From assembly GCA_900547955.1 (NCBI GenBank), contig URIR01000003.1:11711-75710 (forward strand): a stretch of 64,000 nt of DNA. The letters run 5' to 3'. The notes below the pieces were generated by a model. The model made no database searches. It worked only from the letters and a program-made list of their open reading frames with translations, and was not told the DNA's origin. The stretch comes from an uncultured Eubacteriales bacterium (GTDB lineage: Bacteria; Bacillota; Clostridia; Christensenellales; QALW01). Position numbers and translations under genes: made by a program. Positions 1 to 64,000 of this stretch are shown piece after piece (positions within the stretch are counted from its first letter, which is position 1; the number at the start of each line of letters is the position of its first letter).

Positions 1-1426
1 TTATGACCGTGGATTCTTCCTTAATTATATCCATAACCTTCTGTTCGTTGGCAAGCACCTTCTGGCAGTAGGCTATAAAGCGGCGCTTTTCCTCCAATTC
101 CTCGGTCAGGCGGGATAATTCCAGACCAGTCAAGCGGTGCAGACGCATATCCAGTATACTTTTTGCCTGTTCATTTGAAAATTCCAGTTCGTCTACCAGC
201 CGCGTCCGGGCTATTTCGTAATTCTGGCTGGAACGGATTAAGGCTATAACCTGGTCTATTATGTCCAGCGCTTTTATAAGGCCTTCTAAAATGTGCGCGC
301 GGGCCAGGGCTTTATCCAAATCGTACTGGGTGCGGCGGCGGATAACCTCTTTCTGGTGTTCAAGGTAATAATAGAGCATCTGTTTAAGGTTGAGTATTCT
401 GGGCTCGCCGTCTACCAGCGCCAGCATAATAGCGCCGAAGGTTTCCTGGAGCTGGGTATGCTTATAGAGATAATTGAGCACTACGGTAGGATTGACGTCC
501 TTTTTCAGCTCCATAACTATGCGCATGCCGTCCTTATTGGATTCATCCCTCAGGGCGCTGAGTCCGTCAAAGCGCTTTTCCTTATACAGCTCGGCAATCT
601 TTTCAACTACCCGAGCCTTATTGACCTGATAGGGCAGCTCGCGTATTATTATGCGCGCGCGGTCGGCGGAGATTTGCTCTATTTCATGCTTGGCTCGAAC
701 CACTATGCGGCCTCGGCCGGTCAGATAGGTTTCCCGTATGCCGGCTAGTCCCAATATGCTTCCGCCGGTGGGAAAATCAGGGCCGGTTATATGCTCCATC
801 AGCTCTTCTACGGTTATATCCGGGTTATCTATAAGCGCTATAAGGCCTTTAATGGTTTCGCGCAGGTTATGCGGGGGAATATTTGTAGCCATGCCTACGG
901 CTATGCCGTCAGAGCCGTTCACTAAAAGATTGGGGAAGCGGGAGGGCAGCACCTTGGGCTGAAGCTCTGTTTCGTCGAAGTTGGGATAAAAATCCACAGT
1001 TTCCTTATCGATATCCGCCAGCATTTCGGCTGAAATCTTAGAAAGCTTAGCTTCGGTGTAGCGGGAGGCTGCCGGCGGGTCGCCGTCTACCGTGCCGAAA
1101 TTGCCCTGGCCCTGAACAAGCATATAGCGTATGGAAAAATCCTGGGCCAGACGAGCCAGCGCGTCGTATATGGAGCTGTCGCCGTGGGGATGATATTTAC
1201 CCATAACGTCGCCGACGATACGCGCGCTTTTGCGGGTGGGCTTATCGTTATACAGGCCCATTTCGTGCATGGAATAGAGTATTCGCCTGTGTACAGGCTT
1301 AAGACCGTCCCTTACGTCGGGCAGGGCGCGGCTTATATTGACTGCCATGGCGTAGGATATAAAGGATTTTTTTATCTCGTCCTCAATATCTACGTTAATT
1401 GTACGATTATGCAGATTATTCTCCAA
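1..1426 (-). CDS. gyrA: DNA gyrase subunit A, 5' part (gene runs off the left edge)
   Basis: The minus-strand frame is open from TTG at 1426 to the window edge, with GGAGGA about 8 nt upstream at 1434-1439. The translation [58 protein letters not shown]...[30 protein letters not shown]...[10 protein letters not shown] matches the conserved GyrA N-terminus. It is absent from the ORF track because it is truncated. Confidence 0.93.
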
Positions 1427-1498
1427 TTTAATATCCTCCCGGTGTTTTGCTTTAAGTTCGTATATCGCAGAAGCAAAAAAGCCTCTTTAACTATTTGA

Positions 1499-1650
1499 AG
1501 CCGCGGTCGCGCGCAGGGGCGCGGGCGGGTGTGATATGTATGGGCGGCGCGCGGGCGGTTTAGTCCGCGCGGGCCCAGTCCCCGCCCGCAGGGCGGGGAC
1601 TCTTTAGAGGGCGGGGCGCCCCCTTTTTTCTTTTAATGCTGGCGCCTATG
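1499..1650. repeat. GC-rich palindromic spacer between gyrB and gyrA
   Basis: Perfect hairpin gtccccgccc-gca-gggcggggac at 1578-1600. It is immediately followed by the motif ctctttagagggcggggcgccccc (1600-1623) and a T-run. gyrB and gyrA are usually closely spaced; here the spacer is 270 bp. Confidence 0.7.
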
Positions 1651-1696
1651 CCATAGTGAAATTTATTTTCCGGCACGCGGAGCGCTGCATATACGG

Positions 1697-3604
1697 TCAG
1701 ATATCAAGGTCGGCTACAAGCAGAGCGTTCTGCTCTATAAATTCGCGCCGCGGCTCTACCTGGTCTCCCATCAGTATGGTAAATATCTGGTCGGCCGCCA
1801 TAGCGTCGTCTAATGTCACCTTAAGCAGCGTTCTGGTTGCGGGATTCATGGTGGTTTCCCAAAGCTGCTCTGCGTTCATTTCGCCCAATCCCTTATAGCG
1901 CTGCACCTCGTAATTCTGTCTGTCTATGGATTCAAGATATTGGTTCAGCTCTGTGTCATTGTAAAAATAGCTTATTTGCTTTGTGCGGGTCAGCGTCACT
2001 TTGAAGAGCGGCGGCTGGGCAATGTATACATAACCCTCCTCTATAAGCTTGGGCATATGCCGGAAAAAGAAGGTTAAAAGCAGGGTGCGTATATGGCTTC
2101 CGTCCACATCGGCGTCCGTCATGCATATTATCTTATGATAGCGCAGCTTTTCAGCATTGAACTCTACGTCTATGCCGGCGCCGAATGCGGTTATCATGGC
2201 CCGTATTTCGGCATTTTGAAGCATCTTGTCCAGCCGGGTGCGCTCTACGTTTAATATTTTGCCGCGCAGGGGAAGTATGGCCTGGAATTTGCTGTCGCGG
2301 CCCTGCTTTGCGCTTCCGCCCGCGCTGTCCCCCTCTACTATGAATATTTCGCAGTTTTCTGGATGGTTGTCCGAGCAGTCTGCCAGCTTGCCGGGCAGCG
2401 CGTTGGATTCCAGCACGTTTTTGCGCCGGGTAAGCTCTCTCGCCTTGCGCGCGGCCTCCCGCGCTCTGTTGGCCGTCAGGCATTTGTCTATTATGGCCCG
2501 CGCTTCATCCGGATGCTCTTCCAAAAATGCGTCCAGCGTGCTGCCCACCACGTTATCTACCAGCGAACGGAATTCCGAATTGCCCAGCTTGGTTTTAGTC
2601 TGTCCTTCAAACTGCGGCTCCTCCAATTTAACGCTTATAACCGCTACCAGCCCTTCGCGCACATCCTCGCCCGACAGGGAAGCCTCGTTGCTTTTTAGCA
2701 TATGGTGCCGCTTAGCGTAGTCGTTGACCACTCTAGTCAAGGCCGTCTTAAAGCCCTGAAGATGAGTGCCTCCCTCGTGAGTAGCTATATTGTTTGCGTA
2801 GGTATATATTAATTCATTATAGTTGTCGTTGTACTGCATGGCCACTTCCACTATGGAGGCGCCCTTGTCTCCTTCCATATAAAGCGGCTCGGGAGTCAGT
2901 GCATTCTTGTTCTTATTTAAATATTTAACAAATTCTATTATGCCGCCCTCATAATGAAATTCATCCTGGCGCCCTTCGCCGCGTTCATCCTTAATGCGTA
3001 TGCGTATGCCTTTATTCAAAAAGGCCAGCTCGCGCAGCCGGCTGCGTATTGTCTCGTAATTGAATTCTACTGTTTCAAATATCTCGCTGTCCGGCCGGAA
3101 ACGCTCATAGGTGCCCGTGCTTTGACATTCACCTATCACGGTAAGCTCATTAATGGGGTCTCCCCGGCGGTAATCCTGGGAGTATATTTTGCCGTTCCGG
3201 CTTATCTCCACATGCAGCTCCTCGCTCAGGGCGTTGACTACGCTCATGCCTACGCCGTGCAGGCCGCCTGAAACCTTATAACCGCCGCCGCCGAATTTAC
3301 CGCCCGCGTGCAGGATGGTCATGGCTACCTCTACGGCGGGCTTATGGTATTTTTCGTGCATATCTACCGGTATGCCGCGGCCGTTGTCCCGCACGCTTAC
3401 CGTTCCGTCTGCGTGCAGAATAACCTCTATGGTATCGCAGTAGCCTGCCAGCGCTTCGTCTATGCTGTTGTCCACCAGCTCGGTGACGAGGTGATGCAGG
3501 CCTCTTTCGTCAGTAGAGCCTATATACATTCCCGGCCTGCGGCGTACTGCCTCCAGCCCTTCCAGCACCTGAATTTGAGAAGCATCGTAATTGTTTTGCT
3601 GCAT
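1697..3604 (-). CDS. gyrB: DNA gyrase subunit B
   Basis: 635-aa ORF with the N-terminal ATPase signature [25 protein letters not shown], the Toprim [14 protein letters not shown] motif and the C-terminal [15 protein letters not shown]. Confidence 0.98.
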
Positions 3605-3641
3605 TATAATTAATCCCTTCCTTAATATTGCTTCCTGAGCA

Positions 3642-3887
3642 TTACATTCCCGCCCGCTGAATAATGGTCTGCGCGGTTATGGGGGAAAGATAAAAGACGT
3701 ATCCCCGCTTATCGGCCGTCAGTATTCCGCATTTATAAGGAGGCGGGCCTATTTCTATCAGAAAGCCCTCCTCCCTGGAAATCTTTATAAAGTCTTGGGT
3801 ATCTTCAGTCAGCTCACCGTTCAGCTCAAGCACGGCTACGATTTTTTTTTGAAGCACGCTGACGTCTCCGCCCAGATGGACAAGCAT
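3642..3887 (-). CDS. DUF370 / RemB-like small protein
   Basis: 81 aa. The [11 protein letters not shown]...[13 protein letters not shown] pattern and the position directly upstream of gyrB are typical of the Firmicutes DUF370 gene. Confidence 0.8.
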
Positions 3888-4293
3888 ACGCTATTCCTTT
3901 CCCGGCTTAAACGCCGGATTATTAAAGCAAATTGAAAAAAGCAGTTGAAAGGCTGAACCGTTAAAAAACAGCAACCTTATTATATTTTTTATTATAGCAT
4001 ATTTTCATGCTTCTGTCTTGTGATTTTTGAAAAAACCCATGTTAAATATGGCGTAAAAGTCATTTTAAGCACTCAGACCCTTTTTAAGCATGAGCGCAAA
4101 TACTCCACCGTATGCCAAAGAGGAAAAAACGCCTGAGGGGCATATGCGCGGCATTGGGAGGGGCGGAGGAAGGAAGCTTTTGTATTGTAAAACAAAACGG
4201 ACGAAGAGACATATCGGTACGAAATAGGCGAACGATATATGCGTATAGTCAAAGAGCGGTAAAGAAAGCCGCGTTGCCGCGGACGCTCCCCAT

Positions 4294-4330
4294 ATTAATA
4301 AAAGGACGGCTGCGCCGTCCTTTTATTAAT
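4294..4330. terminator. Bidirectional intrinsic terminator downstream of pepF
   Basis: Perfect 16-bp stem attaataaaaggacgg / ccgtccttttattaat with loop ctgcg. The GC core is flanked by an A4 tract and a T4 tract. Confidence 0.6.
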
Positions 4331-4342
4331 ACAGGGGAGCCG

Positions 4343-4387
4343 AAGGGGGCGGCCGGGGCACAACGCGCCCCGACTCGCCCCCTTTTT
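4343..4387. repeat. GC-rich nested hairpin
   Basis: Outer stem aagggggcg (4343-4351) pairs with cgccccctt (4376-4384). It encloses cggggc...gccccg and is followed by T5. Confidence 0.5.
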
Positions 4388-4424
4388 GCTGTGCTTCGCC
4401 CAAACGCTCGAGGCTTAAAGCGGC

Positions 4425-6143
4425 TTAGGGAATCAGCTGGGCGTTGCGCCTGAGCAGCTCCATATACGAAGGGCCTACAATTTGTCTGAGCGCGCCTTCC
4501 TTAAAGGGCGAATCCAGCCCCATTTCCTCAAGCAGCTGAGGATAGGTGAACTGCGCGCCCTTTTGGACCAGCTTCATATATGTCTCCAGTCCCGCATTAT
4601 AATCCTCCCGCATTATATTGAGCAGCATGAACGCCGCAGACTGAGCCAGGCAGTAATCTATATAATAGAAGGGGTGCATGTAGATATGCAGCTGCCGCTG
4701 CCACCAGCCGCCCTTTGCGAAATAGCATATATCGCCGTAATCTATATCGGGACGGTAGGCGCTTTCCAGCTTCAGCCATTCCTCATGCCGCTCCTGTGGA
4801 GTCAGCTCAGGATTGTCGTAAACTATGTGCTGGAATCTGTCCACCATGCAGCCGTAGGGCAGGAAGATTATTGCGTCTGCAAGATGCTGATAGATGAATT
4901 TATCCTTTTTCTCCCCGAAAAACAGTCCCATATAGGGGTAAGTCATAAATTCCATGCCCATGGAATGAATTTCGGCTATATCGTAGGAGGGCTCTTCCTG
5001 CTCGATATATTTGACCTTTCGAAGGGATATATAGCTGTTAAGGGCATGCCCGCATTCGTGGGTGAGCACCTCTACGTCTCCTGCCGTGCCGTTGAAATTG
5101 GCAAAAACAAAGGGCGCCATAAAGTCGGGGATGCTGGTGCAGTAGCCTCCGCTGGCCTTGCCGTCCCTGCTCAGAACGTCAAACAGCCCGTTGGAGAGCA
5201 TAAATTCTATAAATTCAGCCGTGAGGGGAGAAAGCTCGGTATACATTTTCCGGCCCTTCTCGAATATTTCCTCAGGGGTTCCCTGAGGGCGGGGGTTGCC
5301 CTCCTTAAAGCTCAGGGAGCGGTCCCATATCATTGCGTCCTCTATGCCGTTGCGGTCGTGCTGAAGCTTTATAAGATGGGTAGCCAGGGGCACTATCTCT
5401 CTGCGTACCTGCTCGCAAAAGGCTTCGGTTTCCTTCCGGCCGTAGTCGGCCCGTTTAAGGCGGCAGTAGGCCATGTCGGTAAAGCTGTCAAAACCCAGCT
5501 TTTTGGCCATGCGGGTGCGGGTTTTCACCAGCTTGTCAAATATTTCGTCCAGTTTTGCGCCGTTTTCTTCCATGAATTTGCTTTCTGCTTCCCATGCGCG
5601 CCGGCGTATTTCCCTGTCCGGGTTTTGTTTAAAGGGTGTGAGCCGGCTTAAATTGACCGTTTGCCCGTCAAAGGGAATCTGAGCCGAGGCTATGAGCCTT
5701 TGATATTCGCTCTGAAGCCGGTTCTCTTCAGCCATATCTTCGGCAATTTCGGGAGAAAACGCCTTTTGGGCCAGCCGTGCGTTAAGAAAATAGGTTTCTC
5801 CCAGTTCTCTGCGAGCCAGCTCCTGAAATGGAGAATTCATTACTGCGCGGCTGAGGTCGGTGGAAAGCTGCTCCGCCGAGGGCATGTTCTGGTCGTAATA
5901 GTCGTTTTCCGCGCTGTAGAATTCGTCCTGGGTATTTATAGTGTGACGGATATAGCAGATATTGTACATGGTAGATAATCGGCGCTTAAAATGGTCCGCC
6001 TGCTTGAGCAGCTCCAGAAATTCCTCGGGGCTTTGCGCGGAACAAAGCTTTTCAGGGATGGAGGAGATTTCGGGCGGTATGGGCGTAAGAGGCACTCTTT
6101 GATATTGATAATCGTCAAATTTCATTGGGTTAATCCTTTCCAT
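4425..6143 (-). CDS. pepF: Oligoendopeptidase F family (M3B) zinc metallopeptidase
   Basis: 572-aa ORF with an HExxH zinc site (LTHECGHALNSY). Length and overall pattern fit M3B oligoendopeptidases. Confidence 0.88.
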   Translation of the reverse strand: MERINPMKFDDYQYQRVPLTPIPPEISSIPEKLCSAQSPEEFLELLKQADHFKRRLSTMYNICYIRHTINTQDEFYSAENDYYDQNMPSAEQLSTDLSRAVMNSPFQELARRELGETYFLNARLAQKAFSPEIAEDMAEENRLQSEYQRLIASAQIPFDGQTVNLSRLTPFKQNPDREIRRRAWEAESKFMEENGAKLDEIFDKLVKTRTRMAKKLGFDSFTDMAYCRLKRADYGRKETEAFCEQVRREIVPLATHLIKLQHDRNGIEDAMIWDRSLSFKEGNPRPQGTPEEIFEKGRKMYTELSPLTAEFIEFMLSNGLFDVLSRDGKASGGYCTSIPDFMAPFVFANFNGTAGDVEVLTHECGHALNSYISLRKVKYIEQEEPSYDIAEIHSMGMEFMTYPYMGLFFGEKKDKFIYQHLADAIIFLPYGCMVDRFQHIVYDNPELTPQERHEEWLKLESAYRPDIDYGDICYFAKGGWWQRQLHIYMHPFYYIDYCLAQSAAFMLLNIMREDYNAGLETYMKLVQKGAQFTYPQLLEEMGLDSPFKEGALRQIVGPSYMELLRRNAQLIP

Positions 6144-6162
6144 GCGCCAAATGGCGCGCCAT

Positions 6163-6247
6163 AGATAATATAATCAAAAGGGCAATGCGTTTTTAAAAGG
6201 ATATTGTTTTGTTTGTCCTGGGACGCATTGTATTTTGATTTTATTGA
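6163..6247. mobile_element. Miniature (85 bp) derivative of MITE family 1, TA-flanked
   Basis: Termini gataatataatcaaaagggcaatgcg and cgcattgtattttgattttattgat are inverted repeats related to the ends of the 276-284 bp copies. A TA dinucleotide lies on both sides (6161-6162 and 6248-6249). Confidence 0.55.
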
Positions 6248-6334
6248 TTAAATGATATAGTATTATATATTATATGTGTATGCAATAATTATATCTGGAT
6301 AAAAATTAACCAATTATTAACATTTGAGCGGGCG

Positions 6335-6426
6335 GGGGCCGGCGTTTGGCAGGCGCCGCAGGCGCCTGCCTGGGCCGGGCGCTGCCGCGCCCGGCCTGCG
6401 GCCGTACGGCCGCAAACGCCGGCCCC
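6335..6426. repeat. GC-rich cloverleaf palindrome (four-way junction), member 1
   Basis: Outer stem ggggccggcgttt (6335-6347) pairs with aaacgccggcccc (6414-6426). It encloses three perfect hairpins: ggcaggcgcc-gca-ggcgcctgcc (6348-6370), ggccgggcgc-tgcc-gcgcccggcc (6373-6396) and tgcggccg-ta-cggccgca (6397-6414). Confidence 0.85.
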
Positions 6427-6502
6427 GCAGAATAAAGCCGGGAAGAACGCTCAAAGATATAGCCCTGCTAGAAAGCGCAAAGCGGGCGGGATTATATAAT
6501 AA

Positions 6503-6594
6503 GGCGCCCCTGCCGCCGCGCAGCGTGCGGCGGCAGGGGCGCCCGGGCGCGCGTAAAACGCGCGCCCTCCTTTAAAGGGCGGGGCGTCCCCGCG
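6503..6594. repeat. Two perfect GC hairpins plus the CCTTTAAAGGGCGGGGCG motif
   Basis: A 17-bp stem ggcgcccctgccgccgc / gcggcggcaggggcgcc at 6503-6543, a 9-bp stem gggcgcgcg-taaaa-cgcgcgccc at 6545-6567, and the motif at 6565-6591. Confidence 0.8.
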
Positions 6595-6710
6595 ATTAAC
6601 GCATAAGCCTTCTAGAAAAGAAATTTTCAACCGTTTCAGCTTAAAAAACCTTTGTATTCTCCTTAAAACCCGTTTGTAATAAAAAATTTAAGAAAAATTA
6701 AAAAAACCGC

Positions 6711-6739
6711 TTGCCAAGCGCGGATTTTTATTGTAATAT
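6711..6739 (+). promoter_or_regulatory. Candidate sigma-A promoter of the S10 operon
   Basis: TTGCCA (6711-6716), a 17-nt spacer, then TAATAT (6734-6739). This lies about 185 nt upstream of rpsJ. Confidence 0.5.
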
Positions 6740-6923
6740 AAAAAAGCCGCAAAACGCGCCGAATGCGGCAAAACGGTATGAAGCGGGAGGTTGCCGGAAT
6801 AATCCGGGTAATTTCCGCGGACAATTGTCCGATAATCGGACGACAGGCCAAATGGCCGCTTTAAAAATTTAAAAGCGGCACACACGGAAACGTGTATTTG
6901 AGCTTACAAGGAGGTTTATTTTA

Positions 6924-7232
6924 ATGGCAAGTCAGAAGATCAGAATCAATCTTAAGTCGTATGACCACAATCTGGTGGACCAGACAGCGGCCAGGATAGT
7001 GGAGACCGCCAACAGGACAGGCGCAACTGTTTCAGGTCCCATACCGCTGCCTACAGAAAAAGAAGTAGTTACTATCCTGCGCTCCCCTCATAAATATAAG
7101 GACAGCCGGGAGCAGTTTGAAATGCGTACCCATAAGCGTCTCATCGACATCTATAACGCCGGCAGCAAGACGGTCGAAGCGCTTACAAAGCTTGATCCTC
7201 CCGCAGGCGTGGATATCAAGATAAAGCTCTAA
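6924..7232 (+). CDS. rpsJ: 30S ribosomal protein S10
   Basis: The 102-aa translation ([17 protein letters not shown]...) matches uS10. An AAGGAGG RBS is present and it is the first gene of the conserved S10 order. Confidence 0.98.
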
Positions 7233-7250
7233 GGGCGGAGGTGACGGAAT

Positions 7251-7883
7251 ATGAAAAAAGCTATATTGGGAAAAAAGCTGGGCATGACCCAGATATTTAA
7301 AGAGGACGGCACGGTAGTTCCCGTTACTGTCATCCAGGCGGGGCCGTGTACGGTAATTCAAAAGAAAACTGTTGAAAACGACGGCTATGACGCCTTGAAG
7401 GTAGGCTTCGGCGAGATACGCGAAAAGTTAGTCAATAAGCCGGACGCCGGACAGTTCAAAAAAGCAGGCGTGCCCGCTATGCGCTATGTTAGGGAGCTTC
7501 GCCTGGACGACTGCTCGGGCTATGAAATAGGACAGGCCATTACCTGCGACGTTTTTGCTCAGGGCGACCGCGTGGACGTTACCGCCCGCAGCAAGGGCCA
7601 CGGCTTCTCGGGCGTTATTCAGCGCTGGAACCAGCATACCGGCCCTATGGCTCACGGCTCGGGCTATCACCGCGGCGTAGGCTCCATGGGCGCCAATTCT
7701 TCTCCCAGCAGGGTGTTTAAGAATAAGCATATGCCTGGACATTGGGGAAACGAGCGGGTGACGATACTCAATCTTGAAGTGGCCCGCGTGGACGCTGAAA
7801 GAGGCGTTATACTGCTTAAGGGCGCCGTGCCCGGAGCAGACGGCGCGTTAGTAACCATTCGCCAGTCGGTCAAGAGCAAATAA
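7251..7883 (+). CDS. rplC: 50S ribosomal protein L3
   Basis: 210 aa; [16 protein letters not shown]... matches uL3; conserved order. Confidence 0.98.
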
Positions 7884-7900
7884 GCAAGGAGGTTATTTAA

Positions 7901-8524
7901 ATGCCTAAAGTAGCTGTCTACAATCTCGAAGGCTCGCAGACGGGCGAGCTTACGTTGAGCGATGAGATATTCGCTTCAGATATAAATAAGGCGGTCATAC
8001 ATTCAGTTGTGCGCGCGCAGCTGGCCAATAAGCGCCAGGGCACAAAGAGCACCCTGACCCGCACCGAAGTCCGCGGCGGCGGCAAGAAGCCTTACCGCCA
8101 GAAGGGAACGGGCCGCGCCCGCCAGGGCTCTACGCGCGCTCCCCAGTTCACAAAGGGCGGCGTAGTTTTTGCGCCCAAGCCCCGTTCCTTCAGAATAAAT
8201 GTTCCCAAGAAGGTTAAGCGCCTCGCGCTTAAGGGCGTGCTTACCGATAAGGTGGTAAACGATTCCTTTATAGTGGTTGAGGACCTGAATCTGGCCGCTC
8301 CCAAGACTAAGGAGATGGTTAAGGTGCTGGCTAACCTCAAAATGGAGGGCAAGACCCTTATCGTGCTGAGCGCTCCCGACGAGACGGTTCAGCGCGCCGC
8401 CGGAAATCTTCCCACGGCCGCCGTTACATTGGTAAACACCCTCAACGTGGTGGATATGCTCAAGGCGGATAAGCTGCTCCTTACAAAGGAAGCGGTTGAG
8501 CGGATTGAGGAGGTGTACGCGTAA
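7901..8524 (+). CDS. rplD: 50S ribosomal protein L4
   Basis: 207 aa; uL4 pattern ([19 protein letters not shown]); conserved order. Confidence 0.98.
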
Positions 8525-8820
8525 TGAAATTTTACGAGGATATTATAAGAAAGCCGGTGCTTTCTGAAAAAACCTACGATATGATAGGGGATAAGCGCTA
8601 TGTTTTCATAGTGGACCGGCGCGCCAATAAGGTGGAGATTAAAAAAGCGGTGGAGAGCATTTTCGACGTGCAGGTAGAAAAGGTGAACACCGTTACCACC
8701 ACCGGCAAGATTAAGCGCATGGGCCGCTCGGAGGGCAGAACCCCCACCACCAAAAAGGCCTATGTAATTTTGAAAAAAGATTCCAAGCCCATTGCGTTCT
8801 TTGAAGGCATGGCTGATTAA
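8524..8820 (+). CDS. rplW: 50S ribosomal protein L23
   Basis: 98 aa; TAATG overlap with rplD; uL23 pattern. Confidence 0.97.
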   Translation: MKFYEDIIRKPVLSEKTYDMIGDKRYVFIVDRRANKVEIKKAVESIFDVQVEKVNTVTTTGKIKRMGRSEGRTPTTKKAYVILKKDSKPIAFFEGMAD

Positions 8821-8841
8821 AAGCAGAGGAGGAATAGCAAA

Positions 8842-9672
8842 ATGGCGATTAAGAAGTATAAGCCTACAAGCCCGGCCAGACGTTTTATGTCCGTCTCCGC
8901 TTTTGAGGAGATAACGGCCAAAAGCCCTGAAAGGTCTCTGCTGGGTAATATCAAGAAAAACGGCGGCCGCAATAACGCCGGCCGTATGACCGTGCGCCAT
9001 CAGGGCGGCGGCAACACCCGCAAGTACAGGATTATTGATTTCAAGCGCGCTAAGGACGGCATTCCCGCCCGCGTGGCCAGTATTGAATATGATCCCAACC
9101 GTTCGGCCAACATCGCGCTGCTGGTCTATAGGGACGGCGAGAAAAGATATATTCTTGCGCCCTACGGCCTGAATGTCAACGATACGCTCTATTCGGGTGC
9201 GGACGCTGATATCAAGGTGGGCAACGCGCTGCCCATATCGGCCATCCCTGTGGGTACCTTAATTCACAATATCGAGCTTACGCCTGGTAAAGGCGGCCAG
9301 CTTGTCCGCTCGGCAGGCAACGCCGCGCAGCTTATGGCTAAGGAGGGCGCTTACGCCCAGGTGCGCCTGCCCAGCGGCGAAGTGCGCATGATATCCATGA
9401 ACTGCCGCGCCACTATCGGCCAGGTAGGCAATCTGGATTATGAAAACGTTTCTATCGGCAAGGCGGGCCGCAAGCGCCATATGGGCGTCCGTCCTACCGT
9501 CCGCGGCGTGGTTATGAACCCGTGCGACCATCCTCACGGCGGCGGCGAAGGCAAGTCCCCCATAGGCCGGCCGGGTCCGGTTACCCCGTGGGGCAAGCCC
9601 ACCTTGGGATACAAGACCCGCGCCAAGAAGAACAAGTCGGATAAATACATTATCAAGCGCCGTAACGGCTAA
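8842..9672 (+). CDS. rplB: 50S ribosomal protein L2
   Basis: 276 aa; uL2 pattern ([16 protein letters not shown]). Confidence 0.98.
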
Positions 9673-9687
9673 GGAAGGAGTCTAAGC

Positions 9688-9966
9688 ATGAGCAGATCGG
9701 TTAAAAAAGGACCTTATGTAAACGAAAAGCTGCTGGCGAAGATTGTGGCCATGAATGAATCGGGCGAGAAAAAGGTTTTAAAGACCTGGAGCAGAGCTTC
9801 GACTATCTTCCCCGACATGGTGAGCCACACCATTGCCGTTCACGACGGCAGGAAGCATGTACCAGTATATATTACAGAGGATATGGTAGGACATAAGCTG
9901 GGCGAATTCGCTCCGACCCGCACCTTCAGGGGGCATGCCGGTTCGGAGAAATCCTCAGGCAAGTAA
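9688..9966 (+). CDS. rpsS: 30S ribosomal protein S19
   Basis: 92 aa; [11 protein letters not shown]... matches uS19. Confidence 0.98.
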
Positions 9967-9981
9967 GGAGGAGCATTGAAA

Positions 9982-10368
9982 ATGGGAAAAAGATCGGCGC
10001 TCAAAAGAGCGCGCAATGAAGAAAAGCGCGAGCAGCGCGCGCATGCAACTGCAAAATATGTGCGCATCTCCTCCAGAAAGGTACGCATTGTAATCAATCT
10101 TATCAGAGGCAAAAAGGTGGACGAGGCTCTGGCCATTCTCCGCTTCACCCCCAAAAGCGCCTCCCCCGTTGTGGAAAAGCTGCTGAATTCGGCTATAGCC
10201 AACGCGGAGCACAATCTGGGCTTATCCAGGGACACATTATATGTGGCTGAAATCTTTGCCAACCAGGGCCCCAGCCTTAAGAGGTTCATGCCCAGGGCAA
10301 AGGGCAGCGCTTCTCCCATACTCAAGAGAACCAGCCATATTACCGTGATTCTGGACGAGATTAAGTAA
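9982..10368 (+). CDS. rplV: 50S ribosomal protein L22
   Basis: uL22 pattern. The track starts at TTG 9976, but ATG 9982 has better spacing from the AAGGAGGAG RBS at 9964-9972. Confidence 0.95.
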
Positions 10369-10381
10369 AGGAGGCATACAG

Positions 10382-11050
10382 ATGGGTCAGAAAGTTAATC
10401 CTCACGGCGCCAGGGTTGGCGTTATAAAGGGCTGGGACGCCCGTTGGTTTGCTGATAAAAAGGAATTTGCAAACTATATAGCGGAGGACGACAGGCTCCG
10501 CAAGTATCTTAAGAAAAAGCTCTACAGCGTAGGCATATCCAAGATAGAGATTGAGCGCAAGGCCAATTCCACCACCGTTTATCTCTATACCGCAAAGCCG
10601 GGCGCTTTAATAGGCAAGGGCGGCGCTGGAATAGAGGCGCTGCGCAAGGATATCTCCGCCTTTATCGGAAGGCCGGTAAACGTAAACGTTATGGAGATAA
10701 AGAAGCCGGACATAGACGCGCAGCTTGTAGCCGAGAATATAGCGGCTCAGCTTGAAAAGCGCATAAGCTTCCGCCGCGCCATGAAGCAGGCCCTGCAGCG
10801 CGCTGTCAAGGGCGGGGCCAAGGGTATAAAAACTCAGGTTTCGGGCCGTTTGGGCGGAGCTGAAATTGCCCGCAGCGAGGGCTATCATGAGGGCAGCATT
10901 CCCCTTCAGACCCTGAGGGCGGATATAGAATACGGCTTTGCCGAGGCGCACACCACTTACGGGCGCATAGGCGTTAAGGTCTGGGTATATAAGGGCGAAG
11001 TGCTCCCCCAGGTCAAGAAGGACGACAAAGCAGCGGAAGGGGGCAAATAA
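10382..11050 (+). CDS. rpsC: 30S ribosomal protein S3
   Basis: 222 aa; MGQKVNPHG... with KH domain pattern. Confidence 0.98.
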
Positions 11051-11053
11051 GTC

Positions 11054-11494
11054 ATGTTGATGCCTAAAAGAGTTAAGAGACGGCGCGTATTCCGCGGGCG
11101 CATGAAGGGCAAGGCCCAGCGCGGCAATTTCATTGCCTACGGCGAATACGGCATAATGGCGCTGGAGCCCGCCTGGGTTACCAGCAACCAGATAGAAGCG
11201 GCCCGTATAGCTATGACCCGTTACGTCAAGCGTCAGGGCCAGGTATGGACCAAGATATTTCCCGATAAGCCGGTAACGGCTAAGCCGGCCGAGACCCGAA
11301 TGGGAAGCGGTAAGGGCTCGCCCGAATACTGGGTGGCCGTGGTTAAGCCGGGCAGGGTGCTTTTTGAGATGGGAGGCATTCCCGAGGAGTCGGCGCGCGA
11401 GGCGCTGCGCCTGGCCGCTCATAAGCTGCCCCTGAAGGTTAAATTCGTAAAGAAATCAGATTTTGAAACGGAACAGGGTGGTGACGCAGAATGA
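11054..11494 (+). CDS. rplP: 50S ribosomal protein L16
   Basis: 146 aa; [19 protein letters not shown]... matches uL16. Confidence 0.98.
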
Positions 11495-11703
11495 AATCAG
11501 AAAAAAAGGTAAGAAAGTTTTCCGACCTGACTGACGCCGAGCTTAACGATAAGCTCAAGGACCTTAAGAGCGAGCTGTTCAACCTGCGCTTCCAGAACGC
11601 CACCGGTCAGCTCCAGAATCCCATGCAGATAGGCCTTTGCAAGAAGGATATCGCCAGAGTAAAGACCTTGCTGCGCGAGCGCGAGCTGGCGCAGGCCGAG
11701 TAA
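11491..11703 (+). CDS. rpmC: 50S ribosomal protein L29
   Basis: 70 aa; ATGA overlap with rplP; uL29 pattern ([11 protein letters not shown]). Confidence 0.96.
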
Positions 11704-11722
11704 GAAGGGAGGAGCTTAAAAA

Positions 11723-11983
11723 ATGGAAAACACGAGAAATTTCCGCAAGCAGAGAACGGGCGTAGTAGTGAGCGACAAAATGGATAAGACCATAGTCGTG
11801 GCTATAAAGACCAAGGTAAAGCATCCGCTTTACGGCAAGACTGTTAACCGCACCACCCGCTTAAAGGCGCATGACGAGAAGAACGAATGCGGCATAGGGG
11901 ATACCGTGCGCATAATGGAGACCAGGCCGTTGAGCAAGGAAAAAAGATGGAGACTGGTAGAAATAATCGAGAAGGCTAAATAA
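11723..11983 (+). CDS. rpsQ: 30S ribosomal protein S17
   Basis: 86 aa; uS17 pattern. Confidence 0.97.
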
Positions 11984-12009
11984 GCCGCTGCCGGAAGGAG
12001 GCAATAATT

Positions 12010-12378
12010 ATGATTCAACCTCAGACAAGATTGCAGGTTGCCGATAACACAGGCGCTAAGGAAATCATGTGCATCCGTGTGCTGGGCGGCTCGTTCAGGC
12101 GCCACGGCGGCATAGGAGACACCATAGTCGCATCTGTAAAGAGCGCCGCTCCGGGCGGCGTAGTCAAAAAGGGAGACGTGGTCAAGGCGGTTATAGTACG
12201 CACGACCAAGGCCAAGCGCCGCCCCGACGGGACGTACATCCGCTTTGACGATAACGCGGCCGTTATAATCAACGACCAGAAAATGCCCAGGGGCACCCGT
12301 ATATTCGGGCCCATAGCCCGCGAGCTGCGCGAAAAGGACTATATGAAGATAATTTCGCTGGCTCCCGAAGTCTTATAA
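12010..12378 (+). CDS. rplN: 50S ribosomal protein L14
   Basis: 122 aa; [18 protein letters not shown]... matches uL14. Confidence 0.98.
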
Positions 12379-12391
12379 GGAGGCGCCGACG

Positions 12392-12754
12392 ATGAAGATT
12401 AAAAAGGGCGATAAAGTCAGGATAATCACCGGCAAGGACAAATACCGCGCCGATAATAAGGAAACCTACGAGCACGAGGTGCTTGCCTGCTATCCCAAGG
12501 AGAACCGCATACTGGTTAAGGATGTGAACGTGGTTACCCGTCACACCAAGCCCCGCAAGGCGGGCCAGGCGGGCGGCAGGATTAAAAAGGAAGCTCCCAT
12601 AGACGCTTCAAACGCGATGGTTATATGCCCCAAGTGCGGACAGCCTACCCGAGTGGGCTACCGTGTTGAAAAGCAGGGGGATAAGGCCGTTAAGGTGCGC
12701 GTCTGCAAGAAAAAGGTGGACGGCGTTCCCTGCGGCGCGTCTCTGGATAAGTAA
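12392..12754 (+). CDS. rplX: 50S ribosomal protein L24 (Cys-containing C-terminal form)
   Basis: 120 aa; KOW N-terminus; the C-terminal part has CPKCG...[12 protein letters not shown]. Confidence 0.95.
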
Positions 12755-12776
12755 GGAAAGGGAGGTAAAAATTCAA

Positions 12777-13316
12777 ATGGCAAGATTGAAGGATAAATAT
12801 AAGTCCGAGATTGCCGGGGCCATGCAGCAGAAGTTCGGCTATAAGAACATAATGCAGATACCCAAGCTGGATAAAATAGTTATCAATATGGGTCTGGGCA
12901 ACGTTAAGGACGATTCTAAGAAATTTGAAGCCGCCGTTTCCGAGCTTGCGCTTATAGCGGGCCAGAGGCCGTTAATAACCAAGTCCAAGAAGTCGGTTGC
13001 AAATTTCAAGGTGCGCCAGGGCATGAATATAGGCGCAAAGGTTACGCTGCGCGGCGACCGCATGTATGAATTTGCAGATAAGCTGGTTAATATATGTATT
13101 CCCCGCATACGCGATTTCCACGGCGTTTCCCCCAAGGGCTTTGACGGCCGCGGCAATTACGCGCTGGGCATCAAGGAGCAGCTTATATTCCCCGAAATAG
13201 AATATGATAAGATTGACCAGGTAAGAGGCATGGATATAATCTTTGTCACCACGGCAGAGACGGACGAGGAAGCCAAGGAGCTGCTTCGCCTGATGGGCAT
13301 GCCCTTCAGCGCTTAA
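12777..13316 (+). CDS. rplE: 50S ribosomal protein L5
   Basis: The track ORF (12663) is over-extended. ATG at 12777 gives [12 protein letters not shown]..., the canonical uL5 N-terminus (179 aa). Confidence 0.96.
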
Positions 13317-13336
13317 GAGAGGGAGGATTTCAGAAA

Positions 13337-13522
13337 ATGGCTAAAAAAAGCATGATAAACAAGCAGCAGAGGACTCCCAAATACTCCACCAGGGCTTATA
13401 CCCGCTGCCGGATATGCGGACGGCCTCACGCCGTGCTGCGCAAATACGGAATCTGCCGTATCTGCTTCAGGGAGCTGGCCTACCGCGGCCAGATACCCGG
13501 CGTGCGCAAGGCAAGCTGGTAA
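13337..13522 (+). CDS. rpsN: 30S ribosomal protein S14, short zinc-binding type
   Basis: 61 aa with CRICGRP...CRICFRE. Confidence 0.97.
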
Positions 13523-13555
13523 GAGCGTTAATGATTTGAGAGGAGGAAATCTAAA

Positions 13556-13954
13556 ATGGTTGTTACAGATCCTATCGCGGATATGCTCACCAGAATCAGG
13601 AACGCTCTGGTAGCAAAGCACGAGACGGTGGACGTCCCCGCTTCCAATATGAAAAAGGCCGTTGCGCAGATTCTGCTCAGCGAGGGCTTTATAAAGGGCG
13701 TTGAGGTTATAGAGGACGGCGTTCAGGGCACCCTGAAGCTGACCCTTAAATACGGCGCCGGCAAGGAACGGGTTATATCGGGCCTTAAGCGCATAAGCAC
13801 CCCTGGCCTGAGAATATATGCAAGATGCGAAGAGCTCCCCAAGGTGCTGGGCGGAATGGGCATAGCCTTAATTTCCACCAGCAAGGGAGTAATGACGGAC
13901 AGTCAAGCCCGTAAGCTGGGCGTAGGCGGCGAAGTGCTCGCTTATGTCTGGTAA
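13556..13954 (+). CDS. rpsH: 30S ribosomal protein S8
   Basis: 132 aa; [13 protein letters not shown] matches uS8. Confidence 0.98.
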
Positions 13955-13981
13955 CGGCGGAAAATGCGGAGGTAATTTATT

Positions 13982-14524
13982 ATGTCAAGAATAGGTAAGC
14001 TCCCTGTAATTGTTCCCGCCGGGGTTACCGTAACGGTAGACTCAGAAAATAACGTCACCGTTAAGGGGCCCAAGGGCACTCTTACCGAGAGCATCAGCAA
14101 GGAAATAGAAATTAAGCAGGAGGACGGCCAGATTTTAGTGAGCCGCAAGGGCGATTCAAAGCTTCAGCGCTCCCTGCACGGCCTCTCCAGAACCCTCGTC
14201 AGCAATATGGTGACGGGCGTGACCAACGGCTATGAGAAGGCGCTTGAGATTCAGGGCGTAGGCTACCGCGCCGCTAAGCAGGGCAAGAAACTGGTTCTGA
14301 ACGTAGGGTATTCCCATCCTGTGGAGATTGAGGAGACCGCGGATATTTCAATAGACGTGCCCGCGCAGAACAAGATAGTTATTAAGGGCATCAATAAGCA
14401 GAAGGTCGGACAGTTTGCGGCCGATGTGCGCAATGTGCGCAAGCCCGAGGTATATCATGGCAAGGGTATCCGCTATGAGGGCGAATATGTCCCGCTCAAA
14501 GAGGGAAAGACGGGTAAGAAGTAA
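13982..14524 (+). CDS. rplF: 50S ribosomal protein L6
   Basis: 180 aa; MSRIGKLPV... matches uL6. Confidence 0.98.
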
Positions 14525-14542
14525 GAAAGGAGAGGCAATAGG

Positions 14543-14911
14543 ATGATTAAGAAGAAGGACAAGAATCTTGACCGCCTTGCGCGTCATGCGCGCGTGCGCA
14601 AAAAGATTTCGGGTACGGCCGAGAGGCCCAGGCTGAACGTTTACCGCAGCCTCAATCATATCTATACTCAGGTAATAGACGACGCCGCCGGAAATACTCT
14701 TGCCGCCGCCTCCACCGTTGAGAAGGAGATAGCTTCTCAGGTACAGGATATGACTAAGACTGAGGCCGCGAAGCTTATAGGAAAGATTATCGCCCAGCGC
14801 GCCCAGGAAAAGGGCATCAAGCAGGTTGTTTTTGACAGAGGGGGCTACCTCTATACCGGCCGTGTCGCCGCGGTGGCTGAAAGCGCGCGCGAAGCGGGCC
14901 TGGAGTTCTAA
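14543..14911 (+). CDS. rplR: 50S ribosomal protein L18
   Basis: 122 aa; uL18 pattern. Confidence 0.97.
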
Positions 14912-14929
14912 AAGGAGGATTTTATAAAA

Positions 14930-15433
14930 ATGCAGAATAAGATTGACCCCAAAACGCTTGATTTAAAGGAAAAGCTGGTTTGCATCAACCGCGTCGCCAA
15001 GACGGTTAAGGGCGGCCGCAACATGCGCATGGCCGCGCTGGTGGTAGTAGGCGACGGCAACGGCTATGTAGGCGTGGGCAGCGGTAAGGCTTTGGAAGTG
15101 CCCGAGGCCATACGCAAGGCGACTGAGGACGCCAAGAAAAACCTTATAAAGGTTCCGGTTGTGGGCACCACCATTCCTCACGAAACCATAGGCAAATTCG
15201 GACGGGGCGAAGTGCTGCTTATGCCCGCTCCTGAAGGTACTGGAGTTATTTCGGGCGGAAGCGTGCGCGCGGTGCTCGAATTGGCCGGAGTAAGGGATAT
15301 CCGTACTAAGTGCCTGGGCTCCAATAACCCGGCCAACTGCATAAAGGCGACTTTGGCGGGGCTGGCCTCGCTTAAGACGGCTGAGGAATATGCCCGGCTG
15401 CGCGGCAAGACCACCGAAGAAATACTTGGCTGA
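14930..15433 (+). CDS. rpsE: 30S ribosomal protein S5
   Basis: 167 aa; uS5 pattern ([13 protein letters not shown]). Confidence 0.98.
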
Positions 15434-15532
15434 GAAGCAAAAGAATTTTTTCGGGGATGATGTCCGGCCGCATTCAGGGACGGATATAAATTAGGCGCAG
15501 GGGCGCGTTAGCGCGTGTTTATGGGCGTTCAG

Positions 15533-15700
15533 GTATGCAGGCGGAATGCGGACATGCGAGTATGCGGGCGCTCGAGTATACAGGCAGATATGCGGACATG
15601 AAGGCGGTTCGGGCGTTCGGGTATACAGGCAGGCATGCGGACATGCGAGTATGCGGGCGCTCGAGTATGCAGGCAGGTATGCGGACATGCGGGCGTTCGG
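15533..15700. repeat. GC-rich degenerate tandem repeat inside the rpsE-rpmD spacer
   Basis: Four 36-45 bp units start at 15533, 15576, 15621 and 15665. Each opens with GTAT(G/A)CAGGC(G/A)G..ATGCGGACATG. Units 1 and 3 also share gcgagtatgcgggcgctcga, giving a higher-order repeat of about 88 bp. Confidence 0.85.
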
Positions 15701-15952
15701 ATATGCGAACGCGGATTAGCCGCGGGCCGGGCATAGCGGCGCGAGCTGGCTTTGACCTCTCTTAACGCTAAGATTGCCTGTGGGCCGCGGAATACCAGCG
15801 TCAGGAGGCTGGCAGAATTTTAGACGCCCGGCGGAGCTTTATACGATAAATTATAAAGCGCGGATTATGCGCCTGTATTTGAAACCGTGCCGGCTGCGGG
15901 CCGCCGCGGGCAAAGCGCGGATGCTACTTTCAATAAGGAAAGGTATGATTAT

Positions 15953-16135
15953 ATGAAACTGAAGGTTACCCTTTTAAAGAGCACTATAGGATGCAAGCCC
16001 GATCAGATAGCCACAGTAAAGGCTCTGGGGCTGAAGAAGATTCGCTCCACAGTTGTTAAGGAGGACAATCCGGCTATGCGCGGAATGGTCTTTAAGGTTA
16101 AGCATCTTGTGGGCGTGGAGGAAATAGAGGATTAA
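15953..16135 (+). CDS. rpmD: 50S ribosomal protein L30
   Basis: The track ORF (15887) is over-extended. ATG at 15953 follows AAGGAAAGG and gives [18 protein letters not shown]..., a 60-aa uL30. Confidence 0.95.
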
Positions 16136-16195
16136 ATTTCAGAATCCTCCTAAAAATCTAGGCCCGTAAGGGCGGACAGAAAGGTATGAGATGAA

Positions 16196-16642
16196 ATGAA
16201 GCTTCACGAGTTACAGCCGGCACCCGGCTCAGTTAAGGCTCCCAAGCGTCTGGGCCGCGGCGTAGGCTCCGGCCTGGGCAAGACCTCGGGCAAAGGCCAT
16301 AAGGGACAGAACGCCCGCAGCGGCGGCGGAGTGCGCCCCGGCTTTGAGGGCGGGCAGCATCCGCTGATACGCCGTATCCCCAAGCGCGGCTTTAACAATA
16401 ACTTCAGGAAGGTTTACACCCAGATAAACGTAAGCGCCCTGGAGGGATTTGACAACGGCGCGACCATTACCCCCGAGGTGCTGGTTTCGGCAGGCATAGT
16501 ACGGAAAGTAGAAAAAGATGGCATAAAAATCCTTGGCAACGGCGAGCTTACTAAGAGCCTCACGGTCAAGGCTGCTGGCTTTACCTCCACAGCCCAAGCA
16601 AAAATAGAGGCTAACGGAGGAAAGGCAGAGGTGATTGAATAA
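16196..16642 (+). CDS. rplO: 50S ribosomal protein L15
   Basis: 148 aa; [12 protein letters not shown]... matches uL15. Confidence 0.98.
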
Positions 16643-17955
16643 TGTTTGAGGTACTCAGGAACGCATGGCGGGTTAAGGATTTGCGCAGGAAGCTGCTTTA
16701 TACCATAATGATGCTCCTGCTCTTCAGACTCTGCACCTATATTCCCACGCCCTTTATAGACCAGTCGGTTATAAAGGAGGCTGTGGGCGCCAATTCCGGC
16801 TGGGGCGTTATAGATATAATTACGGGCGGCTCCCTTTCGGGCTATACCTTTATGGCCATGGGCATTACTCCCTATATCAACGCCTCCATTATCCTTCAGC
16901 TGCTGACGGTGGTTATTCCCCGCTTAGAGCAGCTTTCTAAAGAAGGCCCTGAGGGACGTAAAAAAATTACGCAGTACACCCGCTATCTGGGCATCGCCCT
17001 GGCGTTTGTGCAGGCGGTGGGCATATGCATGTCCTTTGGTTCAAGCGCGATTGTCTCTACCTTTAGGGACAATCTGTTCCTGGTTTATGTGATAATCGGC
17101 CTTACCCTGACGGCAGGCTCGGCTCTGGCCATATGGATGGGCGAGCGCATAACTGAAAACGGCATAGGCAACGGCATATCCATGCTTATATTCATAGGCA
17201 TTATCGCCCGCCTGCCCTCGACGGTTATAGCGTATGTTCAGCAGGCGGCCGAGCAGGCGCGCGGCGGCAACGCCGCTCTTTGGTGGATACTGCCCTTCAT
17301 AGTTCTGGGCGTGGCCGCGCTGGTGGTTATCATAGTGCGCGTGGATTTAGGAGAGCGCAGGATACCCGTTCAATATGCAAAGCGCATTTCGGGCCGCAAG
17401 GTATACGGCGGACAGAGCACCTACATACCCATGAAGCCCAACGGCGCCGGCGTGCTGCCTTTGATTTTCGCCATGAGCTTTTTGGCTTTCCCCAACATAA
17501 TTATAAAGATGTTCTGGCCCCATGTGGTGTGGTATGACAACTGGCTGGGCGCGGGCACCCCGCTTTACGCCGTACTGAGCGTAGTACTGGTGCTGTTCTT
17601 CGCCTATTTCTACGCTTCCATATCCTTTAATCCGGAGGATACGGCCAACGACATACAGAAGTACGGCGGATTTATCCAGGGCATACGTCCGGGCAAGCCG
17701 ACCAGCGATTATTTAAAGAAGATAAACCGCAGGCTTACTCTCTTTGCAGGCTTGTTCCTTGCGGGAATAGCCGTGCTGCCCATGATAATAAGCGCGTGCC
17801 TGGGCCGCATGGAGAACAGCGCGCCTATACTTAACCTGGCGCTGACCTTCTCCTCAACCGGCTTATTGATACTTACCAGCGTTTCCATTGAGGTAACCAA
17901 GCAGCTTGAGGCGCAGCTTGTAATGAATCACTACAAGGGATTTTTGGATAAATAA
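16642..17955 (+). CDS. secY: Preprotein translocase subunit SecY
   Basis: 437-aa polytopic membrane protein in the conserved position after rplO; TAATG overlap. Confidence 0.97.
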   Translation: MFEVLRNAWRVKDLRRKLLYTIMMLLLFRLCTYIPTPFIDQSVIKEAVGANSGWGVIDIITGGSLSGYTFMAMGITPYINASIILQLLTVVIPRLEQLSKEGPEGRKKITQYTRYLGIALAFVQAVGICMSFGSSAIVSTFRDNLFLVYVIIGLTLTAGSALAIWMGERITENGIGNGISMLIFIGIIARLPSTVIAYVQQAAEQARGGNAALWWILPFIVLGVAALVVIIVRVDLGERRIPVQYAKRISGRKVYGGQSTYIPMKPNGAGVLPLIFAMSFLAFPNIIIKMFWPHVVWYDNWLGAGTPLYAVLSVVLVLFFAYFYASISFNPEDTANDIQKYGGFIQGIRPGKPTSDYLKKINRRLTLFAGLFLAGIAVLPMIISACLGRMENSAPILNLALTFSSTGLLILTSVSIEVTKQLEAQLVMNHYKGFLDK

Positions 17956-18135
17956 CAGTATTTTTGCTCGAAGAGGGCGCGCATATCCGTGCGATTTGCC
18001 CTCTGCGGGCTTAGACTGTCTATTGGCGCTGTCCCGGCCCATTGCGACGCTGCTGTTTTTTAAAAAGTCATTCTGCCCGCAGGCGGAAATGGCTGCTTAT
18101 GAGGGCCGAATTTAGCAATAACGAAAGGAACGCCT

Positions 18136-18759
18136 ATGAAATTAATCATGCTGGGGGCTCCCGGCGCCGGCAAGGGCACGCAGGCGTCTCTGCTGGCCGG
18201 GCTTTACAACATACCCCATATATCCACGGGAGATATCTTCCGGGACAATATAAAGAGAGGGACTCCTGTAGGCAGGGAGGTCAAATTGATAATAGACGCA
18301 GGCGCGCTGGTTCCTGACGATTTAACCATCTGCCTTGTCAAGGAGCGCCTTTCGCAGGCGGACTGTGCCGGAGGCTATCTGCTGGACGGATTTCCGCGCA
18401 ATCTTTATCAGGCCGAGTCATTAGAGAGCATTAATCCTCCCGATGTGGCGGTGAACGTAGAGATAGACCAGGATATATTAGTGGACCGCCTGGCGGGCAG
18501 GAGAGCTTGCTCGGCCTGCGGAGGCACATATCACATTTCCTCCGTTCCCTCCGAGATATGTCCGGTTTGCGGCGAGACTCTTGCTGTACGGCCGGACGAC
18601 GTTCCCGAGACTATTCGCAGGCGTCTGGAGATATATAACAGCCAGACCGCTCCCCTTATCGCCTTTTACAGGCAGCTGGGCAAGCTGCTGGACATAAACG
18701 GCAATCAGCCCATAGAAAAGGTATGCGGAGATATAGTGGAGGGATTGAGAAAGGAATAA
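18136..18759 (+). CDS. adk: Adenylate kinase (zinc-lid type)
   Basis: 207 aa; P-loop GAPGAGKGTQ; lid cysteines CSACG...CPVCG. Confidence 0.97.
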   Translation: MKLIMLGAPGAGKGTQASLLAGLYNIPHISTGDIFRDNIKRGTPVGREVKLIIDAGALVPDDLTICLVKERLSQADCAGGYLLDGFPRNLYQAESLESINPPDVAVNVEIDQDILVDRLAGRRACSACGGTYHISSVPSEICPVCGETLAVRPDDVPETIRRRLEIYNSQTAPLIAFYRQLGKLLDINGNQPIEKVCGDIVEGLRKE

Positions 18760-19517
18760 TGCTTTATATCAAGACTCTGAGCAATATTCGGGCGATGGCC
18801 GAGGGCGGCCGCCTGCTTTATGAAACGCTGGAGCTTTTAAAAAGCGAAATCCGCCCTGGAATAAGCACAAAAGACTTGAATAAATCGGCCGAATGTTATA
18901 TAATAAAAAACGGCGCTGTTCCCGGATTTAAGGGATACGGCGGTTTCCCTGCGGGAGTATGCATATCTGTCAACGAGCAGGTTATACACGGGATACCCTC
19001 GGGACGCACGCTTAAGAGGGGGGATATAGTATCCCTGGACGCGGGCGTGTATTATAAGGGCTTTCATACCGACGCGGCCCGCACCTATGCCGTGGGCGAA
19101 TGCTCAAATGAGGCGCAGGCGCTTATGGACGCGGCGGAGCAGTCCTTTTATCGGGGCTTTCAAAAGGCTCGGACAGGGAATCGCATTTCGGATATTTCCC
19201 ACGCTGTGGAGGAATATATAAAGCCTTTGGGCTACGGTATAGTCCGGGATTTTACCGGGCATGGAGTGGGCTTTGAACTGCATGAGGACCCGGCGATACC
19301 CAATTACGGCAAACCGGGGCACGGACTGCGCATTCAGGAGGGCATGACCCTTGCTATTGAGCCTATGATAACGCTGGGAAGCGGGGACGTCAGGATTCTT
19401 TCGGACGGCTGGACTACAGTTACCCGCGACGGCTCCTGCGCGGCTCACTATGAAAATACCGTGGCCGTTGTGGACGGCGCGCCGGTAATTCTGACCGCTC
19501 CCGACGTTTCCATATAA
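18759..19517 (+). CDS. map: Methionine aminopeptidase type I
   Basis: The track ORF starts too early. ATG at 18759 (TAATG overlap with adk) gives MLYIKTLSNIRAMAEGGRL..., the canonical MAP N-terminus. Confidence 0.95.
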   Translation: MLYIKTLSNIRAMAEGGRLLYETLELLKSEIRPGISTKDLNKSAECYIIKNGAVPGFKGYGGFPAGVCISVNEQVIHGIPSGRTLKRGDIVSLDAGVYYKGFHTDAARTYAVGECSNEAQALMDAAEQSFYRGFQKARTGNRISDISHAVEEYIKPLGYGIVRDFTGHGVGFELHEDPAIPNYGKPGHGLRIQEGMTLAIEPMITLGSGDVRILSDGWTTVTRDGSCAAHYENTVAVVDGAPVILTAPDVSI

Positions 19518-19534
19518 GGCTTGCGGAGGTTGCT

Positions 19535-19828
19535 TTGAAGGAAGAGAATTTTCAGATTGGCCGGCTGGTGCGTTCCCGCCAGGGCCGCGACGCCGGCAGG
19601 TATTTTGTAATAACCGGCCTGCCTGAAGAGAATTACGCATATATTTCGGACGGGGCCGTGCGCAGGCTAAGCGCGCCCAAAAAGAAGAAATTAAAGCACC
19701 TGGAGCTTTGCCCGGAGGAAATACCGGCCGTAAGGGCCAAGCTGGAAGCAGGCAGCAAGGTTTTTGACAGCGAGCTGAAGAGCGCTATAGAAGCTCTGGG
19801 CTTTAATATCAAACAAAAACAGGAGTGA
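19535..19828 (+). CDS. KOW-domain RNA-binding protein
   Basis: 97 aa with a TTG start. It occupies the map-infA slot, as in many Clostridia, and has the [21 protein letters not shown]-like pattern. Confidence 0.8.
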
Positions 19829-19832
19829 GCCG

Positions 19833-20054
19833 ATGGCAAAGGAAGATGTAATGGAACTTGAGGGCGTAGTGGAGGAAACCATGCGCAACGCGGTATTTCA
19901 AGTAAGGCTGGAAAACGGGCACTGCATACAGGCCCATCTGGCTGGGAAGCTGCGCATGCATAATATACAGGTGCTGCCCGGAGACCATGTGACGGTGGAG
20001 ATATCTCCCTACGACCTTACAAAGGGCCGTATCATATGGAGGAGCAAGGGCTGA
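19833..20054 (+). CDS. infA: Translation initiation factor IF-1
   Basis: 73 aa; [15 protein letters not shown]...S1-like fold pattern. Confidence 0.98.
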
Positions 20055-20120
20055 GCGGAGATACCGCTTTATTAAACAGGCTGCCGCGTTTCGGGCAGGA
20101 ATTTTAAGGAGGAAACAAAA

Positions 20121-20237
20121 ATGAAGGTAAGGCCAAGCGTTAAGCCAATGTGCGACAAATGCAAGATAATAAAGAGAAAAGGCAAGGTTATGGTAATATG
20201 CCCTGCCGATAAGAGCCATAAGCAGAGACAGGGCTGA
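20121..20237 (+). CDS. rpmJ: 50S ribosomal protein L36
   Basis: Not in the ORF track (38 aa). ATG at 20121 follows AAGGAGGAAAC. The translation [38 protein letters not shown] is bL36. Confidence 0.96.
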
Positions 20238-21243
20238 AGAAGCTTTCCTGTTTGGGAAATTGCTGAGGGAATGCTCGTTTTAACGGCTTAAGGCGGATAA
20301 AACGGCCGGCGGTTTGGGTAGGCTGAGAGATTAGACTGCCGGACGGCAGGCTGAAGGATTAGGCCGCCGGGCGGCAGAGTCAACCCTTCCTATGGGTTTA
20401 AGCCCCGCCGTGCCCAATCGGGCGGGGCGGGATGAGCCAGGCAGAGTTAGGCGAGCGGGCCGGGCTGGGGACTGCGCTTAGGCGCAGGGCTTAAACGGCT
20501 CATACTTAGGCGGCCGCGCTTCTTCGCATGGCGGAAAAGCGTATGGCGCGCTGCTCGGGATTTTGCCTTAACGCGGCTTGGTTTGCCGGTGCGCGGCGGG
20601 TCTGAGCTTAAGCTTTGTTTTCGCCGCAGAAGGATAAAGCTGCGTTTTGCGCTCATGCTAGAGCGCCGGGCTGCCGCGGTCAGCGGATATTCTGCGTTAA
20701 AGCGCTGCGCTGCGATATGGCAGGCCGAGGCTTTGAGTTAATACCCTTTGACGGCTCCGATGAGGCGAAGCATGGGTTTTGGCTAAAGGGCTTTGTTGAC
20801 GCCGATACGGCGGGGTTTGCGCTTTGAGCAAAAGGTTTTGCCGGTCACGGCATGGCGAGGCCCTGCGTTTTGAGTTAATACGCAGCGTTTTGCGGCTTTG
20901 GCGCCGGCGCGCAGGTGCTGAATGAGCGCGGTTGATATGCGTTGAAGCGCCGGATTTAAGTCGTATTTCGGATTGCAGGCGCTTATACGGGCACTTGTTC
21001 TAAGCGTGCCGCAGGGATACGAGCGGTTTAACGAGCTGAGCAAAACCAAGAGCGCCGTTTCGGAATAATGGGCGCTTAAGGCTTGAGCCGGCAGGAGCGG
21101 CCGGCTGGGGTAAAAGGCAGGAAAATTCCCCGGAAACAGAAAATCAGGTCCCCCGCGGGCGCGGCTGAGCGGGTATAATTACCCCTTGCCCGCATAGGGA
21201 TTTTATATATTTTTCTTAAAAAATTTACGGAGGTGGAACCTAA
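20238..21243. repeat. About 1-kb GC-rich degenerate repeat and hairpin block between rpmJ and rpsM
   Basis: I see no credible ORF here. TTA(A/G)G-centred units recur every 30-45 bp. Small perfect hairpins are present (ctgcgc-ttag-gcgcag, agcttaagct, agccggc-aggagcg-gccggct). A decayed cloverleaf lies at 20396-20496. Confidence 0.75.
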
Positions 21244-21615
21244 ATGGCACGTATTGCCGGAATAGATCTTCCCAGAGAAAAGCGTATAGAAGTGGGAATC
21301 AGAAGCATTTATGGCATAGGTCCTGCTCGTTCTAAGGAGATTCTCGCCGCGACAGGGGTTAATCCTGATACGCGCGTGCGCGACCTTACCGACGACGAGG
21401 TAAACAGGCTCAGAGACTATATAGACAAGAATATCAAGGTGGAGGGCGACCTTCGCCGCGAGGTATCTCTTAATATCAAGCGGCTTATTGAGATAGGCTG
21501 CTACCGCGGTATTCGTCACCGCAAGGGCCTGCCCGTGCGCGGACAGAGCACCAAGCAGAACGCGCGCACCCGCAAAGGTCCCAAGAAGATTGTTGCGGGC
21601 AAGAAGAAAAAGTAA
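21244..21615 (+). CDS. rpsM: 30S ribosomal protein S13
   Basis: 123 aa; [14 protein letters not shown]... matches uS13. Confidence 0.98.
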
Positions 21616-21631
21616 GGGGAGGTTTGAATAA

Positions 21632-22033
21632 ATGGCAAAGCCTACTAATATTAAGAGAGGCGTGCGCCGCCGCGTTGAAAAAAAGAATATCGAGCGGGGT
21701 GCGGCTCATATCTGCTCGTCCTTTAATAATACTATAGTAACTATAACTGATACTGCCGGAAACGCCATAAGCTGGGCGAGCGCAGGAGGCCTGGGCTTCC
21801 GCGGCTCCAAGAAGAGCACTCCCTTCGCTGCGCAGATGGCGTCCGAGACGGCTGCTAAAGCGGCTATGGAGCATGGGCTCAGAACAGTAGAGGTATATGT
21901 TAAGGGCCCCGGTTCGGGACGCGAGGCCGCAATAAGAGCGCTGCAGGCTGCAGGACTGGAAATCAGCATGATTAAGGATGTCACACCCATCCCCCATAAC
22001 GGCTGCCGTCCTCCCAAGCGCAGAAGAGTATAA
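21632..22033 (+). CDS. rpsK: 30S ribosomal protein S11
   Basis: 133 aa; uS11 pattern. Confidence 0.98.
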
Positions 22034-22053
22034 AGGATAGGAGGATATTAAAT

Positions 22054-22680
22054 ATGGCTAGATATACAGACGCTGTCTGCCGTCAGTGCCGCAGAGAAAA
22101 TCAAAAGCTGTTTCTGAAGGGCAGCCGCTGCTATAGTGAAAAATGCCCCGTTACAAAGCGCGGGACCATACCCGGCCAGCACGGCGCGGGCCGCCGCGGC
22201 AAGGTAGGAGAATACGGCCTCCAGCTCCGTGAGAAGCAGAAGGCTAAGAGAACCTACGGGGTGCTGGAGAGGCAGTTCCGCAAATATTTTGAGATGGCCG
22301 AGCACACCAAGGGAGTTACGGGTGAAAATATGCTGGCGCTGCTTGAATGCAGGTTGGATAACGTAGTTTATCGTCTGGGCTTCGGCGTATCCCGTCCTCA
22401 GGCCCGCCAGGTGGTCAATCACGGCCACATTTTGGTGAACGGCAAGCGTGTGGACATTCCCTCCTATATAGTTAAGGCGGGAGACGTTATAAGCATATGT
22501 CCCAAGAGCGCCGAAAAGGAGCAGTTTAAGGTGCTGCGTGAGGGTACGGGCAGGCTTATCCCTCAATGGCTGAGCCTGGACAGCGCCAATCTTACCGGTA
22601 CGGTGGTCAGCATACCCAAGCGCGAGGAGATAGACCTCCAGATTGCCGAACACCTTATTGTCGAGCTGTACTCTAAATAA
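22054..22680 (+). CDS. rpsD: 30S ribosomal protein S4
   Basis: 208 aa; [15 protein letters not shown]... matches uS4. Confidence 0.98.
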
Positions 22681-22724
22681 TGAGGCATTGCCCTCATCGA
22701 CCATAAAGGAGGGTTCCGTAAAAA

Positions 22725-23672
22725 ATGATAGAAATAGAAAAGCCCATGATAGAATGCAGACAGCTCAGCCCGGACAACCGCTATGCGCAGATTGTAGTAG
22801 AGCCCCTGCAGAGAGGCTTTGGCAATACCATAGGCAACTCTCTTCGCCGTATTTTGCTGTCCTCTCTGCCCGGCGTTGCCGTAACCAGCGTGCGGATAGA
22901 CGGAGTGCTGCATGAATTTTCCACGATAGAAGGCGTTTCGGAGGACGTTACCGAAATAGTGCTCAATATCAAGGGGATTTCAGCGAAAATGCATTCGGAT
23001 ACGCCTGTGACGGCCAGCATACGCGCAAAAGGGCCCTGCGAGGTTACCGCCGGAAGCATAACGGGGGATTCCAGCCTTGAGATTATCAATACCGACCATC
23101 ATATCGCCACGCTGAGCGAAGGGGCGACTCTCAATATGGATTTGGTCTTTGCCAAGGGCATAGGCTATGTGGGAGCGGATAAGAACAAGACGGAGGATAT
23201 GACCATAGATACCATAGCGGTGGATTCCATATATACTCCTATAACCAAGGTGAATTATTCTGTGGAGCCCGCGCGCGTGGGCCGCAGCTCTGATTACGAC
23301 AGGCTGGTTCTGGACGTTTGGACTAACGGCTCCATTAATCCTAAAGAGGCGGTCAGCCTGGCTGCCAAGATATTGAACGATTATCTGGCGCTGTTTATCA
23401 ATCTGGTAGACAACGTAGGCGGCCTGGAGATGATGGTGGAAAAGGAAGAGGAGAAGAAAACCAAGGTTCTGGAAATGACCATAGACGAGCTGGATTTATC
23501 CGTGCGTTCCTATAACTGCCTTAAGCGCGCCGGTATAAACACCGTAGACGAGCTTATACAGCGGGACGAGGTGGATATGATGAAGGTGCGCAACCTGGGC
23601 AGAAAGTCCCTTGAAGAGGTGCGCCAGAGGCTTGCTTCCTTAGGCCTGTCCCTGAAAAAAGGCGACGAATAA
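22725..23672 (+). CDS. rpoA: DNA-directed RNA polymerase subunit alpha
   Basis: 315 aa; N-terminal domain plus the C-terminal [16 protein letters not shown] helix-hairpin-helix. Confidence 0.98.
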
Positions 23673-23756
23673 TAGAAACGGGCTCGCCGTCTTGCCGGCA
23701 CAAGGCGGCAGCGAGCATTATGAATATGCAATTATGCCGGAGAAAAGGAGCAGAAA

Positions 23757-24269
23757 ATGCCTGGTAACAGAAAGCTTAACCGTCCCAGCGACCAGAGGAA
23801 CGCAGTACTTCGCGGACTGTGTACCGCTCTTATCGCTAATGGACGCATAGAGACCACCGAGGCCCGCGCCAAGGAGGTTCGTAAAATAACCGAGAAGCTG
23901 ATAACCCTTGCTATGCGCGATTATGCCGGCGAGGTAGAAGTGACTAAGCAGGTGCGCAACGAGAAGAAGCAGCTTGTGGACGAGACCTTTAAGACGGATA
24001 CGCCTGCCAAGCTGCATGCCCGCCGTCAGCTTATGGCATATCTTTATAATGTGCCAGAAAAGAGGATGGAAGGGGAGAGCAAGCTGCTTTACAAGCAGAG
24101 GCTCAAGGAAGTCAATAATCCCGTTGTGGAGAAGCTTTTCCGTGAGCTGGCGCCTAAATATGCGCAGCGCAAGGAAGAGAAGGGCACGGGCGGCGGTTAT
24201 ACCCGCATAATTAAAAAAGGTCCTCGCCGCGGCGACGCGGCCGAGATGGTCATTCTCGAGCTTATTTAA
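23757..24269 (+). CDS. rplQ: 50S ribosomal protein L17 (extended, 170 aa)
   Basis: The bL17 core is present ([17 protein letters not shown]..., [19 protein letters not shown]). There are about 50 extra residues in two internal stretches compared with the ~120-aa Bacillus protein. Confidence 0.95.
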
Positions 24270-24307
24270 GTAGTAAATAATTATACGCTGTTTCCCGGGC
24301 ATCTGCT

Positions 24308-24509
24308 TTTAGGAGCGCCTAAGCAGTTAAAGGGCCAGGGGGGCGGCGCGCCGCCCGGCCGAGCCAAAGGCTCGGCCGGGCCAGGCGGCCCGCATAATCC
24401 GGGGGCTTTTAGCCCCCGGATTATGCGGGCCGCCTGCTTTTGGCGCCCGTAAGGGCGCCAAAAGGGCGCGCCGCCCCCCTGGCCCTTTAACTGCTTAGGC
24501 GCTCCTAAA
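24308..24509. repeat. GC-rich cloverleaf palindrome (four-way junction), large member
   Basis: Perfect 45-bp outer arms at 24308-24352 and 24465-24509. They enclose three abutting perfect hairpins at 24353-24381, 24382-24436 and 24437-24464, with no unpaired junction nucleotide. Confidence 0.9.
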
Positions 24510-24528
24510 TTTATTTATCAGAATTTAT

Positions 24529-24948
24529 CTATACCCAAAAGAAGCCGGACTGCATGCTGCAGATCTGGCTTTTTCCTGTATTGGGATATAATTTGCGCTT
24601 CCTCTTTTGAAAGCTCTGTCTCCAAAAACGCGTTCCCATATCAGGACGAATATCCAGCAGTTCATTTGGATTCACTTTAAGAACGTTGCAGATAGAAGCG
24701 AGAATGTCTACGTCGGGGCGGTTAAGGCCCTGCTCCCAGTTGGATACGCGCGCATTGCTCACACTAATAAGCTTGGCAAATTTGATACCGTTGCGTATAA
24801 AGCGGGCATATTTCCGGCGGTATTTAAAAAATGCTTGATGGCCGGCGCACGATATATTCGGAGCAGTATAAGGCAATTTGCCAGGCGCTGGGGGTGGGGC
24901 TGAAACATTTTTAAATATTAAATTGGCATAGCCGGCTTCAAAAAGCAA
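24529..24948 (-). CDS. XRE-family helix-turn-helix protein (start uncertain, possibly decayed)
   Basis: The central stretch IKFAKLISVSNARVSNWEQGLNRPDVDILASICNVLKVNPNELL fits the Cro/C1 HTH pattern. The roughly 40-aa N-terminal extension has no recognisable feature. Confidence 0.5.
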   Translation of the reverse strand: MLFEAGYANLIFKNVSAPPPAPGKLPYTAPNISCAGHQAFFKYRRKYARFIRNGIKFAKLISVSNARVSNWEQGLNRPDVDILASICNVLKVNPNELLDIRPDMGTRFWRQSFQKRKRKLYPNTGKSQICSMQSGFFWV

Positions 24949-24975
24949 GCAAACGGATAAAGAATTTCTTGATGA

Positions 24976-26362
24976 GGATTACAGAGCCAGGGCGACCTTG
25001 TCTCTGCCCGCAGCCAAGGAGAAACTGGCGAGCGACATAATGTTTGTATATCCACAAGCGCGGATGTAGAGGAGGTGATGGTTGAAATGCTTTTTAATCT
25101 TAAGGCGCACGCTGAAAATTCGCAGGCCAGCGTTAAGGTCGGCGTCGTTATATTTAATAAGCAGGCTAACGTAACCTGTGTCCTTACCGATATTCAGACG
25201 GGCTATGAGGATATTTTAGAGGGCATCAGGACGGATATAAGCAGCGGCACCAATACTCATGCCGGTATCTTAGCGGGCAAAAAAATGCTGGATGAGGATT
25301 GCGCGGTGCCGGCCAGGCGAAAATATCTGATTTTTATAAGCGATGCGATAACATATATATAACGAAGAGCCTGCTGCTATTCCATCGCAGTTTGCGGAAA
25401 ACGCCGTATTTGCTGGTCCGGACGCATGGGCTAATAAATATCAGAATAATAATCCTCCAAGCGACTGTAATGAATTTTTGACTTCCGTCGGCGTTCAGAT
25501 TGAGGCGGATGGAGATACCTTTGAAGCAAACTACGGAGCAAAGGAGCCGTTTATCCCCTATTCAGAACGCAGCGGGCATGCTATGACGGTAGCTAAGGCG
25601 CTGTATAATACGGCCATGGCTTATAAAAGCGCCCAGGATGCGGGATATACCTGCTATGCCATAACAGCTTCCGCGTCGGCAGCCGCCTCCGAGCAATATT
25701 CATGGGGCCCTTCCTTTATGAATTATCTGGCTCAGGGAGAGAAGGTATCCTTTGACGGAATATACAATGAGGCAATATATCTTTTGGATGCGGGCAGCAG
25801 GGTTATTGACGTAATAGGCAGCGGGTAAGGCCAGTATAGGGACGGAGAGCTTATTGATAAGGGATATAATTTTGTAAACAGTCCGGAGACGCTGGAATTG
25901 AAGGTAGGGGAAGATAAATACGCGCTGACCCGGCTGGAGAATAAGGTATATGCCTTTGGAGAGGAGAACGGACAAAATCAATATCCCTTCATACTGCGTT
26001 ATTATCCCGAGGGGACTGCCTCAGAGCCGCGCGAGCATTTAGTTTGGGAAATTAACGCGCCGGTGGATATAACCAGACGGGCGAGCCTTACATATACTGT
26101 GGAGCTTGCCGACCCGCAGTCTGAGGCAGGGCTGTACACGCAGCTTTATACCAATGAGGAGGCAATTATATATCCTGTGGATACATGCGGCAGCGAAGGC
26201 GAGGGAGAATATTTTGAAAGACTTGCGGCAGCTTACAGAATTTTGCCTATGGAGGAGGAGCACCCGACGGGAGACGCCGGAGTTCTTCTGCTATGCTGCA
26301 TATTGGGCGTATGCGTCTCAGCCGTAATTTTGCTTAAAGTCTTAAAGGTCAGAAACGAATAG
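24976..26362 (+). pseudogene. Remnant of a vWA-domain, sortase-anchored surface protein
   Basis: Three ORF fragments (25075-25362, 25478-25828, 25898-26362) read through as one protein if two lesions are repaired. One is a frameshift at the (AT)4A tract at 25353-25361; the other is an in-frame TAA at 25826-25828. vWA motifs are present (SGTNTHAGI, LIFISDA). The C-terminus is HPTGD followed by a TM segment and a basic tail. The signal peptide and the DxSxS motif are missing. Confidence 0.75.
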
Positions 26363-26459
26363 AGGCCGGGGAGCAATTAGAAAACATTTAGTGCAGGAAA
26401 AACTCCTGGTCAGGGCGGGCCGCACGGCTATACTCCTGGATAAAGGCTGACGCTGCCAG

Positions 26460-26501
26460 AATAATGGACCGTCCATAATAGGATGGTCCATTATTTTTTT
26501 T
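26460..26501 (+). terminator. Intrinsic terminator after the vWA remnant
   Basis: Stem aataatggacc / ggtccattatt followed by a T-run. Confidence 0.65.
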
Positions 26502-26509
26502 GCGCCGGC

Positions 26510-26996
26510 GGAACCGTTCCGAGAGACTGATGAAATTGTACTGAGCTGGAAAAAGAGAAGAAAAGGGAAGCGGAACGTGAGAAAAATTTGTCTAGTATAT
26601 GAACAATTATAAGCATACTATATTTGGATATAACCATTTATTCCCTGTAAAAACCTGTGTAAAAAATCGTGAAAAGCAATAAAATTTAAAAAAAATCAGA
26701 AAAAAACGCAAAAATCTATTGCTTATCCACAGGTTTTTTGGTATCATTTATATTGCCGTCAGCGATTAGAGTAGCGCGGCGGCGATTTATAGTTCGGAGC
26801 TTAAAATGCTTTAAAAATATGCAAATCGCCCTTATATGGGCGTTTTTAGCCATTTAGGCCAATGAATAAATCTAGGGATTGTGCCTTATTTTAATAGGTC
26901 ATACACCATATAGAGTTATCAACAGCCTGTGGAAAAGTTTTGGACTATAAATTGTACTTTTTACTCGGTTAATATTTTTCTGGGGGTTGTTGAAGC
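26510..26996. promoter_or_regulatory. oriC-like AT-rich spacer with DnaA boxes upstream of dnaA
   Basis: One perfect DnaA box TTATCCACA at 26723-26731. TTATCAACA at 26916-26924 faces TGTGGAAAA at 26928-26936 (complement TTTTCCACA). Long A/T tracts lie around 26660-26715. Confidence 0.6.
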
Positions 26997-28322
26997 ATGC
27001 AGGATGCAAGTGAAATCTGGGCAAAGGTATCCGCCGTATTAAAAGAGACAAAGGAGATATCCAGCTTGGCCTATACTACCTGGCTTGCGTCTATAAAGCC
27101 GGCGCTTTTTCGGAACGACTGCCTATATCTGGTAGTACCCTCGGCGCTGCACCGAAATCATATTGTAGGAAACAGCAATTATAAAATATATATCAATACT
27201 GCGCTTAATATGGTCACGGGCAAGGAATGCTCTGTTGAGCTGCTGCTGGAGGGAGAAGTCAAGGATGTTATGCAGAGCGCCGTCCAGCCCAATAAATGGC
27301 CTATGCTCAACGACAAATATACCTTTGAAACCTTTGTTATAGGTCCCAGCAATCAGTTTGCCCAGGCGGCGGCTTTAAGCGTAGCCGAAGCGCCTGCTAC
27401 GCAGAATAACCCGCTTTTTATATACGGCGGCGTAGGGCTGGGCAAGACCCATTTAATGCATGCTATAGGCAACTATGTTTTGGAGCAGAATCCGGCTGTG
27501 CGCGTTTTATATACCACCTGTGAGAAATATACAAACGAATATATAGATTCCATACCTAAGAACCGGGTTGCAGCCTTTAGAGAGCATTACAGGAACAACG
27601 TGGATATTCTAATGATAGACGATATCCAGTTCCTCACCCGCAAGGAGCGTATTCAGGAGGAATTTTTCCATAATATTAACGAATTAGTATCGGCGAACAA
27701 GCAGATAATTATAACCAGCGACCGGCCGCCGCGGGATATAGCCACGCTGGAGGATAGGCTGCGCTCCCGCTTTGAGGGCGGATTGATAGTGGATATAACG
27801 CCGCCTGATTTGGAGACAAGAGTTGCTATTCTGCGCCTTAAGGCCGAGGCCTTTGGGGCGGTATTGGATAACGAGCTGCTGTTTTACATAGCCGAGCGGG
27901 CAAGCGACAACGTGCGCGAATTGGAAGGCTCTCTTAAGCGGGTTATAGCTTATTCCAGCATAATGGGGCAGGATATAACCTTTGAGCTGGTTTCGGAGGC
28001 TTTAAAGGACTATAACGCCGTACAGCAGCGCACCTTGACCGTGGATAAAATCATGGAGACGGTAGCGGAGTATTACGGCGTGGAGGTAGAGGAATTGGTG
28101 GGCAAAAAAAGAGACGCGGCTATAGTTATGCCCAGGCATATAGCTATGTATCTCTGCCGTGAGCATACCGACCTGTCTTTTCCCCGCATAGGAGACGAAT
28201 TTGGGGGCCGGGACCATTCTACCGTTATAAACGGCATAGGCAAGATACATCAGGCGCTTAAGACGGACCCTAAGGTAAAAACCTATGTGGAGGACATAGA
28301 GCGCCGGCTTCAAGGGGTTTAA
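26997..28322 (+). CDS. dnaA: Chromosomal replication initiator protein DnaA
   Basis: 441 aa; AAA+ Walker A GGVGLGKTHL; C-terminal DNA-binding domain DHSTVINGIGKI. Confidence 0.98.
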   Translation: MQDASEIWAKVSAVLKETKEISSLAYTTWLASIKPALFRNDCLYLVVPSALHRNHIVGNSNYKIYINTALNMVTGKECSVELLLEGEVKDVMQSAVQPNKWPMLNDKYTFETFVIGPSNQFAQAAALSVAEAPATQNNPLFIYGGVGLGKTHLMHAIGNYVLEQNPAVRVLYTTCEKYTNEYIDSIPKNRVAAFREHYRNNVDILMIDDIQFLTRKERIQEEFFHNINELVSANKQIIITSDRPPRDIATLEDRLRSRFEGGLIVDITPPDLETRVAILRLKAEAFGAVLDNELLFYIAERASDNVRELEGSLKRVIAYSSIMGQDITFELVSEALKDYNAVQQRTLTVDKIMETVAEYYGVEVEELVGKKRDAAIVMPRHIAMYLCREHTDLSFPRIGDEFGGRDHSTVINGIGKIHQALKTDPKVKTYVEDIERRLQGV

Positions 28323-28416
28323 AAACTGTTTCGTGCCGGACGGGCAATAAGGGCTGAGCATAAAGGCGCAGAGGCTAAGGCGTGCAGCACCGCTCAGACG
28401 GGGAGAATAAGCTAAA

Positions 28417-28504
28417 CAACCCGGCGGCGCCGCGGCCTGCGGCCGCGGGCCGGGCCTTTTGGCCCGGCCGGGCAGGCGCAAAGCGCCTGCGCGCCGCCGG
28501 GTTG
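28417..28504. repeat. GC-rich cloverleaf palindrome (four-way junction), member 2
   Basis: Outer stem caacccggcggcgc (28417-28430) pairs with gcgccgccgggttg (28491-28504). It encloses cgcggcc-tgc-ggccgcg (28431-28447), ggccgggcc-tttt-ggcccggcc (28448-28469) and gcaggcgc-aaa-gcgcctgc (28472-28490). Confidence 0.88.
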
Positions 28505-28838
28505 ATGATATTGAAAAACAAGTTAAGCTGCCGTCCTTTCGGTATGCGTTGATACTGTCTGCCGGCAGTCGTGCGCCCGCACGATAAGGCAAAATATGAG
28601 GAATGCCTTCCGTCTATTCGGGCGGAGGGCAATTTTAAATTTAGGCTTGCAACAATTGTTTTTATCATTTATGGTATGAACATATAAAGATTTTGAAACT
28701 CATTTATATCAGACAGGATAATAACTCTGTTTTTTGCCAGCAGAATATCAGATTAAAAGACGTATTTCACTTTCGGTTTTTGGTGGCAGGGACGCATTTT
28801 TTTATGAGTTGAGGAATTAGAATTTAAAAGGAGGGATA

Positions 28839-29114
28839 GACAATACAGTCAAAGCGCAATGCGTTTTTCATAATGCCCGTCGCGTCCGCTTTGCTGCGCG
28901 GTCATAAAAATATGCCCGGTATGTCTTTAATTGCGCGCCGCGCGGGTGTCAACGGGTTCTTATGCAAAAATCTCCGCCCGCATAGAAAAAGGGAATCTTC
29001 CAGCTTTGCAAGGCGGCAGGACGCAGAAATACCAGGCGTATTTTAAGGACGACAACGCAGCAAAACCGAGCAATTCACACTTTCGTCGGCGTACTGTACT
29101 CTGATTGTATTGTC
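28839..29114. mobile_element. MITE family 1, full-length copy (276 bp), TA-flanked
   Basis: Termini GACAATACAGTCAAAG... and ...CTGATTGTATTGTC are inverted. TA lies on both sides (28837-28838 and 29115-29116). By eye it is roughly 80% identical to the copy at 34174-34457. Confidence 0.8.
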
Positions 29115-29123
29115 TAAGTAAAG

Positions 29124-30605
29124 ATGAAAAATAAGCTTTTAGGTCTGCTGCTCTGCGGCTTGCTGTGCATAGGGCTGTTTCCGGCGCAGGTATTCGCCGC
29201 GGGCGTAAATGAGGGAATTATTGTAAACGGAGTGGATATTACTACGGCTCAGGATTATACCGTAGTTTGCGGTGAAGGCAAAGCTGTATATAATCCGCAG
29301 GAGCAGAAGCTGACGCTGGACAACGCGGAAATCACGGTAGGAGCGAAGGCGAGTTCTACTGCCGGCGAGCGTTACGGCGTCGCTATACAGGGCGGGATAA
29401 CTGGTACAGTCGAGGTTGTTTTGAATGGAAAAAACAGCATTATCCTGTCTGATACGCAATACAAAAATATGGGAATATGGGCGGCAGGCTCCAGCCTTAA
29501 GTTTTCAGGCGGGGGAAGCCTGGAGGTATCTCTTTATAATGATTCATTTCCCTCTATAATACAGGGCAGGAATCTGGAATTTGAAAAAGTAGATATTACC
29601 GGCAGGCTTTTGAACGAAGAAAGCCCTTGCGGTTATGCTGTCCGGACGACTGGTACGGTAATAAGCAATCAGTCCGCTTTTGAGATTACCGGCTTTGAGA
29701 CAGCGATTGATACCGGCTCGCTTGCTATGAGGAACGGCAGCAGCCTAAATGTTAAAACTTCTGCAGAATACGGAATGGGGGTATTTTCCGGGGATATACT
29801 TGTTGAAGATTCGCAGATGGAACTTCAGGTTCCGGATACCGGACTTTACTGCCTGGCTGGTAATTTGACAGTCAGCCGGAGCAGTATTGTTTGCTCGCAG
29901 GCGAACGTTGGTATGTATGCCGAAGAAGGGATAATAACGGTCAAAGAAGATTCCATGCTGAATTTAAATAACAAAATTTATGGCCTGCGAATTTATAACG
30001 GCAGTTTATCCATTAGCGGCGGCGTAATTCATGCGTCAGGCAGCAGAGGAGGAATCCAGGTTCTGAATGTGAAGGAGGATGAAACAGACACGCCGACTGT
30101 AGCTATCTTTATGGCGCCTGATTGGGCGGAAAAGGCCGGCGGAAAAGCCGCCGCGGCAGAGTGCTTGTATGACGACGGATATGACGAGCCGTATCCTGTT
30201 TTTATTACAACCTTTATTTCTGCAGAAGACAGTATACTGAATGAGGATTTAAGCAACGCGGTTACGTCAGTACAAATCCAAATCAAGGGCGCCGACTACA
30301 GCAGGGTGGAAGAAATGATAGAAAAGGCAAAGGCCCTGAATAAAGACGAATACAAGGATTTTTCAAAGGTGGAAGCGGCGATAGACGCCGTTATATATGG
30401 CAAGAATATTAAGGAGCAGGGCTTGGTAGACGATATGGCGGAGGCGATTGAGGATGCCATATCCTCGTTGGAAAAGAAGCTGGATACTGATATTCCGCAG
30501 ACGGGAGATAACGGTATGATAATTTGGATTGCTGTTATGCTCGCGGCAGGCGCAGGATTGTCCGGGACGGTAATCTGCGGCAGAAAGATAAAACGCAGCA
30601 GATAA
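29124..30605 (+). CDS. Secreted cell-surface protein with C-terminal sorting signal (IPQTGD + TM + basic tail)
   Basis: 493 aa; signal peptide MKNKLLGLLLCGLLCIGLFPAQVFA; repetitive beta-rich body; a helical ADYSRVEEMIEKAKALNKDEYKDF module; sortase-type C-terminus. Confidence 0.85.
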   Translation: MKNKLLGLLLCGLLCIGLFPAQVFAAGVNEGIIVNGVDITTAQDYTVVCGEGKAVYNPQEQKLTLDNAEITVGAKASSTAGERYGVAIQGGITGTVEVVLNGKNSIILSDTQYKNMGIWAAGSSLKFSGGGSLEVSLYNDSFPSIIQGRNLEFEKVDITGRLLNEESPCGYAVRTTGTVISNQSAFEITGFETAIDTGSLAMRNGSSLNVKTSAEYGMGVFSGDILVEDSQMELQVPDTGLYCLAGNLTVSRSSIVCSQANVGMYAEEGIITVKEDSMLNLNNKIYGLRIYNGSLSISGGVIHASGSRGGIQVLNVKEDETDTPTVAIFMAPDWAEKAGGKAAAAECLYDDGYDEPYPVFITTFISAEDSILNEDLSNAVTSVQIQIKGADYSRVEEMIEKAKALNKDEYKDFSKVEAAIDAVIYGKNIKEQGLVDDMAEAIEDAISSLEKKLDTDIPQTGDNGMIIWIAVMLAAGAGLSGTVICGRKIKRSR

Positions 30606-30667
30606 CCAAAGGGCATAATAAGAGACTAAAAAGAGAGCCGGGGTATTTCTCCGGCTTTCTTTTTGTA

Positions 30668-30771
30668 TGCGCGCGGGCAAAGACATATCCGGGCGTATTT
30701 TTAAGACCGCGCAGCAAAGCGGACGGGGCGGGCTCTTAAGCAAAAACGTATTGTGCTTTGAATGTATTGTC
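30668..30771. mobile_element. Rearranged or partial MITE family 1 copy
   Basis: atatccgggcgtatttttaagaccgcgcagcaaagcgga...aaaaacgtattgtgctttgaatgtattgtc matches the reverse complement of the left third of the full copies, including the terminal repeat. Confidence 0.6.
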
Positions 30772-30985
30772 CAGGCAATAACCGCATATATAATAATTTT
30801 ATATGCGCTTTCCCCAAATAGGGTTTTATCACGCAGTAAAATAGAAAATGCGGGCAAGAAACAGCCTGCTCCTTACCCGCTTTTTTCTCAGCCATATATG
30901 GCTGAAATTCTGTTTAATTATGTTATGGATATTGTTTTGTTTGCGCAGTTTTCTGGGTTAATCATTATTTAGACTATCTGGCGGG

Positions 30986-33808
30986 TCAAAGCTGCTTTCT
31001 GGAACGCAGACGTCTTTTGCGTATTAATAGGACCCACGCTAAAACGGCCAAACCGACTGCAAGCCCCAGAAGCGCGGGCAGCATCCAGGAGGCGCCGGTA
31101 TCCTGGGGAGAATCGGTCAGCTTTTTAAATGAGGCGGATACGCTTATGTCTGCTTGTATATTTTCCAGCGTATAGCTGCTTACCGCGCCTACGCTGCCGC
31201 CGTTTATTATTACGTCCTCAATTATATATCCGTCCTGCGGCGTTATTGTAACTGCTGCGCTTGAGCCGGGCTTAACACGGCCGTCCGGCTGGACGGTTAT
31301 AACGCCTCCCTCTGTTTGCTGAACGTTTATTTGGAAAGTCCTATTCTCCTGAACGGCCAGCTCCTTAGTCAGTCCCAGATTATCCAGATATATGTTGGAA
31401 ATGCTGTTTCCATCAGGCAGGAAGCCACGGATATCTATAGTTACCTGGTCCGCGTCGGACACATCTATTATGTTGACGCCGTTCCATTGTCCCTGCTGCA
31501 TGTGTTTAGGGTCAAGCGAAATGTATATATAGCCTTCAAAGTCTTTGGGAATTACTGCGTAGCGGGTATCCATAAAGCTGAGCCAGTCGTAGCGGGAGCC
31601 TATGTCGGTGCTTGCCTTGGAAATATTGCCCTGCATATCCTTTAGATATACATGGTCGTTAGTTTCTATAGCTGCCAGCTTCTGGGTGCTGTATAGTTTA
31701 GCCGAAAAGAACAGCTCGCAGCCCAACTGATTTTTAATATACATTGAATAGTATTTGTGGTCTAACGCACCGTAGGTTATAATGCCTGCAAACGCTTTGG
31801 AATTAATGGTATATATGAAATTTGCATTGTTTTCGGGCACGTTTGTCAGCGTCAGGAGCTGGCCCTGGCCGTCTGAAGCGGGTTTTAAGCTGAGCTGGGC
31901 TGTAGAATAGCCCTCTGTTTTTCCGCTTAGAGCAATGTAATTCCCCAGAGATTGGTCCGTGGCTTCATCAAAATTTATTATCTCCAGCCGCTCGCCTGGA
32001 AAGGCTATCTCTGAGCTGAGGGGCTGGGATATATTGCCGTAAGGGTCCAGGGCGTAAACGCTCAGTACGGCGTCTATGCCCGCGAATGAGCCGGTCATAG
32101 TATAGCTGAAGCTGCTTTGCTTTTCTCTCATGCCATAATCAGAGAGTATGCTTTGGGTACGCAGCACGGCTCCGGTATCCCGTCGGCTGAGCACGGCTTT
32201 ATAGCTCACTACCATTTCATCGTCCTGGGCCGCGCTGAAGGAAAACTCTAATTTATCGCTTGAGGCGGCGGTAATATTAAGCTGCGCGTCCTGGCTGAAG
32301 CTGGGCGCCTGAGAATTATCCCTGCGCGCGTCGGTATATATAAAATCCTCTTTGGCGAAGCTGCCTGTGCGGCCGGCGGCGCTGTTGATTACATAAGGCT
32401 GTTCGGACAGATATTCATGATAGCGGAAGGAATAAGGGTAAATGCGCACTTCGTTGCTGGCGTCCACCTCCACTATCATTGCGCTGAAGCTTACCGGTTC
32501 GCTGGCGGGCACGGCTTTAGGGTTATTATAGAACCAATAGCCGCCTACGACAGAAGTATAATATTCCTGCCTTACGCAGCTGGGAGAGGTTAGAGGCAGA
32601 TGAGTATGTCCGGAAAAGTTTATAATTTGAGAGTAGCTCTTCATTATTTCATAAGGATAGGACATAGACGCGATTGTTTCGTCCGAACCATAGCCGCCGT
32701 CTGGAGCCTGAAAATGCTGGAATACGAATATGGGCTTATCCGGGCCGTCCTGCTCAGCCTGAGCCAGGGAGTTTGCCAGCCATTGGGTATTCTGCGAATA
32801 GTCCGAGCCGCCGCGCGGTGAGTTTGTTATAATTTTGAAGCCGTTCAGGTCGTAAACGCCGTCCATTTCAAGCCCGATATATTTATTCCAAAGCGCGTCC
32901 GCCTCAGATTGGGACAGCCATCCCATGGAAGAGTTTAAATATTCATGATTGCCATAGCAGGATATGAATTGCGTGCCCTCCTTAAGAGAACCGTCAAGCG
33001 CGGCGCGAAGCTTTATATAATCCTCGTCCTGCGCGACCTGTACGTTATCTCCCGATGAAATGACGGCGTCCAGCTTATTATAAGAGGGATGCGCCTGCAC
33101 CATTTTGTAAAGATGGTCCATTGCGCTTTGGAAGGCGCCGGGCGCCTGTGAGCCGAAATGCAGGTCGGTTACCGCCAAAAAGCGCATTACAGGGATATAA
33201 TCTGGGTCGGACATTATGTATATTTCCTCCTCGTTTAGCGGGCTGAGCGCGCTTATATTGCTTATATCAAAGACTGTGGAAGAAGTAGGAGCGGCATAGC
33301 CCACGGCCAGCCCGTTTATATCTTTGCAGGGAAATAAGCTTAGGGGGAAGAGCAGCCAGCCGTCAAAGCCTGCCGACCAATACATGGGGAAGGCCCAGCT
33401 CATGCCGTTTATGCCGTTATAGTCTACAAGCTGCTTGATTTGGATTTGACCGTCAAGCGTAAGAGTTATTATTTCTCCGCCGGCATTCGGAATATATTCA
33501 GCTCCAGAGGAGTCCCTTGCTATAAGGGTCATCCCTCCTCCATTGGCTGAGCCTGAATTAAAGCGCACGGCTATATAGGAAGCGCCTGCCAGGACTGAGT
33601 TATCTATTTGGATAAAATCCAGGCGGTGAGTGTTCCAGTCGCGGCTGCCCGACTGCACTATGTCATAGCTTTGGCTGGATATTAATTCTTTTGCGTAGGC
33701 GACGCCATCCAGTTCAATAAAGGCGTCGTTTTGGGCCAGAGCGGGCGTAAATGCCAGCATGGTCATGGCCAGAATCAGGGCAAGGACAAGAGAAATGCTC
33801 TTTTTCAT
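30986..33808 (-). CDS. Surface-anchored calcineurin-like metallophosphoesterase, multi-domain
   Basis: 940 aa; signal peptide; phosphoesterase motifs DLHFG, SGDNV, GNHEY and GHTHL; a B-repeat-like module near the C-terminus; SPQDTGA followed by a TM segment and RKRRLRSRK tail. Confidence 0.88.
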   Translation of the reverse strand: MKKSISLVLALILAMTMLAFTPALAQNDAFIELDGVAYAKELISSQSYDIVQSGSRDWNTHRLDFIQIDNSVLAGASYIAVRFNSGSANGGGMTLIARDSSGAEYIPNAGGEIITLTLDGQIQIKQLVDYNGINGMSWAFPMYWSAGFDGWLLFPLSLFPCKDINGLAVGYAAPTSSTVFDISNISALSPLNEEEIYIMSDPDYIPVMRFLAVTDLHFGSQAPGAFQSAMDHLYKMVQAHPSYNKLDAVISSGDNVQVAQDEDYIKLRAALDGSLKEGTQFISCYGNHEYLNSSMGWLSQSEADALWNKYIGLEMDGVYDLNGFKIITNSPRGGSDYSQNTQWLANSLAQAEQDGPDKPIFVFQHFQAPDGGYGSDETIASMSYPYEIMKSYSQIINFSGHTHLPLTSPSCVRQEYYTSVVGGYWFYNNPKAVPASEPVSFSAMIVEVDASNEVRIYPYSFRYHEYLSEQPYVINSAAGRTGSFAKEDFIYTDARRDNSQAPSFSQDAQLNITAASSDKLEFSFSAAQDDEMVVSYKAVLSRRDTGAVLRTQSILSDYGMREKQSSFSYTMTGSFAGIDAVLSVYALDPYGNISQPLSSEIAFPGERLEIINFDEATDQSLGNYIALSGKTEGYSTAQLSLKPASDGQGQLLTLTNVPENNANFIYTINSKAFAGIITYGALDHKYYSMYIKNQLGCELFFSAKLYSTQKLAAIETNDHVYLKDMQGNISKASTDIGSRYDWLSFMDTRYAVIPKDFEGYIYISLDPKHMQQGQWNGVNIIDVSDADQVTIDIRGFLPDGNSISNIYLDNLGLTKELAVQENRTFQINVQQTEGGVITVQPDGRVKPGSSAAVTITPQDGYIIEDVIINGGSVGAVSSYTLENIQADISVSASFKKLTDSPQDTGASWMLPALLGLAVGLAVLAWVLLIRKRRLRSRKQL

Positions 33809-34173
33809 TAAAGTTCCTCCTTATAATTTTAACTAAATTGAGAACTGAGCTGCCATGAGGGGTATTTTAAAAGCTGCTTTAGGGGGGCTGGCTCACCAGG
33901 CATTTTATCGGCGGAATAAGTTGAATTGCAGACATTGGCAGAGCGTCCGCGCTTTTATAACAGATACTTTAGCATATAACTAGGGAGGAGTACAGAGACG
34001 GATATAACTAACAAGGAGACAAAACTAACGCCGGGATAATATTTATCCCCTTGCCGACGGGGACAAAAAAGCGGAAGGCAAAAGGAAAGGATGCCTTGGG
34101 GCTGAGCGTTTTTTAAGAAAATGCAGAGGGACGGCAAGCAATGCCGTCCCGTTAAATATTTTTTATTTCATTA

Positions 34174-34457
34174 GACAATACAATATAATACAATCAAAGT
34201 ACAATGCGTTTTTGGATAAATCCCGCCGCATCCGCTTTGCTGCGCGGTCTTTAAAATACGTCCGTATGTATTCAATCAGGCGCCGCGCTGCTGTCAACGG
34301 GCTCTTAAGCAAAAATCTCCGACCGCAGAGGAGGAAAATTATTCGGTTTTGTAAGGCGGCAGGGCGCAGAAATACCGGGCGTATTTCAAGGACAACAACA
34401 CAACAAAACCGAACAATTCACACTTTGGGCGGCGCATTGTACTTTGATTGTATTGTC
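34174..34457. mobile_element. MITE family 1, full-length copy (284 bp), TA-flanked
   Basis: 27-nt terminal inverted repeat tagacaatacaatcaaagtacaatgcg / cgcattgtactttgattgtattgtcta. It is perfect apart from a 10-nt duplication in the left arm. TA lies on both sides. Confidence 0.85.
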
Positions 34458-34492
34458 TATGCTCTTGAACATGTTATTTGATTCTGAGCGCG

Positions 34493-35677
34493 TTACAGCA
34501 GCTTATTAAGCCGCTTTACGGCCGCAAGGGTATTTTCATAGCTTCCGAAGGCGGTCAGGCGGAAATAGCCCTCGCCGTTTTTGCCGAAGCCTGCTCCGGG
34601 AGTGCCTGCAATCTGTGCGTTTTCCAGCAGATAGTCGAAGAATTCCCAGGAGTCCATATTATTGGGGCAGCGCATCCAGATATAGGGGGAGTTTTCGCCG
34701 CCGGTAAACCAGACGCCCTTAGCGCGCAGGCAGTCGGCTATTATGCTGGCGTTTTGCTTGTAATAGTGGATATTTGCCTTTATCTGGCGCTGGCCCTCGG
34801 GTGAAAATACGGCGGCGGCGCCCTTTTGCACTATATAGGACACCCCGTTGAACTTGGTGGTCTGACGGCGCAGCCAGAGCTTATTAATGCTTACGCCTTC
34901 CCGCTCCAGTTCCATGGGCACAATAGTGTAGCCGCAGCGGGTGCCGGTAAAGCCCGCGGTTTTGGAAAGGGAGCATATCTCTATGGCGCATGTGCGCGCG
35001 CCCTCTATTTCATAGATGGAGCGGGGCAGGTCGCCCTCTACAAAGGCCTCATAGGCGGCGTCAAAGAGGATTATGGCGTTTCGGGCGTTGGCATAGTCTA
35101 CCCAGGCTTTAAGCTGCTGACGGTTGTATACTGCGCCGGTGGGATTATTGGGAGAGCAGATATATATTACGTCCGCCTGTATGTTTTTATCCGGAAGGGG
35201 AAGGAAGCTATTTTCGCCGTTGGCGTCTATGTAATTTACCGTTCGGCCGTCCATTATGTTGACGTCTACATATGCCGGATATACAGGGTCGGGGATAAGG
35301 GCGGAGTTGGAACGGTCGAATAAATCAAGGATATTTCCCAAATCGCTTTTAGCTCCGTCGCTTATAAAAATTTCCGAATCCAAAAGGGAAACTCCCTTTT
35401 GCTGATAATAGCCTTTAATGCCGTTTTTCAAAAATTCATAGCCATAGGCCTGAGCGTCGGGGCCATAGCCATGAAAGGTTTCGGCCCGGCCCATCTCCTC
35501 TACGGCCTGAGCAAGGGCGTTAACAACCGCGGTGCACAATGGAAGGGTTACGTCTCCGATGCTGAGCTTTATAACGTCGGCGTCGGGGTGAGCTGATTTG
35601 TATTCGGCTATTTTTCTGCCCGTTTCGGCAAAGAGGTAGCTGTCTTTTACATCCAGATAGTGCTTATTGATTTTCAT
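34493..35677 (-). CDS. dapL: LL-diaminopimelate aminotransferase
   Basis: 394 aa. The N-terminus INKHYLDVKDSYLFAETGRKIAEY and the class-I aminotransferase body are typical of DapL. It lies adjacent to dapF. Confidence 0.88.
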   Translation of the reverse strand: MKINKHYLDVKDSYLFAETGRKIAEYKSAHPDADVIKLSIGDVTLPLCTAVVNALAQAVEEMGRAETFHGYGPDAQAYGYEFLKNGIKGYYQQKGVSLLDSEIFISDGAKSDLGNILDLFDRSNSALIPDPVYPAYVDVNIMDGRTVNYIDANGENSFLPLPDKNIQADVIYICSPNNPTGAVYNRQQLKAWVDYANARNAIILFDAAYEAFVEGDLPRSIYEIEGARTCAIEICSLSKTAGFTGTRCGYTIVPMELEREGVSINKLWLRRQTTKFNGVSYIVQKGAAAVFSPEGQRQIKANIHYYKQNASIIADCLRAKGVWFTGGENSPYIWMRCPNNMDSWEFFDYLLENAQIAGTPGAGFGKNGEGYFRLTAFGSYENTLAAVKRLNKLL

Positions 35678-35712
35678 TATGTATCTCCTTTCGGTATAAG
35701 AATTTTAATGCA

Positions 35713-35863
35713 GGGGGGCCGCCCCGCCCTTAAAAGGAGGGCGCGCCCTGGGGACGCTGGAATCTAACCGCTTAAGCGGAAACCGGTTTTTATTCGGACG
35801 CAGGCAATTTTGAGTCCGCGCCCGGCCCTTAAGGCGCGCACGTTCTGCGCGCGCCTTAAGGGC
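35713..35863. repeat. GC-rich palindrome cluster between dapF and dapL
   Basis: The motif is present in reverse orientation at 35713-35748. The palindrome ccgcttaagcgg is at 35769-35780. A 15-bp perfect stem gcccttaaggcgcgc / gcgcgccttaagggc spans 35825-35863. Confidence 0.8.
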
Positions 35864-36012
35864 ATTATATATATCCCCGCCCGCGGCCCTGAGCCGCTGC
35901 GCGCTGCGCCGAGGCGTTTATATTGAGCATGGGCCGTAACTGCGCAGGCCGCTTTGCGCGGGTATTTGCGTTTTAGCTTTTAAAGGCCTCCGTTTTATGG
36001 GCATAAACTATT

Positions 36013-39000
36013 TTACACCATAACCGTGCCGTCAAAGACCTTTACTGCGTTGCCTGTCATATACACCTCGCCCGTATCGGTATACCTTATCTTAAGCTCT
36101 CCGCCCAGCAGCTTAACGGTTATATCGGTATTTTTATCGCAGAGTCCGTTTTCTACGGCTGCTACGGCCGCCGCGCAGGCGCCTGTGCCGCAGGCCCAAG
36201 TTTCCCCGCTGCCCCGCTCCCAGACGCGCATTTTAAGAGTAGCGCGGTCTATAACCTTGACAAATTCGGCGTTGACCCTCTCGGGGAACAGCTCGCTGTG
36301 CTCAAACTGAGGACCAATCTTTTCCAGCGGGAAGAAATCTACGTTTTCAACAAATACTACGCAGTGGGGATTGCCCATGGAGACGCAGGTTATATGGTAA
36401 TTTTCCCCGCCTATATTTACCTGCCGGCCTATGACCTTATCTCCCTCTAATTTTACCGGCACCTCCTCCGGCCTGAGCTGCGCCGCGCCCATATTCACTC
36501 TGGCCGAGGTGGCTACGCCGTTCTGCGTATACACCCTTATGCTCTTTATGCCCGAAAGGGTTTCAAGGGTCATAACCTCTTTATTAACCATATGGTTGTC
36601 GTATAAATATTTGGCGACGCAGCGGGACGCATTGCCGCACATCCTGCCTTCGCTGCCGTCCAGATTGAACATGCGCATTTTGGCGTCCGCCTTGGAGGAG
36701 GGGCATATTAATACCACGCCGTCGCCTCCTACTCCGAAATGCCTGTCGGCCAGGCGTATGGACAGCCCCTCCGGGTTGTCTATATGCTGCTCAAAGGCGT
36801 TAAAATAGATATAGTCGTTTCCGCAGCCGTGCATCTTGGTGAACTTGAGCTGGGTGCGCTTGGTGCGCATATGGTTGATGTCCACCAGCTCGCAGTTCAA
36901 TTCGGAATAGCGGCTCTTTATGCTGTCGGCTACGGCGTGAGCCGTGTCTATGGAGGTCAGGCAGGGTATGCTGCGCTCTACCGCCTTGCGCCGTATTTTA
37001 ACGCTGTCCCTGCCGGGCAGGCGGCCTTTGGCGCTGGTGGAGATAAGATAGTCTATTTTGCCGCTCTCTATAAGGGTGAGGGTGTTGACGTCGCTTTCGT
37101 GTATCTTGCTGACTATCTCGGCCTCCATGCCTGAGGCCTTTATAATTTCAGCCGTGCCCGCCGTAGCGTATAATTTAAAGCCCAAATCATAGAATTTCTT
37201 GGCTACTGCCGCAATCTCGGGCTTATCAGAATCGCGCACCGAGAGGAATACGCCCTTTTTGGAGGAGCTGACCGCCTTGCGCAGCTTATAGCCCGCCGCA
37301 ATAAGCCCTTTATAAAGCGCTTCCTCCAGGGTTCCCGCCAAGCCCAGCACCTCGCCCGTGGATTTCATTTCGGGCCCAAGATGGCTGTCCACGTTGGCCA
37401 GCTTTTCAAAGGAGAATATGGGCACCTTAACCGCGAAATACGCGCCCTGGGGATAAAGCCCCGTGCCGTAGCCCATATCGTAGAGCTTTTCGCCCAGCAT
37501 GGCGCGGGTGGCCAGCGCCACCATGGGTACGCCCGTTACCTTGCTTATATAAGGCACGGTCCGGGAGGAGCGCGGGTTGACCTCTATTACATAAAGCTGG
37601 CCGTTATATATGACGTACTGGATGTTTATAAGCCCCTTGGTATTCAGAGCCAGAGCCAGGCGGCGGGTGCAGTCCACTATGCGGCTGACCATGCGGTCGC
37701 TTAAGTTGTAGGCGGGATATACGCTTATGGAATCGCCCGAATGCACGCCCGCCCGCTCTATATGTTCCATTATGCCGGGGATGAGTACGTCCTCCCCGTC
37801 GCAGATGCCGTCTACCTCTATTTCCAGCCCCATAAGGTATTTATCTATTAATACCGGATTCTCTATGCCCTGGGAGAGGATTATCTGCATGTATTCCCTG
37901 ACGTCCGAATCGTTAAAGGCGATTATCATATTCTGGCCGCCCAGCACATAGGAGGGACGCAGCAGCACGGGATAGCCTATTTCATTTGCGGCGGCCAGCG
38001 CGCCCTGAGCGTCGGTTACCGAATGCCCCTTGGGCCGCTCTATCTTTAATTCCTCCAGCAGTTCGTCAAAGCGTTCGCGGTCCTCCGCCCGGTCTATGCT
38101 GTCCGCGCTGGTGCCTAAAATGTTTTCTCCCCGTTCAGAAAGGAACCTGGTCAGCTTGATGGCCGTCTGGCCGCCGAAGGCTACTACGACGCCCCAGGGC
38201 TTTTCTGTTTCAAGCACGTTGCGCACGTCCTCGGGAGTGAGGGGTTCAAAATAAAGCCGGTCGGCGGTGTCAAAGTCGGTAGAGACGGTTTCGGGGTTGT
38301 TATTGACTATAACCACTTCAAAGCCGGCGTTTTTAAGCGCCCAGACGCAGTGCACCGAGGCGTAGTCAAATTCTATGCCCTGGCCTATCCGGATGGGGCC
38401 GGAGCCGAATACTATTACCGTCCGCTTGCGCTCGGGCAGCTCCTGAATAAATTCCTCAGCCTCGTTTTCCTCTTCAAAGGAGGAGTAGAAATAGGGGGTT
38501 TCGGCGCTGAATTCGGCCGCGCAGGTATCCACCATCTTAAATACCGCAACAGCGGGATTCTCTACCCTTTGCCCCGAAAATTCCTCTATGACGCTGTCTA
38601 AAAAGCCCATGCGCTTGGCGCGCAGGTAGGTCTCTCTGTCAAAGCCCTGCTTAAGGGTGTTTTCCATATCTATGATGTTTTGAATCTTATATAGGAACCA
38701 TAGGTCTATCTTGGTTATGTCGTGTATTTCCTCGGGGGAAACTCCCTTCCTGAGCGCGTCGGCCACGATAAACAGGCGCTCGTCGGTAGTTTCATGCAGG
38801 CGGGAGAGCGCTTCCTCCCGCGGCAGGTCGTATTTTTTGGAATAGAGGCTCTTAAGCCCTATTTCGGCGCCCCTTACCGCCTTTAGCAGGGCTTCTTCAA
38901 AGGTAACGCCTATGGCCATAACCTCGCCCGTGGCCTGCATCTGGGTGCCTAACTGGCGTTTGGCGTATACGAATTTATCAAAGGGCCATTTTGGCAGCTT

Positions 39001-40062
39001 AACTACTACGTAATCCAGCGCAGGCTCAAAGCAGGCGCTCTTGCCCGTTATGGCGTTGGCGATTTCGTTGAGATTATAGCCTATGGCTATCTTGGCGGCC
39101 ACCTTGGCTATGGGATAGCCCGTGGCCTTGGAGGCCAGCGCGCTGGAGCGGGATACGCGGGGATTGACCTCTATTACGGCGTATTCAAAGCTCTCGGGAT
39201 TGAGGGCGAACTGGCAGTTGCAGCCTCCCTCCACCTTTAGGGCGGAGATAATGTCCAGCGCCGCCGTGCGCAGCATCTGATATTCCTTATCGGCTAAGGT
39301 GACGGCGGGCGCGACTACTATTGAATCTCCCGTATGTATTCCTACGGGGTCTAAATTTTCCATGCTGCATATGGTTATAACGTTGCCTGCGCCGTCCCGC
39401 ATGACCTCGAATTCAATTTCCTTCCAGCCGGCAATGCATTTTTCCACCAGTATCTGGCCTATGGGGGAGAGCCTTAGGCCGTTGACGGCAATATCCGCCA
39501 TTTCCTCGTCGTTATTGACTATGCCGCCGCCGCTGCCGCCTAGTGTGAAAGCTGGGCGGATAATGAGGGGATAGCCTATTTCACGGGCGAAGGAGAGCGC
39601 GTCCTCAAGGGTGGTCACTACTCTGGAGGGAATGCAGGGCTGATTAATGCTCTGCATGGTGTCCTTAAACAGCTGGCGGTCCTCGGCTTTATCTATGGTT
39701 TCAGGATTGGCCCCCAGCAGGCGCACGCCCATCTGCTCCAAGAAGCCGTCCTTGGCTAACTGCATGGAGAGGGTCAGGCCCGTCTGGCCGCCTAAGGTGG
39801 AAAGCAGGCTGTCCGGGCGCTCCTTTTCTATTATGCGCTTTATTACGGGCAGGGTTAAAGGCTCGATATATATGCGGTCGGCCATAGCGCTGTCCGTCAT
39901 TATGGTGGCCGGATTGGAATTAACCAGGACTACCTCCAGGCCGTCCTCCTTAAGCGCGCGGCAGGCCTGGGTGCCCGCGTAGTCAAATTCGGCCGCCTGC
40001 CCTATGACAATGGGCCCGGAGCCTATAACCATGACTTTTTTTATGCTTTTGTTAAGCGGCAT
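36013..40062 (-). CDS. carB: Carbamoyl-phosphate synthase large subunit fused in frame to diaminopimelate epimerase
   Basis: Single 1349-aa ORF. Residues 1-1064 are a full-length CarB (two ATP-grasp halves plus an MGS-like tail). Residues 1065-1349 (nt 36870-36013) are a full DapF (FTKMHGCGNDY, GNASRC, ERGSGETWACGTGA). Confidence 0.93.
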   Translation of the reverse strand: MPLNKSIKKVMVIGSGPIVIGQAAEFDYAGTQACRALKEDGLEVVLVNSNPATIMTDSAMADRIYIEPLTLPVIKRIIEKERPDSLLSTLGGQTGLTLSMQLAKDGFLEQMGVRLLGANPETIDKAEDRQLFKDTMQSINQPCIPSRVVTTLEDALSFAREIGYPLIIRPAFTLGGSGGGIVNNDEEMADIAVNGLRLSPIGQILVEKCIAGWKEIEFEVMRDGAGNVITICSMENLDPVGIHTGDSIVVAPAVTLADKEYQMLRTAALDIISALKVEGGCNCQFALNPESFEYAVIEVNPRVSRSSALASKATGYPIAKVAAKIAIGYNLNEIANAITGKSACFEPALDYVVVKLPKWPFDKFVYAKRQLGTQMQATGEVMAIGVTFEEALLKAVRGAEIGLKSLYSKKYDLPREEALSRLHETTDERLFIVADALRKGVSPEEIHDITKIDLWFLYKIQNIIDMENTLKQGFDRETYLRAKRMGFLDSVIEEFSGQRVENPAVAVFKMVDTCAAEFSAETPYFYSSFEEENEAEEFIQELPERKRTVIVFGSGPIRIGQGIEFDYASVHCVWALKNAGFEVVIVNNNPETVSTDFDTADRLYFEPLTPEDVRNVLETEKPWGVVVAFGGQTAIKLTRFLSERGENILGTSADSIDRAEDRERFDELLEELKIERPKGHSVTDAQGALAAANEIGYPVLLRPSYVLGGQNMIIAFNDSDVREYMQIILSQGIENPVLIDKYLMGLEIEVDGICDGEDVLIPGIMEHIERAGVHSGDSISVYPAYNLSDRMVSRIVDCTRRLALALNTKGLINIQYVIYNGQLYVIEVNPRSSRTVPYISKVTGVPMVALATRAMLGEKLYDMGYGTGLYPQGAYFAVKVPIFSFEKLANVDSHLGPEMKSTGEVLGLAGTLEEALYKGLIAAGYKLRKAVSSSKKGVFLSVRDSDKPEIAAVAKKFYDLGFKLYATAGTAEIIKASGMEAEIVSKIHESDVNTLTLIESGKIDYLISTSAKGRLPGRDSVKIRRKAVERSIPCLTSIDTAHAVADSIKSRYSELNCELVDINHMRTKRTQLKFTKMHGCGNDYIYFNAFEQHIDNPEGLSIRLADRHFGVGGDGVVLICPSSKADAKMRMFNLDGSEGRMCGNASRCVAKYLYDNHMVNKEVMTLETLSGIKSIRVYTQNGVATSARVNMGAAQLRPEEVPVKLEGDKVIGRQVNIGGENYHITCVSMGNPHCVVFVENVDFFPLEKIGPQFEHSELFPERVNAEFVKVIDRATLKMRVWERGSGETWACGTGACAAAVAAVENGLCDKNTDITVKLLGGELKIRYTDTGEVYMTGNAVKVFDGTVMV

Positions 40063-40121
40063 TATGTAAATCCCCTTTTTAATAGTTTTTTATTTTCAGC
40101 GTCAGTACTTTAGAGCCGACG

Positions 40122-41207
40122 TCATTTTTCCAGCATGGATACGAACCTGTCGAAGAGGAAGGCGGTATCCTTGGGCCCGGCCGAGGCCTCGGGATGGAAC
40201 TGTACCGAAAAGGCGGGCATATTAAGATAATCCACGCCCTCGCAGGTGCCGTCGTTGGCGTTAATAAAGGATACCCGCGCGTCTGAGGGCAGGCTGTCGT
40301 TCAGTACCGCGTAGCCGTGGTTCTGGCTGGTTATATATACTCTGCCCGTATCCGTTTGGGTGCAGGGCTGATTGGCGCCGCGGTGGCCGTATTTGAGCTT
40401 GCCCGTTTTGGCGCCCGCGGCCAGGGCGAGCAATTGATGTCCCAGGCATATGCCGAAAATAGGCAGTCCGCTTTTAAACAGCTTGCGCAGCTCTTTAATT
40501 ATGCCTGTGTTTTCGGCCGGGTCGCCGGGGCCGTTTGAGAGCATTATGCCCTGTGGGTTTGCGGCCAAAATATCTTCTGCCGTGCTGGAGGCGGGCATTA
40601 CCTTTACGCGGCAGCCGCGCTTGAGTAATTCCCGTTCTATATTGAGCTTGGCTCCGAAATCCCAGAGCGCTATCAGCGGCCCGCTTTGGGGCTGCTCTAA
40701 ATGGGGCTGGGGCAGGGCGCTTACGCTGCTTACCGCTCCCTTTATGGAGAAATTGCGCAATTGGGCTAAAAGGGCCTCGTCCGCGTCGGGGGTAAAGCTT
40801 AATTTAGCGTTCATGACCCCCTGCTCGCGCACTATGCGGGTAAGGGCCCGGGTATCTATGCCGTAAAGGCCGGGAATGCCTGCCTGTTTTAAAAAAGCGT
40901 CAAGCCGGCCTTCCGAACGGAAATTTGAAGGCTGCTGACACCACTCTCTGACGATATATGCCTTTAAAACGGGACGGGCGCTTTCAAAATCAATGGGGAT
41001 AACGCCGTAATTGCCTATAAGCGGAAAGGTCTGAATTACTAATTGGCCGTAATAGCTTGGGTCGGTTAGAGTTTCCAAATAGCCGGTCATGGCGGTGGTA
41101 AAAACTAATTCGCCTATTGCCTCGGCCTCCTTTCCGAAGAAATATCCCTGAAAAATTCTGCCGTTTTCCAGTATTAGATAACCCCTGCGGGCTTCCTGCT
41201 CCTGCAT
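40122..41207 (-). CDS. carA: Carbamoyl-phosphate synthase small (glutaminase) subunit
   Basis: 361 aa; GATase triad region GICLGHQ...HPE. Confidence 0.96.
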   Translation of the reverse strand: MQEQEARRGYLILENGRIFQGYFFGKEAEAIGELVFTTAMTGYLETLTDPSYYGQLVIQTFPLIGNYGVIPIDFESARPVLKAYIVREWCQQPSNFRSEGRLDAFLKQAGIPGLYGIDTRALTRIVREQGVMNAKLSFTPDADEALLAQLRNFSIKGAVSSVSALPQPHLEQPQSGPLIALWDFGAKLNIERELLKRGCRVKVMPASSTAEDILAANPQGIMLSNGPGDPAENTGIIKELRKLFKSGLPIFGICLGHQLLALAAGAKTGKLKYGHRGANQPCTQTDTGRVYITSQNHGYAVLNDSLPSDARVSFINANDGTCEGVDYLNMPAFSVQFHPEASAGPKDTAFLFDRFVSMLEK

Positions 41208-41248
41208 TTTTTCCTCCTTATATTGCTTGGGCCGTTTTTGGCGGCGCG

Positions 41249-41812
41249 CTATTTTTCATACGCCTTGAGAATGCTCTGGGCGATATCCAGGCGCGTCCGG
41301 CGCAAATCCATGGCCTGCTTTTCAATGTAACGGTGAGCCTGCGGCTCAGTCATATCAGCATATTGTATCAGAGCGCACTTAGCTCTGTCAACTAGTCTTA
41401 TTTCTGCAATTTTTTCCTGAAGGCGCTCATTTTCGCTTTTTAAACGGCTTATCATATGTCTGGACGCATTTAAAAGATGAAGCGCCTGAAAGAACAGCGC
41501 GCGGTTTAAGGGCTTGGGCACCACCAGCACTCCGGCGTTTTCCACTCTGGCGGCTATTTCGTCGCTCATTTCATTTTTAACGAGCATTATAACGCCCGAG
41601 CCAATTTCGGCCGCGTCCAGAGCCAGCTCCAGGCCCGTTTCCTCCTTGAGCGGCGCGTTTATCAGAACCAAATCAAACGCGCAGGAAAGCATGCGCCGGG
41701 CCTGAAAGGAATCTGCGGTGCATTCAATTCTCTGATAATCGGTCTGCCCGAAAAGCGATTTGAGCACGGGCAGGCTGGCGCTGCTGCCCGAAATTATAAG
41801 CAGCTCGCCCAC
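41249..41812 (-). CDS. ANTAR-domain RNA-binding regulator with pseudo-receiver domain
   Basis: 187 aa with a GTG start. The C-terminal ANTAR pattern is LVDRAKCALIQYADMTEPQAHRYIEKQAMDLRRTR. The receiver-like N-terminus has N where the phospho-acceptor Asp is expected (DLVLINAPL). Confidence 0.85.
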   Translation of the reverse strand: MGELLIISGSSASLPVLKSLFGQTDYQRIECTADSFQARRMLSCAFDLVLINAPLKEETGLELALDAAEIGSGVIMLVKNEMSDEIAARVENAGVLVVPKPLNRALFFQALHLLNASRHMISRLKSENERLQEKIAEIRLVDRAKCALIQYADMTEPQAHRYIEKQAMDLRRTRLDIAQSILKAYEK

Positions 41813-41815
41813 CTC

Positions 41816-43039
41816 TCAGCCCTCCGTTTTGCCGCCCGTTATGCGGGCCAGATAATTTTTGTAAAGCAGGGGGGGCATATTTTGAGTTATCAGCGGGCTT
41901 TTCAGAGAACGGCGGGCCGCCTCGGAGAGGCTTAATGGAAGCGCGCTTATGGGCTGCGCTTCAGGCCGGGCCTCGCGCTTTATGCCGTCCAGGCCGGCCA
42001 GTATAACTGCTGAAAGAGCCAGATATGGATTGCAAAGCGGGTCGGGAGAGCGCAATTCCAGCCTGACGTTTTCGCCCGAGGCGGCGGGGATGCGGATTAT
42101 TTTAGAGCGGGCGCCCCTTTCAAAGCCTAAAAAATGAGGGGAGCTGAGGGCGCTTAAGCGCTTATAGGAGAGGGGAGAGGGATTTAAAAAGGCGGTGATA
42201 TCCCCGATATTTTCCAGTATGCCCGCCATAAAGCTCTCAGCCTGAGGGCAATGGCCGTCTGAAGCCGCTTTAAATATATTCTTGCCCTCCTTAAAGAGAG
42301 AAAGATTAAAATGCAGTCCGCTGCCCGGCGCGTTTTCAAGGGGCATGGGTTCAAAGCTGGCGTGCAGCCCGCTGCGCGCGGCGGCGGTGCTTATCACCCA
42401 TTTGACGGTTATAAGCCTGTCCGCCGTGGTCAGGGCGTCGTTATATTTAAAGTCTATTTCGTTCTGCCCCGGCCCCTTTTCGTGATGGGAGCTTTCGGGC
42501 GGGATGCCCATATCCTCTAAGGTAAGGCAGATATCCCTGCGCACGTTTTCTCCTCTGTCTAGTGGGGAGACGTCCATATAGCCCGCCAGGTCCAACGGCT
42601 GGTTGGTATTCATGCCGTGCTCGTCCAGCTTAAAAAGATAAAATTCGCATTCTGCGCCCGCCTTGACAGCATAGCCTGCTTCTGCGGCCTGATTTTGAAC
42701 GGCAGAGAGCAGACTGCGGCAGTCTCCCTCAAAGGGTTTGCCCGAGGGATATTTTATATTGCACATAAATCGCGCCACCCGTCCGTGGGATGGGCGCCAG
42801 GGGAGTATGGAGAGGGTGGAGGCGTCGGGGCAGAGGAAGAGGTCGCCGGTCACGGCGTTTTCAAAGCCGGGAACGGAAAATGCGTCCAGAGCTATGCCTT
42901 TTTCAAAGGCCCGTTCCAATTCGCCGGGCATTATGGAAATATTTTTCTGTCTGCCTGTTAAATCGCAGAAGGCCAGGCGAATAAATTTAACGTCGTTTTC
43001 CTTGACGAATTGCAGTATTTCGTTAATTTTATAGGTCAT
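41816..43039 (-). CDS. glnA: Glutamine synthetase family protein (short, divergent type I-like)
   Basis: 407 aa with GS catalytic-domain motifs (HHEKGPGQNEIDF, GSGLHFNLSL, ELRSPDPLCNPYLA). It is shorter than the canonical ~440-aa GlnA and diverges around the SYKRL segment. Confidence 0.85.
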   Translation of the reverse strand: MTYKINEILQFVKENDVKFIRLAFCDLTGRQKNISIMPGELERAFEKGIALDAFSVPGFENAVTGDLFLCPDASTLSILPWRPSHGRVARFMCNIKYPSGKPFEGDCRSLLSAVQNQAAEAGYAVKAGAECEFYLFKLDEHGMNTNQPLDLAGYMDVSPLDRGENVRRDICLTLEDMGIPPESSHHEKGPGQNEIDFKYNDALTTADRLITVKWVISTAAARSGLHASFEPMPLENAPGSGLHFNLSLFKEGKNIFKAASDGHCPQAESFMAGILENIGDITAFLNPSPLSYKRLSALSSPHFLGFERGARSKIIRIPAASGENVRLELRSPDPLCNPYLALSAVILAGLDGIKREARPEAQPISALPLSLSEAARRSLKSPLITQNMPPLLYKNYLARITGGKTEG

Positions 43040-43294
43040 ATTTTTCCCTCCGCGGCGCGTTTTTTATCCTTATTTATATTATACACCATTGCGCGCTAAA
43101 AACAAAGCGTTTTATTTAGGGCCTGGTGCTGAAAATATCGGCGTCCGCACTGGGAAGGGAGGCGTTCGGCTTTTTCAAACGGCCGGCCCGGGTGCGTTTT
43201 GAGCGAAAAACGAGGGTTTTTGCTGTATTTTAACAATAACAACTTGCTATTATCCTTTCTTATGTGCTATAATTACCGCCGTGAAAATTGTTTT

Positions 43295-43543
43295 CGGTTT
43301 AAACGGGCGCGGCTATACGCATAATTTTCTAAGCGGTAAAGCCTGAACGGCCGGCTGGAGACGCGGCTTTTTGAGCGGTTAAAGCCTGAACGGCCCGCTG
43401 GAGATGCTGTTTCCTGAGCGCGGATTTTTAAACGGCCGGCCGGGGCGCTGCTTTTTTGAGCGGGGAAAGCCTGAACGGCCGGACGCAAGGCTGTTTTTTG
43501 CATGCGGACGCTTAAGGCGGCCCGGCCGCCTGCGGCTGAATGC
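43295..43543. repeat. GC-rich tandem repeat with a 42-43 bp period
   Basis: Units start at 43330, 43373, 43416, 43458 and 43500. Units 1, 2 and 4 read ...gcgg(t)(t)aaagcctgaacggccgg...; units 1-4 end in a T-run (e.g. gctttttt). Unit 3 and especially unit 5 are more divergent. Confidence 0.85.
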
Positions 43544-43570
43544 TAATGCTGAAGGAGGAGATTGATTTAT

Positions 43571-45124
43571 ATGACCCAATGCGCGGCGGCGCCTGAAAAC
43601 GCCTCTCTTTCGTTTCAAAATGTACGCGCCTGCATAATAAGGCTGCTGAAAAACAAGGTATACGTTCTATTTCTTATTCTTACCGGCATTGCCGCCTTTG
43701 GCTTTACCATAACCCATTTTGCCATGGGCATAGACGATTTCGGCCTGGGGCATTATATGGATTTAAGCCCTGAGAGCAGCAATAATATGCTTCAGCAGGG
43801 CCGTTTGCTGCATATAGCTCTGTATTATCTCACCGGCCTGATGGACGTTATTCCCTTCCTTAATAATTTTCTGAGCGCGGCTCTTATTGTGTTTTCGGCG
43901 CTTTTGCTTTCAGGACTGGCCGACGCTGCCTCAAACGGACGGTTCAATACCTTTGAGCATGTAATTTTTTCAGGGATTTATATTTCCAGCCCGGTTATGG
44001 CCTTTAAATTCATATATGATTTGGACGTTGTAGCGGTGGCCGTATCCAGCGCCGCCTGCGTGCTGGCGGTTATTTTTGGGTTTTCCTTTGTTCAGACCCA
44101 TAAAAGGATGGATTTATTTAAAGCGCTGGCTATGCTGCTTTTGACTGTAAGCAGCTATGAAACCTTTAACGCAGTATTTATTATAATGGTGCTGTTTGTC
44201 CTGCTTCTGGAGGCGCTTTACGGGGAGAAAAAGCCCGGAGAGCTTTGCCGCGCAGGGCTTAAGCTGGCGCTGACGCTTATTGCGGCGCTGGCGGCGTATT
44301 ATATCCTGGTTACCGTGCTTCAGGCGTGCACGGGCAACCTTAACCATACCAGGCTCAGCCTGTTCAACCGGGGTAAACCGGTTATAGACCTTTTAAAGGG
44401 CATAGCCTACAGGCTGCTTAATTTCAAGCTGTTCAGCATGGCCGAGTTTACCGTGACCGCCGTGCTCTCGGTGCCTGCGGCGGTATATTACAGCGTCAGG
44501 AAAAAAAGCGCCTTTATATTCCTGCTCTTTGCGGGAATGGGTGCGTTCAGCATTTTTATGCCGGTTATTCAGGGCCAGCTTTATTACAGGACCTGCCAGA
44601 CTTTCGGACTGTTTATAGCCATAATAGTGCTGATGATTATGGATATTTTCAGGGATAAGCGGGTGCTGCGCGCGTTTTGCGCCTGCGCGGCGGCTCTGCT
44701 GCTTATTTGGCAGCTTAAGGACGTCAATCTTTTGTATTATAAGGATTGGGCCAATTACCAGAAGAATGTTTATGCGCTGCATAATATCGCCACAGAGCTG
44801 AATTCAGGCTATTCCATAGAGCGCAAGCCCGTCTGCTTCGTCAACCGGGATTATAATTCCTTTTTAATGTCATGGGAGGCGGATAAGGACCAGTATGAAA
44901 TAGGGGAATCCCCCATTGTTTCTGCCGTGGCCTTTTGCGGGGATATAACCTGTCCGGAGCTTATAAGGCTGTTTGAATATCAGGAATACACCTTTCTTAT
45001 CCAGCCAAGCTGGGAGCAGGCCCAGAAGGCTATTGAATATTCTAAGAGCATGCCGGGCTACCCTAAGGACGGATATATTTCCGAGCTGGAGGATATAATA
45101 GTGGTTAAGCTGGGAGAGGCCTGA
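43571..45124 (+). CDS. Polytopic membrane protein of unknown function (possibly GtrII-like glucosyltransferase)
   Basis: About 517 aa with many hydrophobic segments. ATG 43571 is preferred over the track's TTG 43562 because it lies about 10 nt after GAAGGAGGAG. The functional guess is weak. Confidence 0.75.
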   Translation: MTQCAAAPENASLSFQNVRACIIRLLKNKVYVLFLILTGIAAFGFTITHFAMGIDDFGLGHYMDLSPESSNNMLQQGRLLHIALYYLTGLMDVIPFLNNFLSAALIVFSALLLSGLADAASNGRFNTFEHVIFSGIYISSPVMAFKFIYDLDVVAVAVSSAACVLAVIFGFSFVQTHKRMDLFKALAMLLLTVSSYETFNAVFIIMVLFVLLLEALYGEKKPGELCRAGLKLALTLIAALAAYYILVTVLQACTGNLNHTRLSLFNRGKPVIDLLKGIAYRLLNFKLFSMAEFTVTAVLSVPAAVYYSVRKKSAFIFLLFAGMGAFSIFMPVIQGQLYYRTCQTFGLFIAIIVLMIMDIFRDKRVLRAFCACAAALLLIWQLKDVNLLYYKDWANYQKNVYALHNIATELNSGYSIERKPVCFVNRDYNSFLMSWEADKDQYEIGESPIVSAVAFCGDITCPELIRLFEYQEYTFLIQPSWEQAQKAIEYSKSMPGYPKDGYISELEDIIVVKLGEA

Positions 45125-45138
45125 CGGCCTCTTTTTTT
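45115..45138 (+). terminator. Intrinsic terminator overlapping the stop codon
   Basis: agaggcc-tgac-ggcctct followed by T7. Confidence 0.7.
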
Positions 45139-45303
45139 GGCCTGCCGCGGGCGCCGGGAAATTTAACTGCTGCCAATATGTTTAGCTGCCTTTAAATTAG
45201 GGCTTGCACGGTATTATTTAATGTGATATAATTTTTTAAACAAAAATCTTATTTATTCGACATTTTGCTGCGGCTTATTAAAATTATTCCGAGGTGAGTT
45301 AAA

Positions 45304-46851
45304 ATGAAAAGATTTTTCGCTTATGCTGCGGCTTTTGCGCTTATGCTCAGCTTTGCTTCATGCGCTTCTTCAAGCGGACCTTCGCCGTCGGCTGAGGGGC
45401 TTAATGCTTTTAGCCCGTCTGCGGCGGCGGATTATAATTTGCCCCAAAATGGCGAAACGGCGGGAAACACTTTTGCCGCGGGCACTCTGCCTATAGGCAG
45501 TACGGCCGGCGGCGGAGCAGCGGCGGACGCCTCTGCCTCGGTTCAGCCTACCGGGACCGCTTATGCTTCTACGCCCACGCCTACGCCTACACCTGCGCCT
45601 ACGCCTACACCTACACCTACACCTACACCTACACCTGCGCCCACGCTTACGCCTGCTCCGCAGCCCTCTAAGACTACTGAACCTACGCTTTCGCCGCGGC
45701 CGACCGCTTCATATACGTCCGAGCCGACCACTACGCCCGTGAACGTCCCGATACCTACGGCGGTTATCGGCGAGCCCAAGGAGCATTATGACGATATCCA
45801 GGGGGTAAACGGCAAAAATAATGCAAGCAACTACAGATTGGCGTTTGTCAGCCTTCAAATAATAAATGCGGACAATTATATTTATTTTGTGGGCGGCGAG
45901 CCTCGGAACCAAATGGTTCCGTACGGCACTTACCGTCTGGATACCAGGACGGATAAGCTGGAATTTTTCAGCGGGGAACAGATGAATGAAATGTTTATAG
46001 CGGGCGAATGGCTGTATTATGAGATATATGATTCGGAAACTGATAGTTATTACAGCTACCGCATGCATTCGGACGGCACATGCCAGACCAGGCTCTCCTA
46101 TCTTATGCCTGACGTCTTCTGCTGCCTGGACGAATATCTTTATTATATAGAGGAGGGCAGCCTTTACCGCAGGCTTATATCGGGCGAGGATGAGCCCGTG
46201 CTTGCGCGAGAACCTGAACAGGACGAGGAGTTCAGCAGTATCTGCACGGACGGACAGAATTTATATATAGTAAGCGACAGCGCGGACGGCTCGCGCATAT
46301 ATAAGCAGAGCGGCTCGGAGAGCAAGATTCTTTGGACGGGGGATAATATTGGCGCTATAGTATATGACAGCGGCTATATATGGGGCGAGTCTCATTGGGA
46401 AGAGAATAAAGCGTATATTTTATTAAGGATAGACGCCGAAACAGGGGAAGAGGAATACACAGGCTTATGCGAGGATTACTCTAAGAGCAGATATTTCAAT
46501 ATAATTGATGGAACGCTGTACATTTTTGGCGATAGTTACGGCTTGCGTAATCTTGTAAGCATGGATATTAATTTTGAAAATAAGACAGAACTGGGTTATT
46601 TGACAACGGCGGGCAACATAAACGGTATAAACAGCGCTAGTTTCTGCGTTATCGGGGACTATTTCTGCTTTAAGGGGCCGGTTGGCAAGGGAGTGTATGA
46701 AAGCGTCGTGCTCTTTAAAAACGACGGCAGCAATAAATATATGGTAATAGATACGGATTTTCCCGACCCCGACGGGGAAGTCCCCAGCCGAGATTATCCT
46801 ATTATGGCATGGATGAAGGATGATTGGATGGACGAATATACAAGGCCGTAG
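45304..46851 (+). CDS. Lipoprotein with Pro/Thr-rich linker and beta-propeller-like (DUF5050-type) C-terminal region
   Basis: 515 aa; lipobox LSFASC; a (TP)n linker encoded at about 45571-45660; repeated YIYF/LYYI-type strands. Confidence 0.8.
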
Positions 46852-46856
46852 AATCA

Positions 46857-46988
46857 GAATGAAGAAAATTTGCGCGGGATAAAGCGCGTTTGCAGTAGAA
46901 ACGTACCGGGTGGTACCTGGAAGCAAAGCAACGCGGCAGGACGCAAATTTTATGCATTCTGGCCACGCAGTTTCTTGTAAACTTAGGG
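46857..46988. mobile_element. Partial copy (right part) of repeat family 2
   Basis: aagcaaagcaacgcggcaggacgcaaattttatgcattctgg...tttcttgtaaacttaggg aligns with 52650-52713. It ends 10 nt before the rpsF -35 box. Confidence 0.65.
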
Positions 46989-46997
46989 AAAAACCAT

Positions 46998-47026
46998 TTG
47001 CAAATAAAATGCGGACATGTTATAAT
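46998..47026 (+). promoter_or_regulatory. Candidate sigma-A promoter of rpsF-ssb-rpsR
   Basis: TTGCAA (46998-47003), a 17-nt spacer, then TATAAT (47021-47026). Confidence 0.6.
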
Positions 47027-47094
47027 AATTTGCCGATATTCCTTGCCGCTTGATAAATTAGGCGGCCATAGACCATAAGGGAGGTGAAAGCTTA

Positions 47095-47379
47095 ATGAAC
47101 AAGTACGAGACGCTTTATATCATCAAGCCTACCGTGGAGGAGGAAGCGCGCAAGGCGCTTATAGACAAATTCTCCGAGATAATCACGGCTCAGGGGACGG
47201 TGGAAGGAGTCGAGGAAATGGGGATGCGCAAGCTGGCTTATCCTATTAATTACATTTCCGAAGGTTATTACGTTCTTGTCAATTTTGAAGCGCAGCCCGC
47301 TCTGCCCGCAGAGCTTGAGCGCAATTTCAAAATAAACGAGAATATCATGCGTTATATCATAGTTAAAAAAGAAAGCTGA
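47095..47379 (+). CDS. rpsF: 30S ribosomal protein S6
   Basis: 94 aa; MNKYETLYIIKP... matches bS6. Confidence 0.97.
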   Translation: MNKYETLYIIKPTVEEEARKALIDKFSEIITAQGTVEGVEEMGMRKLAYPINYISEGYYVLVNFEAQPALPAELERNFKINENIMRYIIVKKES

Positions 47380-47400
47380 TTGGGAAAGGAATGAGGGTGT

Positions 47401-47844
47401 ATGAACAAAGCCATATTAGTGGGTAATCTTACCAGGGACCCGGAGCTGAGAGCTACGGCATCAGGCATATCGGTATGCACTTTTACCATTGCGGTAAACA
47501 GGCGCGTTAGCCGGGACGCTCAGGCTCAGGGACAGAGGGACGCCGATTTTATTCCTATAGTCACCTGGCGCGGTCTGGCCGACAACTGCGCGAAATATCT
47601 AGCCAAGGGCCGGAAGGTAGCGGTAACGGGCAGCATACAGACCCGCAGCTATGACGCTCAGGACGGAACGCGGCGTTATGTTACCGAGGTTGTGGCCGAC
47701 GACGTGGAATTTTTAACTCCGGCGGGCGCAGGAGCCATGCCTTCCATGCCGCCTGAAGCGCATCCCGCCAACAGCTTTGACGCCCCCTCTGGCAGCTATA
47801 CCGAGGGCATTCAGCCTATAGACGAGGACGAGCTGCCGTTCTGA
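47401..47844 (+). CDS. ssb: Single-stranded DNA-binding protein
   Basis: 147 aa; OB-fold N-terminus and acidic tail DEDELPF. Confidence 0.97.
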   Translation: MNKAILVGNLTRDPELRATASGISVCTFTIAVNRRVSRDAQAQGQRDADFIPIVTWRGLADNCAKYLAKGRKVAVTGSIQTRSYDAQDGTRRYVTEVVADDVEFLTPAGAGAMPSMPPEAHPANSFDAPSGSYTEGIQPIDEDELPF

Positions 47845-47869
47845 GAGTTTAAAAAGGAGGTAAGGTTAT

Positions 47870-48118
47870 ATGTCCGAGAAGGATATTAAAAAGCCCCGCG
47901 GGGCGCGCAGGCCCAGGAGAAAGGCCTGTCAGTTCTGCGTGGATAAGGTTGAGAGCATAGATTATAAGGATGTTGCGCGTCTGCGCCGCTTTGTATCTGA
48001 GCGCGGCAAGATTATGCCCCGCCGCATGACGGGCACCTGCGCTAAGCATCAGCGCGAGCTGGCTATAGCGGTTAAGCGCGCCCGCCAGGTTGCTCTGCTG
48101 CCTTTCAGCGCCGACTGA
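47870..48118 (+). CDS. rpsR: 30S ribosomal protein S18
   Basis: 82 aa; [15 protein letters not shown]...matches bS18. Confidence 0.97.
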
Positions 48119-48143
48119 TAAATGCTTTAGGCAATAGTATTTT

Positions 48144-48179
48144 AAAGCCCCGGGAGGTTATAGCCGCCCGGGGCTTTTT
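48144..48179 (+). terminator. Intrinsic terminator after rpsR
   Basis: 11-bp stem aaagccccggg / cccggggcttt followed by a T-run. Confidence 0.8.
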
Positions 48180-48474
48180 ATTATATGATTGGCATTCCCT
48201 GCAAGCGCTGGTATGCTTTAAAAAGCGTCAATTTCGGACGGCAGCCGAGGGCGGGGCCTTGCTGGATTGCGGAAGGGACTTTAGAGCGGGCTGGCGTTGG
48301 CATATTTGCAATGGGGCGGAATATTTGTATTTGCGGACTGTATCAGCCGGTATGGCCGGATAGCCATATGGGCGGAATGAGAAGGTGCTTTTGATTGGCC
48401 GGGCTTTGAGCGGTTGAGCTTGGTTATCAAGCGGCCGTATGAGCGAAACGAGCGGGGGCAGAGACGGCAGGGCT

Positions 48475-48670
48475 GGCTGAGCGAGCTGGGATTACGAGGG
48501 AAACCAGCAGGGGCGGCTAAGCGAGCTGGGATTATGAGGGGAAACAGCAGGGCCGGCGGGGCGAGCTGGGATTATTGGGGAGAAAGGGCAAGGCCTGCAC
48601 GGCAGGTTGGGATTATAGTGAAGAAACAGCAGGACTGGCAGGGCGGGTATCGGATTAGGGGAGCAGGGGC
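48475..48670. repeat. GC-rich tandem repeat with a period of about 40 bp
   Basis: Units at 48475, 48515, 48555 and 48601, plus a decayed fifth. They share the core gctgggatta(c/t)..gg.gaaa..agcagg. Confidence 0.85.
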
Positions 48671-48789
48671 GGCGGGGCGCATAGAGGCGGAGACGGCGGG
48701 CTTAGCGCAGCGGTCGGACGGGCTGGGCGTGAAATGATTTTTTTGCGGTTAAAGCCGGGCTGGTAAAATGGCGGCGCAAAGAGAGAAAG

Positions 48790-48985
48790 TGCGGTATTTT
48801 GATGCGGCGAGGGGGACTTAAAGCACCCCTCTCTCCCCTCTCCCACCCTTTCTTTTTTTACTGCCCTTTTGCGCCCGAAAGCCCTGCGGCTGAGGCATTT
48901 TCCCCTGCAGACGCAGGAGAATCTGCAAACCAATATTTGCATATTATACCAAATAGCTTGTTCCTGTATTTTGATATCCATAGCC
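48790..48985 (-). repeat. Repeat family 3 unit (about 190 bp), inverted relative to the 51665-52035 copies
   Basis: The reverse complement aligns with 51851-52035. Both start with (g)gtatcaaaatacaggaa and end with a polypurine gggagag... block followed by gcatcaaaat(a/c)ccg. Confidence 0.7.
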
Positions 48986-49206
48986 TTTAGCATATAAGGC
49001 GCAGCGCCCTTTTTGCCGCCGAATTTGCTCTTATTGCCGTATTTCTCTTGCTGCGTTTTAGCGATAGGGCAGTTCGGGCGCTCTGCATGGGCGGAATTTA
49101 CTCTTTTGGCCTCTGAGACCTTTTTATATACTGCGGCTTTTCTTCAAAATATCCATTATTTTAACGGGCGGTGAGCAGTAATTTGTCTTTTATATACTCT
49201 CTTATC

Positions 49207-49235
49207 TTGACTTTATTACGTTATTGTGATAAAAT
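49207..49235 (+). promoter_or_regulatory. Candidate sigma-A promoter of the ABC transporter operon
   Basis: TTGACT (49207-49212), a 17-nt spacer, then TAAAAT (49230-49235). Confidence 0.55.
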
Positions 49236-49268
49236 TTCAGTCACTTAATAAGATAAAGGAGAGTTGTT

Positions 49269-50030
49269 ATGAAAAAGATTTTGACGGTATGCTTATGCGT
49301 TGTTATGCTGTGCGGCATATTTCTCTTTTCGGGCTGCGCTAAGGACGCTAATACGCTGGTGCTGGGCCTGGACGCCACCTTTGCGCCCATGGGCTTTAAA
49401 GACGACAATAACGAGATAGTGGGCTTTGATATTGACGTTGCGCGCGAGGTGTGCAAGCGCATAGGCATGACGCTTGAGTGCAAGGAGATAATTTGGGACC
49501 AGAATCTCATTGAGCTTAACAATAACAGCATAGACTGCGTATGGAACGGTATGAGCATAAATGAGGACCGGGAGAGAGATATGCTGCTCACGCCCGCCTA
49601 TATGAATAACCGTATGGTGTTCGCCGTCAAGACTGATTCGGATATTCAGACGGTTGACCAGCTTACAGGCAAGAAAATAGCTGTACAGAACGGCTCCGAG
49701 GGTGAAAAGGCTTTGGAGGCCAGCGGTATGGAATATGAAAAGGTGGGCCATGCGGATTATGCAATGGCTTACAATGAGCTGGAGCTGGGGCTTGTGGACG
49801 CCGTGCTTGTAGACGAAGTGGCCGTGCAGTATATGATTAAGAGCCAGAATAAGGATTTCCGCGTTCTGGATGAGGCGCTGGGGGACGACCTTTATGTTAT
49901 AGGCTTCCGAAAGGGTGATACAGAGCTTAAAGATAAGGTTTGGAATGCGATAAAGGAAATGAAAGAGGACGGGACCCTTAAAGAGATTTCTGAAAAGTGG
50001 TTCGGCTCGGATTTGACCGTAGTGGAATAG
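49269..50030 (+). CDS. Amino-acid ABC transporter substrate-binding lipoprotein (family 3)
   Basis: 253 aa; lipobox LFSGC; PBP type-2 pattern. Confidence 0.9.
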   Translation: MKKILTVCLCVVMLCGIFLFSGCAKDANTLVLGLDATFAPMGFKDDNNEIVGFDIDVAREVCKRIGMTLECKEIIWDQNLIELNNNSIDCVWNGMSINEDRERDMLLTPAYMNNRMVFAVKTDSDIQTVDQLTGKKIAVQNGSEGEKALEASGMEYEKVGHADYAMAYNELELGLVDAVLVDEVAVQYMIKSQNKDFRVLDEALGDDLYVIGFRKGDTELKDKVWNAIKEMKEDGTLKEISEKWFGSDLTVVE

Positions 50031-50181
50031 CCGTTAAGACGGCCTGAGAACGGGCTGGTCTTTTCTAAGCGCTTGTTTTGAATGGGATTATATTATTTCA
50101 GCGCATTTTAAGCGGCGCCGGCCGTTGGCCGGCGCCTTGTGTTTGTAAATTGCCGGGTAATGGAGGAAGGGAGATTTAGCT

Positions 50182-50829
50182 TTGTTTGCTGAACTTTTAA
50201 AATACGGCATGTTGGTGCTGGAGGGGCTGGGCAATACCCTGCTTATATTTGCCGTTACGCTTGTTACCTCAGTTCCATTGGGATTTTTGGTTGCTCTGGG
50301 CAGAATGTCCAAACACGGTTGGCTTAGAAAGCTTTTAGGCGCATATATTTCTATTATGCGGGGCACCCCTCTTATGCTCCAGCTTATAGCCGTGCTTTAT
50401 TTGCCCAGCATGATTTTTCATCTGCCAATGGACAGGTATTTGGCGGCTTTTATAGCCTTTGCGATTAATTACGCCGCATATTTTGGTGAAATTTTCCGAG
50501 GCGGCATACAATCCATAGACAGAGGGCAATACGAAGCGGCGTCTGTGCTGGGCTTTTCAAAAAAGCAGACGTTTATACATATAATTCTGCCCCAGACTGT
50601 TAAAAGAGTGCTGCCCGCTACGGCTAACGAGGTAATAACCCTGGTTAAGGATACTTCCCTTGCGCAGGTAGTGGCCGTAGTTGAAATGTTTACCATAGCC
50701 AAGCAGCATATGTCGGCTAATGGGAGCGTAATTCCTCTGCTGGCGGCGGGCATATTCTACTACATTCTGAATTTATTGGTAACGGTGAGCTTTTCCTATG
50801 CGGAAAAGAAGCTGTCCTATTACCGTTAA
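50182..50829 (+). CDS. Amino-acid ABC transporter permease (His/Glu/Gln/Arg/opine family)
   Basis: 215 aa with a TTG start after GGAGGAAGGGA. It has an EAA-loop-like segment (YEAASVLGFSKKQTFIHIILPQ). Confidence 0.9.
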   Translation: MFAELLKYGMLVLEGLGNTLLIFAVTLVTSVPLGFLVALGRMSKHGWLRKLLGAYISIMRGTPLMLQLIAVLYLPSMIFHLPMDRYLAAFIAFAINYAAYFGEIFRGGIQSIDRGQYEAASVLGFSKKQTFIHIILPQTVKRVLPATANEVITLVKDTSLAQVVAVVEMFTIAKQHMSANGSVIPLLAAGIFYYILNLLVTVSFSYAEKKLSYYR

Positions 50830-50841
50830 GGGGGACGGAGT

Positions 50842-51591
50842 ATGAACATTTTAAATGTTAGCGGGCTGCGCAAAAGCTTTGGAGGGCATGAGGTTATAAA
50901 GGGCGTTTCCTTTTCCCTGGAGCAGGGGGAGACGCTGGCTATAATAGGGCCGTCCGGCTCGGGCAAATCTACAATTCTGCGCTGTATCAGTCAGCTTGAG
51001 AGGGTAGATGCGGGCAGGATAAGCGTTTGCGGCAAGGAGATGCTTAAGGAGGACGGAACCTATGCGCCGCATGAACAGCTGGAGGAGATAAGGCGCAGCG
51101 TAGGCATGGTATTTCAAAATTTTAATCTGTTTCCACATATGAGCGTAATGCGCAATATAACCGAGGCGCCGGTGCGCGTTTTGGGGATAGATAAGGCGGA
51201 GGCAGAGAAGAAGGCCCTGGAGCTGCTGGCGCAGATGGGCCTGGAGAGCAAGGTGAAAGCGTATCCCTGCGAGCTTTCGGGCGGACAGCAGCAGAGGGTA
51301 TCCATAGCGCGGGCGCTGGCGCTTAATCCGCAGCTTATGCTATTTGACGAACCTACCAGCGCTTTGGATCCTGAGCTTACAGGGGAGATACTGGCCGTTA
51401 TACGGGATTTGGCTTTACGCAGGATGACCATGGTGGTAGTAACTCACGAGATGAGCTTTGCCAGGGATGTAGCGGATAAGATTATATTTATGGACGATGG
51501 AGTAATAGTGGAAGAAGGGCTTCCGGAAAATGTAATAGCAAATCCGCAGAGCGAGCGTACCAGGCAGTTTTTAAAGAGATATGGCGGGTAA
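50842..51591 (+). CDS. Amino-acid ABC transporter ATP-binding protein
   Basis: 249 aa; Walker [10 protein letters not shown]; signature LSGGQQQR; Walker [13 protein letters not shown]. Confidence 0.96.
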
Positions 51592-51664
51592 GCCGGCTTT
51601 GCAGACGGTATATAGAGAAACGGACGGCGTCGGGCGGATATAGCTGCGGCGCTGTTTTTGCGTT

Positions 51665-52035
51665 GAGGGAGAGAGGGTGTTAAGTTAATAACCTCGCATC
51701 AAAATACAGGAAGAGGCTCTTTAGCAGAATAAGCGGCTGAGAGCTGGAACCGGCGCTGGGCAAAGCGGCCAAAGCAGCGGTGAATACGGCAAAAAACGGG
51801 CTGCATATATGTATTATGCGCTTTGAAAGGCGCATGTGGGCGTATACCCCTCAGGGTATCAAAATACAGGAATATACTTTTTGGCAAAATAGATGTTTAA
51901 TGGGTTGCGGATTTTCGGGGCTTTGGGAGAAATGCCCATGCGCTGGGGCTTGCAGCCGTCAGGCTTTGGGCGAAGAAAAGAAAAAAGGGGGCGCGAGGAG
52001 GGAGAGGAAGTCACCCTCCCTGCATCAAAATCCCG
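51665..52035 (+). repeat. Repeat family 3, two tandem units
   Basis: The boundary motif (polypurine block followed by atcaaaatacagg) recurs at about 51696, 51857 and 52020. Confidence 0.7.
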
Positions 52036-52437
52036 TAATCGTCTTTATTTTGCTCTGCTTTTTTATGCCGCTGGGGATTGCTGCATAAGCGCTTTATTGC
52101 TCTGCCTGCGCGGCAAAGCGGTCGTTTATATTTATAGCAAAATATATTATGTGCAAGCTTTATTTTAAGCGAGTTGATTAAAAAATGCAATTTGCTTTGG
52201 TTGAGGCAGCGCTTATGTATGGCTGAGCCGTGCTTTGGGTGCCGCGGTATGTTTTCGAGCGCCTGTTTTAAGGCTGGGAGCGAGGGGGAGCGAGGAACCT
52301 TTTTGTAATAAAGTTGGCTGCGGAGTATAGGCAGAATTTTCAGAACGCCGAAACGAGCCACCGCTGAAACATTGAAATAATACAGTAAAATAAACGCTTG
52401 TTCGGCTTAAGAAGCCATTATATTTAGAACGCGCGTA

Positions 52438-52713
52438 CCCTCAGTTTACAAGGAACTACACGACTTAAAACGGGACAATTTCTTCATTTTCTGCGTTATA
52501 CTCAATCAGTATACTCATAAGTAGCGATTTCTTGGTCTGCCTTGAAAATGAAGAAATCCTTTTTCTTTGAGCTCTACAGAGTCAGAAGGCATAAAATTTG
52601 CGCCAGGTAAAGCGCGCTTGAAGGAAAAATGTATCCGGGCGTACATGGAATCAAAGCAACGCAGCAGGACGCAAATTTTATGCCTTCTGACCGTCTTCCT
52701 TGTAAACTGAGGG
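52438..52713. mobile_element. Repeat family 2, full-length MITE-like element (276 bp)
   Basis: 18-bp perfect terminal inverted repeat ccctcagtttacaaggaa (52438-52455) / ttccttgtaaactgaggg (52696-52713). An internal 22-bp perfect inverted repeat is gtcagaaggcataaaatttgcg (52581-52602) / cgcaaattttatgccttctgac (52670-52691). Confidence 0.8.
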
Positions 52714-53053
52714 TGCTGAAATAGCAAAAAAATAACAGCCGAAAAAAGCTGCTTGCATAAATATACACTAAAGCTGTTTAAAAATAAATCCGAGCAGAAA
52801 GAGAGACGGCAAAATTAAGCCGCCATGCAGACAGTAATGTGAAAAAATGCTTAATCCCTTTCTCTGCGCGCTTTAAAATGAAGACCGTATGCGTCGCAGA
52901 TTGTAACGGCCAAATATGTTTATTTCTTGTCTTAATGATAACACCCCAAATATTAAAAGTCAATACCCACACGAAAAATAATTTAAATTGTTGATAACTT
53001 TTTGTGAATATTTATAAATGCGCAGCAATATATCATTTTTATTGGAGCGTATA

Positions 53054-53207
53054 GACAATGCAATCAGATTATAATGCGTCGCCGAGGGGGTGAATTGTTT
53101 GGTTTTGCTGCGTTGTCATTCTTAAAATACGCCCGGCATGTATTCAATCATACGCCGCGCAGCCATCAATGGGCATTTATGCAAAACGCATCTTTGATTG
53201 AGTTGTT
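53054..53207. mobile_element. MITE family 1, short (154 bp) rearranged copy, TA-flanked
   Basis: gacaatgcaatcag...gtgaattgtttggttttgctgcgttgtc matches the reverse complement of the right end of the full copies. The remainder matches the central part. TA lies on both sides (53052-53053 and 53208-53209). Confidence 0.7.
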
Positions 53208-53300
53208 TAATCCTGCCGTCTATTTATTTCGCCAAGCAGCATCAGGAATATTCGGAATTTAAGTATATAATGCCTGTCTCTGGATTTATGTAAAAATCAG

Positions 53301-53332
53301 TTGACAAAAGCATAAAGCGCCGTTAATATAAT
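53301..53332 (+). promoter_or_regulatory. Near-consensus sigma-A promoter upstream of the glutamate synthase cluster
   Basis: TTGACA (53301-53306), a 17-nt spacer, then TAATAT (53324-53329), which overlaps TATAAT (53327-53332). Confidence 0.55.
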
Positions 53333-53341
53333 ATTTAGAAC

Positions 53342-53394
53342 AAAGACGTTCGCAGCGGAGCTGTTTATGGCTCGGCTGGCGGACGTCTTTTTTA
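53342..53394 (+). terminator. Promoter-proximal intrinsic terminator / candidate attenuator
   Basis: Stem of about 19 bp, aaagacgttcgcagcggagc / gctcggctggcggacgtcttt, with two mismatches and one bulge, followed by T6. Confidence 0.55.
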
Positions 53395-53476
53395 TATCTA
53401 TTTTTGCTCTTAAGCTTTTTCCAGCGGCTTAACTTACGCTGGAACAGGCTCAGGGAGCTTAAAGGGGAAATGCTTT

Positions 53477-54562
53477 ATGTTAAAAGAGGGACAATTTAGA
53501 ATACCTTCAGGCTGCGCTGTTTCGGGCATGCTCTGCCGCGGTGGGCGCAGGCTGAGCGGCGAAAAGATAATTAAATCCATCGCCGTTATGCACGACCGCT
53601 CCAACGGTTTGGGCGGGGGCTTTGCCGGCTATGGCATATATCCTGAATACAAGGATTATTTTGCGCTGCATGTGTTTTACAATTCTGCGGAGGCGCGCCA
53701 GAGCTGCGAGAGCTTTTTAGACAGGCATTTTGATATTATAAACCTTTCTAAGATACCTACCCGTAAGCTGCCTGAAATTACTGACGAGCCTCTGATATGG
53801 AGGTATTTTGTCGCTCCTCTGCCTACAAAGCTGGCTGAAAGCCAGCTTGAGGAATATGAGTTTACCGCTCGCTGCGTAACCAATATAAATACCAATCTTG
53901 ACGGCGCATATGTGTTTTCAAGCGGAAAGAACATGGGGGTGTTTAAGGCAGTAGGATTTCCGGAGGATGTGGGCCGGTTTTACCGCCTGGAGGAATATTC
54001 GGGCTGGTGCTGGACTGCGCACGGGAGGTATCCGACCAACACTCCCGGCTGGTGGGGCGGGGCGCATCCGTTTGCGCTGCTGGATTATTCGGTAGTGCAT
54101 AACGGCGAAATATCCTCGTATGACGCTAACCGCCGGTATATTGAGATGTTTGGATACAAGTGCAATTTATTAACAGATACCGAGGTTATAACCTATATGA
54201 TAGATTACCTAGTACGACGTATGGGCCTGAGCCTTAAGGAACTGGCAAATGTTATTGCCGCGCCCTTTTGGAGCACGATAAACGCTTTGCCTGAGGAGGA
54301 GCGCGAGCGGCTTACATATCTGCGCAACACCTTTGGGCCTTTACTGGTAACCGGGCCATTTTCCATACTTTTAGGCTTTTCCAACGGTCTAATGGCGCTT
54401 AACGACAGGCTAAAGCTGCGGTCCATGGTGGTGGGCGAAAAGGAGGATATGGTTTATATAGCCAGCGAAGAATGCGCCATTAGAGCAGTTGCGCCCGAGC
54501 TGGACAGAATTTGGGCGCCCAGAGGAGGAGAGCCGGTTATATATACTCTGGATATGATGTGA
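53477..54562 (+). CDS. Class-II glutamine amidotransferase subunit of split glutamate synthase
   Basis: 361 aa; the N-terminal Cys nucleophile context (RIPSGCAVSGM) and GltB-N-domain-like body fit. Confidence 0.85.
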   Translation: MLKEGQFRIPSGCAVSGMLCRGGRRLSGEKIIKSIAVMHDRSNGLGGGFAGYGIYPEYKDYFALHVFYNSAEARQSCESFLDRHFDIINLSKIPTRKLPEITDEPLIWRYFVAPLPTKLAESQLEEYEFTARCVTNINTNLDGAYVFSSGKNMGVFKAVGFPEDVGRFYRLEEYSGWCWTAHGRYPTNTPGWWGGAHPFALLDYSVVHNGEISSYDANRRYIEMFGYKCNLLTDTEVITYMIDYLVRRMGLSLKELANVIAAPFWSTINALPEEERERLTYLRNTFGPLLVTGPFSILLGFSNGLMALNDRLKLRSMVVGEKEDMVYIASEECAIRAVAPELDRIWAPRGGEPVIYTLDMM

Positions 54563-54634
54563 TACGGCGTTGCCTTAAATGAGCAAGACGCAGCAATTAA
54601 TGTTTTAAGTCAGTTAGGAAATGGGGTTTTAATT

Positions 54635-56140
54635 ATGGCGGTAAATTATATACATCCAGAATATGAAGTGGTTAGGGATTTTACGAGGTGCATAGCCTGC
54701 CGGGTATGCCAGAGGCAGTGCGCCAACTGCGTGCATTATTATGATGAGGAAAGCGGTCTTATGCGTGCGGACGAATCAAAATGCGTGTGCTGTCAGCGCT
54801 GCGTGGCATTATGCCCTACCCGCGCGCTGAAGATAGTTAAGAGCGATAATACCTTTAGGGCGAATTATAATTGGAGTGGGGAGACTATTCAGGAAATATA
54901 CCGCCAGGCTGAGAGCGGAGGAGTGCTGCTTTCTTCTATGGGCAATCCGCGTCCGCTGCCCGTATACTGGGACCGGCTGCTTCTAAACGCCTCCCAGGTG
55001 ACTAATCCGAGCATAGACCCTCTGCGCGAGCCTATGGAGACAGTAACTTTCTTAGGAGCCAAGCCGGAGCGGCTGGAGCGGAGCAGGGAGGGCGGCCTTA
55101 TTCCCAATTTAAGTCCGCAGCTTAAGCTGACGGCGCCCATAATGTTTTCGGCAATGAGCTACGGCTCTATAAGCTATAATGCGCACGAGGCCTTAGCCGG
55201 GGCGGCTTCAGAATTGGGGATATATTATAATACGGGCGAGGGCGGCCTGCATGAGGATTTTTATAAATACGGAGCCAACACCATAGTGCAGGTGGCTTCA
55301 GGACGCTTTGGGGTACATAAAAAATATCTGGAGGCGGCTGCGGCTGTGGAGATTAAAATGGGGCAGGGCGCCAAGCCGGGTATAGGCGGGCATCTGCCTG
55401 GAGAAAAAATAGTGGGTGAGATTTCGCGCACCCGCATGGTGCCCGAGGGGTCGGACGCCATTTCTCCTGCTCCTCACCACGACATATATTCAATAGAGGA
55501 TTTGCGGCAGCTTGTTTTTTCCATAAAGGAGGCCACAGAGTACAAAAAGCCGGTAATAGTTAAGGTCGCGGCGGTGCATAACGTTGCGGCCATAGCCAGC
55601 GGCATAGCCCGCTCGGGCGCCGATATTATAGCTATAGACGGTTTCAGGGGAGGCACGGGCGCGGCGCCAACGCGCATAAGGGATAACGTAGGCATTCCGA
55701 TAGAGCTGGCTTTGGCCAGCGTGGACGAGCGGCTCAGGCAGGAGGGAATAAGGGGCAGGGTTTCAATAGTTGTGGCTGGAAGCATACGTTCAAGCGCGGA
55801 TATGGTTAAGGCCTTAGCGCTGGGAGCGGACGCAGTTTATATAGGTACGGCTGCGCTTCTGGCCTTAGGCTGCCATCTTTGCCGGAATTGTCACAGCGGC
55901 AAATGCAACTGGGGAATAGCTACTCAGCGGCCTGAGCTGGTTAAACGGCTCAATCCGGAAATAGGGCGCAGGCGTTTAGTGAATTTAGTCAATGCCTGGA
56001 CGCATGAGCTTAAGGAGATTATGGGGGGCATGGGCATAAATTCAGTCGAGGCCCTGCGCGGCAACAGGCTGATGCTTAGGGGTATAGGAATGACTCAGAA
56101 GGAACTGGATATTTTAGGCGTGAAACATGCAGGTGAATAG
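54635..56140 (+). CDS. Glutamate synthase FMN/Fe-S domain subunit with N-terminal 2x[4Fe-4S] ferredoxin
   Basis: 501 aa; CxxCxxCxxxC clusters followed by a GltB central-domain pattern (GEGG, KMGQGAKPGIGGHLPG, IDGFRGGTGAAP). Confidence 0.9.
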   Translation: MAVNYIHPEYEVVRDFTRCIACRVCQRQCANCVHYYDEESGLMRADESKCVCCQRCVALCPTRALKIVKSDNTFRANYNWSGETIQEIYRQAESGGVLLSSMGNPRPLPVYWDRLLLNASQVTNPSIDPLREPMETVTFLGAKPERLERSREGGLIPNLSPQLKLTAPIMFSAMSYGSISYNAHEALAGAASELGIYYNTGEGGLHEDFYKYGANTIVQVASGRFGVHKKYLEAAAAVEIKMGQGAKPGIGGHLPGEKIVGEISRTRMVPEGSDAISPAPHHDIYSIEDLRQLVFSIKEATEYKKPVIVKVAAVHNVAAIASGIARSGADIIAIDGFRGGTGAAPTRIRDNVGIPIELALASVDERLRQEGIRGRVSIVVAGSIRSSADMVKALALGADAVYIGTAALLALGCHLCRNCHSGKCNWGIATQRPELVKRLNPEIGRRRLVNLVNAWTHELKEIMGGMGINSVEALRGNRLMLRGIGMTQKELDILGVKHAGE

Positions 56141-56157
56141 ATAGGAGAGACGCAATC

Positions 56158-56586
56158 GTGAAAAGAGTTTATGTTGATGAAAAATGGTGTTTGGGCTGCC
56201 ATTTATGTGAGTATAACTGCGCTTTTGCCAATTCGGGGAAAAAAGATATGGCTGATGCGCTGAAAAATGTTAAAATCAATCCTCGCATAAGAGTAGAGGA
56301 GAAGGACGGCGTTTGTTTTGCAGTTTCCTGCAGACATTGTGTTGAGCCATTGTGCGCCAAGGCGTGCATAAGCGGAGCAATGAGAGCTAAAGCCGGAGTT
56401 ATATCGGTTGACAGGGAAAAATGCGTGGGATGCCTAAGCTGTGTTATGGCGTGTCCTTATGGAGCAGTATTTCCCGGAGAGGATGGGCCGGTGCAAAAGT
56501 GCGAATTGTGTTTAAACAATAGCTGCGGACAGCCGGCATGTGTTGCAGGTTGCCCTAATCGCGCAATCATATATGAGGAAAGATAA
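56158..56586 (+). CDS. 4Fe-4S dicluster protein
   Basis: 142 aa with a GTG start and several CxxCxxCxxxCP motifs. Confidence 0.88.
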   Translation: MKRVYVDEKWCLGCHLCEYNCAFANSGKKDMADALKNVKINPRIRVEEKDGVCFAVSCRHCVEPLCAKACISGAMRAKAGVISVDREKCVGCLSCVMACPYGAVFPGEDGPVQKCELCLNNSCGQPACVAGCPNRAIIYEER

Positions 56587-56994
56587 AGGGAGCTAAGCCG
56601 GCATTGAATAAGAAATGATTTTCTTGATGCAGAATTAAGATAGTATGAATATAAATTAAATTCTTAGTCCTGTGCGGACATATTTATTGATCTTTAAATT
56701 GCCTATTAGCCGCATGCTAGAAAGAAATCTGGTATTGCCGCGGCAGTTTGCTGCGCGCGGGTGGGTCGATATATATGGGCGCTAAGCTTATTGCAATGAT
56801 AAAAAACAGAAGCCGGAATGAAAAATAAACATCCGTGATGATGCGAAAGACGGCTGCGCCCGTTTTGGCGAGCGTTTAGCGAACCAAAACTCTTTAAAGG
56901 GCGGGAGCGCGCTCTGCATGAATAAGGAGATACAAGCATTTAATAGTCGAAAGACTTATTATTCAAGGCCTATGGGTCTGTTGGAGGTAAGGAT

Positions 56995-58227
56995 ATGAAA
57001 GCAAAATATGTTATTATAGGCAATTCAGCCGGGGCGATAGGCGGAGTTGAGGGAATAAGAGCATTGGATAAAGAGGGTGATATAATTATAGTTTCTTCTG
57101 AAACGTATTTTACATATTCTCGCCCCCTTATATCCTATCTTTTGTGCGGAGAAACCGATATGCAGAGCATAAAATATCGTCCGGATAATTTTTATGATGA
57201 GAATAAAGCTGTTTTGCTGGCAGGGCGAACGGTGGAAAAAATCAATGCAGATGATAAATGCATATTTTTAGACGGCAACGAGAAGATAGAGTATGAAAAG
57301 TTGCTTTATGCTGCCGGTAGTCGGCCGTTTATCCCGCTCATAAGCGGACTGGAGCAGGTGGAGAAAAAATATACCTTTATGAGCCTGGATGATGCGCTGG
57401 CTCTTGAAAAGGAGATAAGCTCTCAGACTAGGGTGCTTATTATGGGAGCTGGGCTTATAGGCCTTAAATGCGCTGAGGGGCTTTATGGCCGTGTAGGCAG
57501 CATAACGGTGGTAGATCTAGCGGATAGAGTGCTTCCCAGTATATTGGACGAGCAGAGTGCTGCCATAATGCTCGAACATCTTAAAAATAAGGGTATAACG
57601 GTGCGGCTGAATGCTGGGGTTAAGGCCTTTAAGCCTGAAGGTGCGGATGTTGGCAATGAAATAATACCATTTGATGTGCTGGTCGTAGCTGTAGGTGTGC
57701 GCGCAAATATGGAATTGCTTAAGGAAGCAGGAGCAGAGTGTGAGCGCGGCATAATCACAGATGAAGGATCTCGCACAAGCTTAAAGGATATATATGCTGC
57801 CGGCGATTGTACTCAGTGCTTTGATATCTCTTGCGGAATGAGCAGAGTTTTAGCTTTGCTGCCTAATGCCTATATGCAGGGGGAAACAGCGGGAAAGAAT
57901 ATGGCCGGCGGCAATATGAGGTTTGATAAAGCTGTCCCTATGAATTCCATGGGAGTTTTGGGACTGCACATGGTGACCTGCGGAACATATGATGGCGAGA
58001 GCATTATTTCCAATAAGGATGGTACATACAAGCGGCTGTGCGTAAAGGATGATGTGCTTTCAGGCTATATAATTTTAGGGGATGTTTCACGTGCTGGTAT
58101 ATATACTTCCTTGGTGCGGGAGAGGATACCTCTAAACAGCATAGATTTCAAACTGACGGCGGAGTCTCCGCAGTTAGCCGCCTTTTCTGTTCAATACAGG
58201 CATCAGAATCTGGCCAAACTGGTGTAG
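56995..58227 (+). CDS. FAD/NAD(P)-dependent pyridine nucleotide-disulfide oxidoreductase
   Basis: 410 aa with two Rossmann GxGxxG motifs (IIGNSAGAIG, IMGAGLIGLK). Confidence 0.9.
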   Translation: MKAKYVIIGNSAGAIGGVEGIRALDKEGDIIIVSSETYFTYSRPLISYLLCGETDMQSIKYRPDNFYDENKAVLLAGRTVEKINADDKCIFLDGNEKIEYEKLLYAAGSRPFIPLISGLEQVEKKYTFMSLDDALALEKEISSQTRVLIMGAGLIGLKCAEGLYGRVGSITVVDLADRVLPSILDEQSAAIMLEHLKNKGITVRLNAGVKAFKPEGADVGNEIIPFDVLVVAVGVRANMELLKEAGAECERGIITDEGSRTSLKDIYAAGDCTQCFDISCGMSRVLALLPNAYMQGETAGKNMAGGNMRFDKAVPMNSMGVLGLHMVTCGTYDGESIISNKDGTYKRLCVKDDVLSGYIILGDVSRAGIYTSLVRERIPLNSIDFKLTAESPQLAAFSVQYRHQNLAKLV

Positions 58228-58250
58228 TCAAATATAAAAATATAGAAAGG

Positions 58251-58982
58251 ATGCCGTTTATGATAAGGATAGATGCTCAGGGAGAGTATTATTCCCAGTT
58301 AAATGAAAAGATAAGAGAATGTAACGACAAGGAGATAACCGTAGATAATGTTTTGGGACAGCGATATATAGGCTGCGGTTTGGCGGGACGTAGAATAATA
58401 ATTAACGGAACGCCGGGCAACGCTATGGGAGCGTATCTGGACGGCTCGGAAATATATGTGCGGGGCAATGCCCAGGATGCTGTAGGGGATACTATGGACG
58501 ATGGGCTTATAGTTATAGACGGCTGCGCTGGGGATGCGATAGGCTATGCTATGCGCGGGGGAGAGATTTTTGTAAGGGGAAGCGTAGGCTATCGTGCGGG
58601 TATACATATGAAGGAATATAAGCAGAAGCATCCGGTACTGGTTGTAGGAGGAGCTGCGGGCAGCTTTTTGGGAGAATATCAGGCGGGCGGCACCATAATA
58701 ATTCTGGGCCTGGGTAGCTCCGGCCAGATAGTGGGCCCCTTTTGCGGAACGGGCATGCATGGGGGAGAGATATTCCTGCGCAGCGATAAGCCACCGGCGT
58801 TTTTATCCGAACAGGTTTGCATGCGGGATGCGCTGCCGGAGGAGCTTAAGCGGGTGGAGAAATATATAAATCGTTTCTGCGAGTATTTTAATTATCAGGC
58901 TGAAGAGCTTTTAAATCACAGGTATATAATACTATCTCCCAATACCAGCAGTCCTTACAGACAGCTTTATACGCCTAACTAA
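58251..58982 (+). CDS. GXGXG-motif protein (glutamate synthase alpha-subunit C-terminal domain homologue)
   Basis: 243 aa with a beta-helix repeat pattern: repeated G.AGD..G..M.GG.I.V.G. Confidence 0.88.
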   Translation: MPFMIRIDAQGEYYSQLNEKIRECNDKEITVDNVLGQRYIGCGLAGRRIIINGTPGNAMGAYLDGSEIYVRGNAQDAVGDTMDDGLIVIDGCAGDAIGYAMRGGEIFVRGSVGYRAGIHMKEYKQKHPVLVVGGAAGSFLGEYQAGGTIIILGLGSSGQIVGPFCGTGMHGGEIFLRSDKPPAFLSEQVCMRDALPEELKRVEKYINRFCEYFNYQAEELLNHRYIILSPNTSSPYRQLYTPN

Positions 58983-59061
58983 TGAGGTCAAGCAGTCGGT
59001 CTGCCGCTTGTATATGCGGCTGAGGCATAAAAAAACAGATTGCGGTGTAAAAAATAGGCTT

Positions 59062-59117
59062 AAAAAACGGGACAGGGGCGCAGCTTATACCTATGCCCCT
59101 GCCTAGTCCGTTTTTTT
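59062..59117. terminator. Bidirectional terminator between convergent genes
   Basis: aaaaaacgggacaggggc ... gcccctgcctagtccgttttttt: a GC stem flanked by an A-run and a T-run. Confidence 0.6.
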
Positions 59118-59149
59118 CGGTTATATGAGCCGTTTTATATGGAACGGCA

Positions 59150-61873
59150 TTATTCTTTTACCAGCCTGTAGGAATACTCCGCTTGCGGGTCGCCCGAGTG
59201 CTGGACGTTAAAGGTAAGTTCATATGAGCCGTCCTGCGCGTTATAGTAGGTTTGCCAGTAATCGTTGCCCAGGTATGCCTGTTCTATCTGTTCCCATTGT
59301 CCGTCCTTCAGGGCTTCCAGTCTATAGCCTGAATAGGAGGGGACTCCGGTAAAGGTGATGGGTATATAGCTTATGCCGCCCTTGACGGTAATCTGGGCAA
59401 GCACATCCTGGTTTTGCGCGCATTTTACGGCGATGGGATACTGGCGGAGTATTTCTCCAATCTGCGCCGAAGCCTGAGTCTTATCTCCTATGGCGTAGCG
59501 GTAGGCTAATTTCCAGGTATTGAATTCCTCCTCAGGAATGCTTTTTATGACGGGGCTGTCAAAATAATAGCTGGAGAGGGATATGGGCAGATTTATATAT
59601 TCCACCGCGCCTTTTACCGTGCTGCCCGCTTGTATAGTATTGCCGGCCTCTGCTGGTGGGCAGAGCTCCACAAGGGTGGAATTGCCGCAGAACATTTGGG
59701 TGCTGCGCAGGTTAAAGGCGGGCTTTGAATAGCTTTTGCCGTTCAAATTGGCTTCAAACTCCAGCAGGCTGAGCATACGGTTTGCGTTCTGCGAATCAAA
59801 ATAGTCTGAATTTATTTTTTTATAGCTGTCGGTATATGCTATCCACATACCCTCGCCGGGGACCTCCAGGCGCTGCATGCCGTTATGGCCGATATAGCCG
59901 GCGGTATCATATACTGGGATTTCCGCTTGAGCGCCGTAGGTTACGCCGTCTATAACATATTCTATCGGGCCGTCGTCGTTCCCTATGGTTATGCCGTGCC
60001 AGCGGCCGCTGTTATGATTATCCGCGCCCAGCTGATAGAAGGCCATTCTTTCAAAGCTGACGTCTTTGATAAAGCGGTATTCAAAGGTATGGGTTGCGCG
60101 GGAGACGTCGTTTGTACGGCCCAGGTAGGTTGCCAGGGTAAATTCTACGGCGTCGTCCTTGGTTATGCCTGTAAAAATTATTTCAGCCAGGTTGGGAGCG
60201 TAATTTTTATAGAATACCCGAACATTTTTAAAGCCTACAATACCAGAGGTATTAGCGCCGTCCTTGCCGTAATACAGGAAATTTCCTCCTCCGTTATTAG
60301 CTCCCCACACATATTTTTGGCCGCTGTCATAGGGGTCGAAGCCGACGCCGCGGACGTCGTTAATAAATGCCAGGCCGCAGGTTTGGTCGGGGTCATAGCA
60401 GAAGGCTTCCCCGCTGGAGCCTATCGTGCTGGTCTGCCAGACCTGATGGGTGCTGTTGGACGGCCAGCCTATAAGGCATAATTGGGCATGACTGGCGACC
60501 TTGAGCGTGCCCCAGTTGTTAAAGGCGTTCATATATTCATAGGTGACGCTGGAATTAGCGGGCACCTCCAGATAGGTATAGCCATGGTACCACGAGCCGT
60601 CCAGGCCTTTATACCATTCCTTTTGGGTAACAGAGCTGTCAAATGGGTGCCAGTTTTTAGATATCTGGACGGGTATGCCCATTGGTTCTCCGGTATCTGC
60701 GTCCCGTATAACCGGCCCAAAGCCTTCTACTGCGAAGGTGCCGCTTTTTTCAAACATGACGGGCACGGTTACGGTACGGCTGGAATTATTTTTTAAAGTA
60801 AAGAGCACTCTGTCGCAGGCGTTTTGGTTACGTTCCTGTGCAAAGGCCGTTCCCTTAGCGGTGGTCATGCGGTTAGTGTCTATGACCCATACGCCTCTGT
60901 CGGCGTCGAACTGAACTGGCACTTCCCGGCCTTCGCGGGGAGAAATTTGGCGTGCGGTAATTTCCATACCAGCTATAGCGTTATAATTATCAATATCGGC
61001 TTGGGATGGGGAGTCGCTGGGGATGATTATAGCGCTGAAGCCGCTGAATTTATATTGTTCCAGCGTTATTCCCAAACAAGTCATAGTTAAGGTTTTGGAG
61101 GCTTGGTCGTAGGAGAGGGAGGCGTTCGGGTTAGGCAGAATGACGGCCAGGCCCGAGCCGTTTTTAGCGGTCAGCAGCATTTCCCGGCCGTTTGAGGAGG
61201 GGGAGGCGGTCATTTCCTCAGAAAACTGCAGGGAATATGTAAGGGCTGCGTTGGAAAAGTTTTTTTGGGCGAATAATTGATAGTTCAGCGCGAAGTATTC
61301 GGGCAGGGCTTTAATTTCTGTACGGCCTATAAAATCATTGGTACGCTTTCCTGAGGAGTCTGCAAAAATCATAGCGGCTGTGTCGAAAGACTGCATATAC
61401 TGTCCGGATTCTATTATGCGCATATTGATTGTATGGTATTGGGCGGGCTGTATTATATTAGTGAACGTATATGATATATTATCTATTGACGCCGCACTAG
61501 AAGCTTTTATCTCGGGCAGGCTGTTTATAACTGAGGAATCTTGAGACATAATTTGGGTTTGACTGTATTCTTCTTTTATAACGCCTAGTCTGTCTAGCAT
61601 ACCGTTTGAGCCGTTAAAGCTCATGCCATAGTAGCCGGTTTGCACAAAGAATTTATTCTTTTCCGAGATTCCGGTGCCTTCAGGCCACCAGGAATAGGCG
61701 TAGTCGCGTATTTCCGGCTGCTGGGCATAGGTATTGCCGATATAGGGATTTAGTTCGGATGAATCTTCTTTAGGCGGGAGCGAGGGATTATGGGATGGGG
61801 ATGGGTTATCGGTGCAAGAGGTTAATGAGAGGCTTATAGCTCCGGTGAGCAGCAATGCGGCAAGTTTTTTCAT
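59150..61873 (-). CDS. Large lipoprotein of unknown function
   Basis: 907 aa; lipobox LSLTSC; I recognise no catalytic motif or domain. Confidence 0.85.
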   Translation of the reverse strand: MKKLAALLLTGAISLSLTSCTDNPSPSHNPSLPPKEDSSELNPYIGNTYAQQPEIRDYAYSWWPEGTGISEKNKFFVQTGYYGMSFNGSNGMLDRLGVIKEEYSQTQIMSQDSSVINSLPEIKASSAASIDNISYTFTNIIQPAQYHTINMRIIESGQYMQSFDTAAMIFADSSGKRTNDFIGRTEIKALPEYFALNYQLFAQKNFSNAALTYSLQFSEEMTASPSSNGREMLLTAKNGSGLAVILPNPNASLSYDQASKTLTMTCLGITLEQYKFSGFSAIIIPSDSPSQADIDNYNAIAGMEITARQISPREGREVPVQFDADRGVWVIDTNRMTTAKGTAFAQERNQNACDRVLFTLKNNSSRTVTVPVMFEKSGTFAVEGFGPVIRDADTGEPMGIPVQISKNWHPFDSSVTQKEWYKGLDGSWYHGYTYLEVPANSSVTYEYMNAFNNWGTLKVASHAQLCLIGWPSNSTHQVWQTSTIGSSGEAFCYDPDQTCGLAFINDVRGVGFDPYDSGQKYVWGANNGGGNFLYYGKDGANTSGIVGFKNVRVFYKNYAPNLAEIIFTGITKDDAVEFTLATYLGRTNDVSRATHTFEYRFIKDVSFERMAFYQLGADNHNSGRWHGITIGNDDGPIEYVIDGVTYGAQAEIPVYDTAGYIGHNGMQRLEVPGEGMWIAYTDSYKKINSDYFDSQNANRMLSLLEFEANLNGKSYSKPAFNLRSTQMFCGNSTLVELCPPAEAGNTIQAGSTVKGAVEYINLPISLSSYYFDSPVIKSIPEEEFNTWKLAYRYAIGDKTQASAQIGEILRQYPIAVKCAQNQDVLAQITVKGGISYIPITFTGVPSYSGYRLEALKDGQWEQIEQAYLGNDYWQTYYNAQDGSYELTFNVQHSGDPQAEYSYRLVKE

Positions 61874-61972
61874 AGATGCTCCTCCTTAATTTATTTAATT
61901 GTAGTTATTATAAGCAATGCAAATAAGGAATGTCAATATAGAAACGGATATAATTTTCAGGTGGCGGCGGCG

Positions 61973-62287
61973 TTCCCGCCCGTTTTGCTTTATGCTCCTT
62001 GGGAGCATAAAGCAAAACAATAATGAGGCCGGCTTAAGCCGGCCGGGTATGGCCGCGGCCCATATCCGCCGCGGCCATACCTCTTAATTTTACCCACCCG
62101 CGCGCCGCTGAGAAACGTTAGGGCGCCGTCAGGCGCGGGACCGGGGGCGGGCGGGAAAGATAAAGGCCATCAGGCACCGGTTTAGGCGCCTGATGGCGTA
62201 CGGCTTAAGCCGTACTCATTTTTTGCCGCTAACCCATCCGGGGAATTTCCCGGATGGGTTAGCGGCTGTCCGGCCTTACGGCCGGAC
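61973..62287. repeat. Array of at least 8 distinct perfect GC-rich hairpins
   Basis: Perfect stems at 61982-62018 (17 bp), 62027-62044 (18-nt palindrome), 62046-62081 (13 bp), 62166-62197 (10 bp), 62198-62215 (18-nt palindrome), 62225-62266 (18 bp) and 62268-62287 (8 bp). An enclosing stem ttcccgcccg (61973-61982) pairs with cgggcgggaa (62148-62157). Confidence 0.88.
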
Positions 62288-62317
62288 GGGGTGGGATAAG
62301 CCCCCGGATTAAAAAAC

Positions 62318-63448
62318 TTACTTCATGTATTTTATTAATCGTAGAATGTCGTTGACCGTACTGCGCAGATTTTTTTCACTTTTATGTCTGCTTATAGAAA
62401 AATCTTCGGGCAGTCGGTTTATAGGAAAAACGGCGGTAACGCCTAGATTATATGCTGGGGCCAAGTCTTCCGATGCACCTCCTGTAATAACAAGTACTGG
62501 AACGCCTGCTTTTTTCGCATGGCATGCGATGCCTATAACCGCTTTTCCATATATACTTTGGCTGTCTATTCTGCCTTCGCCGGTAAAAACTATATCGGCG
62601 TCCTGCAGCTGTTTATCAAAATTCACCATATCTAAAATTATGTCTATGCCCATTTTGAGTTGAGCATTAAAAAATGCGGCGGCTCCTGCACCCATGCCGC
62701 CTGCAGCGCCCCCGCCGGGTAGATTGGATATATCTTTTCCTAAATCCTGTTTGATTATTTCGCTTATATGCCGGAGACCTTGGTCTAAAAGTTTAACCTG
62801 CGCTTTGCTTGCTCCCTTTTGCGGCGCAAAGACATAAGCCGCTCCGTTTTCACCGTATAATTCGTTGCTTATATCGCACATAGCAAGTATAGGTATTGAG
62901 GTTATACTGGGAGTTAGTCCTGATACATCAATGTGAAATATATCCTTTAAAGTACCGCCGGTTGGTATAAAGGGTTTGCCGTTCTGGTTATAGAATTTAA
63001 CGCCTAGGGCTGCGGCCATACCGCAGCCGCAGTCATTAGTGCATGAGCCGCCAAGACATAAAATTATTCGTTTACAGCCCATATCCAGCGCGTTTAATAT
63101 TAGCTCGCCTACGCCGTATGTAGTAGTCAGCATTGGGGCTTTTCTGTTTTCAACCAAGGGCAGCCCGCTGCAAACGGCCATTTCTATAATTGCCGAGCCG
63201 TCATTAAGCAGAGCGTATGCGCCTGTCATGGACTGAAAAAATGGGTCGGAACATTGGGCTTCTATAATACTGCCGCCTAATGCCTGCAAAAAACAGGAGA
63301 GGCTGCCTTCCCCGCCGTCGGCTATAGGAATGGCCACTATCTGGCAGCTGGGAAAATGTATTTTAATCTGTTCTGATATTATTGTGCATATTTGAGCGGC
63401 AGAGAGTGTGCCTTTAAAGGAGTCGGGAATGATAATGACTTTTTTCAT
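62318..63448 (-). CDS. glxK: Glycerate kinase
   Basis: 376 aa; MKKVIIIPDSFKGTLSA... and the overall pattern fit the glycerate kinase family. Confidence 0.92.
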   Translation of the reverse strand: MKKVIIIPDSFKGTLSAAQICTIISEQIKIHFPSCQIVAIPIADGGEGSLSCFLQALGGSIIEAQCSDPFFQSMTGAYALLNDGSAIIEMAVCSGLPLVENRKAPMLTTTYGVGELILNALDMGCKRIILCLGGSCTNDCGCGMAAALGVKFYNQNGKPFIPTGGTLKDIFHIDVSGLTPSITSIPILAMCDISNELYGENGAAYVFAPQKGASKAQVKLLDQGLRHISEIIKQDLGKDISNLPGGGAAGGMGAGAAAFFNAQLKMGIDIILDMVNFDKQLQDADIVFTGEGRIDSQSIYGKAVIGIACHAKKAGVPVLVITGGASEDLAPAYNLGVTAVFPINRLPEDFSISRHKSEKNLRSTVNDILRLIKYMK

Positions 63449-63449
63449 A

Positions 63450-64000
63450 CTATTTAAGACTGCTGATATAGGCTAATTCGGTAGAATTTAATTCACGGTA
63501 TTCTCCTGAGGGCAGTTTGCCGAGATTTATCCCGCCTATGCGTATACGCATAAGGCTGAGCAATTCTTTATTGATTGCTTCCAGCATTTTTCGCACTTCG
63601 CGGTTGCGTCCTTCGTGTATTGTTATGGAAAGGGTTACGGTATGCTGAGTGCCGCCCACTACTTGTATTTTAGCCGGCGCCGTAACTGTGTTTTCTTCTA
63701 TCTGCACGCCTCTTTCCAATTTTAATATATCCCTGCGGTCTATTTCTCCTTTTATTACCGCGAGATATTCCTTTTCTATTTCATATTTGGGGTGGGTAAG
63801 CCGATAGGCGGCGTCTCCGTCATTTGTAAGCAATATCAGGCCGCTGGTGTTATAATCCAATCGGCCAACGGGATATAAGCGATACGGAAGGTCTATAAGC
63901 TGCGTAACAGTTACGCGGCCTTCGGGGTCGCTGGAGGTGCTCATAACCTTTTCAGGCTTATTAAGCATAATATAAACGTACTTTGGCTGTTCCTGCAGGA
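63450..64000 (-). CDS. RsuA/RluB-family pseudouridine synthase, 3' part (5' end beyond right edge)
   Basis: The frame stays open upstream of the track's ATG to the window edge (LQEQPKYVYIMLNKPEKVMST...). The catalytic motif is PVGRLDYNTSGLILLTNDG. Confidence 0.9.
   Translation of the reverse strand, partial: LQEQPKYVYIMLNKPEKVMSTSSDPEGRVTVTQLIDLPYRLYPVGRLDYNTSGLILLTNDGDAAYRLTHPKYEIEKEYLAVIKGEIDRRDILKLERGVQIEENTVTAPAKIQVVGGTQHTVTLSITIHEGRNREVRKMLEAINKELLSLMRIRIGGINLGKLPSGEYRELNSTELAYISSLK

Follow-up and report, generated by a model that had tools for sequence, protein, structure and literature searches.

The question raised by this locus is what kind of element a perfect nested palindrome placed directly after rplQ represents, and how its pairing has come to be perfect. 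Within the window, by which we mean the whole 64,000-nucleotide stretch of DNA that was analysed, the element (24308–24509) comprises 202 bases. As the preliminary description had stated, a perfect 45-bp outer stem surrounds three perfect hairpins (13, 26 and 12 bp) that abut with no unpaired base at the junction; all 96 pairs of the structure are Watson-Crick pairs, none being G-U. The arms of the outer stem (24308–24352 and 24465–24509), of 45 nt each and 100% complementary, are separated by 112 nt. In the left arm, the inner 26 nt or so (TTAAAGGGCCAGGGGGGCGGCGCGCC) contain a core shared with other copies described below, while the outer 19 nt or so derive from the flank; in the right arm, the outer part appears as an inverted copy of the left flank, and the end of this arm is exactly where strain-specific rearrangements start. 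Hairpin H1 (24353–24381) reads GCCCGGCCGAGCC-AAA-GGCTCGGCCGGGC and forms a perfect 13-bp stem with a loop of three bases. The middle hairpin H2 (24382–24436), hypervariable among the copies, has a perfect stem of 26 bp and a three-base loop, which is TTT in the window and, inverted, AAA in the other haplotype of the species. Hairpin H3 (24437–24464), CTTTTGGCGCCC-GTAA-GGGCGCCAAAAG, has 12 bp and a loop of four bases. The folding analysis called for at the outset returned exactly this four-way junction as the minimum structure, for RNA as for DNA: the plus strand folds as RNA with a minimum free energy of -223.3 kcal/mol, compared with -112.4 +/- 5.3 kcal/mol for dinucleotide shuffles (z = -21), the minus strand folds as DNA into the mirror structure at -143.8 kcal/mol (z = -23), and in both cases none of 200 shuffles folded as well. 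A DNA cruciform or Holliday-junction mimic in vivo would extrude from supercoiled duplex DNA and be sensitive to junction-specific nucleases; the DNA fold given here is a prediction for a single strand.

The rplQ cloverleaf is not an assembly artefact. The full structure was recovered from at least 15 independent assemblies, originating from differing studies and assemblers and covering three species, namely, the species of the window (L001, L101–L104, L105, L106, L108, L110) and two sister species (L119–L123, L127–L135), with compensated differences that are specific to each species. The sister species were reached through members of the same L17 protein cluster, which supplied many more complete copies. 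A look-up of the identical L17 protein yielded 22 contigs from other samples; among the matches listed, most of the L17-matching contigs end 70–160 nt past rplQ, inside the cloverleaf, and one of 97 kb reads through it, while a DnaA look-up provided further contigs that cross the cloverleaf or start inside it. The names of some of the sister-species contigs suggest long-read assembly. In one scaffold, a gap of N lies within the cloverleaf, and one contig starts with adapter sequence fused to it. These three features, that is, the many contig ends, the gap and the fusion, are what would speak for a palindrome-caused artefact, a reading that we consider virtually out of the question because so many independent assemblies, including those of the sister species, reproduce the structure.

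With regard to its surroundings, the cloverleaf sits between the stop codons of two convergent genes. On the left, rplQ (23757–24269, plus strand), coding for ribosomal protein L17 of 170 aa, is the last gene of the alpha operon, ordered rpsM-rpsK-rpsD-rpoA-rplQ, and its stop codon is located 38 nt upstream of the cloverleaf. On the right, an ORF for an XRE/HTH_3-family regulator (24529–24948, minus strand) ends with a stop codon 19 nt from the right arm. A GC-rich stem-loop just after a stop codon and between convergent genes is also what is seen with intrinsic terminators, including the non-canonical ones devoid of a U-tract. A rho-independent terminator consists of one GC-rich stem-loop of roughly 5–14 bp, with a loop of 3–8 nt and a U-tract immediately 3' to it. 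The cloverleaf differs in being multi-branched, a four-way junction with stems of 45, 13, 26 and 12 bp and no adjoining U-tract, and was rejected as an intrinsic terminator on these grounds, in agreement with the earlier view that it is no ordinary terminator. The accompanying statement that neither strand shows a U-run is, however, correct only in part. Directly next to the cloverleaf there is no run of five or more U, and the minus strand has no U-run, but the plus strand directly 3' of the outer stem reads TTTATTTATC, a U-rich tail (the tail being AAAUUUAUUUAUC in haplotype A and GUUAGGAUAAAU in haplotype B), and about 35 nt downstream of the cloverleaf lies a terminator-like hairpin (24544–24574, plus strand), whose 11-bp stem includes a single G-U pair and a single bulge, with an A-rich run before it and T5 after it. 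This hairpin is the sole canonical-looking terminator after rplQ, and it is absent from haplotype B. Within the cloverleaf, a terminator consensus scan flagged the internal hairpin H2 alone. The 21 distant relatives inspected all carry an ordinary terminator, a hairpin with a T-run, after rplQ. A transcript of the cloverleaf would, according to the folding model, adopt an extremely stable branched structure and, since the element is placed between the stop codons of convergent genes, would probably hinder 3' exonucleases and read-through between them, as an incidental role.

The survey of the window and of related contigs placed the rplQ cloverleaf in a family of nested-palindrome repeats that is dispersed and specific to the lineage. 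A topology scan, requiring that an outer stem enclose two or more abutting hairpins, each of these stems being perfect and at least 6 bp long, gave three matches in the 64-kb window (6335–6426, 24308–24509 and 28417–28504) and further ones in related contigs (L001, L008, L088, two in L094, and L095/L097), every one of them having exactly three inner hairpins. The second cloverleaf of the window (28417–28504), located after dnaA, has a 14-bp outer stem and hairpins of 7–8, 9 and 8 bp. The third (6335–6426) lies between the divergent M3-peptidase gene and S10 operon, where a role at 3' ends is not available, and represents a second subfamily, whose outer stem GCCGGCGTTTG/CAAACGCCGGC recurs in a second copy at L111 4582–4668, in a related species. 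Beyond the window, at least four more cloverleaf loci occur in related contigs of the same genus. A metagenome scan for the H3 hairpin retrieved two contigs, of which L093 is the right half of the rplQ cloverleaf of a sister species, and L094, from the same genus, carries two cloverleaves, beside trxB and glmM, one of them with the hairpins in reversed order and thus in the opposite orientation. Orthologues of both are present in L111, and in L095/L097, upstream of the window region, another cloverleaf is located after a HAD-hydrolase gene. The element is not unique, with three cloverleaves in the window and the additional loci in relatives.

The family is defined by a GC-rich core, the arms GGGGGCGGCGCG / CGCGCCGCCCCC, seen across copies as GGGGG(G)CGGCGCG ... 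CGCGCCGCCCCC, which encloses exactly three abutting hairpins and is found at both ends of the rplQ copy, the two L094 copies, the HAD copies and the dnaA copy of L008. The most conserved module is H3, present in L008, in the two L094 copies and in L111, and expressed across copies as (G)CTTTTGGCGCCC-loop-GGGCGCCAAAAG(C). The first hairpin is GC-rich in the family copies, while the middle one, of 9–27 bp, is always perfect and hypervariable in sequence as in length, and its versions were not alignable by MAFFT; its apex often follows a semi-conserved RAAAGC-WWW-GCTTTY pattern. Core and H3 are common to separate loci and occur in both orientations, and five of the seven family copies lie 3' of genes. 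The neighbours of the copies include the XRE regulator, a fragmented vWA gene, an unknown 493-aa protein and housekeeping genes; among the called genes adjoining the copies, no transposase, integrase or RAYT (Y1_Tnp-type) gene was found.

The hosts of the family belong to a Christensenellales genus near Candidatus Neochristensenella and are gut bacteria; the genome records closest by L17 are Candidatus Neochristensenella gallicola and a MAG with 98% L17 identity. In the 78 other loci gathered by L17, which stem from Christensenellales/Clostridia and share 57–65% identity, the same topology scan found no cloverleaf in 1,148,335 bases, and arrays of abutting perfect hairpins were almost confined to the lineage of the window in this comparison set. 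Several matches to a regular expression for the core pair in other Christensenellales loci turned out to be GC-rich sequence with no cloverleaf fold. Searches of Rfam at gathering and permissive thresholds gave nothing credible at the locus (best sub-threshold hit 30.7 bits, against a threshold of 216), ARAGORN detected no tRNA or tmRNA in the element, and Tandem Repeats Finder reported nothing in it. BLAST of the cloverleaf against plasmid and phage records and a pattern scan of viral contigs for the H3 hairpin gave no match; an H1-like hairpin in the viral contig L092 proved unrelated, with no cloverleaf fold. No autonomous element related to the cloverleaves was found in the limited sequence examined. 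The window genome also holds other MITE-like repeats.

Comparison of copies indicates how the pairing is kept. Across 12 folded family instances, 901 Watson-Crick pairs stand against 11 G-U pairs, the latter mostly at the outermost edges. The rplQ cloverleaf, present at the orthologous site in at least three species, differs between the window and species 2 by five pairs changed on both sides, with 98.7% of the cells paired, whereas sliding the partner as a control left 34–53% paired and zero or one two-sided pair. At the trxB locus, L094 and L111 differ by 12–13 two-sided versus 0–2 one-sided changes over 88 pairs. Differences confined to one arm are mainly rare within-species variants. In the rplQ orthologue of the third species, H3 and the core are kept, while H1 (17 bp) and H2 (27 bp) are entirely different, yet perfect. 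Furthermore, loops are exchanged between strains for their exact reverse complement: in the rplQ copy, all assemblies of haplotype A have TTT as the H2 loop and all those of haplotype B have AAA, the trxB-locus copy shows TGAAA versus TTTCA in H1 and TTT versus AAA in H2, and the glmM locus shows AA versus TT in the loop of a terminator hairpin and TT versus AA in that of H2. Some loop orientations, like some lengths of G/C runs, could be artefacts of assemblers at perfect inverted repeats, but the strict correlation between loop and haplotype across different assemblers argues that the inversions are real. With G-U pairs almost lacking, loops inverted and flanks duplicated in the manner described next, perfect pairing is thus a property produced at the level of DNA.

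The outer stem also grows. In two polymorphic cases, it is 23–36 bp longer in one haplotype because one flank has been replaced by the inverted copy of the other. The first concerns the dnaA cloverleaf, whose outer stem measures 14 bp in haplotype A (window, L105, L106) and 37 bp in haplotype B (L101–L104, L107–L109), in which the sequence on the right has become the reverse complement of the left flank (GGGCGGGGAGAATAAGCTAAATAACCCGGCGGCGC). The second concerns the rplQ cloverleaf of the third species, in which haplotype X (L008, L127, L134, L136) has an outer stem of about 14 bp and a left flank homologous to that of the window, while haplotype Y (L128–L133, L135) has one of about 50 bp, with 49 of 50 positions of the left flank matching the reverse-complemented right flank. 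The arm positions of haplotype Y occur in all combinations, L129 and L131/L135 matching at both variable positions and L128, L130 and L133 having one C·A mismatch each, a pattern expected if a mutation in one arm is later copied to the other. Since an ancestral-type left flank is retained in haplotype X, whose right flank departs from that of the window beyond CCCCCCTGGCCC, the 45-bp stem of the window is best read, from these alignments, as a third extension, which would have been made the other way round, with the left flank as the source of the right. Of the two origins that the preliminary description offered for the faultless stems, namely, recent emergence or active maintenance, the latter is borne out by the orthologous copies in at least three species and their compensation in both arms, while recent emergence applies to no more than the outer part of the stem and does not hold for the core.

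At the DNA level, the cloverleaves are moreover a hotspot for deletions, rearrangements and assembly breaks. Both differences between haplotypes A and B, of 2.0–2.4 kb (window 24512–26509 and 28504–30944), start exactly at the right edge of a cloverleaf; thus, the 2.4 kb that follow the dnaA cloverleaf of the window are absent from haplotype B. In L110, a deletion of 95 nt between GCGCCGC microhomologies has removed the left arm and all three hairpins of the dnaA cloverleaf. Many contigs end inside cloverleaves, and short-read assemblies are broken near rplQ and dnaA, that is, at marker and origin-proximal genes, in coincidence with structural variation, which affects MAG contiguity and the comparison of strains in Christensenellales.

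Taken together, these observations make it fairly probable, in our opinion, that the cloverleaf is a lineage-specific nested-palindrome repeat that is kept perfect and enlarged by intrastrand template switching. During DNA synthesis, a nascent strand in which the core has just been copied would fold back on itself and be extended on its own upstream sequence, and this extension would append the opposite flank as an inverted copy, before the strand returns to the template, sometimes further along, which would leave a deletion. Such snap-back switching, by copying one arm from the other, would homogenise the arms and invert the hairpin loops, and synthesis past the base of the stem would replace one flank by an inverted copy of the other, so that the outer stem grows. 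Template switching is known to create perfect stems, to correct pairing, to homogenise and expand the arms of inverted repeats and to invert their spacers (PMC8794818, PMC5941160, PMC8604942, PMC13100816). The four signatures of quasipalindrome correction and template-switch mutation set out in these articles, namely, perfect repeats, multi-base compensation, loop inversion and arm expansion, are all found here, the arms being homogenised and extended as reverse complements and the spacers inverted. We infer template switching because perfect arms, multi-base compensation, spacer inversion, arm expansion and deletions match this published signature; the patterns are observed in the sequences, while the switching is read from end states and its enzymology is conjectural. 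The cases described elsewhere are mostly single short hairpins, whereas in the cloverleaf family the process would be recurrent on nested multi-hairpin repeats, with extensions of 23–36 bp found as polymorphisms within species. Some of the patterns could also result from strong selection for pairing together with gene conversion, or from recombination with diverged alleles, and the constant number of three hairpins, together with the semi-conserved apex of H2, hints at a constraint, through protein or RNA function, beyond a purely mutational model.

Two other explanations draw on the position and on the dispersal of the copies. Non-autonomous transposable elements of the MITE or REPIN type, served by a transposase encoded elsewhere and having the outer stem as terminal inverted repeat, would account for at least six dispersed loci with a conserved inverted terminal core in both orientations, in a genome with other MITE-like repeats, and for the subfamily-2 copy that occupies the glmM-pflA spacer in L111 and is missing from the same spacer in L094. 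We regard this as rather unlikely, however, given that no target-site duplication or flanking direct repeat was visible at any inspected copy, the flanks being instead inverted copies of each other, that the outer parts of the stems are locus-specific and demonstrably copied from local flanks, that no transposase or RAYT gene adjoins any copy, and that phage, plasmid and viral collections gave no match. In addition, the rplQ and dnaA copies have not moved recently, since they occupy orthologous sites in species of about 87% DNA identity; the core itself may have had a MITE-like past. It is unlikely, too, that the element owes its form to selection as RNA, which would serve the alpha operon and the XRE gene as an insulator, as a stabiliser of 3' ends or as an unusual terminator acting in both directions. 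Its distances of 38 and 19 nt from the two stop codons, the five of seven copies placed 3' of genes and the extreme stability of the RNA fold would suit such a function, as would the compensated stem changes and the fact that haplotype B is common despite its loss of the downstream canonical terminator. Against it weigh the 11 G-U pairs among 901 Watson-Crick pairs, with none in the window copy, the lack of a U-tract abutting the structure, the occurrence of copies in both orientations and of one between divergent genes (6335–6426), and the lack of a match to any Rfam family; whole-loop inversions and inverted flank duplications are, moreover, DNA events. As a secondary effect, such a function is compatible with the DNA-level explanation.

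Proteins acting on the junction itself have also to be weighed. One proposal is that of a self-propagating module of four-way-junction DNA, in which a lineage-specific, structure-specific enzyme drives the flipping, the outward growth and the exchange of adjacent segments. We hold it to be improbable, but, if true, it would explain the constant three hairpins, the semi-conserved H2 apex and the variable DNA at the right edge. Still more doubtful, and in our estimation very improbable, is a structure-specific recombination or protein-binding site, at which Holliday-junction-like DNA would be recognised by a lineage-specific protein, as a hotspot of cassette exchange or in a role near the origin. 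The right edge of the rplQ and dnaA copies does mark the exact beginning of variable segments, the gene sets to the right of the rplQ copy vary, with TnpV in some strains, the three-hairpin architecture is constant, and two cloverleaves bracket dnaA and a cluster of DnaA boxes. Yet no integrase or recombinase is found nearby, the pairing is perfect and lacks extrahelical bases, which are the defining mark of attC-type sites, the copies at the trxB, glmM and HAD-hydrolase loci are distant from dnaA, and replication errors induced by hairpins explain the breakpoints equally well. A role in oriC was rejected, the DnaA boxes being clustered upstream of dnaA (26723–26936) and not at the cloverleaves, and other copies being remote from this gene.

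Among known repeats, the REP/BIME units of Enterobacteria and the REPINs of Pseudomonas are imperfect palindromes with an asymmetric GTAG motif and linkers, tied to RAYT transposases, and REP units can stabilise the upstream mRNA. Like them, the cloverleaves are extragenic, GC-rich, multi-copy palindromic units that occur in both orientations, mostly 3' of genes, and in lineage-specific mosaic arrays, the 64 kb holding three cloverleaves and further hairpin arrays. They differ in that REP-type units have no enclosing outer stem, while the cloverleaf units are perfect and linker-free, always number three and lie inside a long stem; neither a GTAG motif in the units nor a RAYT gene next to the copies was found. 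Bacterial MITEs (Correia, ERIC/IRU, RUP and BOX) have element-specific terminal inverted repeats and target-site duplications, and can affect the expression of neighbouring genes. They resemble the cloverleaves as short, non-coding, dispersed elements bounded by inverted repeats and structured when transcribed, and the conserved core GGGGGCGGCGCG / CGCGCCGCCCCC is comparable to their termini; the cloverleaves differ through the lack of target-site duplication and an outer stem copied from the local flank. The ITRs of parvoviruses and AAV are telomeres of linear single-stranded viral DNA, with a three-way T shape and a defined site cut by the Rep nickase. In these, as in the cloverleaves, small palindromes nested in a larger one form a branched junction, and 'flip' and 'flop' orientations exist, but the cloverleaves are chromosomal and four-way, their hairpins flip individually, and no Rep-like gene is known for them. 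Integron attC sites are imperfect hairpins with extrahelical bases, R and L boxes and an integron integrase nearby; this assignment was rejected for the cloverleaf, whose stems are perfect and whose neighbours include no integrase.

The family thus appears to be a new, lineage-specific variant within the known intergenic palindromic repeats, and neither an assembly error nor a special RNA gene. Palindromic repeats and mutation by template switching are each well known, and here both apparently come together in one system. What is notable is the four-way-junction architecture and the unusually clear population snapshots of the upkeep and growth of a palindrome, in which intermediates are preserved, as outer stems both short and long, loops in either orientation, and one-arm mismatches beside converted arms. 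In this abundant uncultured gut lineage, it becomes directly testable, by means of public metagenomes, how long perfect stems arise and persist with no G-U intermediates.

In other respects, a further link between loci had been drawn from the 13-mer AGCCCCCGGATTA of the cloverleaf and its second occurrence at 62299–62311 (plus strand). The 13-mer does recur, but beside a hairpin array (61982–62287), which it adjoins, and not in it, and with 0.18 matches expected when up to one mismatch is allowed, the recurrence is only mildly unexpected and makes weak evidence of kinship. The real links of the rplQ cloverleaf to other loci are the common core and the common hairpin.

Besides the cloverleaves, in which a perfect outer stem encloses three abutting perfect hairpins, the window carries arrays of abutting GC-rich perfect hairpins at 6503-6600 and 61982-62287, neither of which is a simple three-hairpin cloverleaf. 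The latter contains an imperfect outer stem (62019-62041 / 62201-62223), and two contigs from other samples, L090 and L091, stop within it. In the glmM-pflA spacer, the same-genus contigs L094 (2960-3030) and L111 (4582-4668), from two species, differ in their hairpin element, one species having a cloverleaf of the kind found at window 6335-6426 (subfamily 2), and the other an unrelated imperfect hairpin of about 22 bp. Thus, from one species to the other, the hairpin element at a fixed position has been replaced. A deletion polymorphism of 48 nt was also observed in the gyrB-gyrA spacer (window ~1500-1575; L097 12022 versus L095 12022-12070, in two contigs reaching upstream of the window region). 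The deletion is flanked by GCCCGCGC direct repeats and begins 2 nt past a perfect hairpin, AGTCCCCGCCC-loop-GGGCGGGGACT.

With regard to the rplQ element, the cloverleaf following rplQ (24308-24509), the public contig L109 of the same species starts with a Nextera-type adapter (1-45; TCGTCGGCAGCGTCAGATGTGTATAAGAGACAG) that runs straight into the central part of the element, an untrimmed-adapter artefact located at an assembly break. To the right of the element, downstream of the convergent XRE gene, a vWA-domain gene (25075-26362) is broken into three ORFs of 95, 116 and 154 aa, a split also present in L105 and L106, two other assemblies of the species; at this position, sister species have a single gene of 509 aa. 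A frameshift has probably turned the split gene into a pseudogene. Some sister-species strains (L131 and L135, 3114-3491) have, on the right-hand side of the rplQ element, a TnpV-family gene instead of the HTH_26/vWA genes, and the rplQ-dnaA spacer is thus a variable islet with mobile-element genes.

A cluster of DnaA boxes, with one perfect TTATCCACA at 26723 and near matches, lies directly 5' of dnaA, within 26649-26936, and dnaA is not followed by dnaN. Since gyrB-gyrA reads to the left from 3604, and the S10 operon to the right from ~6770 (window 1-6770), gene strand and skew switch about 20 kb away from dnaA, within the AT-rich spacer where the cloverleaf at 6335-6426 is located as well. 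The start of the S10 operon, downstream of the hairpin arrays, is confirmed by an S10-Clostridia ribosomal-protein leader (6770-6843, 40 bits), the sole Rfam match at gathering score in the window.

A second repeat family, unrelated to the cloverleaves, comprises elements of about 110-280 nt ending in terminal inverted repeats of 19-27 nt (for example, AATACAATCAAAGTACAATGCG / CGCATTGTACTTTGATTGTATT), found at window 28837-29116, 34187-34454, 46855-46961 and 52437-52714, and at 15230-15503 of the sister-species contig L008. These elements look like MITEs. The L008 copy, located 3' of dnaA, shares 79% identity with window 52438-52714, and the corresponding window site is devoid of a copy. Finally, a single 1349-aa ORF (36013-40062, minus strand) contains carbamoyl-phosphate synthase large subunit domains and, at its C-terminus (residues ~1120-1345), a diaminopimelate-epimerase domain. 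This arrangement is either an atypical fusion or the result of an overlooked stop codon.

Follow-up and report, generated by a model that had tools for sequence, protein, structure and literature searches.

Among described systems, those closest to the element at positions 28417-28504 of the window (by which we mean the whole 64,000-nucleotide stretch of DNA analyzed here) are the REP/BIME repeats of Enterobacteria and Pseudomonas, REPINs included. Like the element and its relatives, these are short, GC-rich, intergenic sequences dispersed mostly 3' of genes, composed, mosaic-like, of a few hairpin modules that can face either way, variable among strains and found at rearrangement endpoints. 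REPs have been described as imperfect palindromes of 20-40 nt carrying a GTAG or CGTC tag (PMC3733652). The hairpins of our element are perfect, with neither GTAG nor CGTC at their ends, and no RAYT (IS200/IS605-like TnpA) gene was found among the window ORFs scanned. The arrangement differs too: REP/BIME elements set single hairpins side by side, whereas our element nests three perfect hairpins within one long, perfect outer stem. Among organelles, the GC clusters of yeast mitochondria and the double-hairpin elements of fungi are comparable, and sponge mitochondria have been reported to carry repetitive hairpin-forming elements (RHEs; PMC2800124). Such organellar elements resemble ours in being GC-rich hairpin modules, dispersed between the genes of an AT-richer genome, that vary among close relatives and have no known transposase, but they are organellar and lack long locus-specific outer stems, and no homology is implied. 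Template switching, whose signatures are multiple compensatory changes, stem extension and loop inversion (PMC8794818), leaves products that have these features, and perfect stems besides, in common with our elements; there, however, the process acts on single hairpins in RNA genes, not on a dispersed family of nested palindromes. The attC sites of integrons likewise are folded single-strand structures bordering variable DNA, but attC is imperfect and needs extrahelical bases, core sites and a nearby IntI, none of which was seen for our element. Full-text literature searches found no described bacterial counterpart, and the architecture, in which three perfect hairpins and a shared inner repeat lie inside a locus-specific perfect stem, differs from that of both the REP/BIME and the organellar elements.

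The host is a gut Christensenellales bacterium of the Candidatus Neochristensenella clade, and the copies in it were judged from ~67 kb of one genome. We compared the window with ten independent assemblies encoding a DnaA protein identical to that of the window (L001-L010); with two sister species, represented by a Candidatus Neochristensenella gallicola MAG (L011, DnaA 99% identical) and a MAG labeled Selenomonadales (L012, 98%); with a further strain of the L011 species (L034) and a sister-species locus (L070); and with more distant DnaA relatives (L062, 96%; L065, 75%; L066, 68%; L013-16, 57%). DNA extending to the left of the window was available as L075, and a metagenome scan with DnaA yielded only two additional close loci. 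The sequence QALW01000044.1 (L012/L035) is titled "Selenomonadales bacterium" yet is syntenic with the window and with Neochristensenella, and this label is probably a taxonomic error. Within the window, a minus-strand ORF of 1,349 aa (36013-40062) comprises a complete carbamoyl-phosphate synthase large chain and a C-terminal diaminopimelate epimerase domain, which would be either an unusual fusion or the result of a lost stop codon.

Folding of the window sequence gave the 88-base element, hereafter cl-3, a 14-bp outer stem enclosing perfect hairpins of 7, 9, and 8 bp. Read on the plus strand, the 5' arm of the outer stem (CAACCCGGCGGCGC, 28417-28430) includes the inner terminal repeat CCCGGCGGCGC of the family, and the 3' arm (GCGCCGCCGGGTTG, 28491-28504) is its perfect complement. 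Between the arms lie hairpin 1 (CGCGGCC-TGC-GGCCGCG, 28431-28447; 7 bp, loop TGC), hairpin 2 (GGCCGGGCC-TTTT-GGCCCGGCC, 28448-28469; 9 bp) and hairpin 3 (GCAGGCGC-AAA-GCGCCTGC, 28472-28490; 8 bp), and only G28470 and G28471 are left unpaired at the junction, where the L011 copy has GG too. With a GC content of 81%, cl-3 had an RNA minimum free energy of -86.7 kcal/mol, compared with -58.0 ± 3.8 kcal/mol for dinucleotide shuffles (z = -7.56), and 0 of 200 shuffles matched this stability; folded as DNA, it gave z = -8.64. It starts 94 nt past the dnaA stop codon (dnaA end, 28322). The preliminary description had given this fold exactly (14-bp stem, three hairpins, two unpaired bases at 28470-28471); its placement of the element in the spacer downstream of dnaA, a gene now assigned by Pfam, also holds, and the two other clean cloverleaves that it mentioned are present at 6335-6426 and 24308-24511.

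We also asked whether the fold corresponds to a known structured RNA. ARAGORN found 0 tRNA or tmRNA genes in the window; the stems are far too long and too perfect and there are no conserved loops. Only the outline of a four-way junction is shared with the tRNA cloverleaf. No Rfam family matched at the gathering threshold, the best sub-threshold score over cl-3 being 15.9 bits (E = 1.5), and relaxing the limit to E = 5 brought in nothing but noise. No intrinsic terminator was called at 28417-28504, where the stem is followed by ATGATATTGAAAAAC, and the nearest call lay at 28604-28631.

The element is one member of a repeat family. The copy cl-1 (6335-6426, minus strand) is of the same sequence family as cl-3 in the opposite orientation and likewise has a 14-bp outer stem and three hairpins, and cl-2 (24308-24511), which starts 38 nt after the rplQ stop codon, has a perfect outer stem of 45 bp and hairpins of 13, 26, and 12 bp (z = -21.7). 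What the family shares is an inner terminal repeat that reads GGGGGGCGGCGC or CCCGGCGGCG, together with a set of hairpin modules (GCAGGCGC, GGCCGGGCC and CGCGGCC). In each copy, the inner inverted repeat encloses three perfect hairpins and is itself surrounded by an inverted repeat of 14-45 bp that differs from locus to locus; beyond the shared inner repeat, the outer stems are locus-specific and partly AT-rich. Compared with the terminal repeats expected of a MITE, the outermost 14-30 bp of every stem is thus locus-specific, and it is the inner repeat that is shared. When cl-3 and the L011 copy were aligned with the reverse complements of cl-1 and the L012 copy, 48 columns were invariant and the common structure comprised 33 pairs. 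A second subtype comprises four elements: cl-2, its orthologue in L011, an element that L062 carries 860 bp past dnaA, and one newly found in L075. All four keep the terminal repeat of the first subtype and have a middle hairpin that is long (~26 bp) and variable, three also have a TTTTGGCGCC hairpin, and the L062 and L011 elements share both the terminal repeat and that hairpin with cl-2. The stem GGCCGAGCC is common to both subtypes; cl-2 has it in its first hairpin, and the L011 copy downstream of dnaA in its second.

A covariance model of the first subtype, run over ~410 kb of window and relatives' sequence, recovered the known copies plus a single new one, ~2.5 kb left of the window (L075 16096-16222, E ~1e-5). 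A further three-hairpin element lies ~0.5 kb past the right end of the window, and at 61965-62305 there is a compound nested hairpin cluster (z = -14.3), which begins with GGCGGCGGCG and is probably a compound relative of the family. This cluster occupies 340 nt of intergenic DNA 12 nt past the 3' end of a glycerate kinase gene and contains ~8 perfect hairpins (stems ≤18 bp) inside weaker outer pairings; GGCGGCGGCG at its start resembles the family terminal repeat, and L069 is identical to the window there. Including the cluster, six elements were counted in ~67 kb, all intergenic and in both orientations, and further copies were found in sister Neochristensenella species. Conversely, the covariance model found no copy in the loci of relatives with 57-75% DnaA identity, and pattern scans and blastn returned nothing similar from phages, plasmids, and viral contigs. 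Other GC-rich intergenic regions of the window, at 35670-36020 and 43030-43570, were not unusually structured (z = -1.2 and -1.6), and the phenomenon is confined to discrete elements. An identical element sequence was recovered in independent assemblies that differ in source and contig-naming style. The element is real, it belongs to a sequence family, and that family is restricted to the clade.

Comparison of the copies revealed that the two arms of a stem change together. The predicted pairs of nine elements comprised 450 G-C, 171 A-T, and only 5 G-U (5 of 626), and the four-way alignment held two-sided changes in 7 of its 33 pairs and one-sided changes in none. For example, a G-C pair in hairpin 2 of cl-3 is A-T in L011, both sides being altered, and in the middle hairpin of cl-2 the window and L012 differ at four positions, all mirrored on the other arm. 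Loops were found in inverted form as well: the loop of hairpin 3 is AAA in the window and TTT in L011, and for the middle loop of cl-2, window-type strains have TTT where L001-type strains have AAA. Even the whole core after dnaA is inverted in L012, where the covariance model scored 78 bits on the minus strand versus 49 on the plus, while the window cl-3 scored 80 bits plus versus 30 minus; despite this inversion, L012 has part of the outer stem (CTAAAT..CCCGGCGGCG) in common. These two-sided changes and flips are seen directly in the alignments, and together with the locus-specific outer stems of 14-45 bp, the two-sided changes and the two loop inversions match the published template-switch signatures (PMC8794818). 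Selection on an RNA should leave room for G-U pairs while preserving loops and polarity, so the pattern points to the DNA level; since G-U pairs are nearly absent and both the loops and the whole core invert, the constraint or process would act on DNA.

In the outer stem of cl-2, the G-run and C-run (24341-24347 and 24473-24478) have lengths of 6/6, 6/7, 7/6, and 7/7 across assemblies, which may reflect sequencing noise in homopolymers, or indels that arose in one arm and were then copied to its partner. Tandem perfect hairpins of 17 and 10 bp lie at 6503-6600, upstream of the S10 leader, and are conserved in L070; between hairpin 6503-6543 and its L070 orthologue, the indels are symmetric, affecting both arms. 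A piece of ~30 nt (6560-6591) recurs inverted at ~35705-35746 and in L011 and L012.

The form of cl-3 found in the window is not the usual one. In 7 of the 10 same-species assemblies, the full-length element spans 132 nt, and its outer stem is 36 bp and perfectly paired (CGGGCGGGGAGAATAAGCTAAATAACCCGGCGGCGC and its complement). In the window, L005, and L006, homology to the other strains breaks off within the 3' outer arm, at 28503; from there, a strain-specific segment of 2,441 bp (28504-30944) takes the place of 61 bp in L001-type strains, which comprise the remaining 3' arm and a canonical bidirectional terminator hairpin. On the other side of the element, 28395-28416 (CAGACGGGGAGAATAAGCTAAA, plus strand) is the orphan remainder of the longer 5' arm, which in L001-type strains pairs with the 3' arm missing from the window strain. 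It bears substitutions at 28396 and 28398 (2 observed vs. 0.22 expected, P ~0.02), although this excess is weak. In the 14th pair of the window fold, C28417 is a substituted base, T elsewhere, and its partner G28504 is where the strain-specific DNA begins. Judged from these alignments, cl-3 in the window is a truncated stump of a longer element. Two strains lack the cloverleaf: in L010 it is gone via a 95-bp deletion between GCGCCGC(T/C)CG repeats, and L034 has neither the cloverleaf nor the neighboring MITE, the cloverleaf junction sitting between CTCTT repeats. In unrearranged strains, the entire spacer downstream of dnaA measures 284 bp, with the cloverleaf, the bidirectional terminator hairpin, and a convergent gene.

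Within the strain-specific segment, we found an AT-rich tract (GC 0.355 over 28600-28799), a MITE copy, a 493-aa ORF (29124-30605), and an inverted partial MITE. Of the spacer contents reported earlier, the AT-rich stretch and the MITE were confirmed; the supposed surface-protein gene is the 493-aa ORF, which has a signal-peptide-like start, as read from DNA, and no Pfam hit. In L006, this ORF is split into ORFs of 311 and 178 aa. MITE copies lie at 28843-29117 (full), 30679-30771 (inverted partial), and 34187-34459, and also at 52438-52714 and 46843-46961. That the 493-aa ORF is bracketed by a full and an inverted partial copy suggests MITE-mediated arrival. The window holds two ordinary MITE families; the second, whose terminal repeat is GTCAGAAGGCATAAAATTTGCG, also occurs in L011, where it separates dnaA from the cloverleaf, and in L070, ahead of the S10 operon. 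In L011 and L012, the aminotransferase gene (window 34493) comes immediately after the cloverleaf; 28504-34492 is missing there and is therefore lineage-specific.

Over 9 kb around dnaA, the window and the L001-type strains differ by two large events. The first begins at 24508/9, at the last base of the cl-2 outer stem, and sets 2,001 bp against 78 bp; the second begins at 28503/4, inside the 3' arm of cl-3, and sets 2,441 bp against 61 bp. The segment involved in the first event (24509-26509) is present in the window, L011, and L012 and is replaced by 78 unrelated bp in L001-type strains. Since it is present in L011 and L012, the L001 type is derived and that event was a loss. The 78-bp filler had no match among the comparison sequences. 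At 25075-26362, there are short ORFs, among them a 95-aa piece of a von Willebrand A domain, that look like remnants of a decayed gene. Additionally, L076 carries a small deletion within the outer arm of cl-1; L068, reached via the M3 peptidase gene for strain variants of cl-1, extends on the wrong side of that gene. Seven contigs start inside cl-2 (L005, L006, L008, L009, L010, L012, and L035), while L004 has an N-gap inside it (~2258-2280). With seven contig starts and one N-gap in cl-2, the palindrome is therefore a recurrent assembly breakpoint. Positions 1-46 of the L009 contig are Nextera adapter sequence (TCGTCGGCAGCGTCAGATGTGTATAAGAGACAG). Together, these comparisons show the elements to be unstable and to serve as preferred rearrangement endpoints, for which cleavage or misreplication may be the cause.

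The position of cl-3 next to dnaA had drawn attention to the replication origin. The dnaA gene (26997-28322, plus strand; 441 aa; Pfam Bac_DnaA, Bac_DnaA_C, and DnaA_N) stands on the same strand directly downstream of the S10-spc-alpha ribosomal protein block, block and gene together occupying 6924-28322. No dnaN was found downstream of it or among the window ORFs scanned, in agreement with the preliminary description, and dnaA was without a following dnaN in every relative examined (L062, L065, L066, L013-16, L011, and L012; 96% to 57% DnaA identity). In L062 the genes downstream of dnaA are GAPDH, parB, and gidB; in L065 an FGGY kinase gene takes that place, and the classic rnpA-yidC-jag-trmE-gidA block lies upstream; L066 has thrS there; and in L013 the ORF that follows is hydrophobic, a putative membrane protein. 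The cloverleaf is missing from L065, L066, and L013-16. Between the window and L062, the common part consists of dnaA and ~380 bp upstream only, and the dnaA neighborhood is therefore fluid in the clade, independently of the element. Among relatives with 68-96% identity, the neighborhoods include an RHS toxin with GAPDH-parB-gidB, the rnpA-yidC-jag-trmE-gidA block, and trmFO with thrS. In the host genome, gyrB and gyrA are adjacent on the minus strand (1697-3604 and leftward, L075), at a distance of ~25 kb from dnaA and transcribed away from the S10 operon, with no recF or dnaN between them; the classic dnaA-dnaN-recF-gyrB block is fully dispersed.

Upstream of dnaA lies an AT-rich (32-36% GC) cluster of DnaA boxes at 26723-26936 (TTATCCACA at 26723, TTATCAACA at 26916, and TTTTCCACA at 26928, minus strand), a region partly conserved in L062 and L065. 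Between 28049 and 31379, which covers cl-3 and the downstream spacer, there was no DnaA box within one mismatch. GC skew was positive on both sides of dnaA, from ~-8 kb to +64 kb (~72 kb) except over gyrB, and with no sign change at dnaA it was uninformative for placing the origin. An origin at the strand switch at ~6.2-6.9 kb was also considered and rejected, there being only one near-consensus DnaA box and a skew that is positive further left as well.

The alternative that cl-3 is the scar left when a rearrangement took dnaN away, or a cruciform that the origin uses or tolerates, is on this evidence highly unlikely. The element does adjoin dnaA, with a DnaA-box cluster and an AT-rich region 1.5 kb upstream, but the other copies lie far from dnaA, and dnaN is missing across the clade, also in genomes and strains without the element, so that the dnaN and origin reading fails. 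The unrearranged spacer, at only 284 bp, leaves no room for a second oriC half. The breakpoint proposed in the preliminary description therefore survives in part: a rearrangement breakpoint does exist at 28503 (2,441 bp for 61 bp), but its link to dnaN does not, since L065, L066, and L013-16 have the same dnaA arrangement without the element. Nor did the suggested cruciform at the origin find support, given that there is no DnaA box in or after the element, the skew is steady, and strains L010 and L034 lack the element. The position of cl-3 next to dnaA is incidental, and a false lead is thereby removed: the odd location of dnaA, after the ribosomal protein operons and without dnaN, is clade-wide and not caused by the element. 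We regard it as almost certain that the palindrome was not made by an assembler; contig ends and N-gaps are frequent inside cl-2, and one contig starts with adapter, yet the same internal sequence occurs in many independent assemblies and sister species carry diverged orthologues.

A role at transcript 3' ends is possible, if on balance unlikely. Here the element would act as RNA, blocking read-through or 3' exonucleases or providing an RNase III site, and pairing would be selected for stability. The positions agree with such a role, since copies follow the stop codons of rplQ by 38 nt, dnaA by 72 nt (counting the full arm), a HAD hydrolase gene by ~15, an AMP-binding gene by ~6, and the glycerate kinase gene by ~12; the folds are extremely stable, with perfect stems of 36-45 bp, and the structure is kept across species as the sequence changes. 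In E. coli, REP elements at similar positions stabilize the upstream mRNA. However, no T-run follows cl-3 and no terminator was called there, and L001-type strains have an ordinary bidirectional terminator hairpin, with its own T-run, ~30 nt beyond the cloverleaf, which is therefore not needed for termination. Furthermore, cl-1 sits between divergent genes, with a minus-strand M3 peptidase gene on one side and the plus-strand S10 operon on the other, and precedes the S10 leader (6770); dnaA is the same in strains without the element, and the G-U frequency and the free inversion of loops and core are unexpected under RNA selection. That the elements are instead sites of structure-specific recombination, attC-like four-way junctions 3' of which a putative recombinase inserts or exchanges strain-specific segments, we consider improbable. 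Variable DNA was found 3' of a cloverleaf in four comparisons (window and L001 at cl-2 and at cl-3, this lineage and L011 plus L012 after cl-3, and L011 and L034), and both differences between the window and L001 are replacements rather than clean deletions. Against this, no integrase or recombinase was found among the scanned window ORFs, the variable segments have no second element as a boundary, the cl-3 breakpoint falls within the stem rather than at a fixed core site, the pairing is perfect, with none of the extrahelical bases of attC, and the MITE copies flanking the 493-aa gene give it an ordinary route of arrival; 24509-26509 is ancestral, so at least that event was a loss. A wider version is very improbable: it would have a recombination system swap surface-protein genes 3' of cloverleaves and help to move the dnaA and DnaA-box module in the genus, a module that is bracketed by cl-2 and cl-3 and has three neighborhoods among relatives with 75-96% DnaA identity (L062, L065, and the window).

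With moderate confidence, we read the family as a dispersed REP/BIME-like repeat of nested palindromes, selfish or neutral, that is kept perfect by template switching and behaves as a fragile site. Under this explanation, both arms of every stem would evolve as a unit because one arm is rewritten from the other by template switches within a strand at replication (quasipalindrome correction or template-switch mutation); such switching would yield purely Watson-Crick pairing, inversion of loops, flips of the core between the outer arms, and outward extension of the stem. We infer template switching from the patterns of change, and strong selection for pairing could also give two-sided changes. 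Tolerance would explain why copies remain between genes, usually just beyond a gene's 3' end; the distance from a stop codon to the start of the element is 6-72 nt for five of the six copies, a distribution that also fits a transcript 3'-end function. The potential to form hairpins or cruciforms would make the elements fragile, with deletions and replacements starting at element bases, and fragility of this kind may be why little of the cl-3 3' arm is left and 2.4 kb of strain-specific DNA now adjoins it.

The family is presumed to be mobile, but among the copies and sites compared we saw neither a target-site duplication nor an unambiguous empty site, and no transposase accompanied the elements. 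The "empty" site of L034 fits a deletion between CTCTT repeats equally well, the absences in L034 and L010 may be deletions or assembly collapses, and the flank of cl-3 is duplicated in inverted, not direct, orientation (TTTTATTGAA/TTCAATAAAA).

If the favored reading of a dispersed, template-switching palindrome family is true, this is a bacterial repeat family made of perfect nested palindromes, that is, of four-way junctions rather than single hairpins, whose arms visibly co-evolve, flip, and seed rearrangements. For genome work in the group, the elements account for Christensenellales metagenome assemblies breaking at particular intergenic sites, and they call for caution in annotation, since they mimic structured RNAs. 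The family would then offer a natural system in which to follow template switching and palindrome instability in a gut anaerobe.

Follow-up and report, generated by a model that had tools for sequence, protein, structure and literature searches.

A TA-duplicating MITE family, polymorphic among strains, in uncultured gut Clostridia

F1 copies in the window and their anatomy

The window, i.e. the whole stretch of 64,000 nucleotides that was analysed, belongs to the genome of an uncultured Clostridia bacterium of the human gut, which is related to Christensenellales. The genome has a G+C content of ~51%, and the assembly GCA_964325985.1 shares its dnaA with the window. The window holds an S10-Clostridia leader, a ribosomal protein operon, dnaA, gyrB and a glutamate synthase-like operon with GATase_2/Glu_synthase genes (53477-56140). 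Five copies of one repeat family, here called F1, were found in the window: two long copies, one short copy, one truncated arm and one termini-only copy (Table 1). The first-pass annotation had listed the same five, with the termini-only copy one base off at 6163-6247. It had also judged the two full copies to be about 80% identical, and we obtained 82.1% identity over 274 nt. A degenerate 25-nt TIR pattern matched the window five times, compared to 0.00 expected matches in 100 shuffles.

Intact F1 copies start with GACAAT or GATAAT and end with the reverse complement of that start. The ends had previously been described as GA(C/T)AAT...ATTG(T/A)(C/T); this holds for the starts, but the right end of 53054-53207 reads GTTGTT and not ATTGTC. 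Direct reading of the flanks bore out the TA reported on both sides of all four window copies with both ends intact. For the copy at 34174 we also observed a 10-bp internal duplication, ATAATACAAT, within the left TIR.

Table 1. Positions of F1 and F2 features in the window
Feature	Position	Strand	Remark
F1 MITE, long form, 284 bp	34174..34457	+	polymorphic among same-species strains
Left TA of target-site duplication, 34174 copy	34172..34173	.	single TA in empty allele
Right TA of target-site duplication, 34174 copy	34458..34459	.	empty-allele comparison
Right TIR of 34174 copy, CGCATTGTACTTTGATTGTATTGTC	34433..34457	+	pairs with left end in folds
Internal palindrome GAAATAC-CGGGC-GTATTTC, right arm	34369..34387	.	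conserved in 41 unique F1 copies
Weaker inverted counterpart of palindrome, left arm	34253-34269		
F1 MITE, long form, 276 bp	28839..29114	+	TA at 28837-28838 and 29115-29116
F1 short one-arm form, 154 bp	53054..53207	+	TA at 53052-53053 and 53208-53209
F1 truncated left arm, ~104 nt	30668..30771	-	outer end 30771, flank CA
F1 termini-only copy, 85 bp	6164..6248	+	TA at 6162-6163 and 6249-6250
F2 copy	52438..52713	+	left flank TA, right flank TG
F2 right-half fragment	46851..46988	+	repeat D4

The consensus F1 TIR is 25 nt long (GACAATACAATCAAAGTACAATGCG) and the 25-nt TIRs are conserved across species in all intact copies. The family profile matched every long copy over its full length on both strands, so the 276-bp form consists of two homologous ~135-bp arms arranged head-to-head, and the internal inverted repeat mentioned in the first-pass annotation is real. 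The long forms measure ~276 bp (276-284 bp in the window) and the short forms 85-180 bp. One-arm forms of 139-178 bp, in which one arm is combined with the opposite TIR, recur in other genomes, and 53054-53207 is of the same type. For this copy it is plausible that it arose by recombination across the internal repeat, as had been suggested for the short variants in general. We ruled out the same origin for 30668-30771, which is collinear with the left ~105 nt of a subfamily from other species (GCGTTTTTGCTTAAGAGCCCGCC...) and thus represents a truncated arm. None of the copies (85-284 bp) contains a Pfam-bearing ORF, and the indels in the F1 alignment are not multiples of three. A small palindrome is present in each arm of the long form. 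In another species a 40-bp palindrome unit was repeated in tandem four, three and two times, respectively (L067 4601-4999, L124 5410-5769 and L106 ~5968-6288); these are alleles of one F1 copy from different samples.

The copy at 28839 is placed between the Shine-Dalgarno sequence and the ATG of a 493-aa ORF. The encoded protein is lipoprotein-like; the Shine-Dalgarno sequence reads aaaGGAGGga and the ATG is at 29124. In the predicted RNA fold of window positions 28826-29126 the entire element forms one hairpin, with the Shine-Dalgarno sequence 2 nt and the AUG 7 nt away from the base of the stem. According to this model the spacing between the two signals could be functionally preserved across the inserted copy.

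Other features of the window were also noted. Two strain-specific segments flank dnaA (24509-26509 and 28504-30944); in their place other strains of the species carry ~78 bp and ~61 bp, respectively. The first segment directly adjoins a perfect 45-bp inverted repeat (24308-24352 / 24465-24509). A variable cassette site is located at 34100/34101, 73 bp from the MITE at 34174. At this site other strains carry either a 2.0-kb insert, whose ORFs (131 or 102 aa, 363 aa and 58 aa) have no Pfam hits, or a 0.94-kb insert with a 217-aa ORF. On the minus strand, 36013-40062 holds a 1349-aa ORF in which a full carbamoyl-phosphate synthase large chain is followed by C-terminal diaminopimelate epimerase domains. 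Tandem intergenic repeats of 40-45 nt occur at 15543-15695, 43325-43480 and 48467-48586, one of these sets separates the S5 and L30 genes in the ribosomal protein operon, and further repeats at 48939-48975, 51698-51734 and 51858-51891 share ATCAAAATACAGGAA.

Target-site duplication, polymorphism and distribution

Contigs of further strains of the window's species, ~99% identical, were retrieved via the flanking proteins. The 34174 copy is precisely absent from five of them (L033, L038, L039, L041 and L042). The empty allele reads ...TTTCAC-TA-TGCTCTTG with a single TA, and the filled allele of the window reads ...TTTCAT-TA-(284 bp)-TA-TGCTCTTG. Such a clean single-TA empty site implies that the TA is a true target-site duplication, and the empty-site comparison proposed in the first-pass annotation was thereby decided in favour of the duplication at five empty alleles. 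A second pair was found in another species: L070 (filled, gcaTA...TAatc) has two dinucleotides and L132 (empty, gcaCAatc) has one, where the empty site reads CA, a C/T difference.

The copy at 6164 was present in all three same-species contigs retrieved for its site and the copy at 53054 in all eight. The copies at 28839 and 30668 are located inside a strain-specific 2.44-kb segment (28504-30944) and hence give no empty site of their own. For the polymorphic 34174 copy we saw no recent source copy; the closest non-allelic relative is just 89% identical and thus gives no sign of recent activity in the species of the window.

We then considered the distinct insertion sites of the fetched loci, which cover three or more species. 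TA was found on both sides in 35 of 42 distinct full-length insertions, and the remaining seven were one base off. Of 62 distinct half-flanks, 43 have a G three nucleotides ahead of the TA (p = 3e-13). This preference yields a palindromic 8-bp target, GNNTANNC, and a palindromic target consensus points to a symmetric, enzyme-mediated insertion.

A scan for the TIR across 185,579 species-representative genomes gave matches in just two MAGs, both from chicken gut: Ca. Neochristensenella gallicola and a 'Selenomonadales' MAG. The metagenome scan for the TIR resulted in 86 loci, many of them labelled human gut. In the viral collection (IMG/VR) there was one real match, L056; this contig and L004 of the 'Selenomonadales' (QALW) MAG represent one and the same locus. 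BLAST searches of plasmid and phage collections with F1 gave no match. F1 was thus found only in a narrow clade of at least three species, comprising the two MAGs, related gut metagenome contigs and the one IMG/VR contig. The copies are dispersed and their contexts are unrelated to one another. Deletion derivatives and contig breaks are located at F1 copies, as is expected of dispersed repeats. A search of the literature did not find a description of the family.

Across assemblies one and the same half-flank (at least 90 bp identical) can be joined via F1 to up to four different partner flanks (L064, L090, L138, L008, L091, L001, L058 and other loci). Such shuffled pairs are due to assembly chimeras formed across the repeat or else to genuine rearrangements mediated by the MITE. 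In L002 an F1 copy is interrupted, precisely at the loop of its internal palindrome, by a run of 3610 Ns (3541-7150). We considered an autonomous element at this place, but the run is more likely a scaffold gap: in that MAG contig ends lie at the same variable loop and two contigs overlap within a copy.

The F2 family and the shared interior

An inverted-repeat scan exposed a second TA-flanked MITE family, F2, of ~274 bp, with the TIR CCCTCAGTTTACAAGGAAC directly after the TA. In total 24 unique copies were found, including the full copy in Table 1 and the half copy at about 46851-46988. In reverse orientation the consensus of F2 can be aligned to F1 with a score of 146, far above the 77 ± 10 for shuffles, and the two families are distantly related. 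Both carry a palindrome at the same relative position, CATGTAC-CGGGC-GTACATG in F2 and GAAATAC-CGGGC-GTATTTC in F1; the stems differ by three compensatory changes and the loop is identical. The F1 interior is about as conserved across species as the TIRs, and it is partly conserved across F2, whose TIRs differ. Of all the features, only this conserved interior is left without an obvious explanation by simple selfish spread, and it is the reason why a reading of F1 and F2 as selected modules is weighed below.

The two families were also encountered at shared sites. In L095 a 9-bp F2 end, flanked by TA, lies at a TA inside an F1 TIR; this remnant probably represents an F2 insertion which was later mostly deleted via TGTA microhomology. 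The flank of the fragment ending at 46988 is orthologous to the flank of the F1 copies L014/L058 in Neochristensenella, so that in two species one promoter-proximal site was hit by the two families. A related species (~80% identical) has an F2 copy between its M3 peptidase gene and S10 operon (L043 / L047 2157-2429), and in the window the same spacer holds the 85-bp F1 copy in place of F2.

Mobilisation, rival explanations and known systems

We consider F1 to be a family of non-autonomous cut-and-paste MITEs, mobilised in trans by a DDE transposase that is most likely of the IS630/Tc1-mariner type, and assign a probability of roughly 0.9 to this explanation. The copies are small and lack a transposase gene, have TIRs, are dispersed and are bounded by a duplicated TA; the first-pass annotation was thus right to call them a MITE family. 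A narrow clade of at least three species carries copies with the conserved TIRs, the duplicated TA and the target preference described above, and one insertion is polymorphic within a species. The mechanism would be as follows: the transposase acting in trans would recognise the 25-nt TIRs and insert the element at the TA inside the palindromic GNNTANNC, thereby duplicating the TA. Copies would land in intergenic DNA, and those that are transcribed are predicted to form a long closed hairpin. Trans-mobilisation and the assignment to this enzyme family are inferred from the TIRs, from the duplicated TA and by analogy with RUP and IS630-Spn1. The F2 remnant at a TA within an F1 TIR also speaks for the explanation. 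Counting against it are the lack of an autonomous partner among the loci searched, the 89% identity of the closest non-allelic copy, the conserved interior, and the CA at one of the two empty sites.

The search for the mobilising enzyme gave negative results at every level. No transposase was found in the window, in agreement with the first-pass annotation: the large ORFs tested are either housekeeping genes or without a Pfam hit. According to Pfam, the ORFs beside solo TIRs are housekeeping genes with no transposase among them, and none was found among the ORFs of the strain-specific cassettes, including the 363-aa ORF. Relaxed TIR pairs 0.6-4.5 kb apart never enclosed a transposase-like ORF, and a generic scan for self-inverted repeats across all loci recovered only ordinary genes flanked by MITEs or terminators. 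The 86 metagenome loci with the TIR are all MITEs or fragments and include no autonomous partner, and no transposase was found in the two related MAGs. Three scans of the viral collection, two of which used shortened TIR patterns of F1 and F2, yielded nothing beyond chance matches except for L056. Overall, no transposase of the IS630 or another family with ends matching F1 was detected in the genome, metagenome and viral scans or in the analysed loci. We also examined 28839-30771 (1933 bp), where F1 ends face outward around the 493-aa ORF, as a composite transposon and rejected it: the boundaries of the strain-specific segment 28504-30944 differ from the F1 ends and the right flank is CA.

The most direct alternative to mobility is that the copies are structured non-coding RNA genes or cis-regulatory RNA motifs. 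They do occupy transcribed intergenic positions, and both strands fold far better than shuffled sequences (z = -6.8 and -6.3). However, the folding is equally good on both strands and F1 has no strand preference, there is no Rfam match even at E ≤ 10, and in an alignment of 14 F1 copies from three species the RNAalifold covariation term was +0.91, with a double change in just 8 of 60 pairs and mostly one-sided changes. Together with the filled/empty polymorphism, the TA duplication and the unrelated genomic contexts, which indicate mobility, this makes the RNA-gene reading very improbable; it is not supported, and the larger conserved RNA gene that would have overturned the first-pass proposal did not emerge. 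The long imperfect palindrome with internal hairpins would also suit a REPIN/RAYT-type or IS200/IS605-derived element, moving via a single-stranded DNA route without target duplication. Elements of these types lack symmetric TIR termini and do not duplicate their target. In F1 the ends are symmetric, both junctions are TA and one TA is kept in the empty site, and the palindromic target consensus fits a symmetric double-strand insertion, so we regard such an origin as hardly credible.

The identity of the enzyme allows for more doubt. The IS427/ISL2 subgroups of the IS5 family produce duplications of 2-4 bp, often TA within YTAR, and their ends typically begin with GA or GG (ISfinder tables). 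A MITE moved by an IS5-family transposase of these subgroups, and not by IS630, would agree with the GA at the F1 ends, the 2-bp duplication and the missing IS630 partner. An IS5-type partner was likewise not found in our searches, though, the related F2 family starts with CC and not GA, and TA combined with an extended, symmetric target is what classically marks IS630/Tc1-mariner elements; we therefore consider this alternative improbable. For the mechanism named at first pass, IS630/Tc1-mariner-type TA duplication, the duplication itself stands at filled versus empty sites and the corresponding transposase was not found. It is also possible, if unlikely, that the MITE additionally carries a selected module, with the palindrome xxxxTAC-CGGGC-GTAxxxx as a candidate site bound by a host factor, or as a second site bound by the transposase; copies would then persist because they connect neighbouring genes to this factor. 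Within F1 the palindrome hardly varies, F2 retains it with the same loop and three compensatory stem changes, the two interiors are homologous despite different TIRs, and interior conservation across species is high. On the other hand, the stem differences between F1 and F2 are one set of changes between two families and not repeated independent events, covariation within F1 is nil, descent from a master copy alone can keep palindromes, and no factor was identified. A more speculative combination, to which we give little credence, would see F1 and F2 as branches of a MITE superfamily with swapped TIRs and a shared interior, the palindrome being selected as a binding site or hairpin. The copies would be parasites and, at the same time, scattered modules of regulation, and their transposase would not be recognisable as an IS in these genomes (e.g. 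domesticated or very divergent).

F1 is a previously undescribed MITE family in poorly studied uncultured gut Clostridia, to which F2 is related, and it is backed by direct filled/empty evidence and a defined 8-bp target. TA-duplicating MITEs are already well known and the family is no conceptual surprise. The elements create strain-level variation beside core genes (dnaA, the S10 operon and the glutamate synthase-like operon). They also break, and probably scramble, metagenome assemblies, and knowledge of them helps to judge MAG contiguity and apparent rearrangements.

TIRs, a duplicated TA and terminal TA are standard for bacterial MITEs, and it is by these features that RUP of pneumococcus was tied to IS630-Spn1 (PMC2229807). 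RUP resembles F1 in being a small, non-coding element of a Gram-positive host with TIRs and with insertion at, and duplication of, TA; it is also multi-copy, intergenic and able to fold into a long hairpin (PMC2229807). RUP differs in its length of 107 bp and in having a known IS with matching TIRs (IS630-Spn1, the proposed mobiliser), whereas F1 reaches 276-284 bp, shows a two-arm architecture with an internal palindrome and gave no partner IS in our searches. The likeness drawn here is one of features.

The Correia / NEMIS elements of Neisseria share with F1 TIRs of ~24-26 bp, TA termini with TA duplication, long and short classes that differ by an internal segment, and filled and empty sites between strains (PMC2229807). 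They contain an internal motif for protein binding (IHF) and are not known to have an autonomous transposase (PMC2229807). They belong to another host phylum and have another sequence, and F1 is longer.

For many families of Stowaway-type MITEs the source transposase is known. These and other non-autonomous Tc1-mariner elements have TA duplication and TIRs like F1, and the Stowaway-type MITEs are trans-mobilised by IS630-Tc1-mariner transposases (PMC3814204). In contrast to F1 they occur in eukaryotes, and their sequences are unrelated to it.

Follow-up and report, generated by a model that had tools for sequence, protein, structure and literature searches.

In a 64,000-nucleotide stretch of DNA (hereafter the window) from an uncultured Eubacteriales bacterium, a member of the Clostridia from the gut, the large subunit of carbamoyl-phosphate synthase (CPSase), CarB, and diaminopimelate epimerase, DapF, are encoded as one polypeptide. 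This CarB–DapF fusion is genuine, and its components are two otherwise ordinary enzymes. The fused carB::dapF gene occupies positions 36013..40062 of the (−) strand, with an ATG start, 1349 codons and a TAA stop, and specifies a complete CarB (residues 1–1064) joined by seven linker residues (MRTKRTQ) to a complete DapF. At the junction the sequence is GAC ATC AAC CAT ATG CGC ACC (DINH-MRT), without a stop codon or frameshift, the ATG of M1065 lies at 36868-36870, and the predicted junction-spanning tryptic peptide is YSELNCELVDINHMR. A first reading of the DNA, made from sequence alone, had described a single in-frame CarB–DapF ORF of 1349 aa, and the open junction together with matches to the equivalog profiles of both enzymes bears this out. 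The pathways served by DapF (lysine and peptidoglycan) and by CPSase are unrelated. Judged from sequence, the product is likely to be a bifunctional polypeptide, with DapF made only within the fusion and the architecture having a single origin in the loss of the carB stop codon.

The CarB part (36871..40062, (−) strand) contains two ATP-grasp halves, an oligomerization domain, and an MGS-like allosteric domain by NCBIfam and Pfam. It scores 1479 bits against the CarB equivalog NF003671 (cut-off 599), with residues 1–1051 on model positions 1–1049 of 1058, in agreement with the initial view of a full-length CarB of ∼1064 aa, and 1426 bits against TIGR01369 (cut-off 1027); its Pfam matches (PF25596 and PF02786, each twice, PF02787, and PF02142) are all CPSase large-chain domains plus MGS. 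Window residues 938–1051 align with residues 945–1057 of Escherichia coli CarB, and the allosteric domain keeps the counterparts of E. coli K954, T974, T977, K993, and T1016/T1017, which we take to be nucleotide-binding residues. The score above the equivalog cut-off, the duplicated ATP-grasp halves with oligomerization and MGS-like domains, and the adjoining carA identify the CarB half as a predicted glutamine-dependent CPSase large subunit partnering the adjacent CarA. E. coli CPSase (PDB 1BXR/1JDB) likewise has the full domain set, an adjacent carA, and the aligned K954, T974, T977, and K993, but its CarB ends at about the start of the window linker, whereas the window chain runs 285 residues further into DapF.

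The DapF core (residues 1072–1349; 36016..36849, (−) strand) comprises two DAP_epimerase repeats (PF01678 twice). Residues 1073–1347 score 299 bits against the DapF equivalog TIGR00652 (cut-off 114.65), which upholds the claim that a complete DapF is attached, and the DapF structure PDB 2otn matches this half with E=1.9e-83. The catalytic pair, equivalent to Cys73 and Cys217, is present together with both repeats. Two sequence contexts, GNASRC and ACGTGA, had been put forward for the catalytic cysteines. The second stands, as it holds Cys1291 (WACGTG, codon at 36190..36192, (−) strand), which aligns with solved DapFs and is Cys in 66/68 fused homologs. The first, containing C1148, does not; the first catalytic residue is instead Cys1142 (MCGNA, codon at 36637..36639, (−) strand), which aligns with the Cys before GNG in solved DapF structures and is Cys in 63 of the 68. 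The DapF half is predicted to be an active diaminopimelate epimerase.

The comparative data refute a sequencing or assembly error that would have merged two separate genes by stop loss or frameshift, an explanation that retains practically no probability. The identical 1349-aa protein recurs on at least 12 metagenome contigs that were assembled independently, with different assemblers and from different samples, and the window protein belongs to a 90%-identity cluster of 191 members, nearly all of the members listed being 1349 aa. A search for CarB plus DapF in other genomes, suggested in the sequence-only reading, recovered the fusion in each of the 80 genomes of related GTDB species that were examined: every one has an open junction in a single frame, including those of the isolates Ruminococcus sp. 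FC2018, Ruminococcus sp. zg-924, and R. bicirculans, and 67/80 loci contain full-length fusions of ∼1350 aa. GC3 is homogeneous over both halves (0.68 and 0.66), and this likeness in composition also led to rejection of a horizontal insertion of dapF. The fused taxa include Ruminococcus, Acutalibacteraceae, Oscillospiraceae, Christensenellaceae, and others, with mean identities to the window protein of 74% for the CarB half and 65% for the DapF half. Among 68 full-length sequences there are zero indels at reference positions 1040–1090, although indels are present elsewhere, and in a neighbor-joining tree (built without support values) all 97 distinct DapF domains from fusions group in a single clade. 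By these sequence comparisons CarB–DapF is an old architecture, common to ∼100 related species, and no quirk of the window genome.

The surroundings of the fused gene suggest how it may have arisen. The CPSase small subunit gene, carA (40122..41207, (−) strand; PF00988 and PF00117), lies 59 nt upstream and is directly upstream in every related locus with room for it; before carA are glnA and an ANTAR response regulator gene (41249..43039, (−) strand; Pfam), in the same order in many related loci, likely a nitrogen-regulated context. Downstream by 335 nt is the LL-diaminopimelate aminotransferase gene, dapL (34493..35677, (−) strand; TIGR03542, 505 bits), which carries its own AAAGGAG ribosome-binding site and is found downstream on the same strand in ∼45/80 related loci. 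On the (−) strand, the dapF–dapL interval yielded no terminator. The promoter and terminator scan gave counts no higher than in shuffled sequence, its sole useful feature being a terminator-like hairpin and T tract after dapL (34128..34150, (−) strand). An Rfam scan of the window found no riboswitch or leader in the carA–carB::dapF operon, and no second dapF or carB is present within the 64 kb. In unfused relatives dapF very often directly precedes or overlaps dapL, which, with the constant carA upstream and the frequent dapL downstream, fits the earlier proposal that a dapF–dapL pair was welded onto carAB. In the ancestor, a dapF(–dapL) unit would have stood just downstream of carAB; loss of the carB stop would have let the frame run on into dapF, turning the old dapF ribosome-binding site and start codon into a linker. 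This would have happened once, in the ancestor of a large clade of Clostridia (Oscillospirales/Christensenellales-like lineages), and the resulting chain of ∼150 kDa would join the CarB allosteric domain to a predicted active epimerase via a fixed 7-residue linker. A search for an unfused carB–stop–dapF precursor found none; every unfused dapF within the fused clade looks secondary, and outside it such genes are paired with dapL instead of carB.

The linker itself (residues 1065–1071; 36850..36870, (−) strand), the length of which is invariant across the clade, looks like a translated relic of the old dapF ribosome-binding site and start. Many relatives have the pattern ATG AGG AGx GAx AAA ATG/GTG AAx CTx AAA TTT, in which AGGAG is succeeded by a spacer and a start codon, and the frame then reads MKLKFTKM, as at the N terminus of unfused DapFs. 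Shine–Dalgarno-like pairing at linker position +5 is enriched (22/81 species versus a 10% background, p=1e-5), and unfused DapFs start at positions +5 to +7. Stand-alone enzymes such as those of Bacillus anthracis (2OTN) and Haemophilus influenzae (1GQZ) resemble the window half in their two repeats and both cysteines and begin at these positions (MKLKFTKMHG), whereas the window DapF lacks start signals and has CarB at its N terminus. The ATG at 36870, from which DapF had been thought to begin, is real, but it was probably not the ancestral dapF start, which lay 5 codons past it. Immediately 5′ of AGGAG, the sequences ATG-AGG and TTA-AGG also contain a TGA or TAA out of frame, and it is a speculation that this could mark the old carB stop.

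It had been proposed that DapF is made as a fusion, from internal initiation, or both. For the window organism the fusion is favored, the internal start signals being weak. The weak GGTGGA previously noted before the ATG at 36870 sits 10 nt upstream of it and forms an anti-Shine–Dalgarno duplex of only −4.9 kcal/mol. A conserved ribosome-binding site at M1065 was rejected: mean Shine–Dalgarno pairing there (−2.5 kcal/mol) does not exceed that of random ATGs within CarB (−3.0 kcal/mol; true carB starts, −8.7 kcal/mol), and the codon, ATG in 67 of 81 species, encodes Leu in the other 14 (CTG 6, TTA 4, CTC 2, CTT 2, TTG 0). A separately translated, translationally coupled gene pair was rejected as well, as no conserved Shine–Dalgarno sequence marks the second cistron. 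Could internal initiation at or near the ATG at 36870 nonetheless yield free DapF, as an additional or even the predominant product? The conservation of this ATG speaks for it, some low-level initiation from GGTGGA could occur, and 22/81 relatives have a good Shine–Dalgarno-like motif before the ATG, GTG, or other codon at +5; in about a quarter of related species a credible internal Shine–Dalgarno motif still precedes ATG or GTG at +5, and free DapF may thus also be made there. In the window, however, position +5 is Thr and the relic pairing is fully eroded, at +0.5 kcal/mol. Moreover, the linker contains no in-frame ATG, GTG, or TTG in 10/81 species, and in these, as in the 14 species with the non-start Leu, the DapF domains are conserved all the same. 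Two products are therefore improbable, and DapF in the window organism, for which no separate translation start is predicted, is most probably synthesized solely as part of the ∼150-kDa chain.

Post-translational separation is less probable still. Here the junction motif TELVDIN-x-(M/L)-R would be a processing site in a polyprotein, at which cleavage frees CarB and DapF. In favor of this, conservation at the junction is unusually high (a column conservation of 0.87 across positions 1056–1066), and AlphaFold predicts poor order there. No protease or autoprocessing motif is recognized there, however, and TELVDIN aligns ungapped with the C-terminal segment of E. coli CarB, presumably its native C terminus, such that its conservation may simply reflect CarB structure. 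In addition, a 1,350-aa “CarB” of R. bromii L2-63 is a prominent 2D-gel spot above 60 kDa (PMC4611034, Table 3); judged by its length, this protein would be the fusion, although that report gives no mass for the spot. The AlphaFold models, of residues 931–1349 and 553–1349 (truncated constructs, monomers only, with shallow alignments), show confident domains, but confidence is low at the junction and in the relative orientation of the domains (pTM of 0.67 and 0.58, junction pLDDT from below 50 to 68). These models do not support a defined CarB–DapF interface.

Why an intact fusion has been retained is a separate question. We infer that each of the two activities proceeds independently of the other, and that the fusion has lasted because it enforces coexpression and is difficult to reverse, DapF no longer having start signals of its own. 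Two sequences (P0216 and P0253), in which a decayed, noncatalytic CarB N-terminal remnant precedes an intact DapF, support the view that DapF depends on the start of carB. The fusion might even be a frozen accident, useless in itself and persisting solely because a stop codon, a ribosome-binding site, and a start codon would all have to arise at once to reverse it. Consistent with this, the two pathways have no intermediate in common, the AlphaFold models contain no confident interface, and secondary fissions by duplication or deletion do occur, with free dapF copies in L086/L089 and carA followed directly by dapF in L091/L165. We regard such an accident as possible but not likely. The linker is invariant in length and conserved at the protein level, with Arg at +1 in 77/81 species encoded by either AGR or CGN, and in some lineages the fused copy is kept even with a free dapF immediately downstream. 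Furthermore, in at least four species (L060, L077, L081, and L098) the DapF catalytic cysteines are replaced, Cys to Ser and Cys to Ala, while all other family-invariant active-site motifs are kept, and these catalytically dead fused domains are held under strong purifying selection (dN/dS 0.06–0.08).

Conserved domains without the catalytic cysteines hint at a noncatalytic role, and the DapF module may have gained a structural or regulatory function in the synthase. Cysteine loss affects 8/97 fused and 1/60 unfused DapFs, an enrichment that is not significant (Fisher p=0.15). In its strongest form, this reading, to which we assign a rather low probability, makes the DapF module an integral, partly noncatalytic part of the synthase, perhaps a dimerization or diaminopimelate-sensing domain on the allosteric domain that would tune CPSase assembly or activity and link cell-wall and lysine precursor status to carbamoyl-phosphate supply. 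It draws on the Cys-replaced conserved domains, the fused copies beside free dapF, the invariant linker length, and a precedent in E. coli, where DapF is an activating, allosteric protein partner of RppH (PMC4227774, PMC6061791) and hence able to act as a regulatory binding partner. Should the DapF module have a structural or sensing role, a textbook allosteric enzyme would gain a novel mode of regulation.

Other fusions involving CPSase or DapF are known. Eukaryotic CAD and fungal URA2, like the window protein, combine CPSase and another enzyme in one chain. The partners in CAD catalyze consecutive steps of pyrimidine synthesis, whereas DapF belongs to the lysine/peptidoglycan pathway. A CAD-like, pathway-coupled CPSase fusion was accordingly rejected, DapF catalyzing no adjacent step of the same pathway. 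A DapF–MurE fusion found in the present analysis (P0249) is also a multidomain DapF, but it joins consecutive peptidoglycan steps. The chlamydial bifunctional DapF/glutamate racemase (NF038284) is another dual-function DapF; the window protein falls far below its cut-off (112.9 versus 350 bits) and is not of this type.

A description of a CarB–DapF fusion was not found in the searchable literature; the fusion is apparently undescribed, although public databases already contain it, named CarB. It offers a clean, datable case of gene fusion by stop-codon loss, with the old ribosome-binding site and start still legible in the linker and with side lineages in which fission, through duplication or deletion, and the decay of one half or the other are visible. 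In one large group of gut and rumen Clostridia, including Ruminococcus species, the only recognizable DapF nearby is hidden in a “carbamoyl-phosphate synthase large subunit,” so that automated metabolic reconstructions can miss it and wrongly predict gaps in lysine and peptidoglycan synthesis. The 285-residue extension of CarB is just as easily overlooked, and fragments of the fusion carry the database name “diaminopimelate epimerase, partial.”

The window carries on its minus strand a 1349-codon ORF with an ATG start (36013..40062), in which a carbamoyl-phosphate synthase large subunit (CarB) runs into a diaminopimelate epimerase (DapF); the in-frame fusion proposed in the sequence-only reading is thus borne out. 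The junction, GAC ATC AAC CAT ATG CGC ACC (D-I-N-H-M-R-T, with the Met codon at 36868-36870), contains neither a stop nor a frameshift. The CarB equivalog NF003671 scores 1479 bits (cut-off 599), its full length aligning with residues 1-1051, and the DapF equivalog TIGR00652 scores 299 bits (cut-off 114.65) over residues 1073-1347. Pfam identifies all the CPSase large-chain domains, the MGS-like allosteric domain, as well as two DAP_epimerase repeats; among solved structures, the C-terminal part best matches 2otn, a bona fide DapF (E=1.9e-83), and GC3 is equal in the two halves. Judged by these matches, both halves are ordinary examples of their families. By alignment, C1142 (MCGNA) and C1291 (WACGTG) are the catalytic cysteines, the GNASRC context initially taken for one of them being that of a neighboring cysteine. 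With both intact, a working epimerase is the default reading of the fused DapF.

The two enzymes are joined with little between them. Residues 938-1051 align to E. coli CarB 945-1057, and the E. coli protein continues for 16 more residues, so that CarB proper ends at about 1064-1067. The N terminus of stand-alone DapF, M-K-(L-K)-F-T-K-M-H-G, corresponds to residues 1070-1072 onward, which leaves a linker of only about 5-7 residues (MRTKRTQ, 1065-1071). Across 68 full-length sequences, indels are present at eleven other places and at none between positions 1040 and 1090, and the junction motif T-E-[LI]-[VI]-[DN]-I-N-x-[ML]-R is almost invariant. In two AlphaFold models (pTM 0.67 and 0.58) the domains are confident but the junction is poorly predicted, its pLDDT running from below 50 to 68.

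The CarB–DapF fusion is real, old, and widely conserved. An identical 1349-aa protein is encoded, with the same gene order, by 12 contigs that come from different samples and assemblers, and the 90%-identity cluster to which it belongs counts 191 members, almost all of those listed being 1349 aa. When the last 135 CarB residues plus DapF were used as a query, the top 120 matches were exclusively junction-spanning proteins (63 to 94% identity), all with MGS and DAP_epimerase domains and including one from Ruminococcus bicirculans. A GTDB scan of one genome per species yielded 575 related stretches, and the best 80 of them (60-72% identity) all have the CarB C terminus and DapF in a single frame, so the search for this architecture in other genomes, suggested along with the fusion, found it in 80 of 80. 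These species include Ruminococcus, Acutalibacteraceae, Oscillospiraceae, Christensenellaceae, and Saccharofermentans, some as isolate genomes; frames are full length (about 1350 aa) in 67, the remainder being broken by contig ends or an upstream break. Metagenome contigs add 16 further fused loci. Literature and preprint searches found no description of the fusion, and NCBI gives cluster proteins such as PWL97091.1 and HJA68984.1 the name “carbamoyl phosphate synthase large subunit”; it therefore appears to be undescribed, though present in databases under a wrong label.

Whether DapF is made as a fusion, by internal initiation, or both had been left undecided. In the window the sole start candidate is the ATG at 36870, and the description of its upstream GGTGGA as weak holds: anti-Shine–Dalgarno pairing, computed over the 18 nt upstream, is −4.9 kcal/mol, against a mean of −8.7 at true carB starts. 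Among the 81 species compared at the junction, this codon (M1065) is ATG in 67 and Leu in 14 (CTG 6, TTA 4, CTC 2, CTT 2, TTG 0), and mean pairing at the site (−2.5 kcal/mol) does not exceed that of 2084 internal ATGs in the CarB part (−3.0). In 10 species the linker lacks any in-frame ATG, GTG, or TTG. Low-level internal initiation may occur in the window organism, but of the options first proposed the fusion product is favored: DapF is probably made there within the 150-kDa chain, and the fusion is probably obligate. Among the prominent gel spots >60 kDa tabulated for the R. bromii L2-63 proteome is a “carbamoyl-phosphate synthase large subunit” of 1,350 aa (PMC4611034); its length matches the fusion, which would then be abundantly expressed.

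The linker itself is informative as to origin. In many relatives its sequence is ATG AGG AGx GAx AAA ATG (or GTG) AAx CTx AAA TTT. Here an AGGAG Shine–Dalgarno motif is separated by a 7-8 nt spacer from a start codon at linker position +5, after which comes MKLKFTKM, the exact N terminus of unfused DapFs. Met occupies +5 in 32 of the 81 species, and pairing at this site is −6 kcal/mol or stronger in 22 of the 81, compared with 10% of background ATGs (p=1e-5). Given these features, the linker is best read as what remains, in translated form, of an earlier dapF start and its ribosome-binding site. The +5 site is still plausible in about a quarter of species, which may make free DapF too. In the window (CGC ACC AAG CGC ACC) the relic site is wholly eroded, with Thr at +5 and +0.5 kcal/mol. 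Arg is kept at +1 in 77 of 81 species, by AGR or CGN codons alike, so that constraint on the linker now acts at the protein level. Immediately 5′ of AGGAG, ATG-AGG and TTA-AGG contain a TGA or TAA out of frame; that it is the former carB stop, bypassed by a one-base frameshift, is speculation.

In a neighbor-joining tree of 157 DapF domains, built without support values, one clade holds all 97 fused domains and 8 nested unfused sequences, which suggests a single origin of the fusion with later fissions. Every related locus with room has carA directly 5′ of the fused gene, and about 45 of the 80 loci have dapL downstream on the same strand, adjacent in about 25. Outside the fused clade, unfused dapF typically precedes or overlaps dapL, supporting the earlier idea that a dapF–dapL unit was joined to carAB. 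In P0216 (692 aa) and P0253 (742 aa), an intact DapF is preceded by a decayed CarB-like remnant that starts MPLN..KKV, shares about 25% identity with CarB residues 1-340, and no longer has the glycine (GSGP) loop, with a junction-like motif between; retention of such a remnant is what a dependence of DapF on the carB start would predict. The fissions include tandem fused and free dapF copies at three loci, the free-standing gene directly following carB::dapF (L078 3419-5181, L086 4802-6609, L089 5041-6834); both copies keep both cysteines, and the fused one has KMSACSNDY in place of KMHGCGNDY. They also include two loci (L091 3774-5685, L165 7-1379) at which carA is directly followed by unfused dapF with a linker-like N terminus (MAKERVRLDFTKMHG) and carB is absent, suggesting deletion of the CarB part.

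One or both catalytic cysteines are replaced in 8 of the 97 fused domains, by Ser plus Ala in L060, L077, L081, and L098 and by single or double changes in L055, L079, L082, and L112; though higher than among unfused DapFs, this frequency does not differ significantly (p=0.15). These domains retain the family-invariant motifs GNDY, MFN, GN, GNPH, VNxEF, and WERG, and among L077, L081, and L060 dN/dS of the dead domain is 0.06-0.08, equal to that of the adjacent CarB segment. Together, these observations argue for a retained noncatalytic role in such lineages, where the domain looks like a conserved pseudo-epimerase carried on CarB. A regulatory or structural role of the DapF module, if confirmed, would make the fusion more interesting. 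A 289-aa DapF-like protein, P0133, begins MDINALRT, the junction motif with its V called as a start M, and has Ala at the first catalytic Cys; the gene was probably called within a further fused lineage with substituted cysteines.

In CAD-type CPSase fusions the partners catalyze consecutive pathway steps, whereas CarB and DapF belong to unrelated pathways. The window protein also falls below the cut-off of the model for the chlamydial bifunctional DapF. Other DapF fusions were encountered: P0249 (776 aa) links DapF to a MurE-like Mur ligase, joining consecutive peptidoglycan steps, and in P0142 (687 aa) DapF follows an N-terminal region of roughly 400 residues that has no Pfam match.

Within the window, glnA (41816-43039), an ANTAR response regulator (41249-41812), carA (40122-41207), the fused gene, and dapL (34493-35677; TIGR03542, 505 bits) follow one another on the minus strand. 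Because glnA and the regulator lie directly 5′ of carA, an arrangement shared by many related loci, nitrogen-responsive antitermination control of the carA–carB::dapF(–dapL) cluster is suggested. The 335-nt dapF–dapL spacer folds more stably than shuffled sequences (z=−2.3) and contains, on the minus strand, a perfect 17-bp GC-rich hairpin (35825-35863; GCCCUUAAGGCGCGCGC...GCGCGCGCCUUAAGGGC) with no U tract and no Rfam match, which may act between the two genes in transcript processing or stability. The sole Rfam match in the window is an S10-Clostridia ribosomal-protein leader (6770-6843, plus strand). The window also contains dnaA (26997-28322, plus strand), and the locus therefore lies near the replication origin.

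Follow-up and report, generated by a model that had tools for sequence, protein, structure and literature searches.

The glxK-lipoprotein intergenic block

The 64-kb stretch of DNA analysed here (the window) contains a hairpin-rich intergenic block that is flanked, as the first-pass annotation stated, by glxK and an orphan lipoprotein gene. The lipoprotein gene lies past the block from glxK and is kept there in most lineages. Its promoter, which is followed by a ribosome-binding site (AAGGAGG), is also kept in the relatives L008, L017 and L023.

62318-63448, minus strand: glxK, glycerate kinase (Gly_kinase, PF02595); stop codon 10 nt from element copy M1 (below)
61907-61936, minus strand: lipoprotein gene promoter, TTGACA-18 nt-TATAAT, matching the consensus at 12 of 12 positions, just downstream of element copy M2 (below)
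59150-61873, minus strand: lipoprotein-like gene, 907 aa, without any Pfam family match

Perfect hairpins were counted as mismatch-free stems of at least 8 bp with loops of at most 12 nt. Seven of them, with stems of 8-18 bp, fall within the 315 bp from 61973 to 62287, where the count in 2000 dinucleotide shuffles of the region averaged 0.18 and never exceeded 3. The array had been described as eight or more perfect hairpins; a dense perfect array far beyond chance is indeed present, but the eighth hairpin (~62097-62141) is an imperfect composite in an unconserved linker. It also holds that the stems are unique and mismatch-free and are not accounted for by recent copying of a single identical element. 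The 361-nt block folds with a z score of -14.5 both as RNA (minus strand) and as DNA (plus strand).

The window as a whole contains 41 perfect hairpins, against 13.2 +/- 2.6 in shuffles, and 16 with stems of at least 10 bp, against about 1. All 16 of the latter lie in non-coding DNA. The overall density is 0.19 per kb in coding DNA, which is the chance level, and tenfold more (1.93 per kb) in non-coding DNA. By this palindrome census of coding, non-coding and shuffled sequence, base composition does not account for the density, the outcome that the first-pass annotation had named as contrary to its reading.

Two inverted copies of one element

The 315-bp array consists of two oppositely oriented copies, M1 and M2, of a dispersed intergenic element of ~150-170 nt that we call M. 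This makeup was revealed by comparing the block with a further copy, M3, which lies ~2.3 kb away, just beyond the window end, and starts 3-4 nt past the stop codon of an AMP-binding-enzyme gene in every lineage. On its G-rich strand M reads: the 5' arm of an outer helix (P1-5'), a G-box (GGGYGGG), an A-rich linker (consensus AAAKATAAAG), hairpin HpA (apex often GCGGC-GGAYATGG-GCCGC), the short hairpin HpB (e.g. GGCCGGC-TTAA-GCCGGCC), a U-rich linker (consensus TCATTATTGT), hairpin HpC, a second G-box (ACGGGCGGG or GGGGTGGG) and, after 2-4 nt, the closing arm P1-3'. M1 carries a hairpin HpD in addition to HpC.

Each copy folds on either strand, P1 closing a junction with three hairpins (four in M1). 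The multi-branch structure proposed earlier is borne out. Two invariant G-boxes (G3+ Y G3+) sit beside P1, on one strand of the junction. An alignment of ten three-hairpin copies (A4), for which RNAalifold predicts P1 and three hairpins, was used to build a covariance model, R1. It matches M1 with 46.2 bits (E = 5e-8) and M2 with 133.9 bits (E = 9e-27). The parts of the block are as follows, with M2 also in plus-strand coordinates.

62141-62307, plus strand: M1; its G-box strand is the plus strand, antisense to glxK
62141-62148, plus strand: M1 P1-5', CCGGGGGC
62149-62155, plus strand: M1 G-box1, GGGCGGG
62156-62165, plus strand: M1 A-rich linker, AAAGATAAAG
62166-62197, plus strand: M1 HpA, 10 bp perfect, 13 bp counting one G.U/A.C
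62198-62215, plus strand: M1 HpB, 9 bp perfect
62216-62224, plus strand: M1 U-rich linker, TCATTTTTT
62225-62266, plus strand: M1 HpC, 18 bp perfect
62268-62287, plus strand: M1 HpD, the extra hairpin, 8 bp perfect
62288-62295, plus strand: M1 G-box2, GGGGTGGG
62300-62307, plus strand: M1 P1-3', GCCCCCGG
62109-62140: M1-M2 linker, 32 nt, essentially unalignable between lineages (alignment A2, columns ~224-262)
61967-62108, minus strand: M2; its G-box strand is the minus strand, sense with glxK
62103-62108, minus strand: M2 P1-5'
62093-62099, minus strand: M2 G-box1
62082-62092, minus strand: M2 A-rich linker
62046-62081, minus strand: M2 HpA, 14 bp perfect, apex GCGGC-GGATATGG-GCCGC
62027-62044, minus strand: M2 HpB, 9 bp perfect
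62019-62026, minus strand: M2 U-rich linker, TCATTATT
61982-62018, minus strand: M2 HpC, 17 bp perfect
61975-61981, minus strand: M2 G-box2
61967-61972, minus strand: M2 P1-3'

Features picked out earlier take their place in this layout. The two 18-nt palindromes at 62027-62044 and 62198-62215, which do share the 12-nt core CGGCTTAAGCCG, are the homologous HpB hairpins of M2 and M1. The complementarity read as a 10-bp enclosing stem (61973-61982 with 62148-62157) exists, as a by-product of M1 G-box1 facing the complement of M2 G-box2. Four long-range complementarities (CGGGGGC/GCCCCCG, CCCACCC/GGGTGGG, AATGAG/CTCATT and CCCGCCCG/CGGGCGGG) had been considered as pseudoknots of one ~340-nt RNA and were dropped once the block was seen to be two inverted copies, since they reflect G-boxes and linkers that recur as reverse complements in the opposite copy; in L008 and L017, moreover, AATGAG no longer pairs with CTCATT. 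The idea that the A-rich linker pairs with the U-rich one was likewise rejected, because CTCATTATT changes to CTCCTTGTT in M3 of L005 and L008 with no compensating change. The M1-M2 linker contains imperfect local pairings of which neither sequence nor structure is kept in relatives.

The same locus in related lineages

Relatives were taken from fetched contigs with glxK homologues, and L017 and L019 were added by a DNA-pattern scan. The block is found at the same place in four other lineages: L005 (glxK 72% identical to that of the window), L006/L007 (69%), L008/L009 (71%) with L019 and L021, and L017/L020/L022. L019 is Candidatus Neochristensenella gallicola, a chicken metagenome-assembled genome (MAG), and L017 is a MAG labelled 'Selenomonadales bacterium CIM:MAG 469'. 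More distant glxK homologues (~60% identity) have no such block beside them. In L017 glxK is absent and the block lies directly past an rluB-like gene, while in L006 the block is present and the lipoprotein gene absent; the block is therefore independent of both neighbours. At this locus M has been passed on vertically.

All hairpins occupy the same positions in the five lineages, the short unpaired motifs are kept, and stem sequences and lengths are entirely different. The first-pass annotation had explained the array by de novo generation or nested insertion of many palindromes; it proves instead to be two inverted copies of one family, inherited as a unit across lineages whose glxK is 69-72% identical. 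Gain or loss of individual hairpins, which relatives might have displayed, occurs in none of the five lineages at the locus, where only the M1-M2 linker varies freely. A conserved block whose substitutions ignore pairing had been named as the contrary outcome: the block is indeed conserved as a unit, yet its substitution pattern is strongly governed by pairing.

Further copies of the family

Within the window R1 matches another three copies (E of 2e-5 to 4e-4) and, weakly, a fourth place, and one more probable copy was read from the sequence. Short, two-hairpin variants have the linker TCCTTTAAAG.

35709-35896, minus strand: two-hairpin short variant with a 71-nt insertion in HpB; 34.2 bits, E = 2e-5; between a carB-fusion gene and an aminotransferase gene
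6471-6597, plus strand: short variant; 32.7 bits, E = 4e-5; G-box, ATTATATAATAA, 17-bp HpA, 9-10-bp HpB, TCCTTTAAAG, G-box; in a divergent spacer, upstream of the S10 leader
1510-1629, plus strand: short variant ending in GCGCCCCC-TTTTTT; 28.1 bits, E = 4e-4; between gyrB and gyrA, antisense to both
24324-24484, plus strand: weak R1 match, 18 bits
56745-56915, plus strand: candidate copy with orthologue at 6252-6422 of L023; GCGGGTGGG, TCGATATATAT, HpA base with a ~70-nt AT-rich insertion, HpB, TCTTTAAAG, GGGCGGG

The last of these is probably a further M copy to judge by the order of its parts; R1 gives no match there in the window and only 16 bits on the L023 orthologue. This brings the window to at least 5-6 copies in 64 kb, all in non-coding DNA. 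Just outside it, M3 and a degenerate copy, M4, form a second inverted doublet beside M1/M2.

The census of the family covers the 64 kb and ~100 kb of related loci. Fifteen copies of five lineages align via their G-boxes and linkers. The family appears confined to a narrow Neochristensenella-like lineage, since R1 found no match in the loci of more distant relatives and the metagenome contigs that matched are only from the same clade. The DNA-pattern scans yielded two true genome loci and four metagenome contigs, all of the latter from that clade; pattern matches in L018 (Hyphomonadaceae) and L024 (viral) were set aside as chance. A genome-contig collection scanned with the glxK protein gave no match.

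Pairing and the evolution of the stems

Pairing is conserved where sequence is not. In A4, 21 of 37 pairs have changed on both sides with pairing kept, 96.7% of paired cells are complementary (78.5% in shuffles), and covariation is scored at 0.526 (shuffles 0.157), with none of 500 shuffles as high. Slid controls, with the 3' partner moved by 1-3 columns, score 0.05-0.09. An alignment of five M1 orthologues (window, L005, L006, L008 and L017) has double changes in 21 of 50 predicted pairs. P1 covaries between copies as well (GGGGGC/GCCCCC, GCGGCG/CGCCGC, CAGCAGCG/CGCTGCTG and GGCCGGCGC/GCGCCGGCC), while the G residues of the G-boxes are invariant and the middle base is C or T. Thus linkers and G-boxes are conserved in sequence, and stems are constrained only to pair, each copy and lineage having its own stem sequences.

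The stems are almost purely Watson-Crick, with hardly any one-sided change from G-C to G-U. The 56 hairpins of 19 copies contain ~695 Watson-Crick pairs and only 8-10 non-Watson-Crick positions; wobbles among the ~700 stem pairs number four on the G-box strand and one on the other. Such near-absence of G.U is atypical of RNA-level selection. The scarcity of G.U pairs hints at a constraint on DNA or at a correcting mechanism.

Rates of change were compared at two distances. Between L005 and L008 the stems have diverged by ~12% per site, against 24% at four-fold degenerate sites of glxK, with 12 pairs doubly and ~5 singly changed; the inter-copy linker is saturated and nearly unalignable. Among the near-identical strains L008, L019 and L021 (glxK 97.3-97.7% identical) there are four single uncompensated stem transitions and no double change. 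Pairing is thus kept by purifying selection via compensatory substitution, and the stem pattern agrees with ordinary mutations that are later compensated because pairing is selected. Compensatory change at fixed loci together with unique stems means that neither gene conversion between copies nor recent transposition has occurred and that the constraint acts locus by locus.

Template switching has been documented elsewhere as creating or maintaining hairpins (PMC8794818, PMC7202029). Its signatures, loop inversions and one-step double changes, were sought in the close strains and none was seen. Upkeep of arm identity by template switching is still conceivable, with no positive evidence for it.

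Taken as a whole, the block very probably represents a conserved, structure-selected repeat family, present here as two inverted copies. Our best reading is that M is a lineage-specific intergenic repeat, not described before, that belongs to an uncultured lineage of gut Clostridia.

Possible function

On balance we favour a reading of M as structure-dependent intergenic punctuation, a REP/BIME-like family that is conserved and selected for pairing and that would serve as a bidirectional terminator or a 3'-end protector. The core (A-rich linker, HpA, HpB, U-rich linker) would act as a bidirectional intrinsic terminator or as a structure protecting 3' ends. The glxK transcript would be stopped or stabilised first by M1 HpA followed by CUUUAUCUUU and next by M2 HpB followed by UCAUUAUUGU, and glxK would be insulated from the strong promoter of the lipoprotein gene that follows directly. 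A lineage-specific factor would probably recognise the G-boxes and linkers, or these would build a higher-order structure.

The terminator or insulator role itself, as read from sequence, is put forward tentatively. M sits exactly between the end of glxK and the consensus lipoprotein promoter. A terminator consensus scan flagged HpB with its U-rich tail on the G-box strand and HpA with CTTTATCTTT on the other strand, in both copies. The terminator-like sites number 6 against 1.8 expected, with 6-7 U per 10-nt tail in interrupted tracts. Elsewhere in the window, a related perfect four-way structure (24300-24505) follows rplQ, at a position taken in more distant relatives by a plain single-hairpin terminator. 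The U-rich tails of M are short as well as interrupted, and a clean T-run occurs only at the end of the copy at 1510-1629, which is antisense to its neighbours. A simple terminator needs neither P1 nor HpC nor the invariant G-boxes, and that role leaves them unexplained.

Relative to flanking transcription, five copies are sense, three antisense and one lies in a divergent promoter region, as counted after identification of the genes concerned (gyrA/gyrB, pepF-like, dnaA and others). An apparent preference of the G-box strand for the sense orientation relative to the upstream gene (6 of 7) became 5:3 once genes were properly identified; one open reading frame, '293-748 +', was spurious, the region encoding gyrA on the minus strand. 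Some M copies lie where no transcript is expected to end. The mixed orientations make a strictly strand-specific RNA role unlikely. An independent small-RNA gene with the linker as -10 box was also rejected, there being a weak promoter-like match in M2 only and no -35.

Alternative explanations

M might instead be a selfish element like REPINs and BIMEs, its hairpins and asymmetric G-boxes being read on single-stranded DNA by an HUH-type (RAYT/TnpA-like) or other structure-specific enzyme that would disperse the copies, and its inverted doublets forming the mobilisable unit. The copies are dispersed, strictly intergenic and in both orientations, and M1/M2 and M3 with degenerate M4 are such doublets; pairing that is Watson-Crick only, with no strand preference of the wobbles, would fit a DNA hairpin. 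IS200/IS605 and REP systems carry a same-strand motif at both ends, as M does. Against this, stems differ between all copies in one genome, with no sign of recent copying, and orthologous copies stay at the same loci across deep divergence with compensatory changes, which is locus-by-locus selection and not turnover. No RAYT/TnpA-like or other transposase was found among the 20 window proteins scanned with Pfam, element ends have no target-site duplications, and no empty site was found for M1, M2 or M3. We consider this origin unlikely.

We give no greater weight to a function at the RNA level, in which M copies would be cis-acting 3'-UTR elements or small independent transcripts and the linkers and G-boxes would build tertiary structure, such as a G-quadruplex stacked on P1, or bind a protein. 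The strong covariation and the invariance of unpaired motifs are what functional RNAs display, M3 begins just past a stop codon in all lineages, the few wobble-type pairs fall four to one on the G-box strand, and the twofold G3-Y-G3, variable only in its middle base, is what a G-quadruplex requires. Yet of nine copies three run antisense to the transcription around them, known RNA families are far richer in G.U pairs, the flanks of the copies contain no convincing promoter or terminator, and Rfam gave no relative.

The G-boxes amount to four G3 tracts with one-base spacers, which P1 would bring together in the modelled fold, an arrangement compatible with a G-quadruplex or a protein site. A more speculative proposal, which we think rather improbable, builds on this model: M would be a structure-defined new class of bacterial dispersed repeat in which the P1-held G3 tracts act as a G-quadruplex or protein-bound clamp at the junction base, and stems are kept perfectly Watson-Crick on either strand by formation of hairpins or cruciforms in DNA with correction from arm to arm, a process that would likewise shape the other perfect four-way palindromes of this genome (after rplQ, after dnaA and upstream of the S10 operon). 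Such DNA-level correction, if true, would explain both why G.U pairs are nearly absent and why orientation makes no difference.

It is very unlikely that the hairpins formed de novo through template switching or snap-back synthesis, or built up as many unrelated palindromic units inserted into one another. Stems are perfect and unique, template switching is a documented source of hairpins, and other window arrays (24300-24505, 28412-28503 and 6322-6425) are perfect palindromes nested in a perfect outer stem, with no linkers; another spacer differs in hairpin content (380-445 of L001 versus 390-565 of L005). At this locus, however, the orthologue comparison contradicts such an origin and largely refutes it: all hairpin positions are kept in five lineages, conserved linkers join the units into one repeated module, stems evolve more slowly than four-fold degenerate sites, and close strains have the single uncompensated transitions described above, with no double changes or loop inversions.

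A chance or compositional artefact of a GC-rich spacer (61% GC in a ~50% GC genome), or an assembly artefact, several metagenome assemblies breaking within the hairpin array, is refuted by the excess of perfect hairpins and the fold z score, by the identical block sequence in the independent assembly L001 and by the architecture kept in five lineages.

Significance

Dispersed intergenic palindromic repeats are well known in Proteobacteria and poorly charted in gut Clostridia. M keeps its junction architecture, linkers and G-boxes while its stems diverge fully with near-perfect Watson-Crick pairing, and is thus a very clean natural case of compensatory evolution. It offers a tractable system for asking whether pairing is maintained in RNA or in DNA and what reads the G-boxes. 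There are practical consequences also: metagenome assemblies of this lineage tend to break at GC-rich hairpin clusters, in or at which at least five independent contigs end, and M clusters could be mistaken for novel non-coding RNA genes or CRISPR-like arrays.

Comparison with known repeats and elements

Searches placed M in no described family. Rfam 15 matched only an S10-Clostridia leader (6770-6843) in the window; on the block and M3 it gave nothing at gathering or E-value thresholds, the best generic hairpin matches falling short (e.g. sraL, 28.6 bits against 39). ARAGORN found no tRNA or tmRNA gene in the window, TRF found no tandem repeats, and plasmid and phage sequences searched with BLAST contained no match. 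Apart from the 12-nt HpB core there is no exact direct repeat, and the regular spacing of CRISPR or tandem arrays is not seen. A literature search found no relevant described repeat for Christensenellaceae or Clostridia. As for miniature transposable elements (MITEs), the P1 inverted repeat differs and covaries between copies, and there are no flanking direct repeats.

Like integron attC sites, M is defined by structure, with short conserved boxes and stems that vary in sequence and length while pairing is kept. An attC site, however, consists of one imperfect hairpin, has functional extrahelical bases and R/L boxes (RYYYAAC ... GTTRRRY), and lies between gene cassettes beside an integrase, none of which applies to M: its ends read CCGGGGGC...GCCCCCGG or GCGGCG...CGCCGC, with no GTTRRRY, and its neighbours are housekeeping genes.

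With bidirectional intrinsic terminators M shares GC-rich stems set between an A-rich and a U-rich tract, and a position between a gene end and the next promoter. It differs in having 2-4 hairpins, an outer helix and invariant G-boxes, and in its short, interrupted tails.

The pneumococcal BOX elements (A-B-C) and bcr1 of the Bacillus cereus group are modular intergenic repeats of 100-200 nt with stable predicted folds, sometimes co-transcribed with their neighbours. Their primary sequence is conserved throughout, and they are not known to have a pattern of conserved linkers and variable stems or G-box pairs. M resembles them in being dispersed, modular and of similar length, and these descriptions of them set it apart.

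The strongest likeness is to the REP/BIME/REPIN sequences of Proteobacteria: these too are strictly intergenic, multi-copy, GC-rich palindromes in both orientations, occur as inverted pairs with a short variable linker between, and often lie just past stop codons, where transcripts can be stabilised or terminated. A REP, however, is an imperfect palindrome of 20-40 nt whose sequence is common to all copies in a genome, whereas M is a multi-hairpin junction of 150-170 nt whose copies share only linkers, G-boxes and parts of HpA and HpB, with unique and almost perfect stems, and its host belongs to a Clostridia lineage. M is thus closest to REP/BIME/REPIN in genomic behaviour while departing from the shared palindrome by which those families are defined.

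Further M copies and variable hairpin content

The M family, an intergenic element of about 150-170 nt with an outer helix (P1), conserved linkers and hairpins HpA, HpB and HpC, is not confined to the M1/M2 pair between glxK and the lipoprotein-like gene. Three further copies lie in L001, an independent assembly whose M1/M2 block is identical to the window's, and in the related contig L023.

L001 4838-4985: M3, a third full M copy, just past the window's 64000 end
L001 about 5010-5245: M4, a degenerate copy of the short (two-hairpin) variant, likewise past the window's end, in the opposite orientation to M3 and upstream of a rluB-like gene
L023 8536-8703 (-): a full three-hairpin M copy (63 bits)

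M3 and M4 are a second inverted pair, and in every lineage M3 starts 3-4 nt past the stop codon of the AMP-binding enzyme gene. The L023 copy, whose HpA loop is AT-rich and 29 nt long, lies in the 1.9-kb spacer that the N. gallicola-like lineage has on the far side of the lipoprotein gene, whereas the window counterpart of that spacer (58983-59149, 167 bp) contains no M copy, a difference that reflects either a lineage-specific gain or else a loss.

In the window's lineage (L001 380-445), 60 bp separate the homoserine dehydrogenase gene from the htpG-like gene. In the lineages of two related contigs, L005 (390-565) and L019 (7290-7440), this spacer measures about 175 bp and includes two additional perfect hairpins. 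Some spacers therefore do differ in hairpin content from one lineage to another.

Other outer-stem arrays

Hairpins enclosed by an outer stem were found at three other places in the window.

24300-24505: perfect 44-bp outer stem with three inner hairpins, directly 3' of rplQ
28412-28503: outer stem with three perfect hairpins, just 3' of dnaA
6322-6425: outer stem with three perfect hairpins, between the S10 operon and a divergent peptidase-M3 gene

The outer stem of the rplQ array, TTAGGAGCGCCTAAGCAGTTAAAGGGCCAGGGGGGCGGCGCGCC and its complement, pairs over all 44 bp with no mismatch and encloses three perfect back-to-back hairpins of 13, 26 and 12 bp, leaving zero unpaired bases at the junction. 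The array matches R1, the covariance model built from ten three-hairpin M copies, weakly (17.8 bits), and three more distant relatives (L025, L026 and L028) have an ordinary single-hairpin terminator in its place. The conserved M linkers are absent from both of the other arrays, the second of which adjoins an M family copy (6471-6597).

Short-read assemblies apparently tend to break at these hairpin arrays. Five independent metagenome contigs have an end within an array or at its border: L002 and L003 both terminate in the loop of hairpin 62166-62197, L004 stops 29 nt past glxK, L030 stops within the rplQ array, and L010 is the fifth. Many rplQ-bearing contigs are shorter than 1 kb.

Gene content and leaders

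A cluster of DnaA-box-like sites (26176-26936), comprising a perfect TTATCCACA at 26723 together with several sites that have a single mismatch, lies directly upstream of dnaA (26997-28322) and is probably oriC. The gyrB and gyrA genes (1-3604) are on the opposite strand to dnaA, with ribosomal-protein operons between.

36013-40062 (-): 1349-aa ORF with CPSase_L_D1/D2/D3 and MGS domains
59150-61873 (-): 907-aa lipoprotein-like protein
6770-6843 (+): S10-Clostridia ribosomal-protein leader (RF03136, 40 bits)

In the 1349-aa ORF, a complete carbamoyl-phosphate synthase large chain is joined to a diaminopimelate epimerase domain at the C-terminus (residues about 1100-1342). Such an arrangement would point to an unusual fusion, or else to a stop or frameshift that was missed. 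The lipoprotein-like protein has no match in Pfam; it is kept across the clade, at an identical length of 907 aa in L005, L008, L017 and L023. The S10-Clostridia leader is the only Rfam family detected in the window.
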